In this document: positions 1-64,000 of the stretch, one piece after another
Layout: every line of letters starts with the position of its first letter
Numbering within the stretch: position 1 is the stretch's first letter
IMG/VR virus record: IMGVR_UViG_3300025003_000394
Source: an uncultured virus (IMG/VR IMGVR_UViG_3300025003_000394)
Lineage: Duplodnaviria > Heunggongvirae > Uroviricota > Caudoviricetes
DNA: 64,000 nucleotides
Direction: 5' to 3' (one strand)
Made by a program: the position numbers and the translations under genes
Notes under the pieces: generated by a model
Seen by the model: the letters and a program-made list of their open reading frames with translations, nothing else
Told to the model about the DNA's origin: nothing
The model's database searches: none

Positions 1-161
1 CACCAATAGAAAGGCATATCGCTTTGGTTCGAGTGACTGAAGTTGATTTACTTTTCTTTTTAAACACACAGATCCCTTAATAAAATATTGACTTCATAAT
101 AACCTATTTTATGAAAGAAGTCAATAATGTAGAGATCAAAAGAGGAAAACAATGACATTAA

Positions 162-225
162 GCGCAATTCATCTCCACCCAAACTGCTACGCAGCTATGG
201 ACGGAGTGTTCTTGCTGTCGTTCCG
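162..225 (+). mobile_element. IS200/IS605 (IscB-type) right-end-like hairpin inserted into the 3' end of the first ankyrin-like gene
   Basis: GCGCAATTCATCTCCACCC...GGACGGAGTGTTCTTGC resembles the element end at 62286-62326 (GGCAATTCATCCCCCC...GGATGGATTATCCTTGCC) and supplies the atypical tail GTTARTLRP of ORF 195..1148. Confidence 0.6.
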
Positions 226-1148
226 ATAAAACTATACTCCCATAATAAATCCACAATAATGAAATGACTGTTTAAATAAGCCATTTCGATAAAATATGAG
301 TGTTCTTGGAATTTCTTGTAAGTTCTTGAATGTATAAATGTGTTAATAATTTCTGAATTTTCAAGGGAAATAATTTTTTTAATAATTTCTGTAATATAAG
401 CATACTTTTTTATTGATAATTTTGAGCTTATAAGCTTTTTAAATAAATCTATTTTTTTATCTTCCAGAGATTCTTTTATAATACTAAAGAAACAATAATC
501 AGAATCGTCATATCCTAGTTTAGGCAATAATAAAAGAATCAACTCAGTAGGATCTTTTTTGAAATTGTTAAAGAGTTGTTTTTTATCCCAACCGATATAG
601 CCAAATCGATCATCACTGAGTAATAATTCCACAACCTCAATATTACCATAATAAACGGCATAATGTAAGGCCAATTGTTCTTCTGAGCAGTGTGGGAATC
701 GATTATCAGATAATAATAATTTAATAATATCAATACGGGAATAATTACAAGCAATCAAAAAAGGCTGAGTAACTTTTTTATTAATAATAAATCGATGGTC
801 AGCTAAAAAAACAATAAGTAAATCAATAAAATTAAGGCGACATGCTACAGTGATTGGATGAGTGTTAAATGAAGTTTTGGAAATTCGAGGATCACTAAGG
901 ATTAATTTAGCATTTTCAATATAATTTCTTTGTGCGCAAATTTTTAAAAGGTAATTAATTTTAGAATTAGGATTAAATCTAGGGTCAGAAATTAATAACA
1001 CAAAAATATCATTATGTCCTAAAAATAAAGATAACCTGAGTAATGAACTGCAATTAGCCTCTGTATCAATATAGCTGTGAGTGTTAAGGAAAAGCGTTAC
1101 ACCATTAATGTTATTTTGATTAATGTAATTAAGTAATGTTTTACTCAT
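195..1148 (-). CDS. Ankyrin-repeat protein; C-terminus probably truncated by an IS-end insertion
   Basis: Repeated 'A..G..IV.LLLSD.RF' units (e.g. LALHYAVYYGNIEVVELLLSDDRF); GGAGG RBS. Confidence 0.75.
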   Translation of the reverse strand: MSKTLLNYINQNNINGVTLFLNTHSYIDTEANCSSLLRLSLFLGHNDIFVLLISDPRFNPNSKINYLLKICAQRNYIENAKLILSDPRISKTSFNTHPITVACRLNFIDLLIVFLADHRFIINKKVTQPFLIACNYSRIDIIKLLLSDNRFPHCSEEQLALHYAVYYGNIEVVELLLSDDRFGYIGWDKKQLFNNFKKDPTELILLLLPKLGYDDSDYCFFSIIKESLEDKKIDLFKKLISSKLSIKKYAYITEIIKKIISLENSEIINTFIHSRTYKKFQEHSYFIEMAYLNSHFIIVDLLWEYSFIGTTARTLRP

Positions 1149-1420
1149 GCCTCCCTCCCTACTTTAATTAATATAAAATATTATACAGAAAAATACATGA
1201 AAGATAAAGTGTTTTTTGTAAATTAAAAATCGATAACTTTTGGCAACAAAATAAAAGAGTTGCAACCTAAATATTATTATTTTAACAAACTAGGAACCAA
1301 ATATTAGCCTATAATGTAGCATTGATATTTTTATAAGTGTTAATAATTTGATTAACTTTGTTTTTTAAGTCATCTGACATGTTCCTTTGTCCTTTATTTT
1401 AAATTATGATATGCCTGAAA

Positions 1421-2116
1421 TTAAAAATTTACAATTTTTGAATTTACATCGTAATATAATGCAATATTCTTTAATTTAGAATAATTAGATCCTGAGATAG
1501 ATTTGATTCCATCCCTAATATTTTTTTGAAGAATAAGGAAATCAACAACTTGAGTGCTTCGTCTTTTGAACGATTCTGTATATAATGCTCCTGCGTTAAG
1601 ATAGTTTGAGCTTTGAAAGCAATGTTTTATCGCGATATTATTCTTATAAGAAAAGTCTACATTGTATGATTTAATAAGTAACTTAATAACATTTAGACGA
1701 CCATGCTGTATTGATAAAGCTGTGATTTCATCTAAATCAAGTTTTTCTGAAGGTGTAATTGATATGAATTTCTTGAGTGCATTAATTTTTCCAAGTGATG
1801 CTGACTTTTTTATTCCTTCAATATATGATGCCTGTTTATTATATTTATTATGTGCTAGAAATTTATCTAATATACGGATTGGATGGCTACTAATAATATT
1901 CTCCACTATTTCAGTTTGAACATTAGCACTTAAAATATCATCATCTAAGTCAAGAAGATCAAAGAATAAATCATAAAATTTATGTTTTAGGCAGGTATGG
2001 TAAAAATATTCTAAGTCAGCAACTTGCATAGAGTTTATTTTTTTAGTTAAATTTTCAAAACTATTAATTCTAATAAATTGAGCAATAATTTCATAATCAG
2101 ATTTTTTTTTAAACAT
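1421..2116 (-). CDS. Ankyrin-like repeat protein (paralog 1 of 3), KIVNF tail
   Basis: SIQHGRLNVIKLLIK..VDFSYKNNIAI motif; similar to the next two ORFs. Confidence 0.65.
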   Translation of the reverse strand: MFKKKSDYEIIAQFIRINSFENLTKKINSMQVADLEYFYHTCLKHKFYDLFFDLLDLDDDILSANVQTEIVENIISSHPIRILDKFLAHNKYNKQASYIEGIKKSASLGKINALKKFISITPSEKLDLDEITALSIQHGRLNVIKLLIKSYNVDFSYKNNIAIKHCFQSSNYLNAGALYTESFKRRSTQVVDFLILQKNIRDGIKSISGSNYSKLKNIALYYDVNSKIVNF

Positions 2117-2133
2117 AGTTAGTCCTGTTTTAT

Positions 2134-2778
2134 TTAAAAATCATTAATTGATTTCTGTAATTTCATTTTAGTAATATAATTCATAAGAGAGACGAATTTA
2201 TCGCGATATAACTCATCCTCTTTTTTTATTGTAATTTTATGCAAAAGGAAGTCAACTATTTTCATTTTATTGCTTAAATAAGCACTAATTATGATTTGAT
2301 TATTATTTATGCTTGGTTCAATATTGAAATGTTTTAAAATTACTTTAATAATAGATAGGTGTCCATTTTGTGAAGCAAAAATAAGGGATTTATATAGAGA
2401 TTCATGACTAAATGGTATTTCTGCTGCTTTAATTAAATATCTTAGAACTCTTATTCTTCCATATTGAGCTGCTTTAACGAATTCATGATCAAATTTTTTG
2501 AGTATAGTAAATTTTTCATGAGAAACAAACTTGGTAATATTATCAAGTTTGTTTTTACGAGAAAGATAGCTTAATATAATACGCTGTGTTCTATCTTGAA
2601 TCGGATCATTGGTGCAGTTAATGATGGTGAAAAGAAAATCAATCTTATCATTTTTACAGCAAAATTCAGCTAAATAATCTATATCTAAGTATGTATTATT
2701 AATTGCTATTTCTAGAAAGCATTCTGTGTTACCTTCCAATATGCATTTGGTTAATTTTTCATGATAGTTACTTGACAT
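2134..2778 (-). CDS. Ankyrin-like repeat protein (paralog 2 of 3)
   Basis: AAQYGRIRVLRYL, ASQNGHLSIIKVIL..IEPSINNN. Confidence 0.7.
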   Translation of the reverse strand: MSSNYHEKLTKCILEGNTECFLEIAINNTYLDIDYLAEFCCKNDKIDFLFTIINCTNDPIQDRTQRIILSYLSRKNKLDNITKFVSHEKFTILKKFDHEFVKAAQYGRIRVLRYLIKAAEIPFSHESLYKSLIFASQNGHLSIIKVILKHFNIEPSINNNQIIISAYLSNKMKIVDFLLHKITIKKEDELYRDKFVSLMNYITKMKLQKSINDF

Positions 2779-2849
2779 ATTAGCCTTGAATTAAGTATTG
2801 TGTAATGCATTATATAAAATATTGAACGCAAAATCAACATATTTTATAT

Positions 2850-3536
2850 TTAAAAATTTGAAATTGTAGTAGCCAAATTATGAATGATTATTAGGTTTGC
2901 TATTTCATTTTTAGTAGAATTATTATATTGGTAGTTAGACCTAATATTGGTGTAATTTTTAATAAGGAATTTAACTGTGCTATGACGCCCAAAAATAAAA
3001 GCTGAATTCAGTATTTCACTTCCTTCAAAACTAGGATCAAAGTTAAAAAAATCAATTAATGCCTTAATAGTATTGGAGTTTCCTTTTGTCGCGGCCAAAA
3101 CCATAGACTTCCTATAGTCATTAAAAGCGATAGAACAGGGATTGATAATATTAAATAAATGCGCTAATGCTTTATTTCTTGAATATCTCGAAGCTTTAAT
3201 AATAACAGATCCAATTTCAGTGCTATTATTGAGATAAATAGTAAATTTTTTGTGTTCTACAATTTTTTTAAATAATTTCAAATTATAGTAAGTTAAAAAA
3301 TAATTTGCAATATAGGCTTGTATATATGGGGATAGTGCTTTTTCATTAAAATTAATAAGAAAAAATGTGCTCTTAAAACATTTTTTTTCTAATGAGAATG
3401 TAATTAAATATTCAATATCTGGATGACAAAAATCAATGAGAGCATTAGATAATAAATCTAAATCCTGTTTTTCGACCAAAGAAAATAACTCAGCGTAAAG
3501 TATTTTTTTTGCACTCACATGTTTGTTTTTCATCAT
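2850..3536 (-). CDS. Ankyrin-like repeat protein (paralog 3 of 3)
   Basis: AATKGNSNTIKALI..FDPS; AFIFGRHSTVKFLI. Confidence 0.65.
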   Translation of the reverse strand: MMKNKHVSAKKILYAELFSLVEKQDLDLLSNALIDFCHPDIEYLITFSLEKKCFKSTFFLINFNEKALSPYIQAYIANYFLTYYNLKLFKKIVEHKKFTIYLNNSTEIGSVIIKASRYSRNKALAHLFNIINPCSIAFNDYRKSMVLAATKGNSNTIKALIDFFNFDPSFEGSEILNSAFIFGRHSTVKFLIKNYTNIRSNYQYNNSTKNEIANLIIIHNLATTISNF

Positions 3537-3635
3537 TTTTTTTACAAGAATACTTTTTAATTTAGGTAAAAAAGTATTGTCTTGCCCTACTCCTTTGATT
3601 TTTAGTTTTTTTTATAAAAAAATAAGTTGTAAAAG

Positions 3636-3854
3636 CTATAGTGAATGAGCTAAATCAACAGGACAACCTTTATCATGTTTTACACGTAATTTAATAGCGT
3701 TTGTTGTTGAAGAACACTGATTATCTTTTGCCGAACGTAAGCACCAATTGCATTGAATTTCAATTAAACCTTCAGATTTTGGTGTTGATATACGATTATA
3801 CCCTAGTTCGACTAAGGCTCTAGCTATCTTAATTGAATCATTATTGTTAATCAT
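3636..3854 (-). CDS. Small hypothetical protein, possible Zn-binding
   Basis: CNWC ... HDKGCP motif; AGGA RBS. Confidence 0.5.
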   Translation of the reverse strand: MINNNDSIKIARALVELGYNRISTPKSEGLIEIQCNWCLRSAKDNQCSSTTNAIKLRVKHDKGCPVDLAHSL

Positions 3855-4114
3855 TTTAATCCTAGGACATTAAACATACAGTTATTATACTTATATATAT
3901 GAGAGAAGCAAGGTTTATTTATCGAACTCTAAGCAAGAAATATTGATAATTTAAATAATTGTTGTATATCTTAATAATTTCACAATAAGTGCTGTAAATT
4001 AAAGCAGGAAGATGGTAAAATAAGCTATATTTTGTTAGTAAAAAGACACCAAGACATCCAATAAAAAAAATTAATGAAAATTAACAATAAAAGAGTGATA
4101 AAGGAAAGTATAAT

Positions 4115-4801
4115 ATGTATAAAGAAAGCACTAAAGAAAAAATACTTAATATGGTTGAAGAGTTTTTTTTGGATATTAATGACGGAAACCAAATTAATGT
4201 TACAGTAAATAATGTGACAAATATAGATAGAAAGAAAAATATTCAAGATAAAGTGCTACAGTTTATTATGATTGCCCAATTAATATTATTTTTATCAATA
4301 TTATTGGTTTTATCACATTATTTAAATGAGATTATTTTTATTTTATCATTTAGTGTATATTGTTTTTTTTGTATTAATGTAATGCGCCAATATGTAGGGG
4401 GGTTTTTAAAGGATAACGTAGTGAAGAACGAAATAATGAGAGACATTATAGCTATACCTCTTATGTCAATAATATTAATTAATAAAAGCATGTACTGGTT
4501 TCTTAAAAAAATAATTATATTTAGTGAGGAAGTTACTATAGAGGGAGTTATTCATACAATCAACACTAATGTATTTGGTGAGGAATTTTGTTTACTAAAC
4601 GGAAAGTTAAATAGGGAAGACGGTAGGCCAGCAGCAATAACAATTAAGGGTAAAATATTTAGTTTTAATGGAAATGTGTTTCATAAACAATGTAGGAATT
4701 TTAAAACAAGTAAAGAAAAAAAAACTATTTCAATTACACCTTCAGAAGTGAAGGAGAAAATAGTTATTTTAAAATTAACCCATAAGTTGAGTAAATTTTA
4801 G
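4115..4801 (+). CDS. Membrane protein with LNREDG-PA motif, KLSKF tail
   Basis: Hydrophobic helices then GKLNREDGRPAAI; AAGGA RBS. Confidence 0.6.
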   Translation: MYKESTKEKILNMVEEFFLDINDGNQINVTVNNVTNIDRKKNIQDKVLQFIMIAQLILFLSILLVLSHYLNEIIFILSFSVYCFFCINVMRQYVGGFLKDNVVKNEIMRDIIAIPLMSIILINKSMYWFLKKIIIFSEEVTIEGVIHTINTNVFGEEFCLLNGKLNREDGRPAAITIKGKIFSFNGNVFHKQCRNFKTSKEKKTISITPSEVKEKIVILKLTHKLSKF

Positions 4802-4847
4802 GAATATGAACGAGAATCCTCGGTAATTAATTGCCGAGAAGAAGCCA
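4797..4847 (+). repeat. Dispersed ~50-bp palindromic repeat, copy A (IS200/IS605-end-like)
   Basis: TTTAGGAATATGAACGAGAATCCTCGGTAATTAATTGCCGAGAAGAAGCCA; near-identical copies at 22209, 43104, 44414. Confidence 0.85.
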
Positions 4848-4852
4848 TTACA

Positions 4853-6109
4853 TCAAAATAATGAAAGTTTATTCTGTGTTGATTTTGCTAAAAGTTCATT
4901 GTAAATGTCTAAATTTGTATATTTTAAATTTTCCCTTAAATATACATTATTCCAAAGCAAGTCAACTATTTCAAACCTATCCCTTTTTTTTGCAGATAAA
5001 ATTGGATTTATTCTATATTTAAATTTTTGAAATCGATGGTCTTGTATTAATATTTTTGCAATATTAATATCTCCACGATGAATTGATTGCAAAATGAAGT
5101 GAATTTCCTTTTTTTTAAAATCAAGGCGTTTATCAGATAGTAATGCTGATACAAGATTATAATCACCATTCCTTATTGAATAGCTAGTGCATAAAACTTT
5201 AAGAATAAGTAAATCTTCCTCTTTACATTTTTCTCTTGAAATAAGAGATATTAATGAAAACGGGTGCTCTGAATATACTATATCTAGTGAGAGTAATTGA
5301 ATTAAATCAAAAAGGCCATCTTTAAGTGTATCAAGAATGTCTGATTTGTTTGATTTTTGTAAGTGAATTCGCTCATCAAGCAATAATAATCTAACAAAAT
5401 CAATTTGCCCTAAATACGCTGCTATATGTAAGCAATGATTGTTATTAAAAGCAGGCGATATAGATTGAATTTTAAGTAATAGTTTAAATGCATATAAATT
5501 TTTACGTTCACACGCAAAGGAAAGTAAATAGTTGTGCTCTATTGATAATTTTGCCTTATTACTACTGATAAATAGATCGAGTATGCTATCCTTAAAATAA
5601 TATATTGCTGATTCAAATGCACTTCTATCTTCCAATCCTTTATCTAATGGCAGAACTGAATCATAAGACATTAACTTTTCAACAATGGATAAGTCACCTA
5701 TTTCTGTTGCCTTCCTAAGTGCCTTGTTATTTTGATATGAAGGGTTAAAGTTTTTGCAACTTAATAAAAAAGATGATAGTTCTGAATTGTTGGATTTGAT
5801 GGAGTTAATAAAAAAAGCTTGCTTATTAATTGTTGAGTAAACTCGCTCATCTTTAATAAGTAATAGTTTTATTTTCTGATTATTAGTTGCTTTAATAGCT
5901 CTGTTATTTTTTTTAGAAGGGTCAATATTGAAGTAATTAAGAAGATGCCTTACAATATTAAATTGATTATATTCTGCCGCAGCAAAAAAAACATAGTATA
6001 TAAATTCTTTATTAGCTAAATTATTTGATAATAAATAGTGAATGTAAGCAAGATTCTTAGATTTAATTAAATCCAATAGCCTCAACTTACTCTGAATAGT
6101 ACATGCCAT
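4853..6109 (-). CDS. Ankyrin-repeat protein, KLSLF tail
   Basis: Multiple 'DPS..NN.A(I/L)' ankyrin-like units; HIAAYLGQIDFVRLLLLDER. Confidence 0.8.
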   Translation of the reverse strand: MACTIQSKLRLLDLIKSKNLAYIHYLLSNNLANKEFIYYVFFAAAEYNQFNIVRHLLNYFNIDPSKKNNRAIKATNNQKIKLLLIKDERVYSTINKQAFFINSIKSNNSELSSFLLSCKNFNPSYQNNKALRKATEIGDLSIVEKLMSYDSVLPLDKGLEDRSAFESAIYYFKDSILDLFISSNKAKLSIEHNYLLSFACERKNLYAFKLLLKIQSISPAFNNNHCLHIAAYLGQIDFVRLLLLDERIHLQKSNKSDILDTLKDGLFDLIQLLSLDIVYSEHPFSLISLISREKCKEEDLLILKVLCTSYSIRNGDYNLVSALLSDKRLDFKKKEIHFILQSIHRGDINIAKILIQDHRFQKFKYRINPILSAKKRDRFEIVDLLWNNVYLRENLKYTNLDIYNELLAKSTQNKLSLF

Positions 6110-6319
6110 AAATTATCCTCTAAAAAAAATAATAATAACATATAACTGTAGATAAGGCAATATTATAAAATCTCAGGACTAAGAAATCTGTATAGGAGAC
6201 AACCTTTCAAAGTCCATATTGATTTAATATTATCATAAATCAAAATAAAGTATAAGCAAGACCGAATATAAAAATTAGACATTACTTACATAAACTATAG
6301 CGGATGTCTCACATTATAA

Positions 6320-6832
6320 TTAAAATTTCTCAAGTTTATAAAAAACTTCCGTCACAGCGATAAAGTGTTTATCTAATGGATGGTAATATTCATTAAAAAC
6401 AGCCTTTAATTCATTATTTAATTTTAAATAAATATTGATGGATAGTTGTTGAGAGTAGTACTCAAAAATTAAATAAATAATATCCTTAATGAGAATTTTT
6501 TTGGAAGAACCAAAAATAGATTCAGATAATGATTGTATAATATTGTTATCTTTTAACTCAAAAAGAATAAAAAAAATATTAAAAATATTTTTTCTGGTAA
6601 AAGATATAAAGTGTTTGTTATTTAATGAAAATTGATTTTGAAATGACTTATGAAAAATAAATGAAGTTATAAATGGTAGTTTTAAATGACTTAAATTTTG
6701 TTTAAATATATAGATGATATCATTAAATCCAATGATTTTTGAGTTAAGTAATTCATTATATTCATTAATATTGTTTTTTATTAATGAAATTTTTATCCTA
6801 TTAAGGATTATTCTCTTAGATTTAGGCTCCAT
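6320..6832 (-). CDS. Hypothetical protein, KLEKF tail
   Basis: 170-aa ORF overlapping the stop of the upstream phosphoesterase. Confidence 0.55.
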   Translation of the reverse strand: MEPKSKRIILNRIKISLIKNNINEYNELLNSKIIGFNDIIYIFKQNLSHLKLPFITSFIFHKSFQNQFSLNNKHFISFTRKNIFNIFFILFELKDNNIIQSLSESIFGSSKKILIKDIIYLIFEYYSQQLSINIYLKLNNELKAVFNEYYHPLDKHFIAVTEVFYKLEKF

Positions 6833-7733
6833 TTAATACCTGAATAATTAAATTAGGGTTAAATAATGCAACTCTATATTTATCTACATTTGCATATCCG
6901 CGAGGGTTGCTAAGATATCTAACGCCATTTTTAGTAATATTAACGTAAAAGTGGGTATGACCTGCTGCCCAAAATTGAAAGTTTTCGGCAAGCTCCTCAA
7001 GTTCACTATAATATGCATATTTAGTAATTTCGTGTTTATATCCATTTTTGCGTTCTTCACTGTATCTGTCTTTATCAAGGAAGATTTCAGAAGGGGCATA
7101 ATGAGATATAACAAATTGAGTATGTTTTTGATTAATGCGACTTTTAATATATCGGATAGCTTGCTTATGAAGCTTTAAGGTATCTAATGTGTTAATTTTT
7201 CTATATTGGTTATTATCTTTATATTTGATTTTGCGATAATCATTAGAAGTGTTTGCTGTCCTGCCATAACTTTTGCTTCCACCTATTTCCAAATAGGTAA
7301 GGGGATCTTCATTATTAAAATCAGTCCACAAAGTGCTTCCAATAAATTCTATATCATTAATAAAAAGGGATTCATTATCTAGAAAATAAAAATTACTATT
7401 TTTTCTTTCAAACTCTCTAATGAGTCTATGAAATTTATCAATACGACTTCCCCAAAATTCATGGTTTCCAGCAACATAAATAACAATGCTGCCATATTTT
7501 AGGGTATCTATTAAGAAGTTCTCAATATCGATATTGAGTGTTTTTGAACGTGACTGGGAACCAATATCACCTGCTAGTATAATAACTTGATTTTCTTTTA
7601 AATTAGGTATTCTAAAAGAGTTTTCTAACTCTAAATGAATATCACTAAAAAGCCTAACATCTAGTGATGAAAGTTTATTGCCAAGTAAATCTAATAAAGT
7701 TCGTTTTTTAAAATTCAAGACCCACCCCCACAC
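6822..7733 (-). CDS. Calcineurin-like metallophosphoesterase
   Basis: Motifs SDIHLE, AGDIG, GNHE, SHYAP, GHTH, SNPRGY; true start may be slightly downstream. Confidence 0.9.
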   Translation of the reverse strand: MWGWVLNFKKRTLLDLLGNKLSSLDVRLFSDIHLELENSFRIPNLKENQVIILAGDIGSQSRSKTLNIDIENFLIDTLKYGSIVIYVAGNHEFWGSRIDKFHRLIREFERKNSNFYFLDNESLFINDIEFIGSTLWTDFNNEDPLTYLEIGGSKSYGRTANTSNDYRKIKYKDNNQYRKINTLDTLKLHKQAIRYIKSRINQKHTQFVISHYAPSEIFLDKDRYSEERKNGYKHEITKYAYYSELEELAENFQFWAAGHTHFYVNITKNGVRYLSNPRGYANVDKYRVALFNPNLIIQVLNGA

Positions 7734-7862
7734 TTAAAAATTTAATATAAACATAGTATATACTTAATTGTCATTAAGATAAATGTTTTTTTTGTTTTTT
7801 TTGTTGAAAAGTAGCGCATTTTATTGTAAAATAGTGTTAATAAAAAATAATTTAGGAATGAT

Positions 7863-8648
7863 ATGTTTAAAATAACGCAAGAGAGAATAGAACAGAACGA
7901 AAGTGAGTATTTTTCAATAGAACTTAGTTTTGAAGGTTGTAAAAATAACCAAATGCTCTATCTGTCAACGATTAAGGGGGAGGATCATTTTGTTGCTTTA
8001 CGAAATTTTTTATCTTACTATGCTGTAAAAAAAGATTTTTTTAAGAATAGGGTTCTAAATTCTATAAATAAAGATGATTGGCAAGGAGGGAGGATGATAA
8101 ATTTCTCTAATGAGAAGGCACTATTATATATTTCTTTTAACAATGATGATGTTATTATTCCGTTTACAAAAACTGCTAGTAAGGTAGAATTGGAAGAGGA
8201 TTATACGAAAGAAGAGATAGAAAAGTTAAAAAATGAAGAATTAGAAGGGTTGAGGCAATCATCTTTTGAATTATCAGAGCATTTAAAGTCTAGAAGTAAA
8301 AAAGGGCTTTATGATTTTGAATATAATGAAATGTATTTAAATAAAATCTCATTTTATACAGAAGATAATGAAATAGAAGAAAGCAGAGAAGGATTATTGA
8401 AGCAGTTTAAAAAGGCTATGAAAATGGAGGATAAATACTTAATCCAAAAAGAAGAAGAAATTTCTGAATTAATGGATGAAGTATATAATAAGTATAAAAA
8501 CTTTAAGGGAAAAAAGAAAAAAACAGTGGATTTAATTGAATATAAAATGATAAATTTCGAATTAAATAATATTATATTTAGTGATAGTGAGTCAGCTAAA
8601 TATAAAATTACAGTAAAGAAAATATCAGACATTCTTGAGGATTTTTAA
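7863..8648 (+). CDS. Hypothetical protein (paralog of next ORF), ILEDF tail
   Basis: Shares MFK.T.E N-terminus, LRNFL and ILEDF with 8650..9108. Confidence 0.65.
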   Translation: MFKITQERIEQNESEYFSIELSFEGCKNNQMLYLSTIKGEDHFVALRNFLSYYAVKKDFFKNRVLNSINKDDWQGGRMINFSNEKALLYISFNNDDVIIPFTKTASKVELEEDYTKEEIEKLKNEELEGLRQSSFELSEHLKSRSKKGLYDFEYNEMYLNKISFYTEDNEIEESREGLLKQFKKAMKMEDKYLIQKEEEISELMDEVYNKYKNFKGKKKKTVDLIEYKMINFELNNIIFSDSESAKYKITVKKISDILEDF

Positions 8649-8649
8649 A

Positions 8650-9108
8650 ATGTTTAAGTTAACAAAAGAGGTCGTATTAAGCACGTATGTAAGTCGTTTT
8701 GAGTTAACGGTTAATTATTGTGATAGAGAAAGTCAATTAGTAGTAATTTTATTAAATAAAGATATTGATGAGATGAATGTTTTGCGCAATTTCTTAATCG
8801 CTGTTGAGTTAAAAAAGAATAAGTTATTGTCTCAAAAAAATAATGTTGATTTTTATATGCAAGGTGTTGCATTTGTAAAAGGTGTTGACTTTTACGTGCA
8901 ATTGGAAAAAAAGAGCATGTTATATGAAAATAGCCTTATTGTTTTAGAAAGTAATGATAAAAATATTTTAGATCCAATTGTTAAAAATAATGATAGTAAT
9001 TACTCAATGATCGATTTTGAAATAGGTTTGGTAAAATTATATGATAGCAATGGTTGTATATATAATATCAAAATAGAGAAAATGTCTCATATTTTAGAAG
9101 ATTTCTAG
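8650..9108 (+). CDS. Hypothetical protein, ILEDF tail
   Basis: Paralog of the previous ORF; ATG at 8650 matches its N-terminus. Confidence 0.65.
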   Translation: MFKLTKEVVLSTYVSRFELTVNYCDRESQLVVILLNKDIDEMNVLRNFLIAVELKKNKLLSQKNNVDFYMQGVAFVKGVDFYVQLEKKSMLYENSLIVLESNDKNILDPIVKNNDSNYSMIDFEIGLVKLYDSNGCIYNIKIEKMSHILEDF

Positions 9109-9238
9109 ATATAATCTAAAATTCAATAATCTTTAATGAAAGAAGTTTAAATTAATATAATTTAAAAAAAACTTGATTTTAATGAGAAATTAACATATAT
9201 TTACCTGAAGAGATGAATAAAAATCAGGAGATCAATAT

Positions 9239-10900
9239 ATGTGTTCAATTTTAGGTATTTTAGATATAAAAACAGATCCAGTTAAATTAAGAAGCTTGGC
9301 GCTTGAAATGTCAAAAAAATTACGTCATAGAGGTCCAGATTGGTCAGGAATTTATTCCACCAATAAAGCAATACTAGTCCATGAAAGGCTAGCAATAGTA
9401 GGCGTTAATGGCGGTGCTCAACCACTTTATAATCCAGAAAAAACGCATGTTCTCGCTGTTAATGGTGAAATTTACAACCATAAAGAGTTAAGAAAAGATT
9501 TAAAAGTAGATTTTGAATTTCAAACTGAATCTGATTGCGAGATTATATTAGGTCTATATAAGGAAAAAGGCGTAAACTTCCTTGATGATTTAAATGGTAT
9601 TTTTGCATTTTGTTTATATGATGAAGAAAAAGATCAATATTTAATTGGTCGAGATCATATAGGTATTATACCACTATACTACGGCTACGACAAATCAGGA
9701 AATAGATATGTGGCATCTGAGTTAAAAGCCTTAGTGGGTACCTGCAATGTTATTGAGGAATTTCCAGCAGGGCATTACTTGTGGAGTGGGGACGAAAAGC
9801 CGACCAAATATTATGCCAGAGATTGGGAGAATTATGAGAATGTAAAAGATAATACATCATCTATTCAAGAAATAAGAGAAGGTTTAGAGGCAGCAGTTCA
9901 TAGGCAATTAATGTGCGATGTGCCTTACGGAGTTTTGTTGTCAGGCGGTCTAGACTCTTCTGTTATTTCAGCGATTACCCAAAAGTTTGCTAAAAAAAGA
10001 ATAGAGGATAATGATCAAAGCGATGCTTGGTTTCCAAAATTACACTCTTTTTCGGTTGGTTTAGAAGGATCACCTGATTTAAAATATGCGCAGGAAGTTG
10101 CAGATGAAATAGGTACTATTCACCATCCAATTCACTTTAAGGTTCAAGAGGGTATTGATGCAATTTCTGAGGTTATTTATCATTTAGAAACCTATGACGT
10201 GACAACAATAAGGGCATCAACTCCAATGTATTTAATGTCAAGAAAAATAAAGGCAATGGGAATAAAAATGGTCTTATCAGGTGAAGGTGCAGATGAATTG
10301 TTTGGTGGTTATTTATATTTTCACAAAGCACCTAATGATAAAGAGTTTCATGAAGAATTATGTAGAAAAGTATCTAAGTTACATATGTTTGATTGTTTAC
10401 GTGCAAATAAATCAATGGCAGCTTGGGGAATAGAGGCTAGAGTGCCATTTTTGGATAAAGAATTTATGGATATTGCAATGAATGTTAATCCAAAGGACAA
10501 GGAGTGTAAGGATGGTAAGATGGAAAAAAATATACTTCGGGAAGCTTTTGAAGGATACTTACCTAGCAGTGTTTTATGGAGGCAAAAAGAGCAATTTAGT
10601 GACGGTGTAGGGTATAGTTGGATTGATTCATTAAAAGATTATACAAATAAGGAAGTTACAGACTTAATGTTTACTAATGCTAAATTTAGATTCCCAATAA
10701 ATACGCCTGAAACAAAGGAAGCTTATTTATATAGATCTATTTTTGAGACACACTTTCCAACAGATGCTGTTATTAAATGTGTTCCTCATGGTAAATCAGT
10801 AGCTTGTTCAACAGTTGAAGCTTTGGCTTGGGATGAGTCTTTTAATAATAATGCTGATCCTTCTGGTAGGTCAGTAAATGTGCATACTAGTAAATCATAA
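9239..10900 (+). CDS. asnB: Asparagine synthetase B (glutamine-hydrolysing)
   Basis: N-terminal Cys (MCSILG), RHRGPD, HERLAIV, NGEIYNH, LLSGGLDSS, SGEGADE, EARVPFLD; closely matches gammaproteobacterial AsnB. Confidence 0.97.
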   Translation: MCSILGILDIKTDPVKLRSLALEMSKKLRHRGPDWSGIYSTNKAILVHERLAIVGVNGGAQPLYNPEKTHVLAVNGEIYNHKELRKDLKVDFEFQTESDCEIILGLYKEKGVNFLDDLNGIFAFCLYDEEKDQYLIGRDHIGIIPLYYGYDKSGNRYVASELKALVGTCNVIEEFPAGHYLWSGDEKPTKYYARDWENYENVKDNTSSIQEIREGLEAAVHRQLMCDVPYGVLLSGGLDSSVISAITQKFAKKRIEDNDQSDAWFPKLHSFSVGLEGSPDLKYAQEVADEIGTIHHPIHFKVQEGIDAISEVIYHLETYDVTTIRASTPMYLMSRKIKAMGIKMVLSGEGADELFGGYLYFHKAPNDKEFHEELCRKVSKLHMFDCLRANKSMAAWGIEARVPFLDKEFMDIAMNVNPKDKECKDGKMEKNILREAFEGYLPSSVLWRQKEQFSDGVGYSWIDSLKDYTNKEVTDLMFTNAKFRFPINTPETKEAYLYRSIFETHFPTDAVIKCVPHGKSVACSTVEALAWDESFNNNADPSGRSVNVHTSKS

Positions 10901-10912
10901 CGGTTAAAATAG

Positions 10913-10950
10913 TTTTTTAAGCTTTATGATTAAATTATAAAGCTTAAAAA
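10913..10950. terminator. Bidirectional intrinsic terminator
   Basis: TTTTTTAAGCTT...AAGCTTAAAAAA between convergent genes. Confidence 0.6.
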
Positions 10951-10961
10951 AAATAAAATAA

Positions 10962-11315
10962 TTATAATTGTTTTAATTTATTTGAATTAAAATGATAATC
11001 ATGATAAATAGTTAATAGTGCATTAATAAAGGCTGTGCTATTATCAAGATCTTCAAAGTTAAGAGCTAATGACTCTTCTCTAGATTCTTGAATTCTAACT
11101 TGAAACACTGGTCTTTGCTCATTTCCTACTTTTTTTTGATAAATGTTTTTAATGTTAGACATATCTAAGGTTAAAAGATCAATATCTCCCATAAAGTTAG
11201 AATATATAAAGATTTTATTTTTTTTAATCTTATAAAGAACTTCTTCAACTGTCTTTTTTTCGAAGTTTGTTACTTTAACAATAGGTATATAACCTATAAG
11301 GAAATTTTCAGTCAT
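10962..11315 (-). CDS. Hypothetical protein (one copy of a domain that is duplicated in the two neighbours)
   Basis: YKI....I.I motif shared with 11358 and 12013; GGAG RBS. Confidence 0.55.
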   Translation of the reverse strand: MTENFLIGYIPIVKVTNFEKKTVEEVLYKIKKNKIFIYSNFMGDIDLLTLDMSNIKNIYQKKVGNEQRPVFQVRIQESREESLALNFEDLDNSTAFINALLTIYHDYHFNSNKLKQL

Positions 11316-11357
11316 TGGTAATTCTCCATATTTAATGTTTGGTGTTTAATGTTTAAG

Positions 11358-11966
11358 TTAAATGGAAATAAGTTTATTTTTTTTGCATTTTTCGTTCTCA
11401 GCAATAATGTCTGGTATAATTGAATTTAGGGTGTCCGTTAAATTTCCATCTTTTATAATAATTGTGGTTTTTATATCTTCTGAATTAATTATATTTAATT
11501 TTGTACTACCATTATTAGATATCTCCTTTATATTATCGGTTCTAAAAAATAAATATTCTAAATTATTTAAATATGATTTAATTATAATTATTTCTGAATT
11601 TATTATTTTGTAAAAGAAAAAATGTCCTGAATCTGTATTGTAAGCACTTTTGAAGTTATTGGGGACTAATTGTATTTCTTTTTTTTGCAAGAAAATGTTA
11701 TTAAAATTAATGATGGCTTCAATAATGGATTGGGAATATTTTTCTTTTGTATTATAAGAGATTTCGTTTTGTCCATCAATTAATATGTAGGTTGTTTTTT
11801 GAAAGATATATGCATTGCGGATATTAAGCAGTGGAATTCTAAAGTAACTATATTTGCCTTGAAAAATATTGTAAATTGAAATAAAATTATTTGAAATATT
11901 ATAGGACAAAGAATTTAATTTATCTTCATTGTATACTGATATCATTGATGAATTATTATTCGTCAT
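11358..11966 (-). CDS. Hypothetical protein with internal duplication, KLISI tail
   Basis: Paralog of 12013..12645. Confidence 0.6.
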   Translation of the reverse strand: MTNNNSSMISVYNEDKLNSLSYNISNNFISIYNIFQGKYSYFRIPLLNIRNAYIFQKTTYILIDGQNEISYNTKEKYSQSIIEAIINFNNIFLQKKEIQLVPNNFKSAYNTDSGHFFFYKIINSEIIIIKSYLNNLEYLFFRTDNIKEISNNGSTKLNIINSEDIKTTIIIKDGNLTDTLNSIIPDIIAENEKCKKNKLISI

Positions 11967-12012
11967 TTTTTATTATTTTCCTTAGTAAATAAGTTTTGTT
12001 TTTGCATGTCGA

Positions 12013-12645
12013 TTAAATTGATATAATGTTCTTACTAATATTGTCATTATGATTATACAAGAATAAAAGATTTGTAATGGAATTTAATGTTTTTTGTGTA
12101 TATTGGGGAAGAATAGTGATCGTATGTTTTTTATCATTAATATATTCAATGTTTATTTCACCAAAATTTTTGGATGAAATACTTTGAACTTTATTTAAGT
12201 CAATGGAGATATATTGACTAAGTTTCCTATAATATTTTATAATTATGAGTTTTGATTTAATTATAATGTATGAAAAAAAAGATTCTTTACTTTCATTGAA
12301 TGAGAAATTAAAATAATCATTTATATAATCATAAGTATTGAAATCTTTTTTTATTTTTTTATTATTTTTGTAAGTAAGTAATGTGGCAATAATAATATTT
12401 ATAGCAAATATAATTTTATTTTTTGGAACAGCATAGGTGATAGTATCGAAATTTGAATTTGAAATACAAATATCATCTTGGTCATTTGTGATAACATTTA
12501 TGATAGAGCAAATTTTTATCTTATGATAATAAGAAAACCCATTATTTTTACCTAAAATGATAATATATTTATTATCAATTTTATAAGCCAATGAATTTCC
12601 GCACTCAAGATCATGGCTGTCAGTTATTTCTATAATGTTACTCAT
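12013..12645 (-). CDS. Hypothetical protein with internal duplication, NIISI tail
   Basis: Paralog of 11358..11966. Confidence 0.6.
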   Translation of the reverse strand: MSNIIEITDSHDLECGNSLAYKIDNKYIIILGKNNGFSYYHKIKICSIINVITNDQDDICISNSNFDTITYAVPKNKIIFAINIIIATLLTYKNNKKIKKDFNTYDYINDYFNFSFNESKESFFSYIIIKSKLIIIKYYRKLSQYISIDLNKVQSISSKNFGEINIEYINDKKHTITILPQYTQKTLNSITNLLFLYNHNDNISKNIISI

Positions 12646-12663
12646 AAATTATTATCTTCCTTA

Positions 12664-13974
12664 CTAAATAAAGTCTTTCATGTTGTGTTTAGGTGAATCT
12701 TTGGGAATATAGGTTGTATGATGACGAGGCGTTAAAATCCAGTGCCAAAGTTTCCCTTTTTCAGGTTTAAAATAATCCCCATCGCCATCGGATAATACAA
12801 ATATGGCGTCAGGGTGTTTTGATTCAGATGTGAGTTTATTGATATGGTTATTGAGAATTCTAAAAGAAGTCCCACCAGAACCTCTTATTTTTCCTGATTT
12901 AATATCAATAGGGTATAAGTATGTGTCAAAGGAGTAGGCTTCGATATCAAATACTTCTTCTGGGATAGATTGTAGCATAGAAACAAATCGTTGTGCATGA
13001 CTAAAACAAGAGCCAGAAGCATCTAGGAAGAAAACGAGCTTATATTTTTGTTTTTCTGGAACAAGTGTTTCCCAATCTCCTTGGATCATAAGATCATCGG
13101 ATAAACAAGTGTGCTTCCTGTCACGTTGAATCCAAGAAGGTTTATTTACATAATGCATTTTTAAAATACTTTTTATATGATTTTGGACAATACTTTCCCA
13201 TTTTTTATTTTTTCTAACATTATTGATCGTAATCCTAATGTAACTACCAATAGGGATAGTGCCTGCACCACTTAATTTAGAGTCTGTAATCTCATTTTGC
13301 ATTTTATTAGAAAGTTCTATTTTTTCCTCATCTGAAATCTGATTATCAATAGTTTCTTTGAATATCTGGCTTGCCTCAGTAGAATATTCAGACATTTGGT
13401 CAATAAAATCTTGTAGATCTGGGTCTAAATCTTTGGTGTTGCAGTGTTGATCAACAGTTTCCTTGTCTTGATTAAAGTTATTTTGAATAAGTAAGTTATA
13501 ATAATATTTAAAAGAACCTAATTTATTAATATTTAAATCAGCAATTGTATTGAGATCAAAAAGAGTATCAACAAAACAAAGATTTTTCCAATTTTGAATA
13601 GTTTCTTTGTGGAAGCCGAATCCACTCACTAAAAGCTCGTTAATAACAATATCTTGTGCAATATTAACCAGTTCCTGATCGCTGCACTCCTGACCACGTT
13701 TTCCGTGATTTAAAACAACATGTAGGCACTCATGAGCAATAACAAAGAGTTTATTGTTGATATCAAGTGAATTCCAAAAATCTGGATTAATAATCATGTA
13801 AATGACATCACCTTGTCGATCAAATCCTACCGCAGCAGTTGAAATTTTAGTAGTAAAAATAGGTGTACCTATCTTCCAGAAAGTTTGAAAGATAGTGTGA
13901 TGTTGAGCAAGAAGGTTAGTTAATTCAATTTCTTCTTCATAGCTCATTTTAATTATTTGATGATTTTCTTGCAT
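12664..13974 (-). CDS. HExxH metallopeptidase-like + vWA domain protein (DUF2201-like)
   Basis: AHECLH, NIAQDIVIN; vWA DASGS, GSGGTSF, LSDG. Confidence 0.85.
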   Translation of the reverse strand: MQENHQIIKMSYEEEIELTNLLAQHHTIFQTFWKIGTPIFTTKISTAAVGFDRQGDVIYMIINPDFWNSLDINNKLFVIAHECLHVVLNHGKRGQECSDQELVNIAQDIVINELLVSGFGFHKETIQNWKNLCFVDTLFDLNTIADLNINKLGSFKYYYNLLIQNNFNQDKETVDQHCNTKDLDPDLQDFIDQMSEYSTEASQIFKETIDNQISDEEKIELSNKMQNEITDSKLSGAGTIPIGSYIRITINNVRKNKKWESIVQNHIKSILKMHYVNKPSWIQRDRKHTCLSDDLMIQGDWETLVPEKQKYKLVFFLDASGSCFSHAQRFVSMLQSIPEEVFDIEAYSFDTYLYPIDIKSGKIRGSGGTSFRILNNHINKLTSESKHPDAIFVLSDGDGDYFKPEKGKLWHWILTPRHHTTYIPKDSPKHNMKDFI

Positions 13975-15233
13975 TAAAATGCTCCATAAACTTTATGAAA
14001 ATCATATTCTGAAATAATAGGGATAGAAAGATTCTGAGCCTTAATTACTTTTGAAGATGGGCTTTTAACGTCATTCGCATTAATAATAAACTGAGTTTTT
14101 TTAGTGACAGTATTTGTAACGAATGCACCAATTCGTGATAGTAGTGTTTCGATATCACCCTGAGTGTTACCATTACTATAATTTAATGAGAATTTACCAG
14201 TAAGAACAACAGTTTTTCCTTGAAGGTTCAATGCGGCAGAGTTGCTTAACGAATAAATAAGCTCTTTAATTACTGCCTCAAAAGGTTGTGAGAATGTTGA
14301 TTCAACTTCTGTTTTAATTTCACTGGGGACGTTTTTGCAACTTCTAATTTCTTTTAGCCATTCAAGATCTTTTGTAATAACTTGATTCATTATGTAATCT
14401 TGTGGAATGTATTGAATAACCTTATCTAGTTCTTTTAGGATATAGGATTTGAATTTTGAGATATTACCTAAATTCTTAAAAAACAATGACTTTTCTTCTG
14501 GTAATAATGTTGCAAAGTTTTTCCATTCATCATCAAGTGAAACAGATTGAATACGCTGAATAAGATTGGAAATATTGCTTTGAATAGGGAGTACGTGTTT
14601 TAAGTCTCCACCAACCTGATAGATTTCAATAGAATTGTCAAGTAATCGTGGAGAAATAGAATACCGTAGATCTTCTGAAAGAGAAGTCCACCACTCAATA
14701 AATGGTTGTGAACTAAAACCATATTTATTTTTAAAATATTGTTTATCTAATTGGTATGGCATGTCAATTTTAATCGGGAAACGATCTAATTGTGCAGGAT
14801 CGATTTCTTCAACATCATAAGTGCCTTCTTCATTATGAGGGTTAATGGCAGCCCAAACAACTTTTAGGTTATTAAATTTACGTCCGTTGATTGACTTAAA
14901 TTGGATAAGTTCCATTACGGCATTTCTGACCTTAATTGGAGATCGGTTATACTCATCAAAGAAAATAGCCTCAACATTATCATCGGCAAAACGTGCTGGT
15001 GGAATAAGTTTTAATACATCAGTGCCATCTTCGCGAGTAACAGCCTTTGGAACACCAATGAGATCAACCCAAGCATCCATTGTGGATGCTGAAAAATAAA
15101 CCCAACGATCACCAAAGTTATTATTAAAAATAGTTTTAATAATTTCAGTTTTACCTGTTCCATGTCTGCCTTTAAGTAAAACATTGAAATTGTTTTTTGC
15201 ATAAAGGTTGAGTAGGTTCATATCTAAAAGCAT
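13974..15233 (-). CDS. MoxR-like AAA+ ATPase with C-terminal BRCT domain
   Basis: Walker A GRHGTGKT, Walker B FFDEYNR, AAINP, DPAQLDRF; tail LQGKTVVLTGKF..VTKKT..SSKVIKAQNLSIPIISE is BRCT-like; coupled to the vWA gene. Confidence 0.85.
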   Translation of the reverse strand: MLLDMNLLNLYAKNNFNVLLKGRHGTGKTEIIKTIFNNNFGDRWVYFSASTMDAWVDLIGVPKAVTREDGTDVLKLIPPARFADDNVEAIFFDEYNRSPIKVRNAVMELIQFKSINGRKFNNLKVVWAAINPHNEEGTYDVEEIDPAQLDRFPIKIDMPYQLDKQYFKNKYGFSSQPFIEWWTSLSEDLRYSISPRLLDNSIEIYQVGGDLKHVLPIQSNISNLIQRIQSVSLDDEWKNFATLLPEEKSLFFKNLGNISKFKSYILKELDKVIQYIPQDYIMNQVITKDLEWLKEIRSCKNVPSEIKTEVESTFSQPFEAVIKELIYSLSNSAALNLQGKTVVLTGKFSLNYSNGNTQGDIETLLSRIGAFVTNTVTKKTQFIINANDVKSPSSKVIKAQNLSIPIISEYDFHKVYGAF

Positions 15234-15366
15234 TAAGGATTCTCCAAGTTATATATTTATTTTCAATAAGCTATTATACTTTATTGTAAGGTAATATACA
15301 AGTAATTTATTATTATTATTATTGATATTTATGGGAAAAATATATAAAAATTGATATAAAATAGGC

Positions 15367-15444
15367 AAAAAAAAATCTTCAAAATAAATGAAGATTTTTT
15401 TAAAACTGTGAGAGTTTTATTTATCCCCTTACCCCTAAGAGAAC
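15367..15444 (-). ncRNA. Candidate ~78-nt small RNA
   Basis: Minus-strand TTGACA-17-GATAAT promoter, short G-rich ORF-less transcript, terminator at 15367-15401. Confidence 0.45.
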
Positions 15445-15450
15445 AAGCTT

Positions 15451-15479
15451 ATTATCTCAAAAAATTTTGGATTTGTCAA
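15451..15479 (-). promoter_or_regulatory. Sigma70-type promoter
   Basis: TTGACA (15479-15474), 17 nt, GATAAT (15456-15451). Confidence 0.65.
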
Positions 15480-15708
15480 TGTTTTTTTTGTATTTATCAA
15501 ATAAAAGAAATCATATAAAACAATAAGTTAGGTTATTGATCTATAAATAATCGTATATAAAACATGCAGTAATAAGGAAGTGTTACATAACTTAATATAT
15601 AAGAATTGATATAAAAAAGTATACTATTTTTGATAATAAAAATTGACATAATATAGGTAATTACATATAATGATTAAATGAAATGATTGTGTAAAAAGGA
15701 ATAATATA

Positions 15709-16146
15709 ATGAGTAAAACCATGAGTGAGAGACTAGCGGAAGCATTGGCTAAAATGGACGAACCTGAATTTATAGAGAAAAGGAAAGCTTATTTTAAAGA
15801 AGAAGAAAGGAAGCAAAAATTATCTATTGATTTTTTTGAAACCTTAGAATTTAAAAAAGTATTTAACAAAATTATTGAAATGGACAATAATAGTATATCA
15901 AATCATGATGTTGATTATTCTGAGGATAATGCATTAACAAGGGATGAGTTTTACAAAATACACGGCTGTGTATTTTTAGTGAAAAGAGACGAATCTAAAG
16001 ATGTAACTGATGATTTCGAAGAAGTAGTGATTAATTATAGAGGTGTATTATTTGGAATGTTATTTGGACAAGGAACACTAAGTTATATAAGTAAAACAAG
16101 TGAAATAAGTAAATTTTTGATTCAAGATAAACTTGATAAATTTTAA
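15709..16146 (+). CDS. Hypothetical protein family member 1 of 3, KLDKF tail
   Basis: Shared FFET.EF.K.FN, F.KIH, Y.G..FG, YI.KT motifs. Confidence 0.7.
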   Translation: MSKTMSERLAEALAKMDEPEFIEKRKAYFKEEERKQKLSIDFFETLEFKKVFNKIIEMDNNSISNHDVDYSEDNALTRDEFYKIHGCVFLVKRDESKDVTDDFEEVVINYRGVLFGMLFGQGTLSYISKTSEISKFLIQDKLDKF

Positions 16147-16162
16147 TAAATAGGATAAAAAT

Positions 16163-16621
16163 ATGTATGTAGTAGATTCTTTAAAATCAAAAAAAATAAA
16201 TAATGACTACATTAATATAAGAGACGTAAATATATTATTAAATAATAAAAATGAAGAATATTTTAAGATAGCAAAAGATGCTGCGTTCTTTGAAACAGAA
16301 GAGTTTAAAAAAACATTTAATGATTTAAAAAATTTAGACACAGATTATATATCAGAAATGTATTTTAGAGGAAAATCAAAAGTAGGAGAAATAACTAAAT
16401 ATAAGTTCTTTAAAATACATGATAGTATTTTTGCAGCAAATCGTAAAGATGTGATTTGTAGTTATTTTAAATCATTAAATGGAGATAAATACATTAAGAA
16501 AACTATAATATATAAAGGCTTTGAATTTGGGTATATAAAAGGAGATCTACCTACTACGTATATTAGAAAAACAAAGGATTTTAATAAAATTTTACTGCAA
16601 GAAAAAATATCCTTATTTTAA
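16163..16621 (+). CDS. Hypothetical protein family member 2 of 3, KISLF tail
   Basis: Same motifs as neighbours. Confidence 0.7.
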   Translation: MYVVDSLKSKKINNDYINIRDVNILLNNKNEEYFKIAKDAAFFETEEFKKTFNDLKNLDTDYISEMYFRGKSKVGEITKYKFFKIHDSIFAANRKDVICSYFKSLNGDKYIKKTIIYKGFEFGYIKGDLPTTYIRKTKDFNKILLQEKISLF

Positions 16622-16659
16622 TCTTAATTTTATAAAAACAATGAGTAGAGGAATTTAAA

Positions 16660-17175
16660 GTGTCAAAAAAAACCAACTCAAGCAACATAGATTTTGAATC
16701 ACTTTCTCAGTCAATGAGACGTATTAAAAAACATATAGAAAGTAATGAATTTCATAATAATATTTTAAAAGAAATTGAAGATAATGACAATAAATTACTT
16801 GAAGATATTAAATTTTTTGAAACAAAAGAATTTTATAAAATATTTAATAAAATAAAGAACATGGAGAAGGATTATTTGTCAGACATAAAGTTTGGGTATG
16901 ATGCAGGTTTAATCTTCAATGAAGATATTAATTCAGAATGTTTATTGGCTAGTGATTTCTATAAAATTCATGATAGTGTTTGCGCTGTAAAACAAGACGA
17001 ATTAATCACAAATAAGGATAAAATGTTAAAGGGGTACCCTTATTTAAGAATTAAAGTAGTATATCGAGGACTGGATTTTGGTCGAAATGAAGGTCATACA
17101 CCTATAAGATATATAAGGAAAACAAAGAATTTTAAGCAAATAATGTTGCAAGAGAAGTTGGGTAAGTTTTTGTAA
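16660..17175 (+). CDS. Hypothetical protein family member 3 of 3, KLGKFL tail
   Basis: Same motifs; GTG start with GAGG RBS. Confidence 0.7.
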   Translation: MSKKTNSSNIDFESLSQSMRRIKKHIESNEFHNNILKEIEDNDNKLLEDIKFFETKEFYKIFNKIKNMEKDYLSDIKFGYDAGLIFNEDINSECLLASDFYKIHDSVCAVKQDELITNKDKMLKGYPYLRIKVVYRGLDFGRNEGHTPIRYIRKTKNFKQIMLQEKLGKFL

Positions 17176-17244
17176 AAAATCGAATTTACACGCTATAACC
17201 GTTTAAAACAAAACTACACGATATAGCGGGTATTTTAGCTGAGT

Positions 17245-17712
17245 TTACATTGATTGAAGTTTTATTTGCACTTCTATATTAATTAGTTTTTCATATAAAA
17301 AACTCTTATCTTTTCTTAATTTGTCTCTAACAGGCTTATTTTTAAATACAAGTAATTGAAATTTGGTACCAAAGAGGGATAGTCTACTTGTTTGACAGTA
17401 CTTTGAAGGAATATTAATAATCTCATTATTATTAACTGACAGATCAATAGGAAGAGAAGATTGTAAAATTAAGTTAATGTAATCGAGCTTTTCTAACTCA
17501 AAAATTATATAAAAAAGAGAGACGCAATTACTATAATCAAATTCAATATTGTTGATAAAAAACTCAAAAACATCTTGTCTGTCTTCATTAATGATAACTT
17601 CGCAAAAAAAATGGAATTGGGCATATGTTATATTGGAGAATAAATGAGTTAGTTGCTGTAATTCATTAAGTGGAATAGTTTTCAATCTTTTTAACATTAA
17701 ACTAAATGACAT
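17245..17712 (-). CDS. Ankyrin-related hypothetical protein
   Basis: IDLSVNNNEII and V...L.....LY..LI...VQ.K tail similar to 19396 and 20220; start uncertain. Confidence 0.5.
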   Translation of the reverse strand: MSFSLMLKRLKTIPLNELQQLTHLFSNITYAQFHFFCEVIINEDRQDVFEFFINNIEFDYSNCVSLFYIIFELEKLDYINLILQSSLPIDLSVNNNEIINIPSKYCQTSRLSLFGTKFQLLVFKNKPVRDKLRKDKSFLYEKLINIEVQIKLQSM

Positions 17713-17775
17713 TGGTTTTTCCCAAAAAAAAGTATTAATGATAATACCTTTTTTATGAAGTTTGGTCAAGTTTAA

Positions 17776-18693
17776 TTATTTTATTTTTAAAATAGATTTA
17801 TGTTTTGTGTCAGAAAAAAATTTTGTACTATATGAGAATTCTTCTCTCCAAGAGGCATCATCTATTTTGACTATTTTTTTATGTTTAATAATCGCACTCT
17901 TAATATCAATAAATTTAGGATCAGAAATAAGATATTCAGGCTTATTAAGTACTGTTCCTTCTCCATTGTAGATCACCATATCATAACCTTTTTTAAGGGC
18001 ATCTTTTGCTAGTTCTCTATTATTCGTCCTAAGTATATTTTCAACTTCTATTTGACTAATTAATATTTTAGGCTCTGGTATGCACTCTGTAAAACCGAGA
18101 GATTGTAAATATTCAATATTAGATAATGAAATAGGCTCTATGTGTTGATTAAAAATATTGACTAAATTAGTAGAAACATTAGTTCGGTCTTCAAAATTAT
18201 TGTACTCAACATTGTGGAGTGTATCAATAAATGAATTAATATCAAAAGAGTGCTTTTGTTCAAACATTGATAGTTTCTCAAAAAATAATATACTAGATTC
18301 ATCTTCATTTTCAGCACCAAGTTCTTTTTGGAGATCTATAAAGATATCATCCCAAGCATTATGGCCTTTTAAAATAAGTTGTTCAGTAAAATAATAGAGT
18401 TTATCTCCAAAATCAATATCTTTTGAAAAATAATCTTTAGCTTCACGAAGAAATGTTTCTTTGTGAAAACATTGGTTTCTTGCGGCTTCTGCATATAACC
18501 AAGCGACTTCAGTGTTGTCAGTATAGCTAATCCAATCACCTTGATATTGATTATTAAGTGAGGTTCTGCATTCCTTAGTTGAATGTTCTGTAAACTTTCG
18601 GTTTGTTCCATGAAGTAGTGTGAATGATTGCTTTGCACTAACTTTTTCTTGCTCTATGTTTTTTTTTGTTAAAAAGTCATCAATATTATCCAT
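17776..18693 (-). CDS. Putative ADP-ribosyltransferase-like protein
   Basis: LLHGT...G.WISYTD..EVA..YA and GYDMVIY...EYLISDP resemble H-Y-E class ART motifs, split by an insert. Confidence 0.45.
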   Translation of the reverse strand: MDNIDDFLTKKNIEQEKVSAKQSFTLLHGTNRKFTEHSTKECRTSLNNQYQGDWISYTDNTEVAWLYAEAARNQCFHKETFLREAKDYFSKDIDFGDKLYYFTEQLILKGHNAWDDIFIDLQKELGAENEDESSILFFEKLSMFEQKHSFDINSFIDTLHNVEYNNFEDRTNVSTNLVNIFNQHIEPISLSNIEYLQSLGFTECIPEPKILISQIEVENILRTNNRELAKDALKKGYDMVIYNGEGTVLNKPEYLISDPKFIDIKSAIIKHKKIVKIDDASWREEFSYSTKFFSDTKHKSILKIK

Positions 18694-18765
18694 TAATAAA
18701 TCCTTTTATATTATTTTGATAATATCATTATAGCATGGAAGGGAAATTTTTAATGCATAGTTAGG

Positions 18766-19371
18766 TTAAAAGCTATTAATTTTTTTACTCATTAATATTT
18801 TTATTGAGTCAATATGGGACATTTCTGAATATTCAATGCCGTGAAGGAAAAATTTTGGTTTCATAATATTTTGGTCTTGATATATTTCTAAATTATGTTT
18901 AGGCCGAACAGCGGGAGCTAAATAAGTTAAATCAGTTTCGTTACTAATGCGATAGCAGCGGTCTTCTCTATGTAATTTTCCGTCTAAGTAAAATTTTAGA
19001 TAACCATTTAGCGTGACGATCATCAATTTTGTGTCATTTTTTTTGTTTTGATACATAATTCTAATTTTAAACTCACCTATTTCAGCAAAAATAATAGACA
19101 TGCAAAGGTAAACTGGCGACAAGTTTTTATTTCTGAATTTTGAGATGAATAAGTTTATTGGGTAAAAAAATAATTGATCAATAAATTTTGCTAAATGTTC
19201 AAAAAAGTATTTTGCATTGTAGTAATTATGAGTAAGCCTATCTTCGATAAAATTGTTTTTTAGTTTTTGGCTTGATTTACCATAATGAAGTATTTCTTTT
19301 GGAAGTAGACGGAATGATTGAAAAAATCCAATTAAAAAATATAATGTCAACAATATTTTAAAAGTATTCAT
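18766..19371 (-). CDS. Hypothetical protein with LHRED..PA motif, KINSF tail
   Basis: FYLDGKLHRED...PAV...FFLHGIEY; N-terminal hydrophobic segment. Confidence 0.6.
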   Translation of the reverse strand: MNTFKILLTLYFLIGFFQSFRLLPKEILHYGKSSQKLKNNFIEDRLTHNYYNAKYFFEHLAKFIDQLFFYPINLFISKFRNKNLSPVYLCMSIIFAEIGEFKIRIMYQNKKNDTKLMIVTLNGYLKFYLDGKLHREDRCYRISNETDLTYLAPAVRPKHNLEIYQDQNIMKPKFFLHGIEYSEMSHIDSIKILMSKKINSF

Positions 19372-19395
19372 TTTTTTATCCTTTATGTTAACTAA

Positions 19396-20121
19396 TTATT
19401 GGAATTGACTTATTTTTTCTTGTACATCAACTTTTATAAGATCACTATATAGTTCTGGATAATCTTGCCTTAATGTATTTTTTACACAGGTTTCGTTCCA
19501 AAAAAGTTTTATCGTTTCTTGGCAATTTAAAGATTTTGCTAATATAATGGCTTGATTATTATTGATGTTGGCATTAAATATTTTGCTATTAATAATTATT
19601 TCTAGCATATCGATATGATTATTTGAAAAAAAATCTTTATTTTTTAATACTAAAAGAAAAGGATTGAAGTATTCACTGTATGTAAAATCCTTGCTTAGTA
19701 AAAGTTGAATAGATTGCTTACAACCTATTCCACATGCTGAAATAAAAAAGGCTGTTCCATTAGTCGGATAATTTAAAAACTTAAATAACACATTAATAGA
19801 GTTAATACTTCTAGATCTTAAAGCTGACATTAATGCTGAATGAATGTTTAATGTAGTCTGGAAGTGTGGTTCTTTTAGTAATAAAGTTAATATTTCAGAA
19901 TAATCAATTCTTGCAGCTAATGACAATAATATTTGATAATGAAGGGTGGCTATGAATTTTTGTTTAAAATAAAGATTAATAAAATCAATATTATTATTTT
20001 TGATGGCTTGGGAAAGGCAATAAGTATGTAGAGAAGGAAGATCTTTTATAAGTTCTAACACTGTTAAGTGCTTGCTGTTTTTTAAAGCAATAAGGATGGC
20101 TTCTTTCAATTTGTCTTCCAT
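19396..20121 (-). CDS. Ankyrin-like repeat protein
   Basis: Close paralog of 20220..20939 (YP.NGT, FTY...FNPF, FWNE.CVK.TL). Confidence 0.7.
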   Translation of the reverse strand: MEDKLKEAILIALKNSKHLTVLELIKDLPSLHTYCLSQAIKNNNIDFINLYFKQKFIATLHYQILLSLAARIDYSEILTLLLKEPHFQTTLNIHSALMSALRSRSINSINVLFKFLNYPTNGTAFFISACGIGCKQSIQLLLSKDFTYSEYFNPFLLVLKNKDFFSNNHIDMLEIIINSKIFNANINNNQAIILAKSLNCQETIKLFWNETCVKNTLRQDYPELYSDLIKVDVQEKISQFQ

Positions 20122-20219
20122 TGTTTTTTTTCCAAGATTAAGTTGCTTTAATTTAATAATTCATTATATCAAAATAAGCATTAAATGTAAATAAAAATAA
20201 TAGATTTTAAAGAAAAAAA

Positions 20220-20939
20220 TTATAAAAACTGATTTATTTTACGCTGTATATCTAGTTTTATAAAACATCTATATAGTTCTGGACAATCGTTCATTAATGT
20301 ACTTTTTACGCAGGCTTCATTCCAGAACATTTTTATCACATCTTGATTATTAAAGAACTGTGCGCTCTTAAATGCTTCATTGTTATTCATACTGAGATTA
20401 AAAACATTGAAGAGATGATGTAAAACTTCAGTATATTTATAATAGAAAAAATATTCATTATGTAAAAGCATGTAAAAAGGATTAAAATCTTTATCATATG
20501 TAAAATTTCTACTCAATAAAATATTAATAGAATCGGTATATTTAGTAGAGCAGGCTTGACGTAGTAGAGAAGTCCCATTAAAAGGGTATTCCACAAAACC
20601 TAATAATACATTAAGGCAAGCAATATTATTAGAGTCAATAGCCGTTATTAATGCTGCTTGGAAATTTTCTTTAGTATTAAATAAAGTTTGATTTAATAAT
20701 AATGTTAAAATTTCTGGGCTTGAAGTTCTTGCAGAGAATGATAATAGGTAATAATAATCAAGATCTACTGCAAGATTTTGCTTTAAATAGAAATCAATAA
20801 AGCCAATATTTTTTACGCCAATAGCATATCGAAAAAAGAAAGAGTGGAGTGACACTGAATCATTAATAAGGCTTAATACTAATGGATAATTATTATCTTT
20901 TAAGGCAACAATAATATCGTCTTTTAATTTTTCGTTCAT
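20220..20939 (-). CDS. Ankyrin-like repeat protein
   Basis: Paralog of 19396..20121; upstream region also duplicated. Confidence 0.7.
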   Translation of the reverse strand: MNEKLKDDIIVALKDNNYPLVLSLINDSVSLHSFFFRYAIGVKNIGFIDFYLKQNLAVDLDYYYLLSFSARTSSPEILTLLLNQTLFNTKENFQAALITAIDSNNIACLNVLLGFVEYPFNGTSLLRQACSTKYTDSINILLSRNFTYDKDFNPFYMLLHNEYFFYYKYTEVLHHLFNVFNLSMNNNEAFKSAQFFNNQDVIKMFWNEACVKSTLMNDCPELYRCFIKLDIQRKINQFL

Positions 20940-21050
20940 TATTTTACCTAAGATTAAGTGGCTTTAATTTAATAATTCACTATATCAAAATAAAAATATT
21001 TTGTAAAGTAATTAGTCAGTATATTTTAAATAATATTTTTTATAACTTTA

Positions 21051-21410
21051 TTATTCGAAATAAGAAATTTTTTCTTTTAATTTAAGTAGCTCAATGTACT
21101 CTTCGATAGTCATCTTATATTCTTTAGTAATTCTTTTTTTTGTGCCATCGTAAAGTTCATTAACATTTGTAAATTTTATTTCGTCTGAACTATAATTTTG
21201 CTCGAAGTAAATGAAAGAGAAGGATTTGCTATTACGATTATAAGCAAAAAAAACACAATTAATATACTCTACTGAACCATAAGGTGTAATATCTTCCCAG
21301 TAAGAGAGAAATATAGGCTTATCATAATGCGAATTTTTAAAAAAAAGGTTAATTGATTCATTATTTGATTTATTAAGTTTATCGATATTAAGTTCTATGT
21401 AGTTACTCAT
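21051..21410 (-). CDS. Hypothetical protein, KISYFE tail
   Basis: 119-aa ORF with AGGA RBS. Confidence 0.55.
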   Translation of the reverse strand: MSNYIELNIDKLNKSNNESINLFFKNSHYDKPIFLSYWEDITPYGSVEYINCVFFAYNRNSKSFSFIYFEQNYSSDEIKFTNVNELYDGTKKRITKEYKMTIEEYIELLKLKEKISYFE

Positions 21411-21472
21411 ATTTTTTTCCTATGGGATCTTTTCAATGAGTTATTGTATCAAAATTAGCTTAAAAGGTAAAG

Positions 21473-22129
21473 CTAAACAACTATTTTTTTAATCATTTTC
21501 AATGATTTATTGCAATCATTCCCAACAGTATTTTTAAAATTAATTGCATCATTAATTTCATTTTGAATACTTTCTTGTTCAGCATTAAGCTCTTCATTTT
21601 CCACTTGAATCTCCTGTATAATCTCATAAGCCTTCTTAATCTTAATGATGGCAGTTTTCTTGCAATCCTGATTAGGAGTTAATTTAAAGATTTCTGTCCA
21701 ATAGTAATAAGCTTGTTGAGCATTATGATGATTAACATTAGTGTAGAATGAAAATGAGAAATTGTTTTTAACTGTTGTAATAATGGAGTTACTGTCAAAA
21801 TTAAGCATTTTTTTAATAATAATATGTGTCATATAACCAGATAGGTTTGAAATAAAAGGAAATTTCGGAAATGAAAATGCAGATTGATACTTACATTTAA
21901 TTGATACATCAGTACAGAAGCTAGAAAGAATTACAATGATATATATTGGGATTAATTTGGGCAAACAATAGATTGAGTAAGCAACTAAAGAAAAAACAAT
22001 AACCGAAAATAATAATTCAGATAAAAATATTTTTTTAAAGACTGAAGATGCAATTTTGGAATCACTGTTTTCTAAGCTTATTGCTAAATTAATTTGATTT
22101 TTTAGTATTTTTTTATTAGAATTATGCAT
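21473..22129 (-). CDS. Two-TM membrane protein
   Basis: Two hydrophobic helices near the N-terminus; AGGAG RBS. Confidence 0.6.
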   Translation of the reverse strand: MHNSNKKILKNQINLAISLENSDSKIASSVFKKIFLSELLFSVIVFSLVAYSIYCLPKLIPIYIIVILSSFCTDVSIKCKYQSAFSFPKFPFISNLSGYMTHIIIKKMLNFDSNSIITTVKNNFSFSFYTNVNHHNAQQAYYYWTEIFKLTPNQDCKKTAIIKIKKAYEIIQEIQVENEELNAEQESIQNEINDAINFKNTVGNDCNKSLKMIKKIVV

Positions 22130-22208
22130 TACTTTTTATTCTCCTTTAATTACTATGTAATTATATATATATTCGATTAATGATATCATGTACTGAGTTA
22201 TTAATCAA

Positions 22209-22259
22209 TAGCTTCCTATAGGCAATAAATTACCGAGGATTCTCGTTCACATTCTTAAA
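22209..22259 (-). repeat. Dispersed ~50-bp palindromic repeat, copy B
   Basis: Reverse complement TTTAAGAATGTGAACGAGAATCCTCGGTAATTTATTGCCTATAGGAAGC. Confidence 0.85.
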
Positions 22260-22299
22260 GTTGGTAATAAAGATTTTAATTCAATAAAGTGGAAAAATA

Positions 22300-22328
22300 T
22301 TGACAAATAAAATAAAATGTGAAATAAT
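22300..22328 (+). promoter_or_regulatory. Sigma70-type promoter P1 of attenuator module 1
   Basis: TTGACA, 17 nt, AATAAT preceded by TGA. Confidence 0.6.
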
Positions 22329-22371
22329 ATGTAATATTAAAGTTAAAAACCAATAAAAAAGGAATAAAAAA

Positions 22372-22419
22372 ATGAAAAATAATGTAGCACGATTATTACT
22401 GGCACTCTTATTAGATTAA
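22372..22419 (+). CDS. Leu-rich leader peptide 1 (MKNNVARLLLALLLD)
   Basis: AAGGA RBS; 6 Leu codons (TTA TTA CTG, CTC TTA TTA); followed by hairpin and terminator. Confidence 0.8.
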   Translation: MKNNVARLLLALLLD

Positions 22420-22513
22420 TTCCCTGACTCCTTTTTGGAAGACTGGGAAATAGTCCAGTCTTCTTGTGCAGAAATATCGCCCTTGAAGATAATATTCTTT
22501 AAGGGTTTTTTTT
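22420..22513 (+). terminator. Attenuator 1: upstream hairpin plus intrinsic terminator
   Basis: GAAGACTGG/CCAGTCTTC hairpin (22438-22463); CCCTTGAAGA/TCTTTAAGGG + T8 (22480-22513). Confidence 0.8.
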
Positions 22514-22589
22514 GCATTTTAATTAATGAGGGGATACTGCAAACTAGACATAAGTTATTGAAAAATAAGAAAAAAAATAAAAAAAAGTA

Positions 22590-22618
22590 TTGACAAGTAA
22601 GGAAATGTATGAGATAGT
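22590..22618 (+). promoter_or_regulatory. Sigma70-type promoter P2 of attenuator module 2
   Basis: A-rich UP-like tract, TTGACA, 17 nt, GATAGT preceded by TGA. Confidence 0.6.
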
Positions 22619-22665
22619 GTTTAGTAGAGAAATTAATAAATTACCCCATAAAGGAAATAAATAAA

Positions 22666-22707
22666 ATGAATAATAAGAGCCTCACAAAATTATTACTATT
22701 GACATAA
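22666..22707 (+). CDS. Leu-rich leader peptide 2 (MNNKSLTKLLLLT)
   Basis: AAGGA RBS; CTC then tandem TTA TTA CTA TTG just before the stop. Confidence 0.85.
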   Translation: MNNKSLTKLLLLT

Positions 22708-22793
22708 TATCTAGCCTACAAAAGATGGCTAGATATAAATCTAGTCTTCTTGAAATTAAAAACCTCTTGAAGAATATTTAAGAGGTTTTTTTT
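22708..22793 (+). terminator. Attenuator 2: mutually exclusive hairpins plus intrinsic terminator just upstream of the first tRNA
   Basis: TATCTAGCC(22708-16)/GGCTAGATA(22727-35) competes with GGCTAGAT/ATCTAGTC(22739-46); terminator CCTCTTGAA/TTTAAGAGG + T8. Confidence 0.85.
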
Positions 22794-22805
22794 ATATAAA
22801 ATAAT

Positions 22806-22886
22806 GCGGGTGTACGCAAATTGGTAAAGCGACAAGACTTAAAATCTTGTGATTGTTTGAGAGTTCGAATCTCTCTGCCCGTACCA
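22806..22886 (+). tRNA. tRNA-Leu(TAA)
   Basis: Cloverleaf; CAAGA-CTTAAAA-TCTTG anticodon arm, GAGAG-TTCGAAT-CTCTC T arm, A73, encoded CCA. Confidence 0.9.
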
Positions 22887-22922
22887 AATTTAGTTTGAGA
22901 AGTAATGAATATTATAGATAAT

Positions 22923-23003
22923 GCGGGTGTACGCAAATTGGTAAAGCGACAAGACTTAAAATCTTGTGATTGTTTGAGAGTTCGAATCTCTCTGCCCGTA
23001 CCA
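22923..23003 (+). tRNA. tRNA-Leu(TAA)
   Basis: Identical to copy 1. Confidence 0.9.
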
Positions 23004-23039
23004 AATTTAGTTTGAGAAGTGAAGAATATTGTAAATAAT

Positions 23040-23120
23040 GCGGGTGTACGCAAATTGGTAAAGCGGCAATGCTAAGAACATTGTGATTGTTTGAGAGTTC
23101 GATTCTCTCTTCCCGTACCA
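23040..23120 (+). tRNA. tRNA-Leu(AAG)
   Basis: CAATG-CTAAGAA-CATTG anticodon arm; ACCA end. Confidence 0.85.
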
Positions 23121-23156
23121 AATTTAGTTTGAGAAGTAATGAATGTTATAGATAAT

Positions 23157-23237
23157 GCGGGTGTACGCAAATTGGCAAAGCGGCAAGACTTAGGATCTTG
23201 TGATTGTTTGAGAGTTCGAATCTCTCTTCCCGTACCA
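23157..23237 (+). tRNA. tRNA-Leu(TAG)
   Basis: CAAGA-CTTAGGA-TCTTG anticodon arm with G37; ACCA end. Confidence 0.9.
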
Positions 23238-23273
23238 AATTTAGTTTGAGAAGTAATGAATATTATAGATAAT

Positions 23274-23354
23274 GCGGGTGTACGCAAATTGGCAAAGCGG
23301 CAAGACTTAGGATCTTGTGATTGTTTGAGAGTTCGAATCTCTCTTCCCGTACCA
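23274..23354 (+). tRNA. tRNA-Leu(TAG)
   Basis: Identical to copy 4. Confidence 0.9.
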
Positions 23355-23390
23355 AATTTAGTTTGAGAAGTGAAGAATATTGTAAATAAT

Positions 23391-23471
23391 GCGGGTGTAC
23401 GCAAATTGGTAAAGCGGCAATGCTCAAAACATTGTGATTGTTTGAGAGTTCGATTCTCTCTGCCCGTACCA
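23391..23471 (+). tRNA. tRNA-Leu(CAA)
   Basis: CAATG-CTCAAAA-CATTG anticodon arm; ACCA end. Confidence 0.9.
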
Positions 23472-23535
23472 AATTTAGTTTGAGATTGCACGTATATTTT
23501 GGACGAAATAATAGAGTCAAAAAAATAAAGAAGTT

Positions 23536-23922
23536 TTGGATTTATGTTTAAATGAAATGAATATACAAGAGATTTCATTTGATTTATTAGTTAAGGCATT
23601 AGAAGACGAAAACATTTTTTGTACATTGATAAATTACTACTACAACAATAACTGCCCGTTATTATTAACTAAAGATAATAGTCAGACTCTTGTACGGTTA
23701 TTTAAAATGTTGGTTAAGAAAAATAATGATAAAATGTGGCAAAAAACACTGGGTGTAAAGTATATCAGTCGTTTAATTCCACAGGCTTGTTTGGTCGATT
23801 TATATAAAAAGGGAAATATGAAAATATTAGATTTTGCATTAAGCAAAAAAGAGGTTAGAGAATCAGTATTGAGAAACAATACTAAGGAGTTAGCTCCATA
23901 TCTTAAATTAAAAGATTTTTAA
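23536..23922 (+). CDS. Hypothetical protein, KLKDF tail
   Basis: ORF ending with the family tail; likely start ATG at 23557. Confidence 0.55.
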   Translation: MDLCLNEMNIQEISFDLLVKALEDENIFCTLINYYYNNNCPLLLTKDNSQTLVRLFKMLVKKNNDKMWQKTLGVKYISRLIPQACLVDLYKKGNMKILDFALSKKEVRESVLRNNTKELAPYLKLKDF

Positions 23923-24013
23923 TAACAATTAATTAAAATTAATTATAAAAATAGTGTAATCAATGATATAGTGGCAAGGTAAGTAAAATTAAACTAATTA
24001 TGAGGAATTAATA

Positions 24014-24331
24014 ATGAAAAACAAAATGTTATTAGGTGCTACAGTGATCGCAGTAATGTCTATGATGGGTTCAGCAACGGCTGAAGATTTGGTTAAGCCA
24101 GCATTATTTGGCCTATGTGAGTCTTGTCATGGTGTAGGTGCTAAATCGACAATGGATGGTTATCCAACGTTAGCAGGGCAAAATAAACTTTACTTAATTA
24201 ATAGTATTAACGCTTATAAAAATGGAGAGCGAAGTGGTGGGCTTTCTGCATTAATGATCCCAATGTCAAAAATGATGGCAGATGATGCAAGTGTAGAAGA
24301 AATGGCGACCTATCTCAATAGCTTAAAATAG
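24014..24331 (+). CDS. Periplasmic class I cytochrome c (c553/c4-like)
   Basis: Signal peptide, CESCH haem motif, YPTLAGQ..YL, distal Met; GAGG RBS. Confidence 0.92.
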   Translation: MKNKMLLGATVIAVMSMMGSATAEDLVKPALFGLCESCHGVGAKSTMDGYPTLAGQNKLYLINSINAYKNGERSGGLSALMIPMSKMMADDASVEEMATYLNSLK

Positions 24332-24604
24332 ATTTATATGTTCAGGTAAATATTAAAAGCCCACTTAAGACTATATAGTAAAAACTATATATATCAGTGA
24401 GTGAGTGAGTTCTAACCCTGCATTAGCGGGGCTTTTTAATGTAAGTCGATTATACACAGTGTGTTTATTGGATATGTATAATCAATCAAGCGAAAATTTG
24501 TTATTTTGAAATTGCACTTGAACAGATGTTTTGCAGGATAAAGAGCAATAACGGCAATACATAATGCATAGAATACACTGTATATCCGATTGTTCTCATG
24601 CCAT

Positions 24605-24628
24605 AAAAAAGGCCACTAAAAGTGGCCT
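24605..24628 (-). terminator. Intrinsic terminator
   Basis: AGGCCACT-TTT-AGTGGCCT followed by a T-run on the minus strand. Confidence 0.6.
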
Positions 24629-24688
24629 GAATACACATTATACACACTGAAAGTTACTGTATATAAAAATTTTGGGCTTTTTTTATTT

Positions 24689-25414
24689 TTAAAATAAATT
24701 AATTTTGTGTGACATTACATATTTGTAGTATTTTTCTTTAAATACATTATTTGAGACAGAGGTAAAACAAGGGTAATTAATAATAATAAAATTATTGTGA
24801 TCATTATTTATTAATAATTCGAGAAAGTCAAACTTATCAAAAATTGGGTAATAAAAACTCCTACTTTTTTTAATTGCATTATTTTGCAAATTAAAAGTAG
24901 ATTCAAAAACAGAAAAATCAAAATTATCAAAACAACTTAGTGCTTTAAAGTTTTTGTGTATAAGACTAATTTGTTTGTTTAATTTTTTTTCGTCTAAATG
25001 AAAACCATCAGTTAAAATTTTGGATAAAATAACTGCAATTGTCTTGCCTGAAATTGGGTAATGTTGATTGATGATTTCAATGTTTTTTAGGAGAACATTA
25101 TCAGATTTCTCTAATTTATCAAAAATAACTTCTTTATCAATAACAAGATCTTTATCGTTTAAAATAAGATCAATAATATATGTGTAGCGAGAATTTAATG
25201 CAAAACGAAATAAATCATAGATATAGTCAGTCATATAATTTTTATCATTTATATGTTTTTTAGAGAAATTATACATAAAGAAAAATGATTCTTTTCTATG
25301 ACGATATGCTCCTTTTTGAGTAATTCTACTTAACTGGCCTAAATCAAGCGTCTCAATTTTAATAAGAAGTGCAGAAAGATCATTAGCAGAAATAATTTTG
25401 TTAGCGCTTGACAT
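24689..25414 (-). CDS. Hypothetical protein, KINLF tail
   Basis: Paralog of 25485..26213 (YRHRKESF, PCFT). Confidence 0.7.
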   Translation of the reverse strand: MSSANKIISANDLSALLIKIETLDLGQLSRITQKGAYRHRKESFFFMYNFSKKHINDKNYMTDYIYDLFRFALNSRYTYIIDLILNDKDLVIDKEVIFDKLEKSDNVLLKNIEIINQHYPISGKTIAVILSKILTDGFHLDEKKLNKQISLIHKNFKALSCFDNFDFSVFESTFNLQNNAIKKSRSFYYPIFDKFDFLELLINNDHNNFIIINYPCFTSVSNNVFKEKYYKYVMSHKINLF

Positions 25415-25484
25415 AGAGTTCTTATTGTCCTTGTTAGTAATAGGTATATTATAATATCATGAAAAAGAAAACAAATCAACTAAT

Positions 25485-26213
25485 TTAAAATGAATGAATT
25501 TTTTGAGAAATAACATATTGTAAGTACTGTGCTTTGTATTTTTCAGATCCCAAAATAAATGTAAAGCAAGGGAAATTATTAGTGATGAAATGACTGAATT
25601 TATTTTTAATTAAAAAATCAAGAAAATTAAGTTTTGTATAAATTAATTTAGAGAATCCATAAGTTTGCATCTTAGTAAATTCAGTATGAAATATAGATTC
25701 AAAATTAGAAATATCGAAGTTGGGAAGTGAGGTAATTAATTGTCCAATTTGATATACATCCTTAATATCTTTCATTAGTTCCTCATTATTTACCGCATAT
25801 ACATGACCCAGTAATGTTTTTGATAAGATAAGACTAAGAAATCGAGTTGGTAAAGTGAATCGCTGATTGATATACCTAATGACTCGAAGGTATGTAAATC
25901 TTGATTTTTTTAGTGAAATAAATGCATATTGTTCAATAAAGGTAAAATCAGTGTCATTTAAAATAAGTTCAATAATATATAAATGGTTTTTGTTAACTGC
26001 AAAATCAAATAACATGGCGATATAATTTTCTATATAATTATTTTCATTTTTGTATTTTTTTGAAAATTCATAAATAAAGTGAAAAGACTCTTTTCTGTGA
26101 CGATAAACGCATTTCTGACTGATATTCAAAAGTTCGATTAGACTCATAGTTTGGATTTTACTAAGAATTTCTGGAAAATTATTGTCTGAAATCATCTTAT
26201 TGATATTAGTCAT
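25485..26213 (-). CDS. Hypothetical protein, KIHSF tail
   Basis: Paralog of 24689..25414. Confidence 0.7.
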   Translation of the reverse strand: MTNINKMISDNNFPEILSKIQTMSLIELLNISQKCVYRHRKESFHFIYEFSKKYKNENNYIENYIAMLFDFAVNKNHLYIIELILNDTDFTFIEQYAFISLKKSRFTYLRVIRYINQRFTLPTRFLSLILSKTLLGHVYAVNNEELMKDIKDVYQIGQLITSLPNFDISNFESIFHTEFTKMQTYGFSKLIYTKLNFLDFLIKNKFSHFITNNFPCFTFILGSEKYKAQYLQYVISQKIHSF

Positions 26214-26346
26214 GAAGCTACCATTATGTTAGAATTTATAGAGTAATTATAGGTGAAGCATAATATAAAGTCAAATATATTATTACAAGAGTTGCAAGAG
26301 TAAGTATGCGATGTTATAATGTTTTTTTTATATTGGAGTAAGCCAA

Positions 26347-28395
26347 ATGCTAAATGCTTTATTATTTATTTTATCATTTTTTTATTTAATAATGGAATAC
26401 CTATTTAATGTAAGTTTAGTCAGCATGGTAGGGCAAGATACAATTCAAATATATCGAGATGTTGATTATATTGGGAGATTAATTTCATCATTTGGTGCCT
26501 CATTGCTATGCTTAAGGTTATTTACTGGAGTAAAGCTGACAAGAAGTATGAAAATTATAGTTACCGCTTTACTGCCTATTGTTTTTACAGGCACATATCT
26601 TATTCAAAAAGAATTATTGGATTATATTACTGAAGTAACACCTATGGAAAGTAAGCGTGGGCAAGCATATACCTATATTTATAAAAAGGGTGTAGCTAAT
26701 GGATCTCTAAAATTTGAAGGCACTCCAAAAGAGAAATCTCTCGAAGAAGAACATGTTTTTAACTCATCTATAATTTATTGGGGTGTTGGTTATCCAAAAT
26801 TTATTGAAGAAACAAAATCTCTTTCAGAAAAAGAAATATTAAATAACACCAGTAAAGTATTCGATAGAGATTTTAATAAAAATATGAAGTATTATAAAAT
26901 ACCTTATATTGCTGCAGATTTACAAATTCAATCACTTTATAATTCTTATAAATCTCATCATGAGAGAATTCAAGAGTCAAGAAAGTATGCTGATAGAGAA
27001 ATTGATAAGGCTTGGAGTGAGAAAATAAAATTTGAGGAAAAATTATTAAGAAAATATGACAGTATTCGAAAAAGAACTCATGCAAAAGCGGCACAATCAT
27101 TAAGAAGTGGGATGTTTAGGAAATCTGTTGCTAATGATATAATGAGTAACTATTATTTTTTAGCAGGATGTAGCTCTCAGCACTGCTATGAGAATTCTAT
27201 AAAAATGTTAAAAAGATATAATGAAGCCTTTAAAAAAGGTAACGATTTGCAGAGGGCAAAGGGGTTAAAGGCATATGATTATGATTATACGGTTGAGAAA
27301 AACTGTAGTTTATCAATGGATAAAGGAAGGAATAAATTTATTAATAAAAATCTTCCAGAACACGAAGATTATAATATTGATAGAAAATCCTCATTTAATA
27401 AATTTTCGAAATACAATACAATAAAATGCAGTGTCGATTTTAGACCTGTGCAAAGTTTAATTATTGATAGAATGTATGAACGATTAACAGAAAGTACTTA
27501 TATTGTTGATTTTAGCGCAAGAAACAAGGCTGAGTTTGCTAAATCACAAGCTTCTTCTGATTCTATAAGTTACGCTATTTTTGAACAATCAGGTGTAAAA
27601 ATGCCAAAAAACTGGAATAGAAATAATAAAGAAGCATTTTATGAAGCATTTTATGAAGCATTTAAGCAGAATAAACTAGGTGATCAATATGGAATTCTTA
27701 AAGAAAAGTTGAAAGAAAAATTTGGCTTTGACGTCCCATTAAACCTAACTAAGAAACAATTTTATTCACTTCCTAAAATGAGAGAATTAATTAAAGATAT
27801 TGCAGGTGTTTTTTACATAGATGATTATGAGGCAAAAGGGTATAATAATTTTGAAATACAAAAATGGAAAACACTTTATAGGGAAAAAATGTATAATGGT
27901 TTTAAAATGGAGATGCAATTAGATGAGAACTTTAAAGAGCATTTTAAAAATCATTTAGGTAGTTCATTGGCAAGTTATTTTATTGAAGAAAAAAATAAAA
28001 ATAATGAGTATGTAGATAAAATTTTTAAAGCAACCGTTGTTCCTATTATTGCTATTTTGTTCTCGTTATTTTTTGGAATAATTAATTTTGCATTTATTTT
28101 AAAAGACATAGTGTGTTTTATATTAAAAGTTGTGGATAGAAAGAAGCAAATGTTTGTTGGAGCAGTGTTGTCGGCATTACTTTTGACATCTCCTTTATTG
28201 ATTGGCAATAGTTATACTGATAGTGACTATTTTAATGAGGTGATTTACCCTTCAATGAGTTCTGATAGTAAAGTGGGTGCAATAGTATATAAATGGTTCT
28301 TAAATACGGAAATAATAGTGTATTCAACAACAGGCTTATACTTTGTAGAACCAAAGTTTTTTGTAAGTGACAATGAGTCAATGTTGAGTAATTAA
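26347..28395 (+). CDS. Large membrane protein (N- and C-terminal TM segments, large soluble middle)
   Basis: 682 aa with hydrophobic clusters at both ends; GGAG RBS. Confidence 0.7.
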   Translation: MLNALLFILSFFYLIMEYLFNVSLVSMVGQDTIQIYRDVDYIGRLISSFGASLLCLRLFTGVKLTRSMKIIVTALLPIVFTGTYLIQKELLDYITEVTPMESKRGQAYTYIYKKGVANGSLKFEGTPKEKSLEEEHVFNSSIIYWGVGYPKFIEETKSLSEKEILNNTSKVFDRDFNKNMKYYKIPYIAADLQIQSLYNSYKSHHERIQESRKYADREIDKAWSEKIKFEEKLLRKYDSIRKRTHAKAAQSLRSGMFRKSVANDIMSNYYFLAGCSSQHCYENSIKMLKRYNEAFKKGNDLQRAKGLKAYDYDYTVEKNCSLSMDKGRNKFINKNLPEHEDYNIDRKSSFNKFSKYNTIKCSVDFRPVQSLIIDRMYERLTESTYIVDFSARNKAEFAKSQASSDSISYAIFEQSGVKMPKNWNRNNKEAFYEAFYEAFKQNKLGDQYGILKEKLKEKFGFDVPLNLTKKQFYSLPKMRELIKDIAGVFYIDDYEAKGYNNFEIQKWKTLYREKMYNGFKMEMQLDENFKEHFKNHLGSSLASYFIEEKNKNNEYVDKIFKATVVPIIAILFSLFFGIINFAFILKDIVCFILKVVDRKKQMFVGAVLSALLLTSPLLIGNSYTDSDYFNEVIYPSMSSDSKVGAIVYKWFLNTEIIVYSTTGLYFVEPKFFVSDNESMLSN

Positions 28396-28586
28396 TTATG
28401 CAACATTTATTTTGCACTATATCAGTTATTTTTCTGATGTAGTGTAAAAAAAATATCTACAAAAGGATGAATAAGTTGGAAGAAAATTTTGATGAATTAT
28501 TAAAAAATAATAATAAAGAACTAGATTCAATCTTGAAAAAAGATAGTGTAGAGGATTTTTTAATTTTTTAAAATAATAATCAGCAA

Positions 28587-29852
28587 ATGGTACTAAAAGA
28601 TAGTTTGTTATTTTATTTTATCGAAAAGTGCAATAGTGATAAAATACTAAAATCTATTTTAGGTAATAATAAGCTGGATTTTCATTCTGCGTATGTCAAC
28701 TCATTAAAGTATAGTGTAAAAACAAAAAATGTAGAAGCGGTAATAGGGCTGTTGAAAAATAAGAGATATTCTGGCTCAGAACCCGAAGAGTTAATATTGG
28801 AAGCTATAAAGTTAGATTCCAAATGCATTGTAGGGCTACTAATAAATAATTCAGTAATAAGTGAGAGTGTAAAGAGACGGTCACTATTAATGTCTGTTAA
28901 TAATGAAGAAATGTTTGAGTTTGTTATTAATAGCATTAAGGTGATTAATGAAAGTAATCAGGCTGTGCTAGAAAAAATAAGTAGGGAAGGCAATGTAGGT
29001 GTTGTGAAAATATTTCTAAAAAATATTGTGGATATAAAAAAAATTAATATAAAATATGCGTTAAAAATAGCAATTAACTCTAATAATAGAGAAATCGCAA
29101 TGTTATTGATATTAAATAAATACTTTAATATAAAATATGGCAATCAAGTTATTTTACCATTATTATTAACTACGGAACATCAGGATTTAGTGGATTTAAG
29201 TGAATTGATATTGCCTCTATTAATTACTAATGGGGATCATTATTTAGTAAATTTATTACTGAAAAGCAATAAAAATCTTTCTTCTGATAAATCAAAATAT
29301 AGATCTTTATTGCATTACACTATATATGTTAATGATATTGATATGGTAAAATTATTAATAAATGAAGAAGGCATTTGTTGTGAGCATTGGGACAAAGATT
29401 TTGTAATAAAAAGCATTGATGAAGGACTTGATTATATTATTGGTTTATTGGAAGACGATAGGTGTGATATTAAGTTTTTTAGTCCAAAAGAAGACGCATT
29501 AAGTGCGCTAATTATTAACTCAAATATAGAACAAATTATTAAAATATTAAAAAAGGATACAAAGATTAATAGTCGAAATATAGAAAAGATTATTTTTGAA
29601 GCTATTATGGTAGGAAATATTAATATTATTGATTACCTATTTAATAATAATTGTTTTTTAGAATATAAAAAGATGGATAATGTATGTTTGCTTGCATTAA
29701 GAATTTGTAGTGAAAATGATAAAATTGGATCTTCTGTACTGAATTGTCTTTGGGGGAAAAAGAATCTAGTTGAAGTGTGTAAAAATAGGGATATTAAAGT
29801 ATTTAATGAGTTAGCGATGTTTGTGCTGAAAAATAAAATAATTGGTTTTTGA
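28587..29852 (+). CDS. Ankyrin-like repeat protein, KIIGF tail
   Basis: SREGNVGVVKIFL, AINSNNREIAMLL, AIMVGNINIIDYL. Confidence 0.7.
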   Translation: MVLKDSLLFYFIEKCNSDKILKSILGNNKLDFHSAYVNSLKYSVKTKNVEAVIGLLKNKRYSGSEPEELILEAIKLDSKCIVGLLINNSVISESVKRRSLLMSVNNEEMFEFVINSIKVINESNQAVLEKISREGNVGVVKIFLKNIVDIKKINIKYALKIAINSNNREIAMLLILNKYFNIKYGNQVILPLLLTTEHQDLVDLSELILPLLITNGDHYLVNLLLKSNKNLSSDKSKYRSLLHYTIYVNDIDMVKLLINEEGICCEHWDKDFVIKSIDEGLDYIIGLLEDDRCDIKFFSPKEDALSALIINSNIEQIIKILKKDTKINSRNIEKIIFEAIMVGNINIIDYLFNNNCFLEYKKMDNVCLLALRICSENDKIGSSVLNCLWGKKNLVEVCKNRDIKVFNELAMFVLKNKIIGF

Positions 29853-29860
29853 GGTAAGAA

Positions 29861-31231
29861 ATGTATAAGAGTGATTACACGCTACAAAAAGAAATGGAAA
29901 AAGCAATTCTTTTAGGAAATATTCTTGAAGTTGAGAGATATCTTGATTTTTATTCTGTATCCCCCCTTAAAAATAAATGTCAGTCATTTTATAATTTAGC
30001 GAAAATAGGTGACATTAATATTGCTAAGTTAATTTTTAAGAGATGTTCAAGGAAAGAAATTAAAGTAGATTTTAATAAGTTTTTATTAATTATTGTAGAA
30101 AATAACAATATAGAGTTATGTGAATATGTATTTGAAGAGATAAAGAACTTCGCAATAAATTTTTCAGTGCATACTTGTGTGAATACAGGAGCTTATATAG
30201 ATAGTGTAATAAGATATTCATTATGCCAAAAGGACAGTAATTTAGATTTTTTTAAGTCATTAATAATTGATAAAAAACTGGGAAGTCTAAGTTCTATGAG
30301 TTCTCAATTGAGAGGAAAATTAATAGAGGATATATTTGAGAGAAGTGAATATATGGCAAGAGAGGATTATGTATTTTTGATAAAAAAAATATATGAGGAA
30401 CTTTTAGAAGGCTATGATATATTTAGGGATAAGGCTAAAATAATAAAAAATTTAATCAAAAAAGAAGACTATGAATTAATTAAGTTGATTATTGAATGCA
30501 CTAAAAAAGATAAAGATTTGGCAGAAGTTTTTGAAAATTGCACTACAAAAGCGGGATTGGTATTGCTTGATGAATATCTTTTTAGAAGTAAGGGTAATTT
30601 TAGTAATATAAGCAAAGAATTAAATATTTTGCGTTTTGCAATAAGTGTTAATAGTGTTCAAAAATTTAAAAAATACTATAAGAATAAAAATACTACTATG
30701 GATAGTAAAAATAAAGCATTTGTTGGATTATATTTGGTGAGTAATGAAGATAAATTTAATGCATTCTTTAGTTTATTTGATCAAGATCCAGATTTTTTAA
30801 TAAAAGATGAAAAAGGAACGATAAATGAGAAAACGGCAGATCTTTTAGCTATGGCTATATTAGGCCGCAAAGTTTTTATTATAAAGAAAATCCTTAATTT
30901 TGTAGAAAAAGAGGTTATTTTGGATGATGTTAATATTTTTCTATCAAATAAAGATATGTCGGACTTGTTTTTTTGGGAAGATAAGTTAAAAATAAATAAG
31001 AAAGCCTTATATTCCTCAGCCATGAAAGATAAAAAAGGGTTTGTTGAAAATTTAATTAAATATAAAAATGCTAAAAGTATGATAGAGTATCCACTATTGC
31101 ACTCAATGTATTTGGAAGGAAAAAAATTGGCGTTAAATGAATTATTATTGTATACTTGTAGAGAAGACTTTATGGCAGTGAGAAATATGCCAAAAGAGTT
31201 TTTGATTTTTTGTAAATTAAAAGAATTTTAA
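29861..31231 (+). CDS. Ankyrin-like helical repeat protein, KLKEF tail
   Basis: N-terminus paralogous to 40602..41936; GAGG RBS. Confidence 0.65.
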   Translation: MYKSDYTLQKEMEKAILLGNILEVERYLDFYSVSPLKNKCQSFYNLAKIGDINIAKLIFKRCSRKEIKVDFNKFLLIIVENNNIELCEYVFEEIKNFAINFSVHTCVNTGAYIDSVIRYSLCQKDSNLDFFKSLIIDKKLGSLSSMSSQLRGKLIEDIFERSEYMAREDYVFLIKKIYEELLEGYDIFRDKAKIIKNLIKKEDYELIKLIIECTKKDKDLAEVFENCTTKAGLVLLDEYLFRSKGNFSNISKELNILRFAISVNSVQKFKKYYKNKNTTMDSKNKAFVGLYLVSNEDKFNAFFSLFDQDPDFLIKDEKGTINEKTADLLAMAILGRKVFIIKKILNFVEKEVILDDVNIFLSNKDMSDLFFWEDKLKINKKALYSSAMKDKKGFVENLIKYKNAKSMIEYPLLHSMYLEGKKLALNELLLYTCREDFMAVRNMPKEFLIFCKLKEF

Positions 31232-31244
31232 AGAGGAAGGTGAA

Positions 31245-31997
31245 ATGTCAAATTCAATAGAGCTAGAAAGAAAAATGTTATTAACAAAATCAGTTGCAGA
31301 GGCACTAATTACTGAGTTTGAAAGTAATGGAACAGTTGCAAATAAAGATGTAATTGAACAGAATTATTTATTTAAAGAGAATGCAGAAGTTAAATATGAT
31401 TGTGTATTTGATAACTGGACTATCACATTAAAAACAACAGAAGGAAGTATTGATTATTCATTTAAAGAGAAAAATCATCCTGAAACTGCTCGCCTATTAT
31501 TCTCTGAATATCAAGGATTGGATTTACTTGATCTTAAGTGCGCATCAAGAATTAGAATGAAGAATAATGTTCCTATTTTTACATTTAAGATGCCAATTGG
31601 TAATGGAAAATTAGGTGATTATGAATTTGAAGATGATATATCAGAGGCAGTAAAAAACTCATTGTTTTTTAAAAAATTTATAGAAGAAGACCCTTATAAG
31701 GTAATAAAGAATAGAGTAAGTATTGTAAATAATGGTTTAAAATATGAATTTGATAATTTTAAAAATGTTGATTTATCTGAAATACATAAGTCTCAAAATC
31801 TTAGAGATTTAGGATCTAATGACCTTTGTTTGCTAGAAATTGAATTTGACAATGAAGTAGATTACAACGCATTCGAAGCAGACTTTAACTGTATAGATGT
31901 AAGTGGAACAGCAGGCTTTGGCAATAAAGGTATGGCTAAAAAAAATGGTAAGAAAGAGAATCTTGAAAAAACAAAAAAAAAGGGATTTAAGTGGTGA
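31245..31997 (+). CDS. CYTH-domain (triphosphate tunnel metalloenzyme) protein
   Basis: ExERK (IELERKML), RIR, FTFK, EFE, KNR, EFD, LEIEF motifs. Confidence 0.75.
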   Translation: MSNSIELERKMLLTKSVAEALITEFESNGTVANKDVIEQNYLFKENAEVKYDCVFDNWTITLKTTEGSIDYSFKEKNHPETARLLFSEYQGLDLLDLKCASRIRMKNNVPIFTFKMPIGNGKLGDYEFEDDISEAVKNSLFFKKFIEEDPYKVIKNRVSIVNNGLKYEFDNFKNVDLSEIHKSQNLRDLGSNDLCLLEIEFDNEVDYNAFEADFNCIDVSGTAGFGNKGMAKKNGKKENLEKTKKKGFKW

Positions 31998-32144
31998 TTT
32001 TATTTTTTTAATTAATTGCAATTAATGAGGACGATATATAATAGTGATTTATATTACACAAAATTTAGTGTTAACTGCGGCTAATTCACCTAGATAATAT
32101 AGCGGAGTTATTAATATAACTCCTTTTATATTTATTGGGAAATA

Positions 32145-32807
32145 TTAAAGATCTTTAAATCCTTGAAGAATAGATTCTTTATCTTCTTTGGTTTTAATTT
32201 CAATTGGTAGATACTTATGCACGTCTAAAAACTTTTTTTCTAATCTTTCTAGTGTTCGAATATTTTTAATAAGTTCATAACAATTTGAATAGGCTATATT
32301 AAGGGCTTTTTTATACTCTTCTCTAATAGAAATAAACTCATTAGCAACCACTGCAAATGCAGGATTACTATAAAGTTCCTCTTGTGTATGTTTTTGAAAT
32401 CGCTGATAGTTAAAGTTATGATGGTTAATTTTAACATCTCTTTTTTTTGAATAATCTTTATCAACATCAATGTAGTAGAAAATAACATTATCACCATTAC
32501 TGGAGTTGGCGATGCGATTTTGAATAGAAGTTACTTTTAGTGGTAAACTGTCAATAGTTTGTAGACGAAAGCTATTTGAAAAAAAGCTATTTTTTACATC
32601 GTCACATTGCATTGCATTTACCTTGGAAATTAATTCAGTGAGTTCTTCTGAATTAGTATCATTAAGGGAAAGTGTAGCAGTGCGTATTTCATTCGTTAGT
32701 TTATTGGCTACTTCAATAAGGGCGAGATTAAGTTTAGAGACTTTATCTGTCGCATAATTTAATGCAATTTCTTGCTTAGTTTCTTTGGTGATTTTTGTTT
32801 CAGACAT
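32145..32807 (-). CDS. Nmad5-like phage protein
   Basis: C-terminal IRTLERLEKKF.DVHKYLP; paralog of the next ORF. Confidence 0.5.
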   Translation of the reverse strand: MSETKITKETKQEIALNYATDKVSKLNLALIEVANKLTNEIRTATLSLNDTNSEELTELISKVNAMQCDDVKNSFFSNSFRLQTIDSLPLKVTSIQNRIANSSNGDNVIFYYIDVDKDYSKKRDVKINHHNFNYQRFQKHTQEELYSNPAFAVVANEFISIREEYKKALNIAYSNCYELIKNIRTLERLEKKFLDVHKYLPIEIKTKEDKESILQGFKDL

Positions 32808-32824
32808 TATTTTTGACCTTATAA

Positions 32825-33466
32825 TTAGAGTAATTTAAATTTATCTGACATTGTAAGTGAATTTGGTTCTAATACTTCCATATCGTCTGGGAGATATTTA
32901 TATGCTTCACTCCAATGCTTTAGTAATAATTCAGCAGTTCTAACCTTTTTAAGGAGTTCATAACATTGATTAAATGCCTTATGAGTATGTTCATTTAATA
33001 ATTTATATTGTTTTTCTAATACAAAGAATTCATCTGACGCATTATTATGTATTAATTGACTATATGTAACTTTACTATTCGAGTTACTGCTGTTTGTAAA
33101 ATAAATATAGTCATGTTCATTTTTTGAGAATGAAAATTTATTTTTTTCATAAATTCTAAAAGGTATTCCCCTACTGTGACTATTGCTGCCGTAGTTTAAA
33201 TTAAGCATAACCTCACCATAAACTCTTTCATCATTATTAAAGAAATTTGTGGAATAATTCATCTTTGACATTAAATTACATAATGAGTCAAACTTTTCTT
33301 TATGTAGGCTTTCATTAATATTATGGAATTTATGAATTAAATTATTTGCAATCTCATCTGCAAGTTTATTACATTCTTGCATTTCTTGTGAAAATTTACA
33401 ATTGACATAATTTATTGCTATTTGATATCGAGAGTCTTTATCAAGCTTATGTATGATTTGTTCCAA
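32825..33466 (-). CDS. Nmad5-like phage protein
   Basis: VRTAELLLKHWSEAYKYLP resembles the Nmad5 T..L...WPE...LP tail. Confidence 0.55.
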   Translation of the reverse strand: MEQIIHKLDKDSRYQIAINYVNCKFSQEMQECNKLADEIANNLIHKFHNINESLHKEKFDSLCNLMSKMNYSTNFFNNDERVYGEVMLNLNYGSNSHSRGIPFRIYEKNKFSFSKNEHDYIYFTNSSNSNSKVTYSQLIHNNASDEFFVLEKQYKLLNEHTHKAFNQCYELLKKVRTAELLLKHWSEAYKYLPDDMEVLEPNSLTMSDKFKLL

Positions 33467-33660
33467 TGTTAAGTCCTTAAAATAATATTAATGAGATATT
33501 ATAACATGATTTTCCCTAAAAAAACAAATATTTTTTGATTTTTTTATAAAAATATATTAATAGATAATGGTTTTTATTTTTATTTTAATAATCAACATTG
33601 TAATGTAAAAACAGTATAGTTAATATGTAATAAATATGTTAATTAATTTAAGGAAATGAA

Positions 33661-34476
33661 ATGGTGAGTTTTAAAGAAGTAGAAATGGATAGAGTGTCAT
33701 TTTTTGACAAAAACAAAATAACTGAGTTAGTAAAAAAGCAAGGTTTTGTAATAGTAAATTGTAAGGGCAGTACAAGAGAGTTTGAACATAAAGTATTAGA
33801 AATGTCTGACTTATTAAGTTTGGGAGAAGTGAATAATTCTCAGTATAACAAGCATTATTTTTCAGAAAAAATATCAAAAGATTACGGATTAAATATTATA
33901 GGAACGCAAAAGGAATATAAAAGCAGCATATATCATAAAGCATTCGAGTCAAAAGAAGGTCAAGATCTACATGTTGATGGAACTTTTTCAGAAATTGGTT
34001 ATGTAAGATTAATGATGTTGTATTGTAAAAATCCAGCGATTAAAGGAGGTGAAACAAATTTATTTAATGTATTAGGTGCAATTAATGATATAAAAGATAG
34101 CGGTATATCAATAGAACCATTATTTCAAAAAAATGCATTAAGAAGAGTGTCAAAATATGAAGGTGTAATAGCAGAACACACTGATTGTATTATAAAATTT
34201 GATCAAAGTTTAGGTAGATACATTGTTAGATTTGCTGATGATATTACTTGCGAATGGGATGAGTGCTGTAAGAATGTTAATGGATTATCTTTGTTGCTAA
34301 ATGAGTTAAGGGAGAGAGCTTATAATAAAGGTGCCTTTAAGTTGACTTTTAAGCTAGAGAAAGATGAGATGTTGATTGTTGACAATGTATCATTGGCTCA
34401 TGGAAGAAATGCTTTTATTGAAAGTTCTGATTCTCCTAGAATTATGGTTAGAGGGACATTCAGAAACGGATTGTAA
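33661..34476 (+). CDS. TauD/TfdA-family Fe(II)/2-oxoglutarate dioxygenase
   Basis: LHVDG (HxD), GGET, DN..LAHGR..F...RIMVR. Confidence 0.88.
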   Translation: MVSFKEVEMDRVSFFDKNKITELVKKQGFVIVNCKGSTREFEHKVLEMSDLLSLGEVNNSQYNKHYFSEKISKDYGLNIIGTQKEYKSSIYHKAFESKEGQDLHVDGTFSEIGYVRLMMLYCKNPAIKGGETNLFNVLGAINDIKDSGISIEPLFQKNALRRVSKYEGVIAEHTDCIIKFDQSLGRYIVRFADDITCEWDECCKNVNGLSLLLNELRERAYNKGAFKLTFKLEKDEMLIVDNVSLAHGRNAFIESSDSPRIMVRGTFRNGL

Positions 34477-34487
34477 AATGGATAAGG

Positions 34488-34517
34488 AAAAGCCACTTAA
34501 TAATTAAGTGGCTTTTT
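34488..34517. terminator. Bidirectional intrinsic terminator
   Basis: AAAAGCCACTTAA-TAA-TTAAGTGGCTTTTT. Confidence 0.75.
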
Positions 34518-34527
34518 AAATAAGGTC

Positions 34528-34676
34528 GGTTAAAAAAAGAATGATATAATACAATATGCAATAAACAAATGATTTAATACGCAACAAATAACAAAACGAA
34601 TTAACAAAGGTGTCGTTTTAAAAAAGCGTAAACAGTAAATCAATAAGAGTCATTATTTTATCATCTATTTTTAACC
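34528..34676 (-). ncRNA. Candidate structured RNA downstream of the coiled-coil gene
   Basis: ~23-bp imperfect inverted repeat (34528-51 / 34654-76) enclosing roughly 7-nt periodic U-rich motifs, between stop codon and terminator. Confidence 0.45.
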
Positions 34677-34691
34677 TAATGGATCATCGGA

Positions 34692-35231
34692 CTAGTCCAA
34701 TAACCCATGTTTTTGCAAAACGTCAACAAGAGTCTGTGGTAGAACAATGTTGTTTTTAATATTAATCGCTGACGCCTGATCTGTTAGTTCTAAAACCTTG
34801 TTAGAGAGCTTAAGGACTTCTGTTTTCTTAGTCTTAATAAACTCATCCGAAGCACCTTCAGCAAAAAGATTATTTGCTGTGCTATGTTTTGCAGGAGAAA
34901 TATCTTTAACTAAAGATTGGAGTCCTTTTAATAAAGCCTTAGTTCTTGCTAATTCATTTTGAAGCGCTGAGACTTCAGGATCTGAATTGAAGTTACCAAT
35001 AATTAGGCGTAAATCAAAACTAGCACCATTAAGTTCTGTATATATAAGTTCTTTACTTAATAGGCTTTGGCTTCCTTTTTCTTGTGCTTCTTCAATATCT
35101 TGGTAAATATAGGGTTGAACATCGCCTGTGCGAGAACGATAATGTGCATTTAGATCTGTAGACACAATATCTTTTAACATGTTTTCAATACTACTTCCAA
35201 GTCTTCTTGCTCTTTGCACACTAATTCTCAT
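34692..35231 (-). CDS. Coiled-coil protein (possibly DIP1984-related phage family)
   Basis: Helical 179 aa; LRLIIGNFN and AINIKNNIVL motifs; AAGGA RBS. Confidence 0.55.
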   Translation of the reverse strand: MRISVQRARRLGSSIENMLKDIVSTDLNAHYRSRTGDVQPYIYQDIEEAQEKGSQSLLSKELIYTELNGASFDLRLIIGNFNSDPEVSALQNELARTKALLKGLQSLVKDISPAKHSTANNLFAEGASDEFIKTKKTEVLKLSNKVLELTDQASAINIKNNIVLPQTLVDVLQKHGLLD

Positions 35232-35315
35232 TTATATTCCTTTTATAAGTTGATACACTAATATATTTAATAAAGGTATAATATATGTTTTTTTTAAAAA
35301 GTCAATATATTTTTT

Positions 35316-36017
35316 TTAAAAAAGAGTTAATTTATCTCTGAGTAATAACTGTTTATGTAATGCTTCTGCTGATTTTATTTTATAATCAGGTATGTGTTTT
35401 TTAAAATGATTTAGATTGGAATAAAAAATATGCTTTTTGTCATATAGTTCAAGGAAATCAAAAAAAGAGCACGTTTTCTGAGGAAGTATAGTAAAATGAT
35501 ATATATAGCGATTAAAAGATTTATTATCCTTTGAGAATTGAAAGAAATTTTTAGGATTAAAATCAATAGGAGATAAGATTAAGTCAATATTTTTGGTAAA
35601 ACATTTTGCATTTTTAACACTAATTGAATGCGATAAATAATTAGATAAAACATTGTGTACCATTTCTTCATTAAATAAATTTGTTTTTATAAGTATTTGA
35701 AAAATGGTGTAATTGAAATTAGCGACTTCTATTATTCTTAATACTAAATTAATATTTAATGCAAAACCAATATTTTTGGAAAATTTATGTATAAATTTGA
35801 ATTTTTGGCTTCTCTCATAGAATGCAGACATTAAGAGTCCTTGATAAATGAAGTCTTCTTCGAAATTAGGTAGATGGGAAAATTGTGTAGCATGCTCATA
35901 CAGTTCTTGGAGTTGATCAATACTAAGTTCTTTAATGAATGAATTTTGGAAATCACAAGTAGATTTAAAATTTAATTCAGAAATAACTGTATCCTCTATG
36001 TGCGATGCTATACTCAT
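35316..36017 (-). CDS. Hypothetical protein, KLTLF tail
   Basis: 233-aa ORF with GGAG RBS. Confidence 0.6.
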   Translation of the reverse strand: MSIASHIEDTVISELNFKSTCDFQNSFIKELSIDQLQELYEHATQFSHLPNFEEDFIYQGLLMSAFYERSQKFKFIHKFSKNIGFALNINLVLRIIEVANFNYTIFQILIKTNLFNEEMVHNVLSNYLSHSISVKNAKCFTKNIDLILSPIDFNPKNFFQFSKDNKSFNRYIYHFTILPQKTCSFFDFLELYDKKHIFYSNLNHFKKHIPDYKIKSAEALHKQLLLRDKLTLF

Positions 36018-36184
36018 TCTAATTTCTCCAGTAAATTAATTTAAAATCTATAAGCAACCTTACTTATTAGTGTAACATTTTTAATATAATATAGTCTAGT
36101 GATTTTTAATGTTTTTTTATATAATTCTTTATTAAAATATGTTATTAAGTGATAGGCATTTTAAAATAATTAAATAAGTTTAGA

Positions 36185-38593
36185 TTATTTTAATCTAAAT
36201 TTATTTCTAATCCCTAATCCGATTAAGAATACTAAACTAAAGGATATTGATAAATGAATAAATATAAGTAGGCTATGGCTTGCTGGTATAGATAATAATC
36301 CTTCATTAATTAATCCATTACACATATTGGTTATAGCTGTTAAGGTATTTTGTGTATTGGGGGTACAAAGTGTATTTTCTGCGTAGAATATTTTTAAGTA
36401 GTTTTTGTTTTGGTCTCTTAATATTGTTATAAATGGAACATTATTTAATAGTGTAAATGATATTACATCTTGAAATTGTATAAAATGATCTATTGTGTTA
36501 TTTTTTAATTTTTCATAATAATAATTTATAAAAACCATGTCCCAGTAGCACAACCAAATGATTGGCCTCCAAAAACTTTGACCACTATTTGAAAGTAATT
36601 GATATAAAAGTGAGCTTAATTTATTAAGAAAACCTTTTCTTTTAGTTAACTCTATTGAATTTAAATATAACTCATTGTCAATATCTCCAGAATCTTTTGC
36701 TAATAATTTCATTTTCATTATTTCTGATTTATTCAATTTTTTTAAGTTTATATTTTTTATTAAATTATCAATATCCATCACTGGTATGTCTGAATTCCTA
36801 AGATTCAATACACCATTAAATCCTTCGTTTTCTAATAAAGGTACTTTTTTAAAGTCAACTTCTGAGCAATTGAGTTCTTTTATATTTTCAGGATTAATTA
36901 CTTCTGTTATATTAAATTTATTGAATACTGATTGATTAAAGTTTATCCTTATCTTATATCTGCTTTTTTTTATATTTTTATTTATTTCTACTCCTTTCAT
37001 ACTAAAATTCTCCTTACAAACTATACTATTAAAATCAATATGATAAGAATCATTAACTGTGTTGCAGTTAAATTTTGAATTATTAAAGGATATATCGCGG
37101 TTAAATATTGATTTTGAAAATTTTATATTAATTGGTTTTTTTTCCATATAAAGTGGTATATCGAGGTTAGATATTGATTTTGAAGAGTTTGTATTAATTG
37201 GTTCTTTTTCTACATTATATTCTTCATATCCCCATAAAGAGTTGCTAAAAGATGCTGTATTGAAAATGACCTTTTCAAAATTGGTGTTTGATAAAAAACT
37301 AGTTTTTAAAAATGATATGTTTTTAAAATTTGATCGATTAAAGGATATAAAATTATCATTATGTCCACCAATCTTGGCCTCATAAAAATCTATCTCCTTA
37401 CTATCTTCGCAAATAGCATCTTCAAACATTAAATTGCATTTTATTATTGTTTTACTCATATTTAAGCTACTTTCTTTTAGATTTATTTTGTTAAAATTTA
37501 TTTTGTTAAAATTTATGAACTGGGTGCCTTCTAAAAATGAGGCACCCTTAAAATTCAATTCACAATTTTCAAAACTTGATTTCTCCATTGAAAAATTAGA
37601 AGGTAAAACTGTTTCATTTAATAATATTTTAGAATTTAAGCCACTTTTTACATTTAATAAAAATATGGATTCTGATTTTTTAAACTCCAATTTAGATTTC
37701 TTAGATGAGTAAAAAGTTAAGTTAGTGTCTTCTAGTTCTACATCTTTGAATTCAATATTTGCTTTTTCTAATGGAATTACCCCATAAAGTAGGTTATTTT
37801 TATTTCTAAATATGCAATTTTGAAAATGTAGTAAAAATTTTATTTTAACGTCAAAGAATCTTAATAATGTATTTTTTTCGAATATGCAGTCTTCAAATTC
37901 AACTTTTTCTATCGTTAGGCATGAAAATAGGAGGTTATTTTTAAAACAACAGTTTTTGAAAACAATATGGTTGATTGAATTAAGTTTTTTGAATTTTATT
38001 TCATCTTGAAAACTAATGTTTTGAAAAGTTATAGTTCTTATTTTTTTATAATTTTCTAATTTATTGAAATAATTTTCATCATTTTTTAATTTAAATATTT
38101 TTTCATACTTATTTGTTTTATAATTTAACAAAAAGGTATATTCCTTATTATCGGGGAAGTTATGAAAGAAATTTAAATAAGCTAAATATTTATTATACTT
38201 TATTTTTTTGTATTCATATAATTCAAATACAAGGAATTCTATTAAAACCTCAATTAATCTATTATATAATATTTTATCATCATAATATTTAAAATATTCA
38301 ATAAAGTTAATTAGTATTTCCAATATATCTTTGTTATTATTATTTAAATATTTATAAAAAAAAGTATCTTCTACATAATAAGTCCACATTTTCTGCTTTG
38401 TTTCTTTATTGTATTCATTGTATTCTGGGTAGGCTGCACAATATGATCTCATAATTATTTCAGATGCATATTTGTTATTTAAGTACTTGGCTGGTAAAGA
38501 ATCTATGTCTGTGTTTTTAAATATTTCTATTATTTCGTTTTCTTCAGTAGTAGTTAATATTGATTGATGGTGGTCATTTAAGATTATTGGCAT
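36185..38593 (-). CDS. Pentapeptide-repeat protein with C-terminal membrane domain
   Basis: Many F..x.F pentapeptide units (SFNRSNFKNISFLKTSF, NFEKVIFNTASFSNS); GQSFWRPIIW and terminal LIGLGIRNKFRLK; likely start MPIILND. Confidence 0.75.
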   Translation of the reverse strand: MPIILNDHHQSILTTTEENEIIEIFKNTDIDSLPAKYLNNKYASEIIMRSYCAAYPEYNEYNKETKQKMWTYYVEDTFFYKYLNNNNKDILEILINFIEYFKYYDDKILYNRLIEVLIEFLVFELYEYKKIKYNKYLAYLNFFHNFPDNKEYTFLLNYKTNKYEKIFKLKNDENYFNKLENYKKIRTITFQNISFQDEIKFKKLNSINHIVFKNCCFKNNLLFSCLTIEKVEFEDCIFEKNTLLRFFDVKIKFLLHFQNCIFRNKNNLLYGVIPLEKANIEFKDVELEDTNLTFYSSKKSKLEFKKSESIFLLNVKSGLNSKILLNETVLPSNFSMEKSSFENCELNFKGASFLEGTQFINFNKINFNKINLKESSLNMSKTIIKCNLMFEDAICEDSKEIDFYEAKIGGHNDNFISFNRSNFKNISFLKTSFLSNTNFEKVIFNTASFSNSLWGYEEYNVEKEPINTNSSKSISNLDIPLYMEKKPINIKFSKSIFNRDISFNNSKFNCNTVNDSYHIDFNSIVCKENFSMKGVEINKNIKKSRYKIRINFNQSVFNKFNITEVINPENIKELNCSEVDFKKVPLLENEGFNGVLNLRNSDIPVMDIDNLIKNINLKKLNKSEIMKMKLLAKDSGDIDNELYLNSIELTKRKGFLNKLSSLLYQLLSNSGQSFWRPIIWLCYWDMVFINYYYEKLKNNTIDHFIQFQDVISFTLLNNVPFITILRDQNKNYLKIFYAENTLCTPNTQNTLTAITNMCNGLINEGLLSIPASHSLLIFIHLSISFSLVFLIGLGIRNKFRLK

Positions 38594-38941
38594 AAAAACC
38601 CTTACTTTAAGTATAATAATATAATTAAAGCACATTTTTTTATTTAAACAAGAAGTGGAAGTAATCATGATTATAATTTTAACAAACTGTATTAATGTGG
38701 GTATTGGGTTGATTAAATTTTTGAATATTAAGTATATAAATTTAATGTAAAGTAGTGTATGGTTTTTAATAGACCGTAGTCTAGTGATTTTTGGAAAATA
38801 AAAAAAACAATACTATTAGTTTATGAGAGTTTATTTAATGCATTCAATTATAATAAGAGAAATATAATAATATTTCATTTATTATAATTGAGTATTTTTT
38901 ATATAATATGTTTTATGTGTACTAAGTAAAAGGACTTTAAA

Positions 38942-39025
38942 ATGAAAAAAATAATACCGTTAATTTGTATAATTTTTATGTTTGGTTGCGTTTCAATAAT
39001 AACAACAACTTCTGTAACTACCTAA
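38942..39025 (+). CDS. 27-aa lipoprotein-signal-like peptide or gene relic
   Basis: MKKIIPLICIIFMFGCVSIITTTSVTT with AAGGA RBS. Confidence 0.35.
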   Translation: MKKIIPLICIIFMFGCVSIITTTSVTT

Positions 39026-39144
39026 AAAAGATTGATAAACCAAAATCTTTTTTAATTGATGATTTAAAATATTAAAGCAAGCGAAACTGCCATAAAAAGG
39101 CATTTTTATTATACTTTTAGTCCTATATTAATTTATCCTGTAAA

Positions 39145-40449
39145 TCATCTTAAATTATAATGCCTACAATGAGGGCAATACCCTTTTGTGTCTACCATAT
39201 TTGCCACTGTTTTAGTGAATTCTTTTTTACAATATTGGCAGTCAAAAATAATGTTGTTTGTGCTATTTCTATAAGTAACTTTACTTGGAAGTATATCATT
39301 TTTAATAGACCATAGTCCAGTAATTTTTGGAAAAGAAAGATCAACCCTATTAGTTTTTGATACCTGCTTATTAGCGCAAAACGGACAACCAGTAACCTTC
39401 CTATTTAAAGGTGTTTCAGCCCAAGAGTGATCTTGTCCAGCAACGCACTTCCACCATACTTTATGTTTTGAACCACAAGATATGGCTTTGGGATGAATGC
39501 CTGTTTTATGATGATCATATTCAGCGAACATTGGATGTTTTGTGAGATTATTAGTGACAAAGCCTTTGCTTATTTTTTCATTATAAAGTGCATTATTGTT
39601 GAACTTATTATTAAATAATGACTTATTTTTATATTCTGTAAAATCAATGTTAAAATGGGTTTCAATGTAGTTAATGAGTAATATAAGAATATTGTTTTGA
39701 GCCGATTCTCCCCTGACAGAATTTGTATTAAAGTCAAGGATAATATCATGATTGCTTAATTGGTGAAGTCCTTTTTCTCGAATTCTTAAAATATTGAATC
39801 CTTTTTTTTCTGCAATTTTATTCTTCTTAATGTCATTTTTGATTGAAATATCATTGTTGTGCCATTTTGCACCATCATATTCAATAAGTAAATTAATATC
39901 TTTAATGTATATATCATATTTATAGCCACCAACAATGTAATTGTCATGGACTTCATTAAATAAAGAGTATAATTCTGAAAAAATACGAATTTCATTCTTG
40001 GATTGCGTTTTTTTATTTTTACAAATAGGGCAGCCAGTGTTCTTTGTGTGTCTCGATTGTGTAGTGCTAGGATAGTCATTATGACATAATTGGCAAGTCC
40101 ACAATATTTTCACTCTATTATTCCCAAGAGTAATTGAATTAACATTAACGTTGTTTCTAATGGATATTTCTTTTGACAATGGGTGATTAATGAGTAATCC
40201 TAAAGTTATTTTTCTATTTTTAGAAGAATTTAGTGGCTGATGCATTCCCAATAATCGACATTGAGGGCAAGAAGTTCCAGTGGGTTTAGAAAAGTCTTTA
40301 ACAAGCTTATTGAAGATGTGTCCGTGGGTGCAAGACCAAGTAATATCTTGTCTTGATCCAGTGGTTAGTTCTGTAATGTTAATGTTTTGGTTATGTTCTT
40401 GTTTAAAAAAATTCATTTTTTCAATTGAATAATGATGAGCAAGAGACAT
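39145..40449 (-). CDS. Zinc-ribbon repeat (DUF4379-like) + DUF559/Vsr-like endonuclease, homing-endonuclease-like
   Basis: Repeated W.C..(G)H.....R...GCP.C units flanking YDIYI...LIEYDG.KWH...D..KN......ILRIRE. Confidence 0.8.
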   Translation of the reverse strand: MSLAHHYSIEKMNFFKQEHNQNINITELTTGSRQDITWSCTHGHIFNKLVKDFSKPTGTSCPQCRLLGMHQPLNSSKNRKITLGLLINHPLSKEISIRNNVNVNSITLGNNRVKILWTCQLCHNDYPSTTQSRHTKNTGCPICKNKKTQSKNEIRIFSELYSLFNEVHDNYIVGGYKYDIYIKDINLLIEYDGAKWHNNDISIKNDIKKNKIAEKKGFNILRIREKGLHQLSNHDIILDFNTNSVRGESAQNNILILLINYIETHFNIDFTEYKNKSLFNNKFNNNALYNEKISKGFVTNNLTKHPMFAEYDHHKTGIHPKAISCGSKHKVWWKCVAGQDHSWAETPLNRKVTGCPFCANKQVSKTNRVDLSFPKITGLWSIKNDILPSKVTYRNSTNNIIFDCQYCKKEFTKTVANMVDTKGYCPHCRHYNLR

Positions 40450-40601
40450 ATTCTTTTGTTTTGAAATAATACTAATCCTTATGTAATAACATTAATTATT
40501 TCATATTATACTATATGCAAAAATGTTAATCAAGTATTTATTGACTTAAAATGTACTTTTTGTTAAAATGAATTGTTATTATAAATATATGGAATAAAAA
40601 A

Positions 40602-41936
40602 ATGAAAAGTCAGTATATAATGCAGAAAAAATTAAATAATGCAATACTTGAAGGAACTGATAATGACGTTAGCTGCTGCCTTAATTTCACAAAAGCTACT
40701 GTAAAGAAGAATAAATATGAGTCATTATATTTGGCTGCTGAAAGAGGTGACGTTGATATTTTTAAGATGTTAATGCATTATAGGCGTGGCGTAATAAAAA
40801 ACTTCGATATAGATAAGTTTGTCGCTATTATATGCGAAAACAATAATGCGGATTTTTTGAAATATATTTTAAAATCACCATTAATAAGCTTAGATATATG
40901 GTATGGGAGAGAGGTTTCTTTGTGTAAGGTGATTTTAAAAAACAAAGATAATCCAAACTTCAGTAATGATATCTTTAATATAATGTTTGACGAAATGGAT
41001 TTAAAATATTTTTCACTAAGAGAGGAAGTTGTCTGTGTAATAATTGATAAATTAGTAAAAAGCAAGGATATCGAGTGTCTACAAAAAGCATCATTTGTGT
41101 TTGGTAAAAATGATTGGTTTTCAGCCGCTGTATTTTCAAGCTGTATTAGGTTAAGAAAAAAAGATTTATTGCTCAATATTATAAATGAAGCTAAAAGTAG
41201 TGTTTTTTATATAGAATTGGTTAGATTAGCAGTTAAAGAAAAAGAGTTTAATTTGGTATTAAAATCTAAAAACAAAGAACAGAATATATTGTTGAAAGAT
41301 CCTCAAACATTTACATTAGCAGCCAATGCAGGAAGTAAAGAATTATTAAGGAAGATATGCAAGATTATATCTAGGGATGCTAAGGCAATGGAGGTAATAA
41401 TTGAAAAACTAGTTGAATTAAAAGATAATGATTTATTGGATTTTATATGGAATGAATTTAATTTTGAAAATAAATTTTTTAGCAAACATGTATTAAATAA
41501 TAGAAAGTTTATAATGGAAGAAGCTATTAGAAAAGATAACTATAATTTATTTAAAAAAATAATTAATAATTGTGTGTGCGGGGATAACAAAGTTAATGCA
41601 AAAATAATACACAGTATAGTAAGGGAGATGATAGATGTTGAGTGCTCAAATAAGTATTTTGATGAAATGATAAAATGCAATGCTTTAAAATTTGATAGAT
41701 CAGACGTTGATTTGCTAATAACATGTGTTGTAAAGGAAGAAGATTATAAGGTTAATAAATTAATTGAAAATGGTTCACTAGTAAAGCATATTAAAGCTGA
41801 GGAATTAAATAAATTAGTTGAGTTAAAAGGAAGTTCTTGCTTAATGAAAATATTAAATAAACTAAAGTTTAGCGATTTTAAATTTGATTATCTTTCACCT
41901 AAATTATTAAGTTTTTGGAAAATAAATAAATTTTAA
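40602..41936 (+). CDS. Ankyrin-like helical repeat protein, KINKF tail
   Basis: LYLAAERGDVDIFKML; paralog of 29861..31231. Confidence 0.7.
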   Translation: MKSQYIMQKKLNNAILEGTDNDVSCCLNFTKATVKKNKYESLYLAAERGDVDIFKMLMHYRRGVIKNFDIDKFVAIICENNNADFLKYILKSPLISLDIWYGREVSLCKVILKNKDNPNFSNDIFNIMFDEMDLKYFSLREEVVCVIIDKLVKSKDIECLQKASFVFGKNDWFSAAVFSSCIRLRKKDLLLNIINEAKSSVFYIELVRLAVKEKEFNLVLKSKNKEQNILLKDPQTFTLAANAGSKELLRKICKIISRDAKAMEVIIEKLVELKDNDLLDFIWNEFNFENKFFSKHVLNNRKFIMEEAIRKDNYNLFKKIINNCVCGDNKVNAKIIHSIVREMIDVECSNKYFDEMIKCNALKFDRSDVDLLITCVVKEEDYKVNKLIENGSLVKHIKAEELNKLVELKGSSCLMKILNKLKFSDFKFDYLSPKLLSFWKINKF

Positions 41937-42005
41937 AACAACAATAAAGTGTTGTTAAATACAAGTATATATTGTATAATTAAGTAAATTAAATTAAGGG
42001 TAAAT

Positions 42006-43109
42006 ATGAAATTACTTTGCATAACATTCGCATTTCTAGCACTAATCTTATTTTCAGGCACAAGCTTTGCTAGTGCTTCATTGGAAGACAACCAATTAAT
42101 CTTAGATGTAATTGAACAACTTGAAGGAGACAACTTTATAAGTAAGGAAGCATCTGAGTTAGCAAAAGAAAAATATGGATTAGATGGAGTGGAAAGAGAG
42201 GGGTTGATATCGAAATATGTCACTTGGTCTAACACTGCTTTTTTAATATCAACTATTTTTGGGTTAATATTTTTTAGTGGAATAATAAAAAAAGTAATAC
42301 TCAGTGGTATATTGATAATATTAGCAATCCCAGAGGTGCTATATCAGTTCTCCTTATTATCTATAACAATAATGATGGCATTGAAACCAGAATGGTTTTC
42401 AATTGAAAACAGTATGTATGTTGGTTTCTTTGGATGTTTTGCAAATATAATTATCGTAGGCTGGTTTTTTAATTCTTATGAATTGGTGTTGAAAACTATT
42501 AGAGATAAAATTCAAGATAAGATCGGCATTAAATTAGGAAGTCTATATTCTCTTAATATGTTTTTGTCTTGTTATTTCTTGTTTTTTACATTATTTTACG
42601 AATCTGTATTTTTGGGATTCTTTTTTGTTGGAACATTAAATTCATTATTTTTATTGATAGCAAGTTCAATAAATAAAAATAAAATTCTTGAAATAATGAT
42701 TTTATTTAATTCATTAGTAATGTTTGGATATTTAGGTATTTCTTCATTGTCATTATCTATTCCTTATATGAATTATTTTATGGTAGGTATTATGTATATA
42801 TTTACCACTTCATTATGTGGCTTACTGTTTTATAAAATTATTGTAGGTGAGGGAGCGAGTAGAAGCCTGTACATTATAGTTAGCTTAATTATTTGCGCAA
42901 TGACTTTCTCAGTAAGTAGTATGTATGGTATAGCGGTGGTTTCAGCAATAACAAATACATACATGTTGTTATTAGTGTTATATCTAATAATTTATGCTTC
43001 GAAAGATTTTGGTTTAACTAAACTTATGGGGATTCTTGCTATTATATTTTATGGTTTAGGCAAATTACTTCAGAATTACTCAGAATACTTTATTACAAAC
43101 TTATTTTAG
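42006..43109 (+). CDS. Polytopic membrane protein with signal peptide
   Basis: N-terminal signal (ASA cleavage-like) and about 10 hydrophobic helices. Confidence 0.7.
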   Translation: MKLLCITFAFLALILFSGTSFASASLEDNQLILDVIEQLEGDNFISKEASELAKEKYGLDGVEREGLISKYVTWSNTAFLISTIFGLIFFSGIIKKVILSGILIILAIPEVLYQFSLLSITIMMALKPEWFSIENSMYVGFFGCFANIIIVGWFFNSYELVLKTIRDKIQDKIGIKLGSLYSLNMFLSCYFLFFTLFYESVFLGFFFVGTLNSLFLLIASSINKNKILEIMILFNSLVMFGYLGISSLSLSIPYMNYFMVGIMYIFTTSLCGLLFYKIIVGEGASRSLYIIVSLIICAMTFSVSSMYGIAVVSAITNTYMLLLVLYLIIYASKDFGLTKLMGILAIIFYGLGKLLQNYSEYFITNLF

Positions 43110-43155
43110 GAATGTGAACGGGAATCCTCGGTAATTTATTGCCGAGAGGAAGTCA
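43104..43155 (+). repeat. Dispersed ~50-bp palindromic repeat, copy C
   Basis: TTTAGGAATGTGAACGGGAATCCTCGGTAATTTATTGCCGAGAGGAAGTCA. Confidence 0.85.
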
Positions 43156-43169
43156 CTCTGGAAGTTATT

Positions 43170-43887
43170 ATGCTTAATGATACAAAGAAAAATTCGATAG
43201 AAATAAAAAAGGTAATTAATCAATACGAAAAACTAAAAGATAGAACGGCATTAATATTGTTGTCGCAAATAACTTTGTCAACAATTTGTGTCGGTTTTAT
43301 GATAAATCATTTTGAGTTAGGTGCGAGATACTTTTTTTTAATTAGTGGTTCAATGTCTATTATTATTGTATTTTTTTCGCTTATGAGATTAAATTTTAAG
43401 TGGATATTTTTAGGAAAAAATAATAAAGATATTATAGATTTAAATTTAGTGGAATTATTTAATCAGGAACACTTTTATAAGGCATCTGACGTAACATTGT
43501 TTATTAAGTCATACAAGTCGTTAAATGAATATCAAAAGTGTTTTATAATGGATAACAAAGGTGATATAAGGGATAAGATTATAGAGGGAGACCTTAATAC
43601 AATATTCTCAAGACTAGTCGTTAAGGAGTTTTTAGAGCAAGATTGTAAAAGTCTTTCATTATTAAATATGTATATAGGGAAAATAAAAAAAATATCTAAA
43701 AGTTTTGATAAAAAAAATAAATATATCTAATAGCTACTTTCAATTAATAGAAAGTTTTATGGATCTTCAAGAAGATTTTGAAGAGTTATTGGTAAAAGAC
43801 TTAGAAAAAGTGATAAAGGCTAATGTAGAATCTAGTAAGCATAGAAAGATCCTCTTAAGTAGGCTAAGTAAAAAAATAAAGGAATAA
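43170..43887 (+). pseudogene. Two-TM protein gene apparently frameshifted at a poly-A tract
   Basis: ORFs 43170..43730 and 43705..43887 overlap across the A8 run at 43710-43717. Confidence 0.5.
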
Positions 43888-43893
43888 TATATT

Positions 43894-44253
43894 ATGTCAA
43901 AAATATTAAAAGAAAAAGATATGGCAAGAAAAATGTGTATTATCGGTGAGTACATTATGTTGAAAGGGGGATTAGATAACATAAAAGAAATTAATGAGTT
44001 TGATAATATTAAATTAGTAAAATTGGGGCAAATTGGGAAAATAATTTCTGAGGAATTCCATTTTAAGATGTGGGTGAATTATGTTTTAAATAAAATTGAA
44101 TTAGTTATTTTTGATGAATTAAGTGACAAGTATGCACAATTTATAAAGATTGACTCAGAAGAAGAATTAAGTGCTAGAAATGCGGAATTGTTAAATATTA
44201 TTAGTAAAATAAAAGTCCCAAATGAGTACTTATGGAAATTAAATGATTTCTAA
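43894..44253 (+). CDS. Hypothetical protein, KLNDF tail
   Basis: AAGGA RBS; family tail. Confidence 0.6.
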   Translation: MSKILKEKDMARKMCIIGEYIMLKGGLDNIKEINEFDNIKLVKLGQIGKIISEEFHFKMWVNYVLNKIELVIFDELSDKYAQFIKIDSEEELSARNAELLNIISKIKVPNEYLWKLNDF

Positions 44254-44413
44254 GTTTTAATGCGCTATATAATGTAAATAAAGGTCGGAACACAATGACC
44301 GATCCGAAAAAATATAAAGAAAGTAAATCTAATCAAACATTTTATAGCATCTATCTAGAGAAAATAAAACATTTTGTAAAACTTGCGATAATGGTATTTT
44401 GAACTCATTAAAC

Positions 44414-44443
44414 TTACCGAGGATTCCCGATCACATTCCTAAA
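44414..44443 (-). repeat. Dispersed palindromic repeat, partial copy D
   Basis: Reverse complement TTTAGGAATGTGATCGGGAATCCTCGGTAA. Confidence 0.8.
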
Positions 44444-44446
44444 TAA

Positions 44447-44716
44447 CTAAACAAGTAATTGTTCTTGTAGGTAGATCTCGACAATATTATTAGGTGTTTC
44501 ATTGACGCCATTAGTTAACATAATGAATATAAGGTGCGCCATATTTTTATAATGTAAAAATACTGTTGTATTTTTTCTTTTATTTAAAAAAAAGCAGAAA
44601 TCTTCTATGTTAATACTATTTTTATTTAATAGAGATTGAAGTTTATTTCCATGAAAAAAAGCCACGGAGCAATTACAAAATCGCTCATCTTCATTGCAAG
44701 TGGTACAAATTATCAT
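44447..44716 (-). CDS. Small Cys-motif hypothetical protein
   Basis: CTTC...FCNC N-terminus; AAGG RBS. Confidence 0.5.
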   Translation of the reverse strand: MIICTTCNEDERFCNCSVAFFHGNKLQSLLNKNSINIEDFCFFLNKRKNTTVFLHYKNMAHLIFIMLTNGVNETPNNIVEIYLQEQLLV

Positions 44717-44891
44717 AATTTTTTTACCTTAAAAATAGTAGTTAAAATAATCCAAAAATGTACGTAATGCCTGATAATTAGGTAGTCGCGAAACATTTTA
44801 TTATTTAATAATACATCAAAAAGTGCAATAAGTCAATTGTTCTTATTGCACTGAAAGTTAATATTAAAGTACTAGTATGTAGTTAGGTAAA

Positions 44892-47660
44892 TTATGTAAT
44901 AATCCTATCTAAATAAAGATTAAAATTAAAATCTTTAATATAATTAAATGCATTAGTATTATGGAAATGCTTTATATGTGTAGTTTCAAAAAGATTCATA
45001 TTATGTTGTTTTTTATGTTCAAGATTTAATTCAGTTAAATGTTGAGTAACTAAATGATTCTCATTGACTTCCATCCATTTTTTTGCTTCAACAAACGTAC
45101 CAATATTTAATTTTTCAGCAATTAAGTTAAGTGTTAATTTTTGATTTGCTGTAATATTGAATATTCTACTTGTGCTTTGAGATATAGAAATATCAAACAT
45201 TGCATTGGCAGCGATGTCCAACGGTGTAATATCCATTGAGAGAGGGATTTTAGTATCTGGTATACTATCAATATTTTTAAATCCTTCAATGCAATTAAGT
45301 AAAAACCCGCTAACTTGTGGGGTGTCTTCGGTAGTGCTTGGAGTAATGAGTCCGAAGCGATAAATATAGATGTTGTTACTGATATTATTTAGTTGTGTAA
45401 GGTAATATTCAGAAAGCCACTTTGTCTGTGCATATCCACTATATAATGTGTGTCCATCATTAGTAATTGGTGCTTCATTGAAGGTGCTGTTATTTAATTG
45501 ATCACTAGATACAAATACTGATAATGTTGAGGCATAATGCAACTCTTTATTTCTTCCTAAAAATACGAAGTCTGCAATATTAATGGTTGATAATACATTG
45601 GCCTCATAAAGTTGTTGGAAGCTAAGAATGTTGTTTACATTAGCAGCACAATGATAGACATGATCAACATTGATTGATAATTCTTGGTATATGTCAGTTG
45701 ATAATCCTAAGTTTATAGCTGAGGTATCCCCTAGTATAATTTTAATTCTAGATAAATCTTCATCATTTATAAGGACGTTGTGTTTTTTTAATGAAAGAGT
45801 GAGTCGTAAATATGCTTCCTCAACATTAACGCCACGAACGAGGCAATAAACAGTGTTAAATTCCTGAGTAAGCTTAGGCAGTAAAGAAGAACCTAATAAT
45901 CCTGTAGAGCCAGTAATGAGTGCAATATTTTTATCTTGTTTATCTAGAACTTGTGTAAGGTGAGGAATAGGCATTTTGCTATATTCTTGAACTAAAAAAT
46001 CAGTATCTATTTTTAATAACTCATTATTAAAATTTAGAATATCTTTTATGGAATTGTTTTCAATAAGGTAGTTATATGGGATATATAAACCAATATTTTG
46101 TAGTGCAAGGTGTAATTCAATAAAATTAATTGAATCAGCGCCTAAATCTTGTATAAAAGAGTCATTAATACTAATAACTAAATTTTGATCATTAAGTATA
46201 GTAGTGAAGATATTTTTAATGGCATTAGCCTCATCATTAAAACTGTTTTGCACTTTAAGTAATTTGCCATCATTTTTGCCCGTAACAGTTTTGGGTATAT
46301 TTTTATTAATAATGAATGAGGGGATCATGTAGCTTGGAATTTTTGTTTTTAAAAAATCTCTAATCTCAACTTCGGTAATCATTCCTTCATAATAGGCGTA
46401 TATTTTTTTATTTTTAAATAAAACGGTGACACTACTAATATCTTGAATTGAGTTAATCGCGCCTTCAATTTCTTCAAGACAGATAAGTTGACCATTATAT
46501 TTAATTTGTCGATCAGCACGTCCTTTAAATTCAATTAAACCATCCTCATTATATGATACTAGATCGCCTGTTTTATATGAAAGCTCACCAAAAAGAGTGA
46601 CAAATTTTTCATTATTCATATTAATATTGTTTAAATAACCATTAGCTAACTGACAGCCTGTAATAATAAGCTCTCCCTTTACATTAATATTATTGGGAGT
46701 AATTTCTTGATTGTTTTGGTTAATAATTTTATATCCAACGTTATTTAATGGTTTGCCGATGAGTGGTTTTGACCATGTATTATCACAGACGATCATGCTT
46801 GTGCAAATAGTTGCCTCGGTAGGCCCGTAAACGTTGATGACTTTAATGCTCTCAGTAAAACGCTGAATCGTATTGTAATCTGCAACTTCACCACCTATAA
46901 TAATAGCCTTAAGTGTTGTAAAATCACTTGGATTGAGTAATTTTAATAAAGCGGGAGGTAGATCTGAATGTGTAATTTCCGCTGCATTAAAATATTGTAA
47001 AAGACCAATGGCGTTATGTTTTAAGCAATCAAAAATACAAAGTTCACTGCTAGATAATAGTGAACAATAAATATCTGATAGTGAAGCATCAAATGATATA
47101 GAGAGGTAGAGGTAAAATTTATTTTTATTAATATCTAATATTTTGATTTGTTGTTCAATAACATTAGAGAGTCCATTAAAAGAAACCTCAACACCTTTTG
47201 GTGTTCCAGTGCTGCCAGAAGTATAAATAACATAGGCTGGCTCATTAGCTTTTTCTGGGTTGGGTTGAGTTGGTTTGGAAGGTGAAAGCATAAGATCTTC
47301 TATATAAAGAACATTAATGTGTTTAGGTATTTTTTTTAAATCCACTTCTTCGTATTTTATTGAAGTGATAATGGTATCAATGCCTGAATCGTGAATAATG
47401 TATTCGAGTCGTTCTTTGGGTGAAATAAGTTCTAGAGGGATGAATGCAGTTTCACTTAATGTAACTGCGAATAATGATAAAATGTATTCTTTTGATTTTT
47501 CAAAAAACAATCCTACGCGATTAAAAGGCTTGACTGCTAAACGAATATTTTCGGAATGTTCCAATAGAAAACCATAGTCCCAAGTTTCATCATGAGATGT
47601 AACTGCGGGAGAATTTGCGTTTAATGTTGCATAATTAAAAAGATTTTTTTTGAATGACAT
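44892..47660 (-). CDS. NRPS-like adenylation-thiolation-thioester reductase (A-T-R) enzyme
   Basis: A domain YVIYTSGSTGTPKGV, SFDAS, NVYGPTE, YKTGDL, PKTVTGK; carrier LGADS; reductase TGSTGLLG, HCAANVN, GYAQTKW. Confidence 0.92.
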   Translation of the reverse strand: MSFKKNLFNYATLNANSPAVTSHDETWDYGFLLEHSENIRLAVKPFNRVGLFFEKSKEYILSLFAVTLSETAFIPLELISPKERLEYIIHDSGIDTIITSIKYEEVDLKKIPKHINVLYIEDLMLSPSKPTQPNPEKANEPAYVIYTSGSTGTPKGVEVSFNGLSNVIEQQIKILDINKNKFYLYLSISFDASLSDIYCSLLSSSELCIFDCLKHNAIGLLQYFNAAEITHSDLPPALLKLLNPSDFTTLKAIIIGGEVADYNTIQRFTESIKVINVYGPTEATICTSMIVCDNTWSKPLIGKPLNNVGYKIINQNNQEITPNNINVKGELIITGCQLANGYLNNINMNNEKFVTLFGELSYKTGDLVSYNEDGLIEFKGRADRQIKYNGQLICLEEIEGAINSIQDISSVTVLFKNKKIYAYYEGMITEVEIRDFLKTKIPSYMIPSFIINKNIPKTVTGKNDGKLLKVQNSFNDEANAIKNIFTTILNDQNLVISINDSFIQDLGADSINFIELHLALQNIGLYIPYNYLIENNSIKDILNFNNELLKIDTDFLVQEYSKMPIPHLTQVLDKQDKNIALITGSTGLLGSSLLPKLTQEFNTVYCLVRGVNVEEAYLRLTLSLKKHNVLINDEDLSRIKIILGDTSAINLGLSTDIYQELSINVDHVYHCAANVNNILSFQQLYEANVLSTINIADFVFLGRNKELHYASTLSVFVSSDQLNNSTFNEAPITNDGHTLYSGYAQTKWLSEYYLTQLNNISNNIYIYRFGLITPSTTEDTPQVSGFLLNCIEGFKNIDSIPDTKIPLSMDITPLDIAANAMFDISISQSTSRIFNITANQKLTLNLIAEKLNIGTFVEAKKWMEVNENHLVTQHLTELNLEHKKQHNMNLFETTHIKHFHNTNAFNYIKDFNFNLYLDRIIT

Positions 47661-47836
47661 AGTTATTTCTCTTTATATTTTAATGAAGTCGATATTTTAG
47701 CGTTTTTTTAATAAAATAGCAAGGAATAAGTCATTTATGATAGAAAAAACAAAGGAAAGGTGACATCATTAGCTTGCATTAATGATATCTATTGTGTACA
47801 ATAAATGATTAAATAAATTTAAAAAGAGAAATAAAT

Positions 47837-48931
47837 ATGTCAAATTATAAACTATTTAAAGATCTTCCTGATGATGTTGATTTTAATTTTGATGAGGGAT
47901 GGGTAATTGGTAAATTTGCACCAATAACCCTAGGGCATATAAATCTTATTAATAAAGCAGCCACAGTTTGTAAAAATGTAAAGGTTGTTTTATGTTATGA
48001 TGATAAGTTTTTGAAAAATCAATCTCCAAGAGATCAAAAAGTGCTAACATATAAAAACAGAATGATGTGGTTGAAACAAACCTTTGCTAATATGCCACAT
48101 ATAGAGGTGACTTCAATTGATGAAACTAATCTTGCACCTTATCCTAATGGTTGGGCGGGATATGTTAATCTACTAAGGGAATTGGTCGGGAATAACATAA
48201 GACCGAATACAGCAGTGTTATCAAGTGAACTGGATTACTCAGAAGGTTATGCAAAATATTTACCAGAGGTTACTCATGTAGTTGTTGATAATGACAGGGA
48301 AGAAATATCTATTAGTGCAACAATGGTAAGAGAGAACCTTTATAAATACTGGGATTTGATTCCATCTTGTGTGCGTAAGTCTTATGCACTTAAAGTGTGT
48401 GTAATAGGTACAGAAAGCTCTGGAAAGAGCACATTAGTAAGGGCAATGGCTAAATTATTTAGTACATCTTGGGTTGAAGAATACGGTCGAGAATATTGTG
48501 AGTCGGAGTTGGGTGGCGATGAATCTTTGTTAACGTCAGTTGATTATGAGAAAATAGCTTATGAGCATAAGACAGAAGAAGAAAAGGCTTGTTTAAGGGC
48601 GAACAAACTCACCTTTATTGACTCCAATGCGTTTGTTACTGAGTTTTACCATAGGTTATATGAAGGGAATAAAAACGAACTAGTATCTAGTATAGCAAGA
48701 AATGAAAAATATGATCTTATTTTGTATCTTACAGATGACACAGTTTGGGTTGACGATGGATTAAGATTAAATGGCGACAAAAGGGGTATAACCAAGAAAT
48801 TATTTGAAGAAATGCTAGAAGAATTTCCAAACCAGAAAGAGAAGTTAGTAATTATATCAGGAAAGAATACTAGAAGGCGTCATGAGTTAGCCTTGTTTGA
48901 GATAAAAAAAATGTTAAAAAACTATATATAA
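47837..48931 (-). other. No minus-strand feature supported here; see the plus-strand NadR-like CDS at the same coordinates
   Basis: No long minus-strand ORF in the ORF track. Confidence 0.05.
47837..48931 (+). CDS. nadR: NadR-like NMN adenylyltransferase / ribosylnicotinamide kinase (no HTH)
   Basis: GKFAPITLGH, YPNGW, ISATMVR, Walker A GTESSGKST, EYGREY, WVDDGLR. Confidence 0.88.
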   Translation: MSNYKLFKDLPDDVDFNFDEGWVIGKFAPITLGHINLINKAATVCKNVKVVLCYDDKFLKNQSPRDQKVLTYKNRMMWLKQTFANMPHIEVTSIDETNLAPYPNGWAGYVNLLRELVGNNIRPNTAVLSSELDYSEGYAKYLPEVTHVVVDNDREEISISATMVRENLYKYWDLIPSCVRKSYALKVCVIGTESSGKSTLVRAMAKLFSTSWVEEYGREYCESELGGDESLLTSVDYEKIAYEHKTEEEKACLRANKLTFIDSNAFVTEFYHRLYEGNKNELVSSIARNEKYDLILYLTDDTVWVDDGLRLNGDKRGITKKLFEEMLEEFPNQKEKLVIISGKNTRRRHELALFEIKKMLKNYI

Positions 48932-48982
48932 TTAAATAATTTTGTGCTGACATAACGGGTATTATTTTTAAGAAACAATAAG

Positions 48983-49007
48983 ACACTCTTTTTAGAGTGT
49001 TTTTTTT
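48983..49007 (+). terminator. Intrinsic terminator after the nadR-like gene
   Basis: ACACTCT-TTTT-AGAGTGT + T-run. Confidence 0.7.
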
Positions 49008-49060
49008 ATTTTAAAAAATATGGTATGATGTAATAATATAAATAAAAGGTATATTAGTAG

Positions 49061-49639
49061 ATGAAAATAACAAAGGAAGGCAACTTTATCCAATTTAAAA
49101 CAGAAAAAGGCGTATTAAATTGTGTTGTAGCAAATGATTTTGATGGGATAGGTAATATTTCAGACATGTGTATACAGAATTCAGATATATCTGAAAATAA
49201 AATAGAGATAATTGCAAATTATTTTACAGAAAAAGGATTAATGGTCGGTTTTTTATCTTCAATTGAAGTAAATGAGGGGTTTAGAGGCCAAGGTGTTGGG
49301 CGAGAACTAATGGATCAATTTAAAGAAAAAATTATGTCTAATACAGATGTTGATTTATTATATGCAAGATCTAATAATGAGCAAGCAGCAGGTTTCATTA
49401 TTGAGGATTTTTACGAAAAATATGGATTTAGATCAATATTATTAGAAGATGGCGATATACTGATGCTCTCAAAAGGGTATGATTTAGTTTTTGAAGAAAT
49501 ATTGGGATTAAAAGAAGAAAGAGAGATGATTGCTGGATTTTTTAATAAGAATGCTCCACAAAACAAAAATCAATTAGATGTCCTTAGTTTTGTAAAAAGA
49601 AAAATGGCTGAAAGTAAAAATAAATTTAAAAAGCCTTAA
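49061..49639 (+). CDS. GNAT-family acetyltransferase
   Basis: IEVNEGFRGQGVGRELM acetyl-CoA motif; FYEKYGF. Confidence 0.85.
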   Translation: MKITKEGNFIQFKTEKGVLNCVVANDFDGIGNISDMCIQNSDISENKIEIIANYFTEKGLMVGFLSSIEVNEGFRGQGVGRELMDQFKEKIMSNTDVDLLYARSNNEQAAGFIIEDFYEKYGFRSILLEDGDILMLSKGYDLVFEEILGLKEEREMIAGFFNKNAPQNKNQLDVLSFVKRKMAESKNKFKKP

Positions 49640-49653
49640 TAGTAAGGCTTTTT
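49628..49653. terminator. Bidirectional terminator
   Basis: AAAAAGCCTTA-ATAG-TAAGGCTTTTT between convergent genes. Confidence 0.65.
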
Positions 49654-49664
49654 AATGAACGTAA

Positions 49665-51542
49665 CTAAAGTATGAAGTTTTTTTCAAAGTAGTAAATAGT
49701 TAATATTAACATGATAATTGGATCATATTTTGCTTGTAAAGCTGGATTATTACTGTTAATTAATTTTACTAACATCGTTTTTATTTTTTCATTGTCAAAA
49801 AAATGGTGATTAATCATTGATTGACTATTTAGAATATCAAATAACATCACTTTTACATTATTTGTTTGTTGTCCACCACTCCAGCTTAAGAGCGGTGGTG
49901 CAATAAAAGGGTGTTTTTGTTTTTGATAAATTAATGGGGTAATGTCATTCTTGAATGTTTCCTTAAGAATGTATTTTTCAACACTGTGTTCATTCATTTT
50001 GAAATGAGTTGGTAGCGTTCTTGCCACTTCATACACTCTTCGATCAAGAAATGGAACTCTCCCTTCAATTGTATGTGCCATCTCCATTTTATCCCCAAGC
50101 CCTACTAAAATGTAGTTGCCTAGACATATTTTGCTCCATAAGTAGCTTGAAGTGTAAACATTGTCCATTTTAGGAATATTAAGTGGTTTAAGAATATCTT
50201 TAATTGGATCAAACATATTACTAACATAATCAGTCTTTAATACTTCGTTTTGAAGTTTTAGTCCCATTGAGTATTTTGCCTCAAGAAATTTAGGTACAAA
50301 ACCAAGTTCCTGTTGAATTAATGCTGTACTTAGGCTTTCACTGTCAGGAGTTTGAAGTCCAGATAAATACTCGTTATTTAGAATATTTTCATTAGTATTG
50401 TTTAAGTCAAGCTTAAAATGTGGGTACCCCAAAAACAATTCATCAGCGCCTTCGCCACTTAATGAGACCTTAATTCCAGCTTCTTTCATTGCTTTAAAGA
50501 GTAAAAACTTTGCTGGAAGGTGACTATTAATTGAGACTTCTTCACTATGGAATGTTGCATTCTCAATATTATTAAGCATATCAGACTCTGTAACATAAAC
50601 AGGATTGAAATTACCATTATACATTTTGCACATTTCTTCTGCAACTAGGCATTCATCGTAATTGCCACCACTTGCAAAACTAAGTGTAAAGGCATCCAGT
50701 TTTTCACTACTAACTTGATTTGCCAGTCCCCAAATAACGGAAGAATCAATGCCACCACTAAGTGTTATTGCTTTTTTACGGTCAACACTAATTCGATCTT
50801 TTACAGATCTTAATAATGCCTCACGTAATGACTCTTTTGCATCGTCAAAGGTAATGGAATTGTCAGGTTGATAATGAATGTCCCAGTATTTAGTTTCCGT
50901 TATTGACATTGTGTGAAGATCAATAACAAGGTATGAGCCTGCCTGAACTTGCTTGACGTTATTAAGTAATGTGCTATCAGAGCTGTGATATTGCATAGTT
51001 AGTACTGAGTTTAATGCATTATCTGACCAAGCCATTTTTCCTAGTGCTAGAAATGATTTCTGCTCCGAAGAAAAATAAATACTATCATCTTTTTGATAGT
51101 AATATAGAGGGTTTATGCCAAATCTATCTCTAAGAGCAATAATTTTGTGATTTTTTTTATCATAAATTATTGCTGCAAACTCACCATTAAGTTCATTAAA
51201 AAAATCATCTGACAAACCAAACTTTTGATAAAGTGGGATAATAATCTCACTATCAGTTTCTGTATTAAATTGGTATCCTTGTTGAGAGAATGTATTGCGG
51301 ATTTTTTCATATCCATAAAATTCTCCATTAACTATAGCTGCAATATCCTTTTTGCTTGAGTATAAAGGTTGAGTTCCTAGATCTCCAACAATAGAAAGGC
51401 GGTTGTGACCAAGTGCAACACCATTGTCAAAGAAAAATCCATTACCATCTTGTCCTCTATGCGCTATTTTATTAAGCATATCTGTTAATAATGCTGGTGA
51501 AAATTGTTTATTTTTAGAGAAAGCAGCTACAATACCACACAT
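49665..51542 (-). CDS. Second asparagine-synthase-family amidotransferase (divergent)
   Basis: MCGIV, HRGQD, HNRLSIV, NGEFY, RDRFGINPLYY, LSGGIDSS, SGEGADE, EGRVPFLD. Confidence 0.92.
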   Translation of the reverse strand: MCGIVAAFSKNKQFSPALLTDMLNKIAHRGQDGNGFFFDNGVALGHNRLSIVGDLGTQPLYSSKKDIAAIVNGEFYGYEKIRNTFSQQGYQFNTETDSEIIIPLYQKFGLSDDFFNELNGEFAAIIYDKKNHKIIALRDRFGINPLYYYQKDDSIYFSSEQKSFLALGKMAWSDNALNSVLTMQYHSSDSTLLNNVKQVQAGSYLVIDLHTMSITETKYWDIHYQPDNSITFDDAKESLREALLRSVKDRISVDRKKAITLSGGIDSSVIWGLANQVSSEKLDAFTLSFASGGNYDECLVAEEMCKMYNGNFNPVYVTESDMLNNIENATFHSEEVSINSHLPAKFLLFKAMKEAGIKVSLSGEGADELFLGYPHFKLDLNNTNENILNNEYLSGLQTPDSESLSTALIQQELGFVPKFLEAKYSMGLKLQNEVLKTDYVSNMFDPIKDILKPLNIPKMDNVYTSSYLWSKICLGNYILVGLGDKMEMAHTIEGRVPFLDRRVYEVARTLPTHFKMNEHSVEKYILKETFKNDITPLIYQKQKHPFIAPPLLSWSGGQQTNNVKVMLFDILNSQSMINHHFFDNEKIKTMLVKLINSNNPALQAKYDPIIMLILTIYYFEKNFIL

Positions 51543-51573
51543 AATATGTATTCCTTATGAAAGTAAAAATGGA

Positions 51574-52446
51574 CTAAAGAGTTGGGTTGAAGAAGATTTT
51601 ATGCAGTCCAAGATCATTCTCTGTATAAGCTTTCTCCCAGTCTTCTAATGGATATACCTTACCCATAAGATTTTCAAATAAATATGTTTTATTGCGAGCA
51701 TATTCAACAGCCATAGAGAAATCGCCATAATAAAGTCCTTCAATAATTATCCCTTTTTTTACAATGGTGTATAAATCTAATGGAATTTTATCTGGGTTTC
51801 TGCTTTTTGCAATAAAAATCCCTTTGCGTTTTAGGATTCTGATAATATTATCAAAGGCTTCAATCTGTGAGAAGGTTTCAATAATATAATCGTATGTTTC
51901 GGATTTATATTGCTCTGGTGTTTTGTGATCAAGTAAAACGATATTATATCCAGCGTCTTTTAAAATATTGAATGTGAGTTCTCCAATACGATTATTTCCA
52001 TAAACTGCACCAAATAAATCTTTGTTAATTAACTTTGACGTAAGTGGGGCGAGAGAAGCAGCAATTGGCTCAACATAAGCACCAAACTTAAGCTCTACTT
52101 CATTTGCGTGATATAGTTTTGTATCATAAACCTTAATAAATTCAGCAAAACAACCGTCATAATCAACACCAAACATTTTATCATTATCAAAAATAGGGTT
52201 GCATGTCACTAAATCACCGACCTTAAATTTAGCTGACATTGTTTCTTCGACAATACCCATAAATTCATGCCCAATGGTAAGGTTGTCTTTAACCTCATTA
52301 ATCCAGCCATTTGAAACATAAATGTCGGTTCGACAAATACCTGCCATTAAAACCTTTACAATAACTTCACCATTTTTACTAGCAAATGGCTTTGGGATCT
52401 GAGTTAGCTCTAATTTTTCACCATGTTTTTTTACTAATGCTTTCAT
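51574..52446 (-). CDS. Zn-dependent medium-chain dehydrogenase/reductase (GroES-like)
   Basis: AGICRTD, GHEFMG, GCFAEF, VEPIAA; Rossmann Gly motif degenerate (GNNRIG). Confidence 0.85.
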   Translation of the reverse strand: MKALVKKHGEKLELTQIPKPFASKNGEVIVKVLMAGICRTDIYVSNGWINEVKDNLTIGHEFMGIVEETMSAKFKVGDLVTCNPIFDNDKMFGVDYDGCFAEFIKVYDTKLYHANEVELKFGAYVEPIAASLAPLTSKLINKDLFGAVYGNNRIGELTFNILKDAGYNIVLLDHKTPEQYKSETYDYIIETFSQIEAFDNIIRILKRKGIFIAKSRNPDKIPLDLYTIVKKGIIIEGLYYGDFSMAVEYARNKTYLFENLMGKVYPLEDWEKAYTENDLGLHKIFFNPTL

Positions 52447-52623
52447 TTTTATTTTCTCTCTATTGATAATATCGCTTATTGTAACAAAAATATGTAGCTA
52501 GAGTCAATATTAAACTATGGTTAAAAAATGTGTAAAAAAAATTGATTTATAAGAAAATAAATGGTATTCTATGCAAGAAAAATTAAATAGCATTTTTACG
52601 GTAAAAAAAATAAAGGAAATATA

Positions 52624-53460
52624 ATGGAAATACTTAAAAACATGGATAATATAAGAACGTTAATTAAGAGTCTGCTAATTAATAAGGATAGTGGGAGTAA
52701 AATATTTTATTCTTCAATAATGTTGGCGTCTTTTATGTTTACATTACTTACGTTACTTACATTGTACTTTATTAACAATGGCGAGGTTGATGCAAATGGC
52801 TTAGAAATTAATGTTGTATTGCCTATCGTTACTGGATTTCCTATGTTTATAGTTTACTTTCTAGTATTTTCTTTTCTTTGGGTATCTATATCGAAGGTAT
52901 TATATAGGAAAAGAACTGCATTGTTGGCTAAATTATTTAATAAATCTTTTTTAACAAATAAGAGTGAGTTAAAAATAAGAAATGAAATAATTAATTTAAA
53001 AATTAATGATAAAACACAAGCTTTATTATCTGAAATAAATTTGGAAATATATGACGAGGGGGAAGATGCTGTTTTAAGAGAATTAATTGTAAAAATAATA
53101 GAAGGTGAATTAAATAGTACTAATGTTTTGTCTATAGATAAGTATATAAATATATTTAATAGTAAGTATGAATCTCAAAATATATATTCATTAACTATTG
53201 ACAATCAAATTAATTTTTTAGATATATTGCTAAATAAGATAAGTGAAGAAGATTTTAATGCTAAAAAATCGGTTTTGGCTAAAAATTTGTGTTCAATGTC
53301 AGAAGATTATAGTTTGAAAAATAAAATTATAGATAGAATTGAAAGAAAAGAGGAAGAGTTAAGTAAGGAAGATTTAGTAAGAGAGAGGTTATTAAAATTA
53401 GAAAGTAAAAATAATAAAACAGGAATACTGATAGGTAAGACAAAAGTGAAAACAATATAA
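52624..53460 (+). CDS. Two-TM membrane protein, family A, KVKTI tail
   Basis: Paralog of 53534..54427 (NQI..LDILL.KIS.EDF..KS.LA). Confidence 0.7.
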   Translation: MEILKNMDNIRTLIKSLLINKDSGSKIFYSSIMLASFMFTLLTLLTLYFINNGEVDANGLEINVVLPIVTGFPMFIVYFLVFSFLWVSISKVLYRKRTALLAKLFNKSFLTNKSELKIRNEIINLKINDKTQALLSEINLEIYDEGEDAVLRELIVKIIEGELNSTNVLSIDKYINIFNSKYESQNIYSLTIDNQINFLDILLNKISEEDFNAKKSVLAKNLCSMSEDYSLKNKIIDRIERKEEELSKEDLVRERLLKLESKNNKTGILIGKTKVKTI

Positions 53461-53533
53461 TAAAACCAGTATTAGTTATGATTTATTATAGCTAAAAATA
53501 AGAAAATAAATATTAAATAAGGTAGAAAGTGCA

Positions 53534-54427
<894 letters not shown>

Positions 54428-54478
54428 TTTTACTAACAATTTATGTTATAGTAGAGAGAAAAATTTAAGGAAAGCATA

Positions 54479-54607
54479 ATGGAAACACTAAAAAAAATAA
54501 AAAATATAAAAGCTTTATCTAAATTAGATTTAATAAAAAATAGAATAATAAAGTTAGATAAGCAGAAAGTGACGTTAACTAATAATTCAAAAATAAAAAC
54601 AAAATAA
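54479..54607 (+). CDS. 42-aa internally deleted family A paralog
   Basis: METLKKIKNIKAL-SKLDLIKNRIIKLDKQKVTLTNNSKIKTK resembles the N- and C-termini of 52624/53534; AAGGA RBS. Confidence 0.55.
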   Translation: METLKKIKNIKALSKLDLIKNRIIKLDKQKVTLTNNSKIKTK

Positions 54608-54689
54608 GTGCCAAAAAGTATAATGGTTAGATAAGTTGCTTTATCTAAATTTAGATTAAGACTAAAAAACATTTAATGTAGGAGAGGTA

Positions 54690-55526
54690 ATGGGTAATAT
54701 AAGTAAAAAAGATTTAGACGGTATAATGGATGATATATTAATTATAAAGAAAAGAAAAGAGAAAGTGACTATATTTATAAATAGTATACTAATGATTATT
54801 ATGCCAGTAATGATTTACTCATTGAGTTCTATGGCATTAGGGACAGAAGATTTATTTCCAAGAATAGCTTTTGCCTTCTTTGGAGGTTTAGGAGCTAATG
54901 TTTTTCTGCATTCAAATACTTCTATATTTGAAGAACAGTACTTTTTATTTTTCTATAAAATGAGATTAAAGAAATCATTCCCATTATTAATTAATTTATT
55001 TAAATATGATTTTGTTAATGAAACTGACTTGCAAAGGATGTCTGTGAAAATGGATAATTTGAAAAATAATGGGGGAAACATTAGTGAAATAATTTCAATT
55101 ATAAATAGGTGCGGATTAGAACTAGGTAATAAGGAAGATGTTGTGCAGAGAATAATGCGCAGTATATTAATTTGCAAATTAAGTTCTGTAAAGGATCTTA
55201 CGGTAGATAAATATATAAATTTTCTTTCAGTAGAAAACAAAGAGTTGTATTATTTGGTTAATCAGAATGCATACAGGTATTGTGAGTTAATGCAAATATT
55301 GTTTAGTAAAATTGAAGTTGAAGATTTTAATAAAAATATAGAAAAAATAATTGATTTTTCTACAATAGCATTTAAAGAGCTTGTGAATAAAAAATATATA
55401 ATGGGGAAAATAAAGGAGCAGTCAGAGAAAGTAAATGACGTAACGTTATTAAGGAATAACTTAATAAAGAAAAGCACTTTATCGCCTATAAAAATATGTA
55501 GTAAGTCTAAGGTAAAATCAATTTAA
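54690..55526 (+). CDS. Two-TM membrane protein, family B, KVKSI tail
   Basis: Close paralog of 55659..56501; AGGAG RBS. Confidence 0.72.
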   Translation: MGNISKKDLDGIMDDILIIKKRKEKVTIFINSILMIIMPVMIYSLSSMALGTEDLFPRIAFAFFGGLGANVFLHSNTSIFEEQYFLFFYKMRLKKSFPLLINLFKYDFVNETDLQRMSVKMDNLKNNGGNISEIISIINRCGLELGNKEDVVQRIMRSILICKLSSVKDLTVDKYINFLSVENKELYYLVNQNAYRYCELMQILFSKIEVEDFNKNIEKIIDFSTIAFKELVNKKYIMGKIKEQSEKVNDVTLLRNNLIKKSTLSPIKICSKSKVKSI

Positions 55527-55658
55527 TATATTAGGTTAATTAATAATTAAAAAAAAATAATATAAATTCCACAAAGTATAATGGTTAAATAAGGTGCTTT
55601 ATCTAAAGTTGTTGGACATTAATGTGAAGTTATAAAAGCATTTGATATAGGAGATATA

Positions 55659-56501
55659 ATGAGTGGTGTAAATGAGAAAGATTTAGAGAGTATGATAAAT
55701 GATATATTTATTGTAAAAAAAAGAACAGGTAAAATAAATATATTAGTGAATTGTGTGCTAATAACTATTATTCCAGCGATATTATTTACATTGGGATTTA
55801 TGCTGGAAGATCTTGTAAGTTTATCCCAGAAAATAATTGTTAGTTTAATGATAGGTATGGCAATGAATCTTTTTTTGATTTTTAATACTCAAGTATTTGA
55901 TAAGCCATATTGTTTGTTTTTCTATAAAATGAGGGTAAAAAAAATATTCCCATTGCTAACCAATTTATTTAAATATGATATTATTAATGAAACTGATTTA
56001 ACAAGAATATCTTTGGGAATGAATAATTTAATTAATAATGGAGGGGATATTAATGAAATAAATTCAATTATAAGTAATAATTTATCAGAATTAGATAATA
56101 ACAATAAGAATTATATTGTAAAGAAAATATTGCATAGTATATTAATGTCTAAGTTAAAAAACGTAAAAGAAATAACAGTAGATAAGTATATAGAGTTAAT
56201 TTCAGTGGAAAATAAAGAGTTGTGTTATTTAGCAAATAAATATAAATGTAACTGTTGTGAGTTAATGAAAATATTATTTAATAGAGTAGATATTGATGAT
56301 TTTAATAAAAATATAGAAAAAATAATTAGTTTTTCAACAATAAAATTTAAAGAAGTTGGAGAAAAAAAGTATATAATAAATAAAATAAAAGATCATTCAG
56401 AAAAAATAAATGAAGTAATGTTATTAAAAGGTAATGTAATAAATAAAAGTACTTTAAGTCCTATAAAAATATGTAGTAATTCCAAGGTAAAATCAATTTA
56501 A
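55659..56501 (+). CDS. Two-TM membrane protein, family B, KVKSI tail
   Basis: Close paralog of 54690..55526; upstream sequence also duplicated. Confidence 0.72.
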   Translation: MSGVNEKDLESMINDIFIVKKRTGKINILVNCVLITIIPAILFTLGFMLEDLVSLSQKIIVSLMIGMAMNLFLIFNTQVFDKPYCLFFYKMRVKKIFPLLTNLFKYDIINETDLTRISLGMNNLINNGGDINEINSIISNNLSELDNNNKNYIVKKILHSILMSKLKNVKEITVDKYIELISVENKELCYLANKYKCNCCELMKILFNRVDIDDFNKNIEKIISFSTIKFKEVGEKKYIINKIKDHSEKINEVMLLKGNVINKSTLSPIKICSNSKVKSI

Positions 56502-56513
56502 TATATAAAGTTA

Positions 56514-57485
56514 ATGGAGGGAAAATTAATGAATTTTAAAAATATAGAGGCTGATTTTAAAGAGGCAAAAATAAGATTGATAAAATTAAAAAGTGAAAAA
56601 GAGTTGATGTTTTTTGTTGGTCTTGGGTCTGGGATTTTATTCTTATTCTTATTCTTATCTGGGATTGTAGATTACTCATCCCTAGGTGTAATTATGGAGA
56701 AGACTGGATTTTTAAATTTAAATAATCTTGTTGGAGTTGGAGATAAATTAGATAGTGATATAAAATATGTTATTGATTTTATATTCGCATTAACACTGCA
56801 TAATATAGTGGCTATTCCATTTATAATTTTTGCAAAAATAATTATGGGAAAATCAATTAAGACATTAAGTAGTGATGAAAAGGAAATGACTGATTTTATA
56901 ATAAATAATAGAGATTTATTACTGGCTGATAAAAGTTTAGAGAAATTGTCTTTTTGCGATATTATTGAATTTATATTAAATGGAAAAGATTGTAAATTAT
57001 CAGATATTGAACTAGAAAATGACTTATTGGATAATTATTTAATAAAGAATGCAAATGACGATCTTTATGCATCTTATATTGCATTGAAATTAGGCCATTG
57101 CGATATGGTTGATTTAAATCTATATAAGGATAAGATAGTGCATTCTATTGAAGGTAGTCGCTCAAAAGAACTATTGAAGAAAATAACTTTATTAATAAAG
57201 CAAAAAGAAATTAATATGATGTCATTTAAAGCAAGCCTAAATAGTTTTATATTAAAGGAAGAAGGATTTAATGAGTGTATTAATAAAGGTAGTGTTTGCG
57301 AGGTAGATAGGTTAGAAGATTTAAAAATTAAATTTTGTAAAAAAATGAAAAACCAATATAATTTACTAACTAATAATGATATATTAAGCGAGGTAGAAAA
57401 TACAGTGGTTTTATCAAATGGTATTATATCTCTAAAGTTAAAAAATCTAGTAAGTAAAGTTACGTGTGCAGTAAAGGTAGTGTAG
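56514..57485 (+). CDS. Two-TM membrane protein, AVKVV tail
   Basis: Two hydrophobic helices; probable start at 56529 after GGAGG. Confidence 0.6.
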   Translation: MEGKLMNFKNIEADFKEAKIRLIKLKSEKELMFFVGLGSGILFLFLFLSGIVDYSSLGVIMEKTGFLNLNNLVGVGDKLDSDIKYVIDFIFALTLHNIVAIPFIIFAKIIMGKSIKTLSSDEKEMTDFIINNRDLLLADKSLEKLSFCDIIEFILNGKDCKLSDIELENDLLDNYLIKNANDDLYASYIALKLGHCDMVDLNLYKDKIVHSIEGSRSKELLKKITLLIKQKEINMMSFKASLNSFILKEEGFNECINKGSVCEVDRLEDLKIKFCKKMKNQYNLLTNNDILSEVENTVVLSNGIISLKLKNLVSKVTCAVKVV

Positions 57486-57584
57486 ATTAAAAATATTTAT
57501 TAAAATAACCACAAGAAGCCGAAGCAACTTAAATCCTGAGAATTTGGCTTCAATAATAAGCCACATAATTTAGGGTGTGGTTAT

Positions 57585-58409
57585 TTAATTATTTTCAACA
57601 AATGTAATAAAATCATTAATTAAATTAATAATGTTTTTATTATCTAAAGATAAAAATTTAGTTGAATTTTTATCTTTATAATAATCATTTAGGATTAAAA
57701 TAAAGGCAGAGTAGCATGCTTTTTTAATGGCGTCCTCTTTTGTATCAAATACATTGGATATACCAAATATAGCTTTACGTTCCCCACTAACTAAATTAGT
57801 AATTGAAAATGAATATGGAAATACAGGGTATGATCTGCTAGAGTCTACCTCTTCTATTTGATATCCAAAACCTTTGTAAAAGTCTAAGTTAGAAGGTATT
57901 TTGTCACATAATTCAAGTATAGAATCAATTTTTTTTCGTAAATTTTTAATGTTTGTATCAAAAAGATAAAGATTTAGAAAATAAATTTGAGATTGATAGT
58001 TTTTTTCTTCCCATTCAATATCAATATTTTTGTGAACGTCATAGGATAATTTAATAAAATCTGGATAATCATCATCATTAAAATTCTTGCTGATGCTTGT
58101 AATAACATTGTCGCTAACAATAATTTCGAGATTATATCCTTCATAATCAATTATATAACATTCTTCTTTGGTAAGTTCACAGAATGTAGTGGACTGACAC
58201 ACCTCAGTATCAAGTGATTTAACAATACTGTTAAAGTTTGAAAAGTCTATATCAGTTGTAGTGATATAGTCGCCATAACTAACTATTTGTTGAATAGTTT
58301 TGTCTTTTTCATCAACAATTACCTTAAGGTTATTACCTATACTATAATGTGAAATAGTTTTTACCTTATATGTGTAACTTTTTAAATCTGGTCTGTAAAA
58401 GTAAAGCAT
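57585..58409 (-). CDS. Hypothetical protein
   Basis: 274-aa ORF with GGAG RBS. Confidence 0.6.
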   Translation of the reverse strand: MLYFYRPDLKSYTYKVKTISHYSIGNNLKVIVDEKDKTIQQIVSYGDYITTTDIDFSNFNSIVKSLDTEVCQSTTFCELTKEECYIIDYEGYNLEIIVSDNVITSISKNFNDDDYPDFIKLSYDVHKNIDIEWEEKNYQSQIYFLNLYLFDTNIKNLRKKIDSILELCDKIPSNLDFYKGFGYQIEEVDSSRSYPVFPYSFSITNLVSGERKAIFGISNVFDTKEDAIKKACYSAFILILNDYYKDKNSTKFLSLDNKNIINLINDFITFVENN

Positions 58410-58427
58410 GTGGGAACTCCAATTTAA

Positions 58428-58775
58428 TTAAAATGTTGCTATTTTTTTTGCAATAGAATATGTATGAAAAAACAAGCACCAAAAATTAATAAACTCAACT
58501 TCTTGTGGACTTGATTCACTAGTGATATTTAGATTTTCACCAGTAAATAATATATTTAATGGATTATGTAGCCATAATCCGCAAAAGCTAAGATCTTTAT
58601 TGAGCTTTATATGAAGTGATTTAGTCCTGCGGGAGTTATTAATAACGATTTTTGTTATTTTTTTTTCTTTTTTATATAAGATAAAAAAATCATTAATAGG
58701 AATTTCTTGATTTGGTTCAATATTAAGTAATTCTTTGGTTAAAGCTGTAACATCTTTAATCTTGATTGAATTCAT
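58428..58775 (-). CDS. Hypothetical protein, KIATF tail
   Basis: AAGGA RBS; family tail. Confidence 0.6.
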   Translation of the reverse strand: MNSIKIKDVTALTKELLNIEPNQEIPINDFFILYKKEKKITKIVINNSRRTKSLHIKLNKDLSFCGLWLHNPLNILFTGENLNITSESSPQEVEFINFWCLFFHTYSIAKKIATF

Positions 58776-58837
58776 TTTTTTTCCTTTAATTTTATAATAT
58801 TCTACAGTGGAAGACCTAATTTGTCAACAAAATAAAA

Positions 58838-60118
58838 CTAAAAGTAAAGTTCGATAATTTCAATTGAGTAAATTTTTAGGCCACCCAATAACTCGTACTG
58901 GTGCCGTTTATATAATGGGTTATCTACTATTGTAATGTCAATATTCATGGGGAAAACAAGGACTCCATTGGCCTTAGAGTGAAATATAAGATCGCGTATT
59001 AATTTATTAAGATCATTCATATCAATATTTGAAATAATACCATTTTTGAGTTGTAGAAATTTATATTTTGCATCAACAACAGCAAACTCAAATACAGCAT
59101 CAGGTCTGCTATATCTGCAATCATTTTGATTGATTTTTCCCACAATAAATTTATTGTCCTTTTGGGTATCCTGTAGAGTGCCATACAGTGATAGATTAGT
59201 TTCAACATAGGCTTCCCATACTTTGTCCATCATAAATACCTTTCTATAATGTTTGTTTTTAGATATATTGGCTTTATTAGCAAGTAAAGTATTCAGGTAG
59301 TTAAAAAGCTTGTGATTTTTCTCAAATATTTTTTGATAATTAGCCTGAGATAATGTTCTTTTAAGTAGGTCTTTCGCTAAAAATGAGTGTTGATTCTGGT
59401 ATGCAGTTTTTGACTTAATGTATTTTAAGGATTTTAAGATATCTTTAAATACTGTGTTTTGTGAGGATTTACCCTCGTGTAAAAAAGAAATATATCGTTT
59501 ATTAAACTTATGATATAAGTATGAGTTAATTAACATAATGGTTCTTTTATTATCAATGTAAATATTTTGGGCAAAAATACTTGCATCATTATTGAATTGA
59601 TTTAATTCATTATTGATTTCACCGACAAGAATATCTGAGTAAATAATGTCTTTCTCCTTTATATGAGTCATTTTATTTATCTGTGATTTTATTTTATTTA
59701 ATATAAAATAATCATACTCAAATTCAGAAAAAATAGTGCTGTTTTTTCCTTGTGAAAACGAGTTATTTTTTTTATTAGCACTTTTGTTTATGTTTTTTAT
59801 TTTTTTTATAAATAAATTGATTTTTTCAATTAAGATAGTTTCATTTTTCTCACTGATTACTTTCCCTTTAATGCAGAGGGATTTAAGATCCCAGAATTTA
59901 GGAATATAATATATGCATAGCTCATAAAAAACATTATTTTTTACGATATGCTTAATTGAATAAACAATATAGCCTTTTTCAATAATGTCCCTTTCCTTTG
60001 ATATATCATTATTAAGCACTGTGCTTATTTCACTCCATAACTCCTTTACAATTTTGTTTTTGGAACAAAAAAAGGATTTTTTTTGAGAGTGAATAAAAAT
60101 ATTAATTTTCATCTTCAA
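58838..60118 (-). CDS. McrC/LlaJI-like PD-(D/E)xK nuclease subunit
   Basis: MDKVWEAYV...RPD...VVDAKYK; lies directly downstream of the McrB-like gene. Confidence 0.7.
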   Translation of the reverse strand: MKMKINIFIHSQKKSFFCSKNKIVKELWSEISTVLNNDISKERDIIEKGYIVYSIKHIVKNNVFYELCIYYIPKFWDLKSLCIKGKVISEKNETILIEKINLFIKKIKNINKSANKKNNSFSQGKNSTIFSEFEYDYFILNKIKSQINKMTHIKEKDIIYSDILVGEINNELNQFNNDASIFAQNIYIDNKRTIMLINSYLYHKFNKRYISFLHEGKSSQNTVFKDILKSLKYIKSKTAYQNQHSFLAKDLLKRTLSQANYQKIFEKNHKLFNYLNTLLANKANISKNKHYRKVFMMDKVWEAYVETNLSLYGTLQDTQKDNKFIVGKINQNDCRYSRPDAVFEFAVVDAKYKFLQLKNGIISNIDMNDLNKLIRDLIFHSKANGVLVFPMNIDITIVDNPLYKRHQYELLGGLKIYSIEIIELYF

Positions 60119-60122
60119 TTAC

Positions 60123-61574
60123 TCATTGTGATGACGGAAGTATATCTTGAAAGGAATTAATAATAAATTCTTCATCTTCTTCCTCAATAAATAATGAATA
60201 TATATAATTCTGAATATGCTCAATAACGTACTCATTTCTATTATTATGACGCAACAATTCATTATCATAATTTGATAGCAATATTTTATACTTATTATAA
60301 TTAGATACTAATGTTTTTTTTGTATCCGAAGATAAGGAATCATCAAGGGTTAATTCGGTATATTTATTTAAAATAAGATCGTTATATTTTTTTGTAATAA
60401 CGGTTATTTTTTGATTATTATTTTTAATATTAAAGAAGTCTTTTCCAGTAATATTATAGAAATGTTTAATGCTAAATCGATTACCAGAACTGCCCCATCC
60501 TTTAAGATGGGATAAGCTTTCAAGAAGTTCATTTTCATAGTTTGCACAAAAAATAAAATGTAAGTTATCTGGAATCCACAATGGAATACTAAGATCTTCT
60601 TCATTGAAAGTAGTTGTATTATATTTAAACTCATGTTGAATGATATGGCCTAATTTAATGAATTCTTCAATACTAAGGGATACCTTATCTTTATAATCTC
60701 GTATTAATTCAATAGGTACCTTTACCTTCTGATTGTCTTTAAAGATTGTTTTTAGAACGTTACCCAAGATGTTATCAAGGGAGAAAGTTCCTACTTCATC
60801 AGCAAATACAAAATAGTCACCTAAAGGGTTAAGCGTTGCACTAGTAATAGCCTTAATAATATTCCCAATAACAATATCACCCTTAATATTTTTGAATAAT
60901 AGATTTTTTTTCCACTCAAGAACATTATCATTATTTTGAAAGGAAAGCTCCCAATATTGATTTTCGCCAATAATTTGTTTAACAGTATAGGTTTTTCCAC
61001 TATTTGGGTTGGATAAAAATATAATATTTTTATTAATTTGACTATTTTTTTTAGTACTAATAATATTAGGTATGGTGAGTGTCGGTGAGTGGGTAGTAGT
61101 TGTATTTTTATCACTAACGACTATTGATGTGTCGTGAATGGGATTGTCGGTAAGTTTACGCTTATGCTCTTTTTTTGTGCCTTGTTCTATGACACAATCA
61201 AATCCTTTTAATTTAATGCTAAGTTGCTCAATAATGAGATGAAATCTATATATAAGTTTGTCTTCACTTTGAACAGTTTGAACCCCTATCTCATAGTCTC
61301 TTGATATAGTAAAAGTGTTATTATCTTTGTTTTGTTCAAAGTAGTCTTCATTAGGGAATGCTAAAAAAGGATGTGTTTTATGATTTGGAAAAATATGATC
61401 TCTAATTTTAATCATAATCGACATAACATTGTCTTCTGGGTATAGCCTGTTAATGACTTCAATAAAATTAATAAAGTTAATGAATACATCTTTAAAACTT
61501 GTTGGATAATATTCCCTTATTTCTCCTTTGTAGTAAAGTTTCAAAAAGTTTGGTGTGAAATTTTTTTTTGACAT
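60123..61574 (-). CDS. Degenerate McrB-like AAA+ NTPase
   Basis: NIIFLSNPNSGKTY, FVFADEV, LWIPDNLHFIFCAN resemble McrB motifs. Confidence 0.65.
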   Translation of the reverse strand: MSKKNFTPNFLKLYYKGEIREYYPTSFKDVFINFINFIEVINRLYPEDNVMSIMIKIRDHIFPNHKTHPFLAFPNEDYFEQNKDNNTFTISRDYEIGVQTVQSEDKLIYRFHLIIEQLSIKLKGFDCVIEQGTKKEHKRKLTDNPIHDTSIVVSDKNTTTTHSPTLTIPNIISTKKNSQINKNIIFLSNPNSGKTYTVKQIIGENQYWELSFQNNDNVLEWKKNLLFKNIKGDIVIGNIIKAITSATLNPLGDYFVFADEVGTFSLDNILGNVLKTIFKDNQKVKVPIELIRDYKDKVSLSIEEFIKLGHIIQHEFKYNTTTFNEEDLSIPLWIPDNLHFIFCANYENELLESLSHLKGWGSSGNRFSIKHFYNITGKDFFNIKNNNQKITVITKKYNDLILNKYTELTLDDSLSSDTKKTLVSNYNKYKILLSNYDNELLRHNNRNEYVIEHIQNYIYSLFIEEEDEEFIINSFQDILPSSQ

Positions 61575-61810
61575 ATATAAATCCTTTGATTTTATAGAAA
61601 TTATATATTGAAAAAAATAAAAAACAAGGTTGTTTTTTTGACTTTCAAAAGAAGGATAATTTACAGAAATCCATAGTGCTCTTTATCAATATCGATAGAA
61701 ATTATATATTGAGAAAAATAACTAAAAGCTATTATTTTTGTTGTAAAAATCCACGATACATGCTAATCTTTACAAGATTTTGAAATAAAAAATCAATAAA
61801 TAGTTGCTTA

Positions 61811-62085
61811 GTAAATCACCCATACCTAAAGGAATGGGATTGAAAAAGTCAACAAATTAAGGTGAGATCGTAAAATTATGGTTGACCCGACTCAGTGTTT
61901 GCATTTTTGCATTCACTACGTTAAGTAAGAATATATAGTGAGTTCGGAATGCTACTCCAGTTCCACAAACTCAGGATCTACGTTAAACAGTGACTTTTGG
62001 GTAAGAAGCAGTGCGTAGTTCAATAAACCTTATTTAACATTGTCTAGGAGTATTTTACCCTCGCAAGAGGTGTCCCGTTATGGGA
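61811..62085 (+). ncRNA. IscB omega-RNA scaffold (boundaries approximate)
   Basis: GTTGACCCGACTCAGTG..CACTACGTT..GGAATGCTACTCCAGTTCC..GTTAAACAG..CAGTG..AAACC..AACATTGTCTAGGAG..TTACCC upstream of a PLMP-type ORF. Confidence 0.75.
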
Positions 62086-62107
62086 AAATTCAACAAAAAG
62101 GAATAAT

Positions 62108-62272
62108 ATGCAGCGAGTATTAGTGTTAGACAAACATAAAAATTCATTAATGCCATGCACACCAGCAAGGGCAAGGATATTATTGTCTCAACATAAAGCT
62201 GCAGTGTTTAAGATCTATCCATTTACACTTATTTTAAAAAACAACACTCAATATAATAAATTAATTAACTAA
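62108..62272 (+). pseudogene. iscB: Truncated IscB (PLMP/RRXRR N-terminal 54 aa only)
   Basis: MQRVLVLDKHKNSLMPCTPARARILLSQHKAAVFKIYPFTLIL then stop; no RuvC or HNH. Confidence 0.85.
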
Positions 62273-62336
62273 AGGAGAGTGGTAAGGCAATTCATCCCCC
62301 CACATAAAGGATGGATTATCCTTGCCCTAAAAACTG

Positions 62337-63131
62337 ATGAACAAAATAAATATCAATAATATAAATAATGACTCCATTAAGTTATTGAAGTTAACAGAGC
62401 TATTAAAAGAAGAAAAAGAAAAAGGTTATTCTATTAAAGATATAAGCCATAAGAGATTTATTGCATTAATTAATAGTGTGACGTTTTTTTGGGCTACAGC
62501 ATTTTCGTTGGGGAATGAAGCGATTATTTCATATTCTTGGATAGCAATTTCATTTCTAATATTATCTGCAATAACTTTTTTATACTGGAATTATTATACA
62601 ACTTCATTTAAATATAGGTGGGAAAAATATAAGGAAGTGGGATTTGATAAAGAGTGGATTAATAGTAATACATTAGAACTAATTGAGGAATACGAATGTA
62701 AATTTAGAATATTTAATTATAGTTCATTGTCATTTATTATTAATTGGTTGGTAAAGGAAATAGAACCAACTGATGTTTGTGCTGTAAGAAAGTATCTAAT
62801 TGATCAAATATTAAAAAGGAAACAAAGGAGTGAGGGATTATTAAATCCAGTCATTGAAATAATGGAGATGACGAAGTTAATAGAGGGTAAAAATAATAAT
62901 TACTCTAAATTATATAAAGAATGGGTCGAAAATCTAATAAAAAAACTCAGTAATGATGATTTTATTGAAAATAAAAATAAGCTTGTAGATTTAGTAATGA
63001 ATATTAATGATATAGATTGTAAGAATGAATTACTAAAAATATTAGAAAATAAATTTAATGAAATAGGTTTAAATAAAATTAAAGAGATTGAGTTAGAAGA
63101 TAGATTTTTAAAAATAAAAAAAATGAATTAA
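62337..63131 (+). CDS. Two-TM membrane protein
   Basis: Two hydrophobic helices; LS..DF...K.....L..N..D...K.EL motif shared with 63159. Confidence 0.65.
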   Translation: MNKININNINNDSIKLLKLTELLKEEKEKGYSIKDISHKRFIALINSVTFFWATAFSLGNEAIISYSWIAISFLILSAITFLYWNYYTTSFKYRWEKYKEVGFDKEWINSNTLELIEEYECKFRIFNYSSLSFIINWLVKEIEPTDVCAVRKYLIDQILKRKQRSEGLLNPVIEIMEMTKLIEGKNNNYSKLYKEWVENLIKKLSNDDFIENKNKLVDLVMNINDIDCKNELLKILENKFNEIGLNKIKEIELEDRFLKIKKMN

Positions 63132-63158
63132 TTAATTGACTTAATTGGAGGTTGAAAG

Positions 63159-63944
63159 GTGGAGTATATATATAATTTAAATAAGGTTGAGGTGCATACC
63201 AATTTAATAGTAAAACTAATAAAAGATATTAATAAAATAGAGAAATGTAGTGGAAATATAAAGCATGAAGATGTTAAAGATTTTATTTGCATACTGGCTC
63301 TTATCGGGTTTTTTCCATTGGCAATAATTACGCATAACTTTGTAGGTCTGTATTTTCAATACATATCTATTCCAATGTTTATGATATCTGGATTATTGCT
63401 TTGGGAAGATATTTATGTGTCAAGTAATTTAAAAAAGATTGGTAAGGATTTTGGAGTTTGGTTTAAAAAAAGAAAATCGCGTAAATTACTGATGAGTAAT
63501 TTAAGTTTAATAAAAAATAACACTTTTATTTCTAGGGTGCAAGGATTAAAAGAATGTAGTGATGAATCAATAATAAGCGAAATTTTATATAATGAATTTA
63601 TAGGTAATAAAGATACTGACTTTAAGATTGCTGAAAATATATTCAATCATTTTGGTAAAGAAAATGAGAGGTATGTTAATCTTTATGGTCAAATATTAAA
63701 GCATTTAGTGAGATATTTAAGCGATTCTGACTTCTTAATACATAAAGATAATATAATAGGTTTGGCAATAAATTTAAGCGATTATAACCTAAAAATAGAA
63801 CTAACAAATCTTATAAAAAACAGAATAATGAAAATAGATTGTGATAAAAATAATAAGGTTAATGCAGATGTTGAGTTAAATAAACTTTTAAGTAAAAAAA
63901 TAGATAAAATAAAAAATAGAAAAACAGTAATTAAAATTTTATAA
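63159..63944 (+). CDS. Two-TM membrane protein, VIKIL tail
   Basis: GGAGG RBS, GTG start; related to 62337 and family A. Confidence 0.65.
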   Translation: MEYIYNLNKVEVHTNLIVKLIKDINKIEKCSGNIKHEDVKDFICILALIGFFPLAIITHNFVGLYFQYISIPMFMISGLLLWEDIYVSSNLKKIGKDFGVWFKKRKSRKLLMSNLSLIKNNTFISRVQGLKECSDESIISEILYNEFIGNKDTDFKIAENIFNHFGKENERYVNLYGQILKHLVRYLSDSDFLIHKDNIIGLAINLSDYNLKIELTNLIKNRIMKIDCDKNNKVNADVELNKLLSKKIDKIKNRKTVIKIL

Positions 63945-63961
63945 AATATTTTGGAGTTAAC

Positions 63962-64000
63962 ATGAGGATAAATACAGTGTCTGATATTATTGAGATTGAC
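63962..64000 (+). CDS. Start of a CDS running off the window end
   Basis: GGAG RBS then ATG AGG ATA AAT..., open to the end. Confidence 0.4.
   Translation, partial: MRINTVSDIIEID

Follow-up and report, generated by a model that had tools for sequence, protein, structure and literature searches.

Six tandem tRNA-Leu genes of an uncultured virus are preceded by two tandem, paralogous leader-peptide units that, in a reading we hold and doubt in about equal measure, serve the element's tRNA-Leu genes as gauges of leucine decoding. The locus lies in a 64,000-nt stretch of DNA (IMG/VR record IMGVR_UViG_3300025003_000394), hereafter the window, whose coordinates are used throughout; the leader units, the tRNA genes and the ORFs directly downstream of them are all on the plus strand. 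In both units a promoter-like site, a Shine-Dalgarno (SD) motif, a short ORF (sORF) with a run of leucine codons, alternative hairpins and an intrinsic terminator follow one another in the same order. These parts are conserved between the paralogs, and in folding models of the unit next to the array the position of the ribosome decides which of two hairpins forms. The initial annotation of this DNA had described only that unit; the second one, at 22300-22513, 290 nt upstream, had been overlooked.

Results

In the 64-kb window ARAGORN called exactly six tRNA genes. All are tRNA-Leu on the plus strand between 22806 and 23471, spaced at a 117-nt period in the anticodon order taa, taa, aag, tag, tag, caa. 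They comprise two copies of tRNA-Leu(UAA) (22806-22886 and 22923-23003), tRNA-Leu(AAG) (23040-23120), two copies of tRNA-Leu(UAG) (23157-23237 and 23274-23354) and tRNA-Leu(CAA) (23391-23471). The genes are near-identical and score 44.2-54.8 bits with the Rfam tRNA model, against a gathering score of 29. Like bacterial class II tRNA-Leu, the array tRNAs have a Leu anticodon, the tRNA fold and A73, an identity element for LeuRS that is present here as an A directly before the encoded CCA. They differ from that class in the variable arm: in place of a long stem-loop (>10 nt), all six have a variable region of only ~9 nt (UGAUUGUUU), and the genes measure 81 nt including CCA. This short-variable-region type accounts for 103 of the 106 tRNAs called at metagenome loci with the common D-arm, and it is also present in cultured Vibrio phages. 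Copies 3 and 6 carry double compensatory changes in their anticodon stems, and every anticodon change among the copies stays inside the Leu family, which together argue that the array tRNAs are under selection. Tandem duplication gave rise to the array, and its anticodons changed only within a single amino-acid family. Its gene copies (UAA x2, UAG x2, AAG, CAA) fit the Leu codons of the element itself, of which 50% are TTA, 20% CTT, 12% TTG and 12% CTA.

The unit adjoining the array (unit 2) begins with a promoter-like site, P2, at 22590-22618 (TTGACA-17-GATAGT with a TG; 10/12 consensus matches). An SD motif, AAGGA (22651-22655), lies 10 nt 5' of the ATG of leader ORF 2 (22666-22707), which would encode MNNKSLTKLLLLT and contains the Leu codons CTC and, in succession, TTA TTA CTA TTG. 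The final base of its stop codon is overlapped by segment 1 of an RNA structure in which two helices are mutually exclusive, namely helix 1:2 at 22707-22736 (AUAUCUAGCC at 22707-16 with GGCUAGAUAU at 22727-36; 10 bp, -14.2 kcal/mol) and helix 2:3 at 22722-22751 (22722-34/22739-51; 12 bp with one U-U mismatch, -12.7 kcal/mol). Helix 2:3 sequesters UCUUC at 22745-49, and the proposed antiterminator partner of this motif, GAAGA at 22769-73, is located in terminator 2 (22758-22793; 14-bp stem 22758-71/22777-90, T8 at 22786-93, -15.3 kcal/mol). The first tRNA gene starts 12 nt past the T run. The fold of the region has a z of -6.0, and none of 200 shuffles was equally stable. The inventory of the initial annotation (promoter, ribosome-binding site, Leu leader, terminator and six tRNA-Leu genes 12 nt further on) was recovered in full from the sequence, ARAGORN, Rfam and scans, as were its mutually exclusive hairpins; the arrangement is that of a leader-peptide attenuator, with a Leu leader matched to a Leu-only array.

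Unit 1 repeats this plan. Its promoter-like site, P1 (22300-22328; TTGACA-17-AATAAT with TG before the -10 box), has 11/12 matches, and its SD motif, again AAGGA (22359-22363), stands 8 nt 5' of the ATG of leader ORF 1 (22372-22419), which would encode MKNNVARLLLALLLD with the Leu codons TTA TTA CTG and CTC TTA TTA. Right behind the stop codon starts a weak helix 1:2 (22420-22449; UUCCC 22420-24 with GGGAA 22445-49, -9.4 kcal/mol), followed by hairpin 2:3 (22437-22464; GGAAGACUGGG at 22437-47 with UCCAGUCUUCU at 22454-64; 11 bp, -16.0 kcal/mol), which sequesters GUCUUC, and by terminator 1 (22479-22513; 11-bp stem 22479-89/22496-506, T8 at 22506-13, -15.7 kcal/mol). The z of this fold is -5.05, and again 0 of 200 shuffles were equally stable. 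A terminator scan returned three sites, vs. 0.6 +/- 0.8 in shuffles.

In the alignment of the paralogs, the -35 box, the SD motif, the ATG, the Leu core ATTATTAC and the position of the stop codon are common to both units, and a 9-nt in-frame indel is the difference in length between the two leader ORFs. Pairing in hairpin 2:3 has survived one double change (G-C to A-U) as well as three changes on one side only, and terminator pairing has been maintained through a paired insertion. Leucine makes up 6 of 14 residues in leader 1 (p = 0.002) and 5 of 12 in leader 2 (p = 0.006), relative to a proteome Leu frequency of 0.106. Together the leaders use five of the six Leu codons, and the rare CTC and CTG account for 3 of their 11 Leu codons vs. 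6.5% in window ORFs (p = 0.03). Such sORFs are scarce: when both strands of the window (128 kb) were screened for ATG-initiated ORFs of 6-40 codons with an SD motif and at least three consecutive Leu codons, we found five, with four distinct stops, and two of these are the leaders, both on the same strand as the tRNA array.

Folding of nascent RNA up to 22776 with ribosome footprints masked suggests that ribosome position selects between helices 1:2 and 2:3 in unit 2, as the initial annotation had proposed. When the A site is placed at 22690 or 22693, helix 1:2 and the UCUUC/GAAGA pairing form in the model; when the ribosome stalls late or sits at the stop codon, helix 2:3 forms and the terminator arm is free. 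An A site at 22696 or 22699 gives the same fold as the stop-codon state. Segment 1 would thus stay free only if the ribosome stalls at the first or second codon of the four-codon Leu run or, by arithmetic, at the earlier CTC. The read-through step that had been attributed to TCTTC/GAAGA fared less well. The pairing does appear in the early-stall folds, but it contributes only -4.8 kcal/mol and contacts only the top three stem pairs and two loop bases of terminator 2, whose pair probability in an equilibrium model is 0.98-1.0 in the free-RNA, stalled and stop-codon states alike. In unit 1 helix 1:2 (-9.4 kcal/mol) is far weaker than 2:3 (-16.0 kcal/mol), with an overlap of only 3 nt, and the possible antiterminator (GUCUUC 22458-63 with GAAGAU 22485-90) reaches -8.6 kcal/mol vs. 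-15.7 kcal/mol for the terminator. On these models, the antiterminator is the weakest link of the proposed switch.

A consensus scan, which can miss weak promoters, returned no strong promoter between terminator 2 and the first tRNA gene. It did return two promoter-like sites with 9/12 matches, one embedded in terminator 2 (22750-22778) and one at 22778-22805, and a promoter-like TTGAGA-16-GATAAT (10/12) in each of the five tRNA spacers. The terminator-embedded or spacer sites could drive tRNA transcription independently of the leaders. Each spacer -10 box ends 1 nt before the next tRNA, so a start ~7 nt downstream of it would fall inside that tRNA. Past the array, two ORFs (23557-24331) are probably part of its transcription unit: one of 121 aa (23557-23922) with helical-repeat or ankyrin-like leads only, and one encoding a cytochrome c-like protein (24014-24331). 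The next terminator-like site on the plus strand, at 24416-24431, is the likely end of the unit.

RNA evidence came from contigs of four aquifer metatranscriptome runs, in which DNA carry-over is possible. The contigs had a depth of 2-6 on single-copy DNA and covered both strands of neighboring genes. In run X23 a 166-nt contig stops at 22513, the final T in terminator 1; two contigs of run X21 (22366-22535 and 22506-22628) pass through this terminator, and a contig of run X24 (22560-22766) starts upstream of P2. The stretch 22766-22801 was bridged by no contig of the four runs. The RNA-library contigs are ambiguous on transcription of the locus.

Several features bear on the nature of the carrier. 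SD motifs stand ahead of 42 of 60 ORFs vs. 11.6% in random windows, and the element is prokaryotic and probably a large phage, as judged from its sequence. A giant-virus origin, considered in view of 27% GC, many ankyrin ORFs and ORFans, was rejected on the SD frequency, the sigma-70-like promoters and the intrinsic terminators. PHROGs named no structural genes at E values up to 0.1, most neighboring ORFs were left unnamed by both Pfam and PHROGs, and the only match of the ORF at 26347-28395 was to itself. The best match of the asnB gene in species genomes, at 78%, was in Pseudoalteromonas, which suggests, and does no more than suggest, a gammaproteobacterial donor or host. A 402-kb metagenome contig encodes an AsnB of 89% identity. 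Tandem duplication is widespread in the window, with 15 paralogous ORF pairs.

Searches for relatives of the locus were largely negative. A pattern for the attenuator core had no match in either viral_contigs or genome_contigs, and in viral_contigs neither a 26-nt tRNA pattern nor the flanking ORFs found a counterpart. A D-arm pattern identified 115 loci in metagenome_contigs, with no related array among them; the top blastn hits reached 88% over 66 nt and 79% over 96-97 nt. A phage collection yielded only single tRNA matches of 77-79% identity. At gathering thresholds Rfam reported only tRNAs and HEARO in the whole window, with no family above threshold in the leaders. Neither Leu_leader nor T-box was among the 21 Rfam matches at E values up to 10 in 21800-24200, where sub-threshold scores were 22.2 bits for His_leader (cut-off 49), 20.6 for Phe_leader (55) and 28.5 for PyrR (54). 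A captured leuL or T-box was rejected, being without Rfam support.

Amino-acid-matched leaders were also sought before other tRNA arrays. Above 137 tRNA clusters at the 115 metagenome loci, which carry the same tRNA-Leu type, we counted 15 Leu-run sORFs vs. 26 on the reverse complement, and none of the clusters that begin with Leu had an SD-bearing Leu-run sORF ahead of it. sORFs rich in L, S and Y numbered 1 in 480 on the tRNA strand vs. 1 in 263 antisense. At 12 IMG/VR loci the candidates for analogous leaders were unconvincing; an L/S/Y-rich sORF in an IMG/VR contig was not counted, since the next Ser tRNAs are 1.3 kb away. One case was found. In LR756511.1, a 595-kb phage, a promoter-like site, an SD motif, an sORF (VHTFSASLRLSSYSLSSLLYSNVRRGT) and a strong terminator precede a tRNA block of the order Ser x4, Leu, Tyr x2, Leu x4; L, S and Y together account for 15 of the 26 residues of the sORF, in which every one of the six Ser codons occurs. 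This phage was rejected as a relative of the element, only 2 of 61 window ORFs being common to both. Its 27 other tRNA blocks have no matched leader (lowest p = 0.073), and a search with its leader matched only the LR756511.1 record itself. The design of a leader before tRNA genes is not general.

Discussion

If the two units act as attenuators, most transcripts from P1 and P2 would stop at the terminators as leader RNAs of ~170 nt, and the six tRNA-Leu genes, probably with the two downstream ORFs, would be made by read-through. The sORFs would be translated from their SD motifs. When leucine codons are decoded fast, a ribosome at the stop codon would cover segment 1, so that helix 2:3 forms and the terminator folds freely. 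When Leu-tRNA-Leu is scarce, an early stall in the Leu run would let helix 1:2 form and free segment 3 with its UCUUC, which may then disturb GAAGA in the 5' arm of the terminator and increase read-through. We infer both this link from hairpin choice to terminator and the response to tRNA supply. The outcome would be a feedback in which slow decoding of the element's Leu codons yields more tRNA-Leu. The initial annotation had named uncharged or destroyed host tRNA-Leu as the trigger; lack of leucine as such would not be remedied by additional tRNA. A more far-reaching version, to which we give little credence, is a closed-loop controller of tRNA supply that doubles as a counter-defense sensor. 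Each leader would sample several Leu codon classes, and depletion or cleavage of host tRNA-Leu would cause stalling and thereby turn on the element's own tRNA-Leu. Its short-armed tRNAs might escape nucleases that recognize class II tRNAs, and duplication of leaders and tRNAs would tune the gain between strains. Both the switch path and the idea of rescue from defense are unproven.

The closest parallels are the attenuators of amino acid operons (leuL of leuABCD, pheL, hisL, trpL, and ilvL), which have the same promoter, SD motif, ORF with a codon run for one amino acid, alternative hairpins and intrinsic terminator. E. coli PheL, for instance, has 15 residues with the run FFFAFFF, which the LLLALLL layout of leader 1 recalls. 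Unlike in leuL-type attenuators, the genes regulated here would be tRNA-Leu genes rather than biosynthetic enzymes, the topology comprises five segments, of which segment 1 has to stay uncovered by the stalled ribosome, the antiterminator falls far short of the terminator in stability, and there is no match in sequence or structure. Attenuation ahead of translation-apparatus genes is known from pheM-pheST of E. coli. This system and the T-box riboswitches share with the present locus the principle that part of the decoding machinery is expressed according to the supply of charged tRNA, but they control synthetases and not tRNA genes, and T-boxes bind tRNA directly. To our knowledge, leader-peptide attenuation, though a textbook mechanism, is known for amino acid biosynthesis and a few synthetase genes and not for tRNA genes, and our literature search found no published account of leader-peptide control of phage tRNA genes. 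Two short ORFs in series before one operon occur in the mgtCBR leader of Salmonella (PMC3641672); here, by contrast, each unit has its own promoter and terminator, and the units are paralogs. For phage tRNA clusters, proposed roles include codon compensation and evasion of tRNA-targeting defenses (PMC10264068). The present array resembles such clusters in belonging to an AT-rich, phage-like element whose tRNAs fit its own codon usage, and differs from them in its single isotype, its tandem duplicates and its placement behind leader units.

The weakness of the modelled antiterminator, together with a terminator that dominates all modelled states, is what one would expect if the two units were self-contained, encoding small RNAs or Leu-rich micropeptides and terminating constitutively, with the tRNAs arising from unregulated leak or from weak embedded promoters and the Leu runs being incidental hydrophobic sequence. 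The promoter-like site at 22750-22778 (9/12) and those in all five spacers (10/12) fit this explanation, as does the X23 contig of 166 nt, which ends at 22513 as a terminated leader RNA would; moreover, with duplication rife among the ORFs (15 paralogous pairs), a duplicated unit need not be regulatory. We nevertheless consider it unlikely. With only four distinct SD-bearing Leu-run sORFs in 128 kb, one beside a Leu-only array is improbable by coincidence, and both paralogs have kept a stop codon that abuts the alternative hairpins. Transcripts started at the spacer sites would begin inside the tRNAs, the encoded peptides, with 13 and 15 residues, are small by the standard of known membrane peptides, and the existence of a matched leader in LR756511.1 speaks for a pairing of leader and array by design.

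An early promoter, a terminator and delayed genes are the classical phage arrangement of lambda N and Q, and the terminators could on this model be timing devices that await an antitermination factor of phage or host, or a modified RNA polymerase, while the leader ORFs have no sensing role. The lack of a strong RNA-only switch in the structures agrees with it, and so do the X21 contigs that run through terminator 1 and the X24 contig that starts upstream of P2. We rate this model as improbable, since it leaves the SD motifs, the ATGs, the Leu runs and the in-frame indel between the units unexplained, and neither an antiterminator protein nor a known RNA element was recognized by Rfam, Pfam and PHROGs (most neighboring ORFs were unnamed by the latter two). 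Translation of the leaders might also gauge Leu decoding with an output other than a 3:4 antiterminator, for example through stability or processing of the read-through precursor or through effects of coupling between ribosome and RNA polymerase at the terminator. The sensing parts are well supported and the antiterminator is the weakest link, as this possibility would have it, and yet some 50-60 nt separate the stop codons from the terminators, a distance too great for direct steric action. The duplex of leader and first tRNA (-21.1 kcal/mol) is no more stable than with 200 shuffled leaders (-21.6 +/- 3.9 kcal/mol), an equality on which we rejected clamping of the start of tRNA 1 by the leader or a hairpin. 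Such an output seems to us very improbable.

If the leaders work, a phage-like element gauges the decoding speed of its own codons and adjusts its tRNA production to it, using compact parts of ~500 nt. The regulation of phage tRNA arrays would then have an explanation, and tRNA supply could be read out directly in the course of an infection, also while tRNA-targeting defense is active.

Results

The tRNA-Leu array of the window is preceded by two tandem leader units, so that the arrangement is both confirmed and larger than first reported. All of the parts that the initial annotation listed for the unit nearer the array (unit 2), namely a promoter, an RBS, a Leu leader, mutually exclusive hairpins, a terminator and tRNA-Leu genes, are present in the sequence. 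On the plus strand, a promoter-like site, P2 (22590-22618; TTGACA-17-GATAGT with a TG, 10/12 matches), is followed by an AAGGA SD (22651-55), a leader ORF translating as MNNKSLTKLLLLT and a stop (22666-22707), two hairpins starting at that stop codon which sequence and folding indicate to be mutually exclusive, and a canonical terminator (14-bp stem, 22758-22790; T8 tract, 22786-93) that ends 12 nt before tRNA 1. Base pairing links the T tract of this terminator (22758-22793) to an A5 tract ahead of its stem; read on the minus strand, the terminator is a hairpin and then TTTTTAATTT, and it could therefore be bidirectional. A second unit with the same layout (unit 1), absent from the initial annotation, lies 290 nt upstream on the same strand. 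It comprises promoter P1 (22300-22328; 11/12 matches, with a TG), an AGGA SD at 22360, a leader ORF translating as MKNNVARLLLALLLD and a stop (22372-22419), an 11-bp hairpin predicted by folding (22437-64) and a terminator found by terminator scan and folding (22479-22506, then T8).

The two units align over 243 columns with a mean column identity of 77% and are paralogs of each other. Both keep the -35 box, the SD, the ATG, the ATTATTAC core of the Leu run and the position of the stop codon relative to the next helix, and two blocks, the 10-nt AGTCTTCTTG and the 8-nt CTTGAAGA, are unchanged. The leader ORFs differ in length by a 9-nt indel, and the reading frame is thus kept. Between the units, the hairpin of RNA segments 2 and 3 (2:3) loses a single pair and otherwise stays paired across three one-sided changes and a G-C to A-U double change, and pairing in the terminator survives an inserted pair. 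A comparison of two sequences falls short of a covariation test, and is suggestive of constraint on pairing. No further copies were found within the window, and no homologues outside it among viral, genome and metagenome contigs and a phage collection.

Several features of the units exceed chance expectation. The RNA downstream of the leader ORFs is far more stable than its dinucleotide shuffles (z = -6.0 for unit 2 and -5.05 for unit 1), 0/200 of which were as stable as the native fold for each unit, and 21800-24200 holds three terminator-like sites vs. 0.6 +/- 0.8 in shuffles. Scanning both strands of the window for Leu-run sORFs (ATG start, 6-40 codons, SD-preceded, three or more Leu codons in a row) returned five, with four distinct stops, and two of these are leaders 1 and 2. 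Leu accounts for 6/14 residues of leader 1 (p = 0.002) and 5/12 of leader 2 (p = 0.006), relative to a frequency of 0.106 in window ORFs. The 11 Leu codons of both leaders comprise six TTA, two CTC and one each of CTG, CTA and TTG; five distinct codons among 11 are not unusual (p = 0.27). CTC and CTG, which are rare in window ORFs (6.5% of Leu codons), are over-represented in the leaders (p = 0.03).

ARAGORN identified six tRNA genes in the whole window, all tRNA-Leu on the plus strand (22806-23471, spacing 117 nt), with the anticodons taa, taa, aag, tag, tag and caa in order; their Rfam tRNA model scores are 44-55 bits (cut-off 29). Each encodes CCA with an A immediately before it, and with only some 9 nt in the variable region, the genes are not class II in form. 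The copies are 94% identical over the aligned repeat unit. By spacers and body variants the array is a triplet super-repeat in which copies 1-3 correspond to copies 4-6: one spacer variant links copies 2 and 5 and another links copies 1, 3 and 4; an anticodon-stem variant with a double compensatory change, together with a T-loop change, is common to copies 3 (AAG) and 6 (CAA). A U-U mismatch occurs in the acceptor stem of copies 3-5. All anticodon differences fall inside the Leu family. The pattern fits growth of the array by tandem duplication, with later anticodon changes that were selected to preserve function, and it also agrees with a synthetase that is blind to the anticodon, as LeuRS is. 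Gene copies (two UAA, two UAG, one AAG and one CAA) track the Leu codon usage of window ORFs (TTA 0.50, CTT 0.20, TTG 0.12, CTA 0.12, CTC 0.04, CTG 0.02).

The short-variable-region tRNA-Leu family is widespread, mostly within dense phage-like tRNA clusters. The identical 20-nt D-arm of the array tRNAs was found at 118 places in 115 metagenome loci, corresponding to 100 tRNA-Leu, five tRNA-Gln, one tRNA-Phe and 12 places not called as tRNAs. Those 100 tRNA-Leu span all six anticodons, with AAG (A34) in 17; 103/106 of the called tRNAs are 73-82 nt long, and 67/115 loci hold at least five tRNAs. The same type is present in twelve IMG/VR contigs and in cultured Vibrio phages.

The carrier is probably a large phage or other mobile element of a gammaproteobacterium. 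The window (GC 23-33%) is rich in ankyrin-repeat ORFs (at least eight) and in ORFs without any family. Its paralogous ORF pairs number 15, many of them adjacent (15709-17175, three copies; 19396-20939; 24689-26213; 52624-54427; 54690-56501), and tandem duplication seems, from these sequences, to be a general habit of the element. An origin from a giant virus was rejected because SD motifs are frequent (before 42/60 ORFs vs. 11.6% of random windows) and the promoters and terminators are of bacterial type. Signs pointing toward phages are the tRNA type, which is that of phage tRNA clusters, PHROGs matches for 6/50 window ORFs, including a NadR-like enzyme (E = 3.9e-122; 51-55% identical to T5-like phage versions), and a MoxR-type AAA ATPase fused to a BRCT domain that adjoins a DUF2201-type metallopeptidase (12664-15233, minus strand). 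The sole full-length phage match of this pair is in LR756511.1 (33% identity), and it is the sole gene pair common to that phage and the window (40 and 33% identity). No structural phage gene was found within the window. Of two asparagine synthase genes (9239-10900 and 49665-51542), the former is 78% identical to Pseudoalteromonas AsnB, with none closer among species genomes, at a GC of only 34%; it thus looks like an old gammaproteobacterial capture with recoded synonymous sites. DNA of the window occurs in 20 aquifer metagenome runs (0.91-0.95 of sampled words). A HEARO RNA (Rfam RF02033), an HNH/IscB-type ORF-associated RNA, is located at 61811-62058 on the plus strand (108 bits vs. a cut-off of 83); no IscB-like ORF was recognized among four neighboring ORFs (Pfam E up to 1).

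Four aquifer metatranscriptome runs cover parts of the leader region, as contigs only. Those of run X21 span 22366-22535 (leader 1 through terminator 1) and 22506-22628 (on into P2), one of X24 spans 22560-22766, and a 166-nt contig of X23 stops at the final T of terminator 1 (22513); tRNA-spacer-tRNA pieces also occur. No contig in the four runs bridges 22766-22801. Because depth is low and opposite-strand neighbors are covered alike, the contigs may be DNA carry-over. One X21 contig, whose ends overlap, joins 22628 back to 22366 via 30 other letters, implying a strain that would carry a tandem ~293-nt unit with a P2-type promoter and a leader 1-type ORF. Its leader has GTA for GCA (Ala to Val) between Leu triplets and keeps all six Leu codons, and leader copy number and sequence therefore differ between strains.

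Discussion

The initial annotation proposed that a ribosome at the leader stop codon allows the terminator to form, and that stalling on Leu codons frees UCUUC to pair with GAAGA of the terminator (antiterminator 3:4), giving read-through. The sensing half of this device is clearly recognizable in the sequence. When nascent unit 2 RNA extending to the terminator loop was folded with 30 nt masked for the ribosome, an A site stalled at 22690 or 22693 yielded helices 1:2 and 3:4, and a ribosome that had reached the stop codon or stalled at 22696 or 22699 yielded 2:3 with the terminator arm free. In these models ribosome position selects 1:2 vs. 2:3 as proposed, but 3:4 is weak and the terminator persists. 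Predicted energies in units 2 and 1, respectively, are -14.2 and -9.4 kcal/mol for 1:2, -12.7 and -16.0 kcal/mol for 2:3, -15.3 and -15.7 kcal/mol for the terminator, and -4.8 and -8.6 kcal/mol for 3:4. In unit 2, 3:4 engages just the top three pairs of the terminator and two loop bases, and in full-length folds of each of the three states the terminator pair probability is 0.98-1.0. Helix 1:2 of unit 1 has only three bases in common with the much stronger 2:3. With 3:4 weak and the terminator dominant in all states, coupling of the sensing half to termination is weak and would need to act kinetically.

In the favored reading, to which we give about an even chance, the leader peptides gauge Leu decoding and thereby set how much transcription runs on into the tRNA-Leu genes that the element carries. 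It is possible, at a distinctly lower probability, that the units are constitutive small transcription units and that the tRNAs arise from leak or embedded promoters. Factor-dependent antitermination appears unlikely, and a gauge of Leu decoding with a different output path slightly more so. Clamping of the next tRNA by a leader hairpin, tested for the leader against tRNA 1, was unsupported.

As a test of principle for leader-peptide control, we examined LR756511.1, a 595-kb published uncultured phage that has 2/61 ORFs in common with the window. Immediately ahead of its class II tRNA block (four Ser, Leu, two Tyr, four Leu) lies a 27-codon sORF, VHTFSASLRLSSYSLSSLLYSNVRRGT, which has a promoter-like site and an SD before it and a strong terminator after it (about 437,500-437,800; 1700-1985 on the reverse strand of the extracted locus, L117). 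Leu, Ser and Tyr make up 15/26 residues of the sORF (p about 5e-5, assuming a background of 0.21), and its codons include all six for Ser and four for Leu. None of 27 other tested tRNA blocks of this phage has a matched leader (lowest p = 0.073). In the 115 metagenome loci, the sequence ahead of 137 tRNA clusters shows no excess of Leu-run sORFs (15 vs. 26 on the reverse complement), none with an SD precedes a Leu-first cluster, and sORFs rich in Leu, Ser and Tyr are equally rare on both strands. Together, the LR756511.1 match and the scarcity among other clusters indicate that the design recurs in unrelated phages and is far from universal. No description of a leader-peptide attenuator before tRNA genes was found in the searched full-text literature, which mostly leaves out subscription journals. 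One idea for a candidate role of the leader-tRNA device is an answer to tRNA-cleaving defense. The mechanism would be of a known kind, and the class of its target, tRNA genes, would be new.

Follow-up and report, generated by a model that had tools for sequence, protein, structure and literature searches.

Six tRNA-Leu genes lie in tandem in a stretch of viral DNA of 64,000 nt (the window), and four different anticodons are found among them. The locus raises the question of how one isotype came to be multiplied in this way, whether the products can all be expected to accept leucine, and what might govern their transcription. A sequence-only reading had proposed that one tRNA body was copied and diversified across the Leu codon set. 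The copying is upheld, the six genes being copies of one tRNA-plus-spacer unit with a Leu-like body and differing anticodons; the present analysis adds a probable phage genome, a short variable arm and a pair of Leu-rich leader units upstream. We consider it likely that the array comprises six functional-looking tRNA-Leu genes derived from one multiplied unit, their anticodons diversified and their Leu identity kept, and that it provides what is likely a large tailed phage with Leu decoders of its own.

Anatomy of the array and its genome

ARAGORN placed six 81-nt tRNA-Leu genes on the + strand (22806-23471), with anticodons in the order TAA, TAA, AAG, TAG, TAG and CAA (Table 1); all six near-identical tRNAs and the four Leu anticodons claimed for them were thus recovered. 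Tandem Repeats Finder gave a period of 117 bp with 5.9 copies (92% matches, score 1139), the periods being free of indels, and a longer period of 351 bp with 2.0 copies (96%, score 1279). The exact 117-bp period that had been read from the letters was confirmed by this output and by a column comparison, which also bore out the claim on spacer types (A, B, A', A, B). The 14 nt 3' of copy 6 still match the spacer starts.

Table 1 Features of the tRNA-Leu array and of the region directly upstream, in window coordinates
Feature	Coordinates	Strand	Remarks
Promoter-like P1	22300..22328	+	TTGACA, 17 nt, AATAAT, TG before second hexamer; 11/12 matches; best in 21000-25000
Leader mini-ORF 1, 15 codons, MKNNVARLLLALLLD (predicted)	22372..22419	+	Leu codons TTA TTA CTG CTC TTA TTA
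Unit 1 switch segments (predicted)	22414..22464	+	A ~22414-22432 over stop codon, B 22437-22449, C 22454-22464
Intrinsic terminator T1	22479..22514	+	11-bp stem 22479-22506, then T run
Promoter-like P2	22590..22618	+	TTGACA, 17 nt, GATAGT, TG; 10/12 matches; aligns with P1 in unit alignment
Leader mini-ORF 2, 13 codons, MNNKSLTKLLLLT (predicted)	22666..22707	+	Leu codons CTC TTA TTA CTA TTG
Unit 2 switch segments (predicted)	22707..22754	+	A 22707-22716 from stop codon, B 22723-22736, C 22739-22754
Intrinsic terminator T2	22758..22797	+	14-bp stem 22758-22790, then T run
tRNA-Leu(TAA) copy 1	22806..22886	+	body type X, encoded CCA, 54.8 bits
Spacer type A, 36 nt	22887..22922	+	column comparison
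tRNA-Leu(TAA) copy 2	22923..23003	+	identical to copy 1
Spacer type B	23004..23039	+	4 differences from A
tRNA-Leu(AAG) copy 3	23040..23120	+	body type Y, A37, U6-U67 mismatch, lowest score, 44.2 bits
Spacer type A'	23121..23156	+	1 difference from A
tRNA-Leu(TAG) copy 4	23157..23237	+	body type X, G37, C20, U6-U67 mismatch, 48.3 bits
Spacer type A	23238..23273	+	identical to first spacer
tRNA-Leu(TAG) copy 5	23274..23354	+	identical to copy 4
Spacer type B	23355..23390	+	identical to second spacer
tRNA-Leu(CAA) copy 6	23391..23471	+	body type Y, 47.3 bits

All six copies show the cloverleaf features of a tRNA (U8, A14, G18G19, U33, G53-C61 and a TTCGA-type T-loop), encode A73 and CCA, and match the Rfam tRNA family RF00005 at 44.2-54.8 bits, at least 15 bits above the cut-off of 29. 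In the acceptor stem of copies 3-5 a U-U mismatch comes on top of three G-U pairs, and the AAG copy, which is without G37 and has the lowest tRNA score, differs from the CAA-type copy at three positions. These six are the tRNA genes found within the 64-kb window, all of them Leu, and the locus is not a multi-isotype phage cluster. Each spacer has a sigma-70-like site whose last position is -1 of the tRNA that follows; as transcription starting there would fall inside the tRNA, these sites are not claimed as promoters. No Pfam family was found for three minus-strand ORFs of 91, 168 and 85 aa that run over the array, and they were taken as by-products of the repeat.

Pieces of contigs from two independent DNA runs, labelled as aquifer metagenome in a designation taken as it stands, agree with parts of the array at every position; among them are pieces with the TAA, AAG and TAG anticodons and with the junction spacers. 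In run X1 the two-copy pieces have depths of 30.2 and 30.9, about twice those of single-copy pieces (12.1-19.2). None of the public metagenome contigs compared spans the whole array, and the number and order of copies therefore depend on the assembly of the window itself; the earlier caveat that the array might be an assembly artefact is eased by the pieces and the 2:1 depth and persists in this respect. Cover of the CAA copy (23398-23458) is almost nil in the four runs, which is uninformative either way. A piece from run X20 has a junction that the window lacks, between spacer B and a TAA-type copy; it was not counted as a variant because k=31 at a depth of 4.7 can give a graph artefact. Parts of the array are also covered by RNA-library contigs; such libraries can hold DNA.

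The genome is probably that of a large tailed phage from aquifer metagenomes, with bacterial-type translation signals: a Shine-Dalgarno core lies upstream of 36 of the 61 ORFs, against 6.8% in the background. PHROG matches include NMNAT (3.9e-122) and a metallophosphoesterase (2.6e-40), among others, and the nearest Atlas clusters are 84-100% viral, of Uroviricota. The DUF2201 protein has its best tblastn match (33% over 100% of the query) in a 595-kb uncultured phage, and the MoxR-like protein matches six distant loci at 42-49% on IMG/VR contigs of 108-175 kb. The window also holds five intrinsic terminators with T runs (1.0 expected), a HEARO RNA, paralogues with ankyrin repeats and many family-less ORFs, at 27% G+C; no phage hallmark gene (capsid, terminase) was found within the 64 kb.

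In searches for relatives of the locus, two tRNA patterns gave no matches among viral contigs, and the four metagenome-contig loci returned by the 5' pattern were discarded, two as chance hits (L013, L015) and two as an unrelated 86-nt tRNA-Leu(TAA) (L014, L016). No relative of the 682-aa neighbour protein was found by search. None of the six MoxR-like loci has a tRNA within 10 kb; when three of their records were searched whole, one had seven scattered tRNAs, with no Leu-rich leader ORF beside its tRNA genes. The best of the 79 loci kept in the AsnB search reached only 69%, so that none is taken to belong to this lineage; a relative with an AsnB of 89% identity is present on a 402-kb contig. 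As the viral and metagenome contig searches turned up no relative whose array is smaller or different, the order of events cannot be reconstructed.

Duplication, anticodon change and probable leucine identity

Pairs with different anticodons within the array are 88-96% identical; the corresponding values in other phage loci are 60-74% for eight tRNA-Leu pairs and at most 83% for 23 same-isotype pairs. Spacers 1 and 4 are identical, as are spacers 2 and 5, and spacer 3 departs from spacer 1 at a single site. Flanks and tRNA are therefore alike and the anticodon differs, the pattern of tandem duplication with isoacceptor shift, and the sequences support tandem duplication followed by anticodon change.

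The changes are concentrated where the anticodon is presented. The 18-nt anticodon arm holds eight of the 11 variable sites (p=5e-4), and with the anticodon itself excluded six of 15 arm sites are variable against three of 63 elsewhere (p=0.001); in the spacers the figure is five of 36. Two anticodon-stem pairs are replaced on both sides, so that copies 3 and 6 have CAATG/CATTG where the other four have CAAGA/TCTTG, and position 37 is G in the TAG copies only. Both the compensatory stems and the G37 had been noticed in the sequence-only reading and stand. Since the block duplication 13 of 243 tRNA positions have changed and none of 72 spacer positions, a marginal difference (p=0.045).

The acceptor strand also follows the earlier description, copies 1, 2 and 6 having TGCCCGT and the other three TTCCCGT. 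Acceptor site and body type occur in all four combinations (X-G, X-T, Y-T and Y-G), and therefore recombination or repeated mutation is needed. The cross-copy homogenisation proposed to explain the distribution of the two acceptor strands is unsettled, as an unequal crossover in which copy 3 took the 3' end of a TAG-type copy accounts for the pattern equally well.

The likely course of events begins with an 81-nt short-variable-arm tRNA-Leu with encoded CCA and a 36-nt spacer. This unit would have been multiplied through repeated tandem duplication or unequal crossing-over, the most recent step being the copying of a three-unit block, and later point changes, nearly all in the anticodon arm, would have given UAA twice, UAG twice, CAA and AAG. 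Bacterial LeuRS does not read the tRNA anticodon, and because of this anticodon changes within the Leu boxes keep the amino acid; switches to non-Leu boxes would mistranslate and be removed. That a bacterial LeuRS is at work, a premise of the sequence-only reading, fits the Shine-Dalgarno cores described above; the indifference of LeuRS to the anticodon is stated in PMC11028032.

Several observations bear on the identity of the body itself. Of the loci carrying its D-arm motif, 11 of 12 viral and 20 of 32 bacterial ones have it within tRNA-Leu. When the anticodon is masked, all of the nearest 20-22 among 192 phage tRNAs (24 of them Leu) are Leu, the first non-Leu appearing at rank 21-23, in a comparison whose loci were picked via the D-arm motif, which favours a Leu result for about half of the Leu genes. 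A73 is invariant across 17 aligned tRNA-Leu sequences. The variable region is about 9 nt long and without a stable stem, so the class II long arm of bacterial tRNA-Leu is absent, and by sequence the array tRNAs belong to the short-variable-arm tRNA-Leu type of phages and mobile tRNA arrays. They are predicted to be leucylated by LeuRS; given the variable region, charging would depend on a LeuRS that accepts short-arm tRNA-Leu. Such acceptance has a precedent in Streptomyces coelicolor, whose LeuRS charges a short-arm (type I) tRNA-Leu (PMC6614811).

The Leu codons number TTA 965, CTT 387, TTG 224, CTA 220, CTC 81 and CTG 41, and the top four (1796 of 1918, 93.6%) are those with which the four anticodons form Watson-Crick pairs. 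The earlier claim of selection for the whole Leu codon set gains from this match and is tempered by its chance probability of about 1 in 15 and by A+T bias, which alone favours these anticodons. Selection for covering the set is plausible; adaptive selection is not proven. The array would give the phage decoders for all six Leu codons, weighted to its A+T-rich usage, from which a benefit in codon supply may be expected; according to PMC11726456, a phage can be blocked when tRNA-Leu(TAA) runs short.

Other explanations of the array were considered alongside this one. If the window came from a giant virus of a eukaryote, I34 and eukaryotic LeuRS rules would apply. The ankyrin repeats, the many family-less ORFs, an asparagine synthase (those of giant-virus bins are 35-51% identical) and the low G+C would suit such an origin, as would the AAG anticodon, the usual one for Leu in eukaryotes. 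It was rejected on the strong Shine-Dalgarno signal and the excess of intrinsic terminators, and is made extremely improbable by the encoded CCA, the HEARO RNA, the phage origin of the nearest tRNAs and the nearest protein relatives, which are from tailed phages. It is also quite unlikely that copy number and order are an assembly artefact, or some of the copies decaying by-products of slippage, with fewer than six working genes. Although such a reading could draw on the lack of a spanning contig, the U-U mismatch of copies 3-5 and the rare A34 and low score of copy 3, the zero-difference pieces in two independent runs, the doubled depth of two-copy parts, the margin of every copy over the Rfam cut-off and the lower variability of tRNA sites outside the arm (3/63) than of spacers (5/36) speak against it.

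Concerted evolution would reverse the history, four old adjacent isoacceptor genes having been made alike by gene conversion so that their bodies converged. The four acceptor-body combinations call for recombination or repeated mutation, and once the anticodon is masked, the closest tRNA-Leu of other phages is a CAA one for the Y body and a TAG one for the TAG copy. However, conversion of bodies alone would not give spacers that repeat too, with an exact period and no indels, and the outside similarity (at most 63 matches per 78 nt) is below that within the array, making this account improbable. Finally, the array might serve mainly to replace host tRNA-Leu cleaved by anticodon nucleases or lost in shut-off, the arm changes being escape mutations. 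Evasion of tRNA-targeting defences via anticodon-loop changes has been proposed for phage tRNAs (PMC10264068), and both the clustering of variable sites in the arm and the single isotype, unlike the multi-isotype clusters of other phage loci, agree with this. On the other side, the stem changes are compensatory pair swaps rather than loop changes at a cleavage site, and the set of anticodons suits the codon usage of the phage itself; we regard such a main role in counter-defence or replacement as unlikely.

Candidate leader and terminator units upstream of the array

Two paralogous units lie directly upstream of the array, at 22300-22797. In each, a Leu-rich mini-ORF is accompanied by promoter-like and Shine-Dalgarno sites, predicted alternative helices and an intrinsic terminator. 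The scan that found the promoter-like sites returned 34 sites overall against 26.2 +/- 5.6 in shuffled sequence, so a promoter match alone proves little. Of the two predicted leader ORFs, the first has the GGA of a Shine-Dalgarno site 8 nt before its ATG and the second an AAGGA 10 nt before its own; Leu makes up six of the 14 codons after the start codon in the former and five of 12 in the latter, and among 835 mini-ORFs of the window just these two combine a Shine-Dalgarno-like site with at least 40% Leu. T2 ends 15 nt before tRNA 1, leaving no room for a separate promoter, and the tRNA-Leu genes directly 3' of it are tied to the Leu codons of the leader. An RNA-library contig of run X20 ends at 22513, within T1, where DNA contigs run on, which is a weak hint of termination.

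In both units the A:B and B:C helices are predicted to be mutually exclusive, and they are paired in 13 of 14 (A:B) and 21 of 22 (B:C) cells, with three and one pairs, respectively, changed on both sides; a pair-shuffle control on the two rows (65/500 and 250/500) has no power. In unit 1 the 5' arm of T1 (segment D) can pair with segment C instead, in a duplex of -10.5 kcal/mol. Nascent folds are predicted to give A:B plus C:D, and full folds the terminator. A classical equilibrium switch is unsupported: the terminators dominate the ensemble with a probability of at least 0.95 under every ribosome mask. The switch score was reached by 12 and 23 of 200 shuffles. Besides the tRNAs, Rfam at E up to 1 gave sub-threshold matches to PyrR (28.5 bits), His_leader (22.2 bits, E 0.68) and NsiR1 (20.3 bits) between 22100 and 23700. 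The two units look like leader-peptide attenuators, the modelled structures being suggestive only.

The array would be transcribed as one precursor from the upstream promoters through both units. The serial attenuators would gauge the speed of the ribosome through the Leu codons of two tiny leader ORFs, among them the rare CTC and CTG, which the array could read through wobble only, and it would take a shortage of charged tRNA-Leu for polymerase to reach the six genes. The array would then be the output of a closed feedback loop in which phage tRNA supply is set by the tRNA's own performance, a proposal that we put forward tentatively, as possible rather than probable. If the attenuators are real, phages regulate tRNA output via the sensing of decoding speed, and the purpose of phage tRNAs, a long-standing question, becomes testable, as read-through should follow Leu-tRNA supply; leader units and array together are small (1.2 kb).

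Comparison with known systems

The evolution seen in the array is of an ordinary kind, if unusually clean, and what is new is the attenuator reading. The array shows a tRNA gene family as it evolves, the duplicates being so young that spacers are still identical and yet bearing four anticodons, one of them with the A34 that is rare in bacteria. The changes in the anticodon arm match the anticodons, G37 going with TAG and the stem pairs being swapped. It may be viewed as a natural experiment in which an anticodon-blind synthetase lets one tRNA body spread across a six-codon family.

Giant viruses such as CroV and the mimivirus relatives carry head-to-tail rows of tRNA-Leu genes, in A+T-rich genomes with heavy TTA use, and anticodon change has occurred inside them. 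Those arrays belong to viruses of eukaryote hosts and hold one or two anticodons, whereas the present one has bacterial signals, four anticodons including AAG, encoded CCA and a short variable arm. The tRNA clusters of phages and the long tRNA arrays of bacteria (PMC8421152 and PMC5966550) share the same short tRNA-Leu type and D-arm; they contain many isotypes, with isoacceptors 60-74% alike, in contrast to the single isotype and recent copies seen here. Isoacceptor anticodon shifts, or tRNA remolding, after duplication are described for Drosophila and other eukaryotes (PMC2997554, PMC3923123) and for animal mitochondria, notably their two tRNA-Leu genes (PMC4783518). There too the anticodon was substituted after duplication, and the paralogue with the other anticodon is closer than tRNAs with the same one; what differs here is that four anticodons occur in one tandem array of a probable phage, with identical block spacers and two stem pairs swapped.

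The type I tRNA-Leu of Streptomyces coelicolor likewise has no long extra arm and is chargeable by a bacterial LeuRS (PMC6614811); that case concerns a single chromosomal gene and a tested synthetase, whereas charging is predicted for the array tRNAs. For the A34 anticodon the nearest parallel is the tRNA-Leu(AAG) of Lactobacillales, read as IAG: according to PMC13249217, nearly all bacterial tRNA-Leu(AAG) genes are in the class Bacilli and the TadA of Streptococcus deaminates A34. Both cases place an A34 Leu tRNA in a bacterial setting; the present one is a single member of a phage array and seems to descend from a CAA-type copy.

A literature search found no paper on leader-peptide attenuation of tRNA genes. 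The leu, his, trp and thr operons are controlled by leader-peptide transcription attenuators, and the candidate units resemble these in their promoter-like and Shine-Dalgarno sites, a short ORF with many codons for a single amino acid, a predicted chain of exclusive helices and a terminator just before the genes. They differ in that the candidate targets are the tRNAs that read the leader's codons, in that two units stand in series, and in that the first fold predicted without a ribosome is the read-through form.

Anatomy and copying of the tRNA-Leu array

ARAGORN called six tandem tRNA-Leu genes (copies 1-6), with the anticodons taa, taa, aag, tag, tag and caa in array order. All six scored 44.2-54.8 bits with the Rfam tRNA model (cut-off 29), and Tandem Repeats Finder returned a 117-bp period (5.9 copies, 92% matches, zero indels) and a 351-bp period (2.0 copies, 96%). 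A six-copy array is far beyond chance expectation.

A column-by-column comparison showed that copy 1 is identical to copy 2 and copy 4 to copy 5, and that three sites separate copy 3 from copy 6. Copies 1, 2, 4 and 5 have one body (X: anticodon stem CAAGA/TCTTG, T-loop TCGAATC) and copies 3 and 6 another (Y: CAATG/CATTG, TCGATTC), two neighbouring stem pairs being swapped on both sides between them. G37 is confined to the copies with the TAG anticodon. One site of the acceptor 3′ strand splits the array differently: copies 1, 2 and 6 carry G there, and the other three carry T. The five spacers follow the series A, B, A′, A, B, in which spacers 1 and 4 are identical, as are spacers 2 and 5. The sequence-only reading had described the period, anticodons, stems, G37, spacers and acceptor strand, and all of these were borne out, as were the tRNA genes themselves by the ARAGORN calls. 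A73 is present in all six copies; three G-U pairs weaken the acceptor stem, and copies 3-5 add a U-U mismatch to it.

Pairs of array genes with different anticodons are 88-96% identical. In other phages, tRNA-Leu pairs within a locus showed 60-74% identity (n = 8), and none of 23 same-isotype pairs with different anticodons in other phage loci exceeded 83%. Because the spacers also repeat at the exact period, the array genes are recent copies of one unit, which supports the earlier proposal of one tRNA body diversified by tandem copying. Eight of the 11 variable sites lie inside the 18-nt anticodon arm (p = 5e-4); with the anticodon excluded, 6 of 15 sites vary in the arm vs 3 of 63 elsewhere (p = 0.001). 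Since the three-unit block was copied, the tRNAs have changed at 13 of 243 nt and the spacers at 0 of 72 (p = 0.045). The TAG copy retains states common in other phage tRNA-Leu (C20, G26 and the loop CTTAGGA) and is perhaps the nearest to the ancestral gene.

All four combinations of body type and acceptor site are present, and therefore conversion or unequal crossover is required. The contiguous T block would follow from an unequal crossover in which copy 3 acquired its 3′ end from a TAG-type copy; the identical pairs 1/2 and 4/5, beside spacers differing at 4 of 36 sites, need conversion or strong constraint. The G/T acceptor pattern had been read as cross-copy homogenisation; unequal crossover accounts for it equally well, and the precise order of events is not recoverable from the array.

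The possibility that the array is an assembly artefact was considered. At least 19 DNA runs, all with the label aquifer metagenome, contain the stretch (65-78% of sampled words). Contigs of two such runs fragment within the repeat, as expected of de Bruijn contigs, and the pieces that span the junction spacers and the anticodons TAA, AAG and TAG have zero differences from the window. In run X1, depth was 30.2 and 30.9 for pieces occurring twice vs 12.1-19.2 for single-copy pieces. The types of unit, and approximately their number, are supported by contig matches and depth; the copy order comes from the window's own assembly.

A sigma-70-like site (TTGAGA/TTAAGA, 16 nt, GATAAT/AATAAT) precedes every tRNA, in each spacer (22887-23390) and at 22778-22805, its second hexamer ending at -1 of the tRNA; this includes the site before copy 1, though the sequence there is otherwise unlike the spacers. 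Transcription from these sites would start within the tRNA. On the 3′ side of the array, the first terminator-like sites are at 24070-24085 (a weaker hairpin: it has three G-C pairs and its T tail is poor) and then 24416-24431. Because terminator-like sites are absent until 24070, two ORFs in the region 23536-24431 (+) may be co-transcribed with the tRNAs: one of 128 aa that belongs to no known family, and one of 105 aa that resembles cytochrome c (Pfam E 2.8e-07).

Features of the tRNA-Leu locus and of the surrounding window
Feature	Position	Strand	Details
tRNA-Leu array	22806-23471	+	six genes, 81 nt each including encoded CCA (ARAGORN)
P1, promoter-like site	22300-22328		perfect TTGACA
P2, promoter-like site	22590-22618		perfect TTGACA
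Mini-ORF 1	22372-22419		MKNNVARLLLALLLD
Mini-ORF 2	22666-22707		MNNKSLTKLLLLT
T1, intrinsic terminator	22479-22514		T run
T2, intrinsic terminator	22758-22797		T run; ends 15 nt 5′ of tRNA 1
First asparagine synthase	9239-10900	+	
Second asparagine synthase	49665-51542	-	
HEARO RNA, full-length	61811-62058	+	108.4 bits, cut-off 83

Leucine type, codon supply and the AAG anticodon

The variable region is of ~9 nt and lacks a stable stem, and for this reason the genes are assigned, on sequence, to short-arm ('type I-like') tRNA-Leu. Charging of a short-arm tRNA-Leu by a bacterial LeuRS has been documented in Streptomyces coelicolor (PMC6614811). A 20-nt D-arm motif was found at 12 viral loci, 11 of them within a tRNA-Leu of 75-90 nt, and blastn against GenBank phages matched tRNA-Leu genes from Vibrio phages and from a crAss-like phage at 77-84%. 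When the anticodon was masked, all of the 20-22 closest among 192 phage tRNAs were tRNA-Leu, a result favoured by the picking of loci via the D-arm motif. The motif occurred at only 32 loci in 185,579 bacterial species genomes, 20 of them in short (74-79 nt) tRNA-Leu of long multi-tRNA arrays, mostly from Planctomycetota.

In five cyanobacterial tRNA arrays (L033, L034, L036, L040 and L052; ~1451-1527, - strand) the Leu-type motif lies in a tRNA called by ARAGORN as Gln (ttg), which could be a Leu body shifted to another amino acid's anticodon; L036 additionally carries a 70-nt tRNA-Leu(aag). At locus L002 (3001-3020, +) the motif is present without an ARAGORN call and may mark a degraded or unusual tRNA-Leu.

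The 61 ORFs of the window comprise 18,058 codons, 10.6% of them for leucine (TTA 965, CTT 387, TTG 224, CTA 220, CTC 81, CTG 41). By Watson-Crick pairing, the array's four anticodons match the top four Leu codons (1796 of 1918), and TTA, the commonest, is served by two gene copies. Selection to cover the whole Leu codon set had been proposed. The match to the top four codons agrees with this, but four of the six possible Leu anticodons would match them by chance 1 time in 15, and those four are also the ones that A+T pressure promotes, so the fit to codon usage is suggestive and not proof. Too little tRNA-Leu(TAA) can halt a phage, as shown for cyanophage Syn9 in Synechococcus (PMC11726456). 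A possible alternative role, set out for phage tRNAs in PMC10264068, is to replace tRNAs that host nucleases destroy.

The AAG anticodon is rare in bacteria, nearly all such genes being reported from class Bacilli, where TadA converts A34 of tRNA-Leu(AAG) to inosine (PMC13249217). None of 24 tRNA-Leu genes in other phage loci had an AAG or GAG anticodon. As the loop of the AAG copy, CTAAGAA, differs from that of a phage tRNA-Arg(ACG) only at position 35, we infer that deamination of its A34 by a tolerant TadA is conceivable. If unmodified, this copy would decode CTT, the second commonest Leu codon.

Upstream leader units as candidate attenuators

Two paralogous units, with a mean column identity of 77%, are found in the interval from the end of the upstream gene (22129) to the array. 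Each consists, in order, of a TTGACA promoter-like site, a Shine-Dalgarno site, a mini-ORF, hairpins and an intrinsic terminator with a T run. Among 835 mini-ORFs (ATG starts, 8-30 codons, both strands of the window) these two alone combine a Shine-Dalgarno-like site with at least 40% Leu, and nothing similar was found among the 2111 mini-ORFs of 49 other tRNA-array loci. Three of their 11 Leu codons are CTC or CTG, the two codons readable by the array solely via wobble, vs 6.4% of Leu codons in genes (p = 0.03). In runs X1 and X2, contigs connect 22628 back to 22366 via 30 different letters (window 22366-22628); thus some genomes of the samples have a leader unit, extra or recombinant, in which a P2-type promoter precedes mini-ORF 1.

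On the 3′ side of each stop codon a chain of segments, A to E, is predicted to allow the pairings A:B, B:C, C:D and D:E, of which D:E is the terminator; segment A begins at or across the stop codon. A:B and B:C are mutually exclusive and both are kept in both units despite sequence change: for A:B 13 of 14 cells are paired, with three of seven pairs changed on both sides, and for B:C 21 of 22, where, among 11 pairs, one has changed on both sides and three on one. In folds of the nascent RNA before the terminator 3′ arm, A:B and C:D form and sequester the terminator 5′ arm (D); with a ribosome mask at the last codons or the stop codon, B:C forms and this arm is released. A ribosome running through the Leu codons to the stop codon would thus melt A:B and promote termination, and one stalled on the Leu codons would leave A:B and C:D in place, letting polymerase continue into the tRNA-Leu genes.

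It is possible, though rather doubtful, that the units are leader-peptide attenuators controlling the tRNA-Leu genes. Against such a switch, equilibrium folds gave a terminator probability of at least 0.95 under every ribosome mask, of 200 shuffles per unit, 12 (unit 1) and 23 (unit 2) reached the switch score, and C:D of unit 2 is weak (duplex -6.7 kcal/mol). A pair-shuffle control (65/500 and 250/500) is powerless with two sequences. One RNA-library contig stops at 22513, inside the T run of T1, and DNA contigs continue past; this hint is the sole RNA sign of attenuation.

Source genome and comparison with known systems

A giant-virus origin, prompted by ankyrin-repeat ORFs, two asparagine synthases, many family-less ORFs and 27% G+C, was rejected on the Shine-Dalgarno signal, T-run terminators, encoded CCA and HEARO RNA. 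The Shine-Dalgarno core (GGAG/GAGG/AGGA, 4-22 nt before the start codon) precedes 36 of 61 ORFs vs 6.8% of random positions, and there are five intrinsic terminators with T runs vs 1.0 expected. The nicotinamide-nucleotide adenylyltransferase (PHROG match 3.9e-122) is ~51-55% identical to T5-like phage versions. The top tblastn match of the DUF2201 protein is a 595-kb uncultured phage, and its closest Atlas clusters are 84-100% viral (Uroviricota); relatives of the MoxR-like neighbour (42-49%) occur on IMG/VR contigs of 108-175 kb (~50% complete by CheckV), and an AsnB of 89% identity sits on a 402-kb contig. We conclude that the source is probably a large tailed phage, an inference since the 64-kb window holds no capsid or terminase gene.

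The first asparagine synthase has 77-83% identity to AsnB of marine Gammaproteobacteria, e.g. Pseudoalteromonas, despite the window's low G+C; this suggests recent transfer from bacteria and may be a host clue. HEARO is an RNA accompanying IscB/HNH nucleases; the adjoining ORFs (62337-63131, 63159-63944 and 60123-61574) had no Pfam or NCBIfam matches, and the usual nuclease partner is not recognisable among them. The seven ankyrin-repeat ORFs (195-6109, 19396-20939, 28587-29852), several neighbouring and similar in size, look like tandem paralogues, an uncommon feature in a phage. Five successive same-strand ORFs at 52624-57485 (+), of 278-323 aa and with no Pfam or PHROG family, suggest by their similar size a separate family of tandem paralogues. 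Also uncommon in a phage is the metabolic gene at 44892-47660 (-), whose 922-aa carboxylate-reductase-like product has AMP-binding, carrier and NAD-binding reductase domains.

Precedents are known for tRNA genes duplicating in tandem, for isoacceptors shifting anticodon and for rows of viral tRNA-Leu genes; among the literature matches listed, none dealt with tRNA genes controlled by a leader peptide. The locus stands out by what it combines: an array of one isotype only in a probable phage, one young tRNA body that gave four anticodons (A34 included), a short variable arm and, directly upstream, a Leu-codon leader system. The novelty of the whole locus beyond the array is conditional on the attenuators being real; the array itself is a clean new example of a known process.
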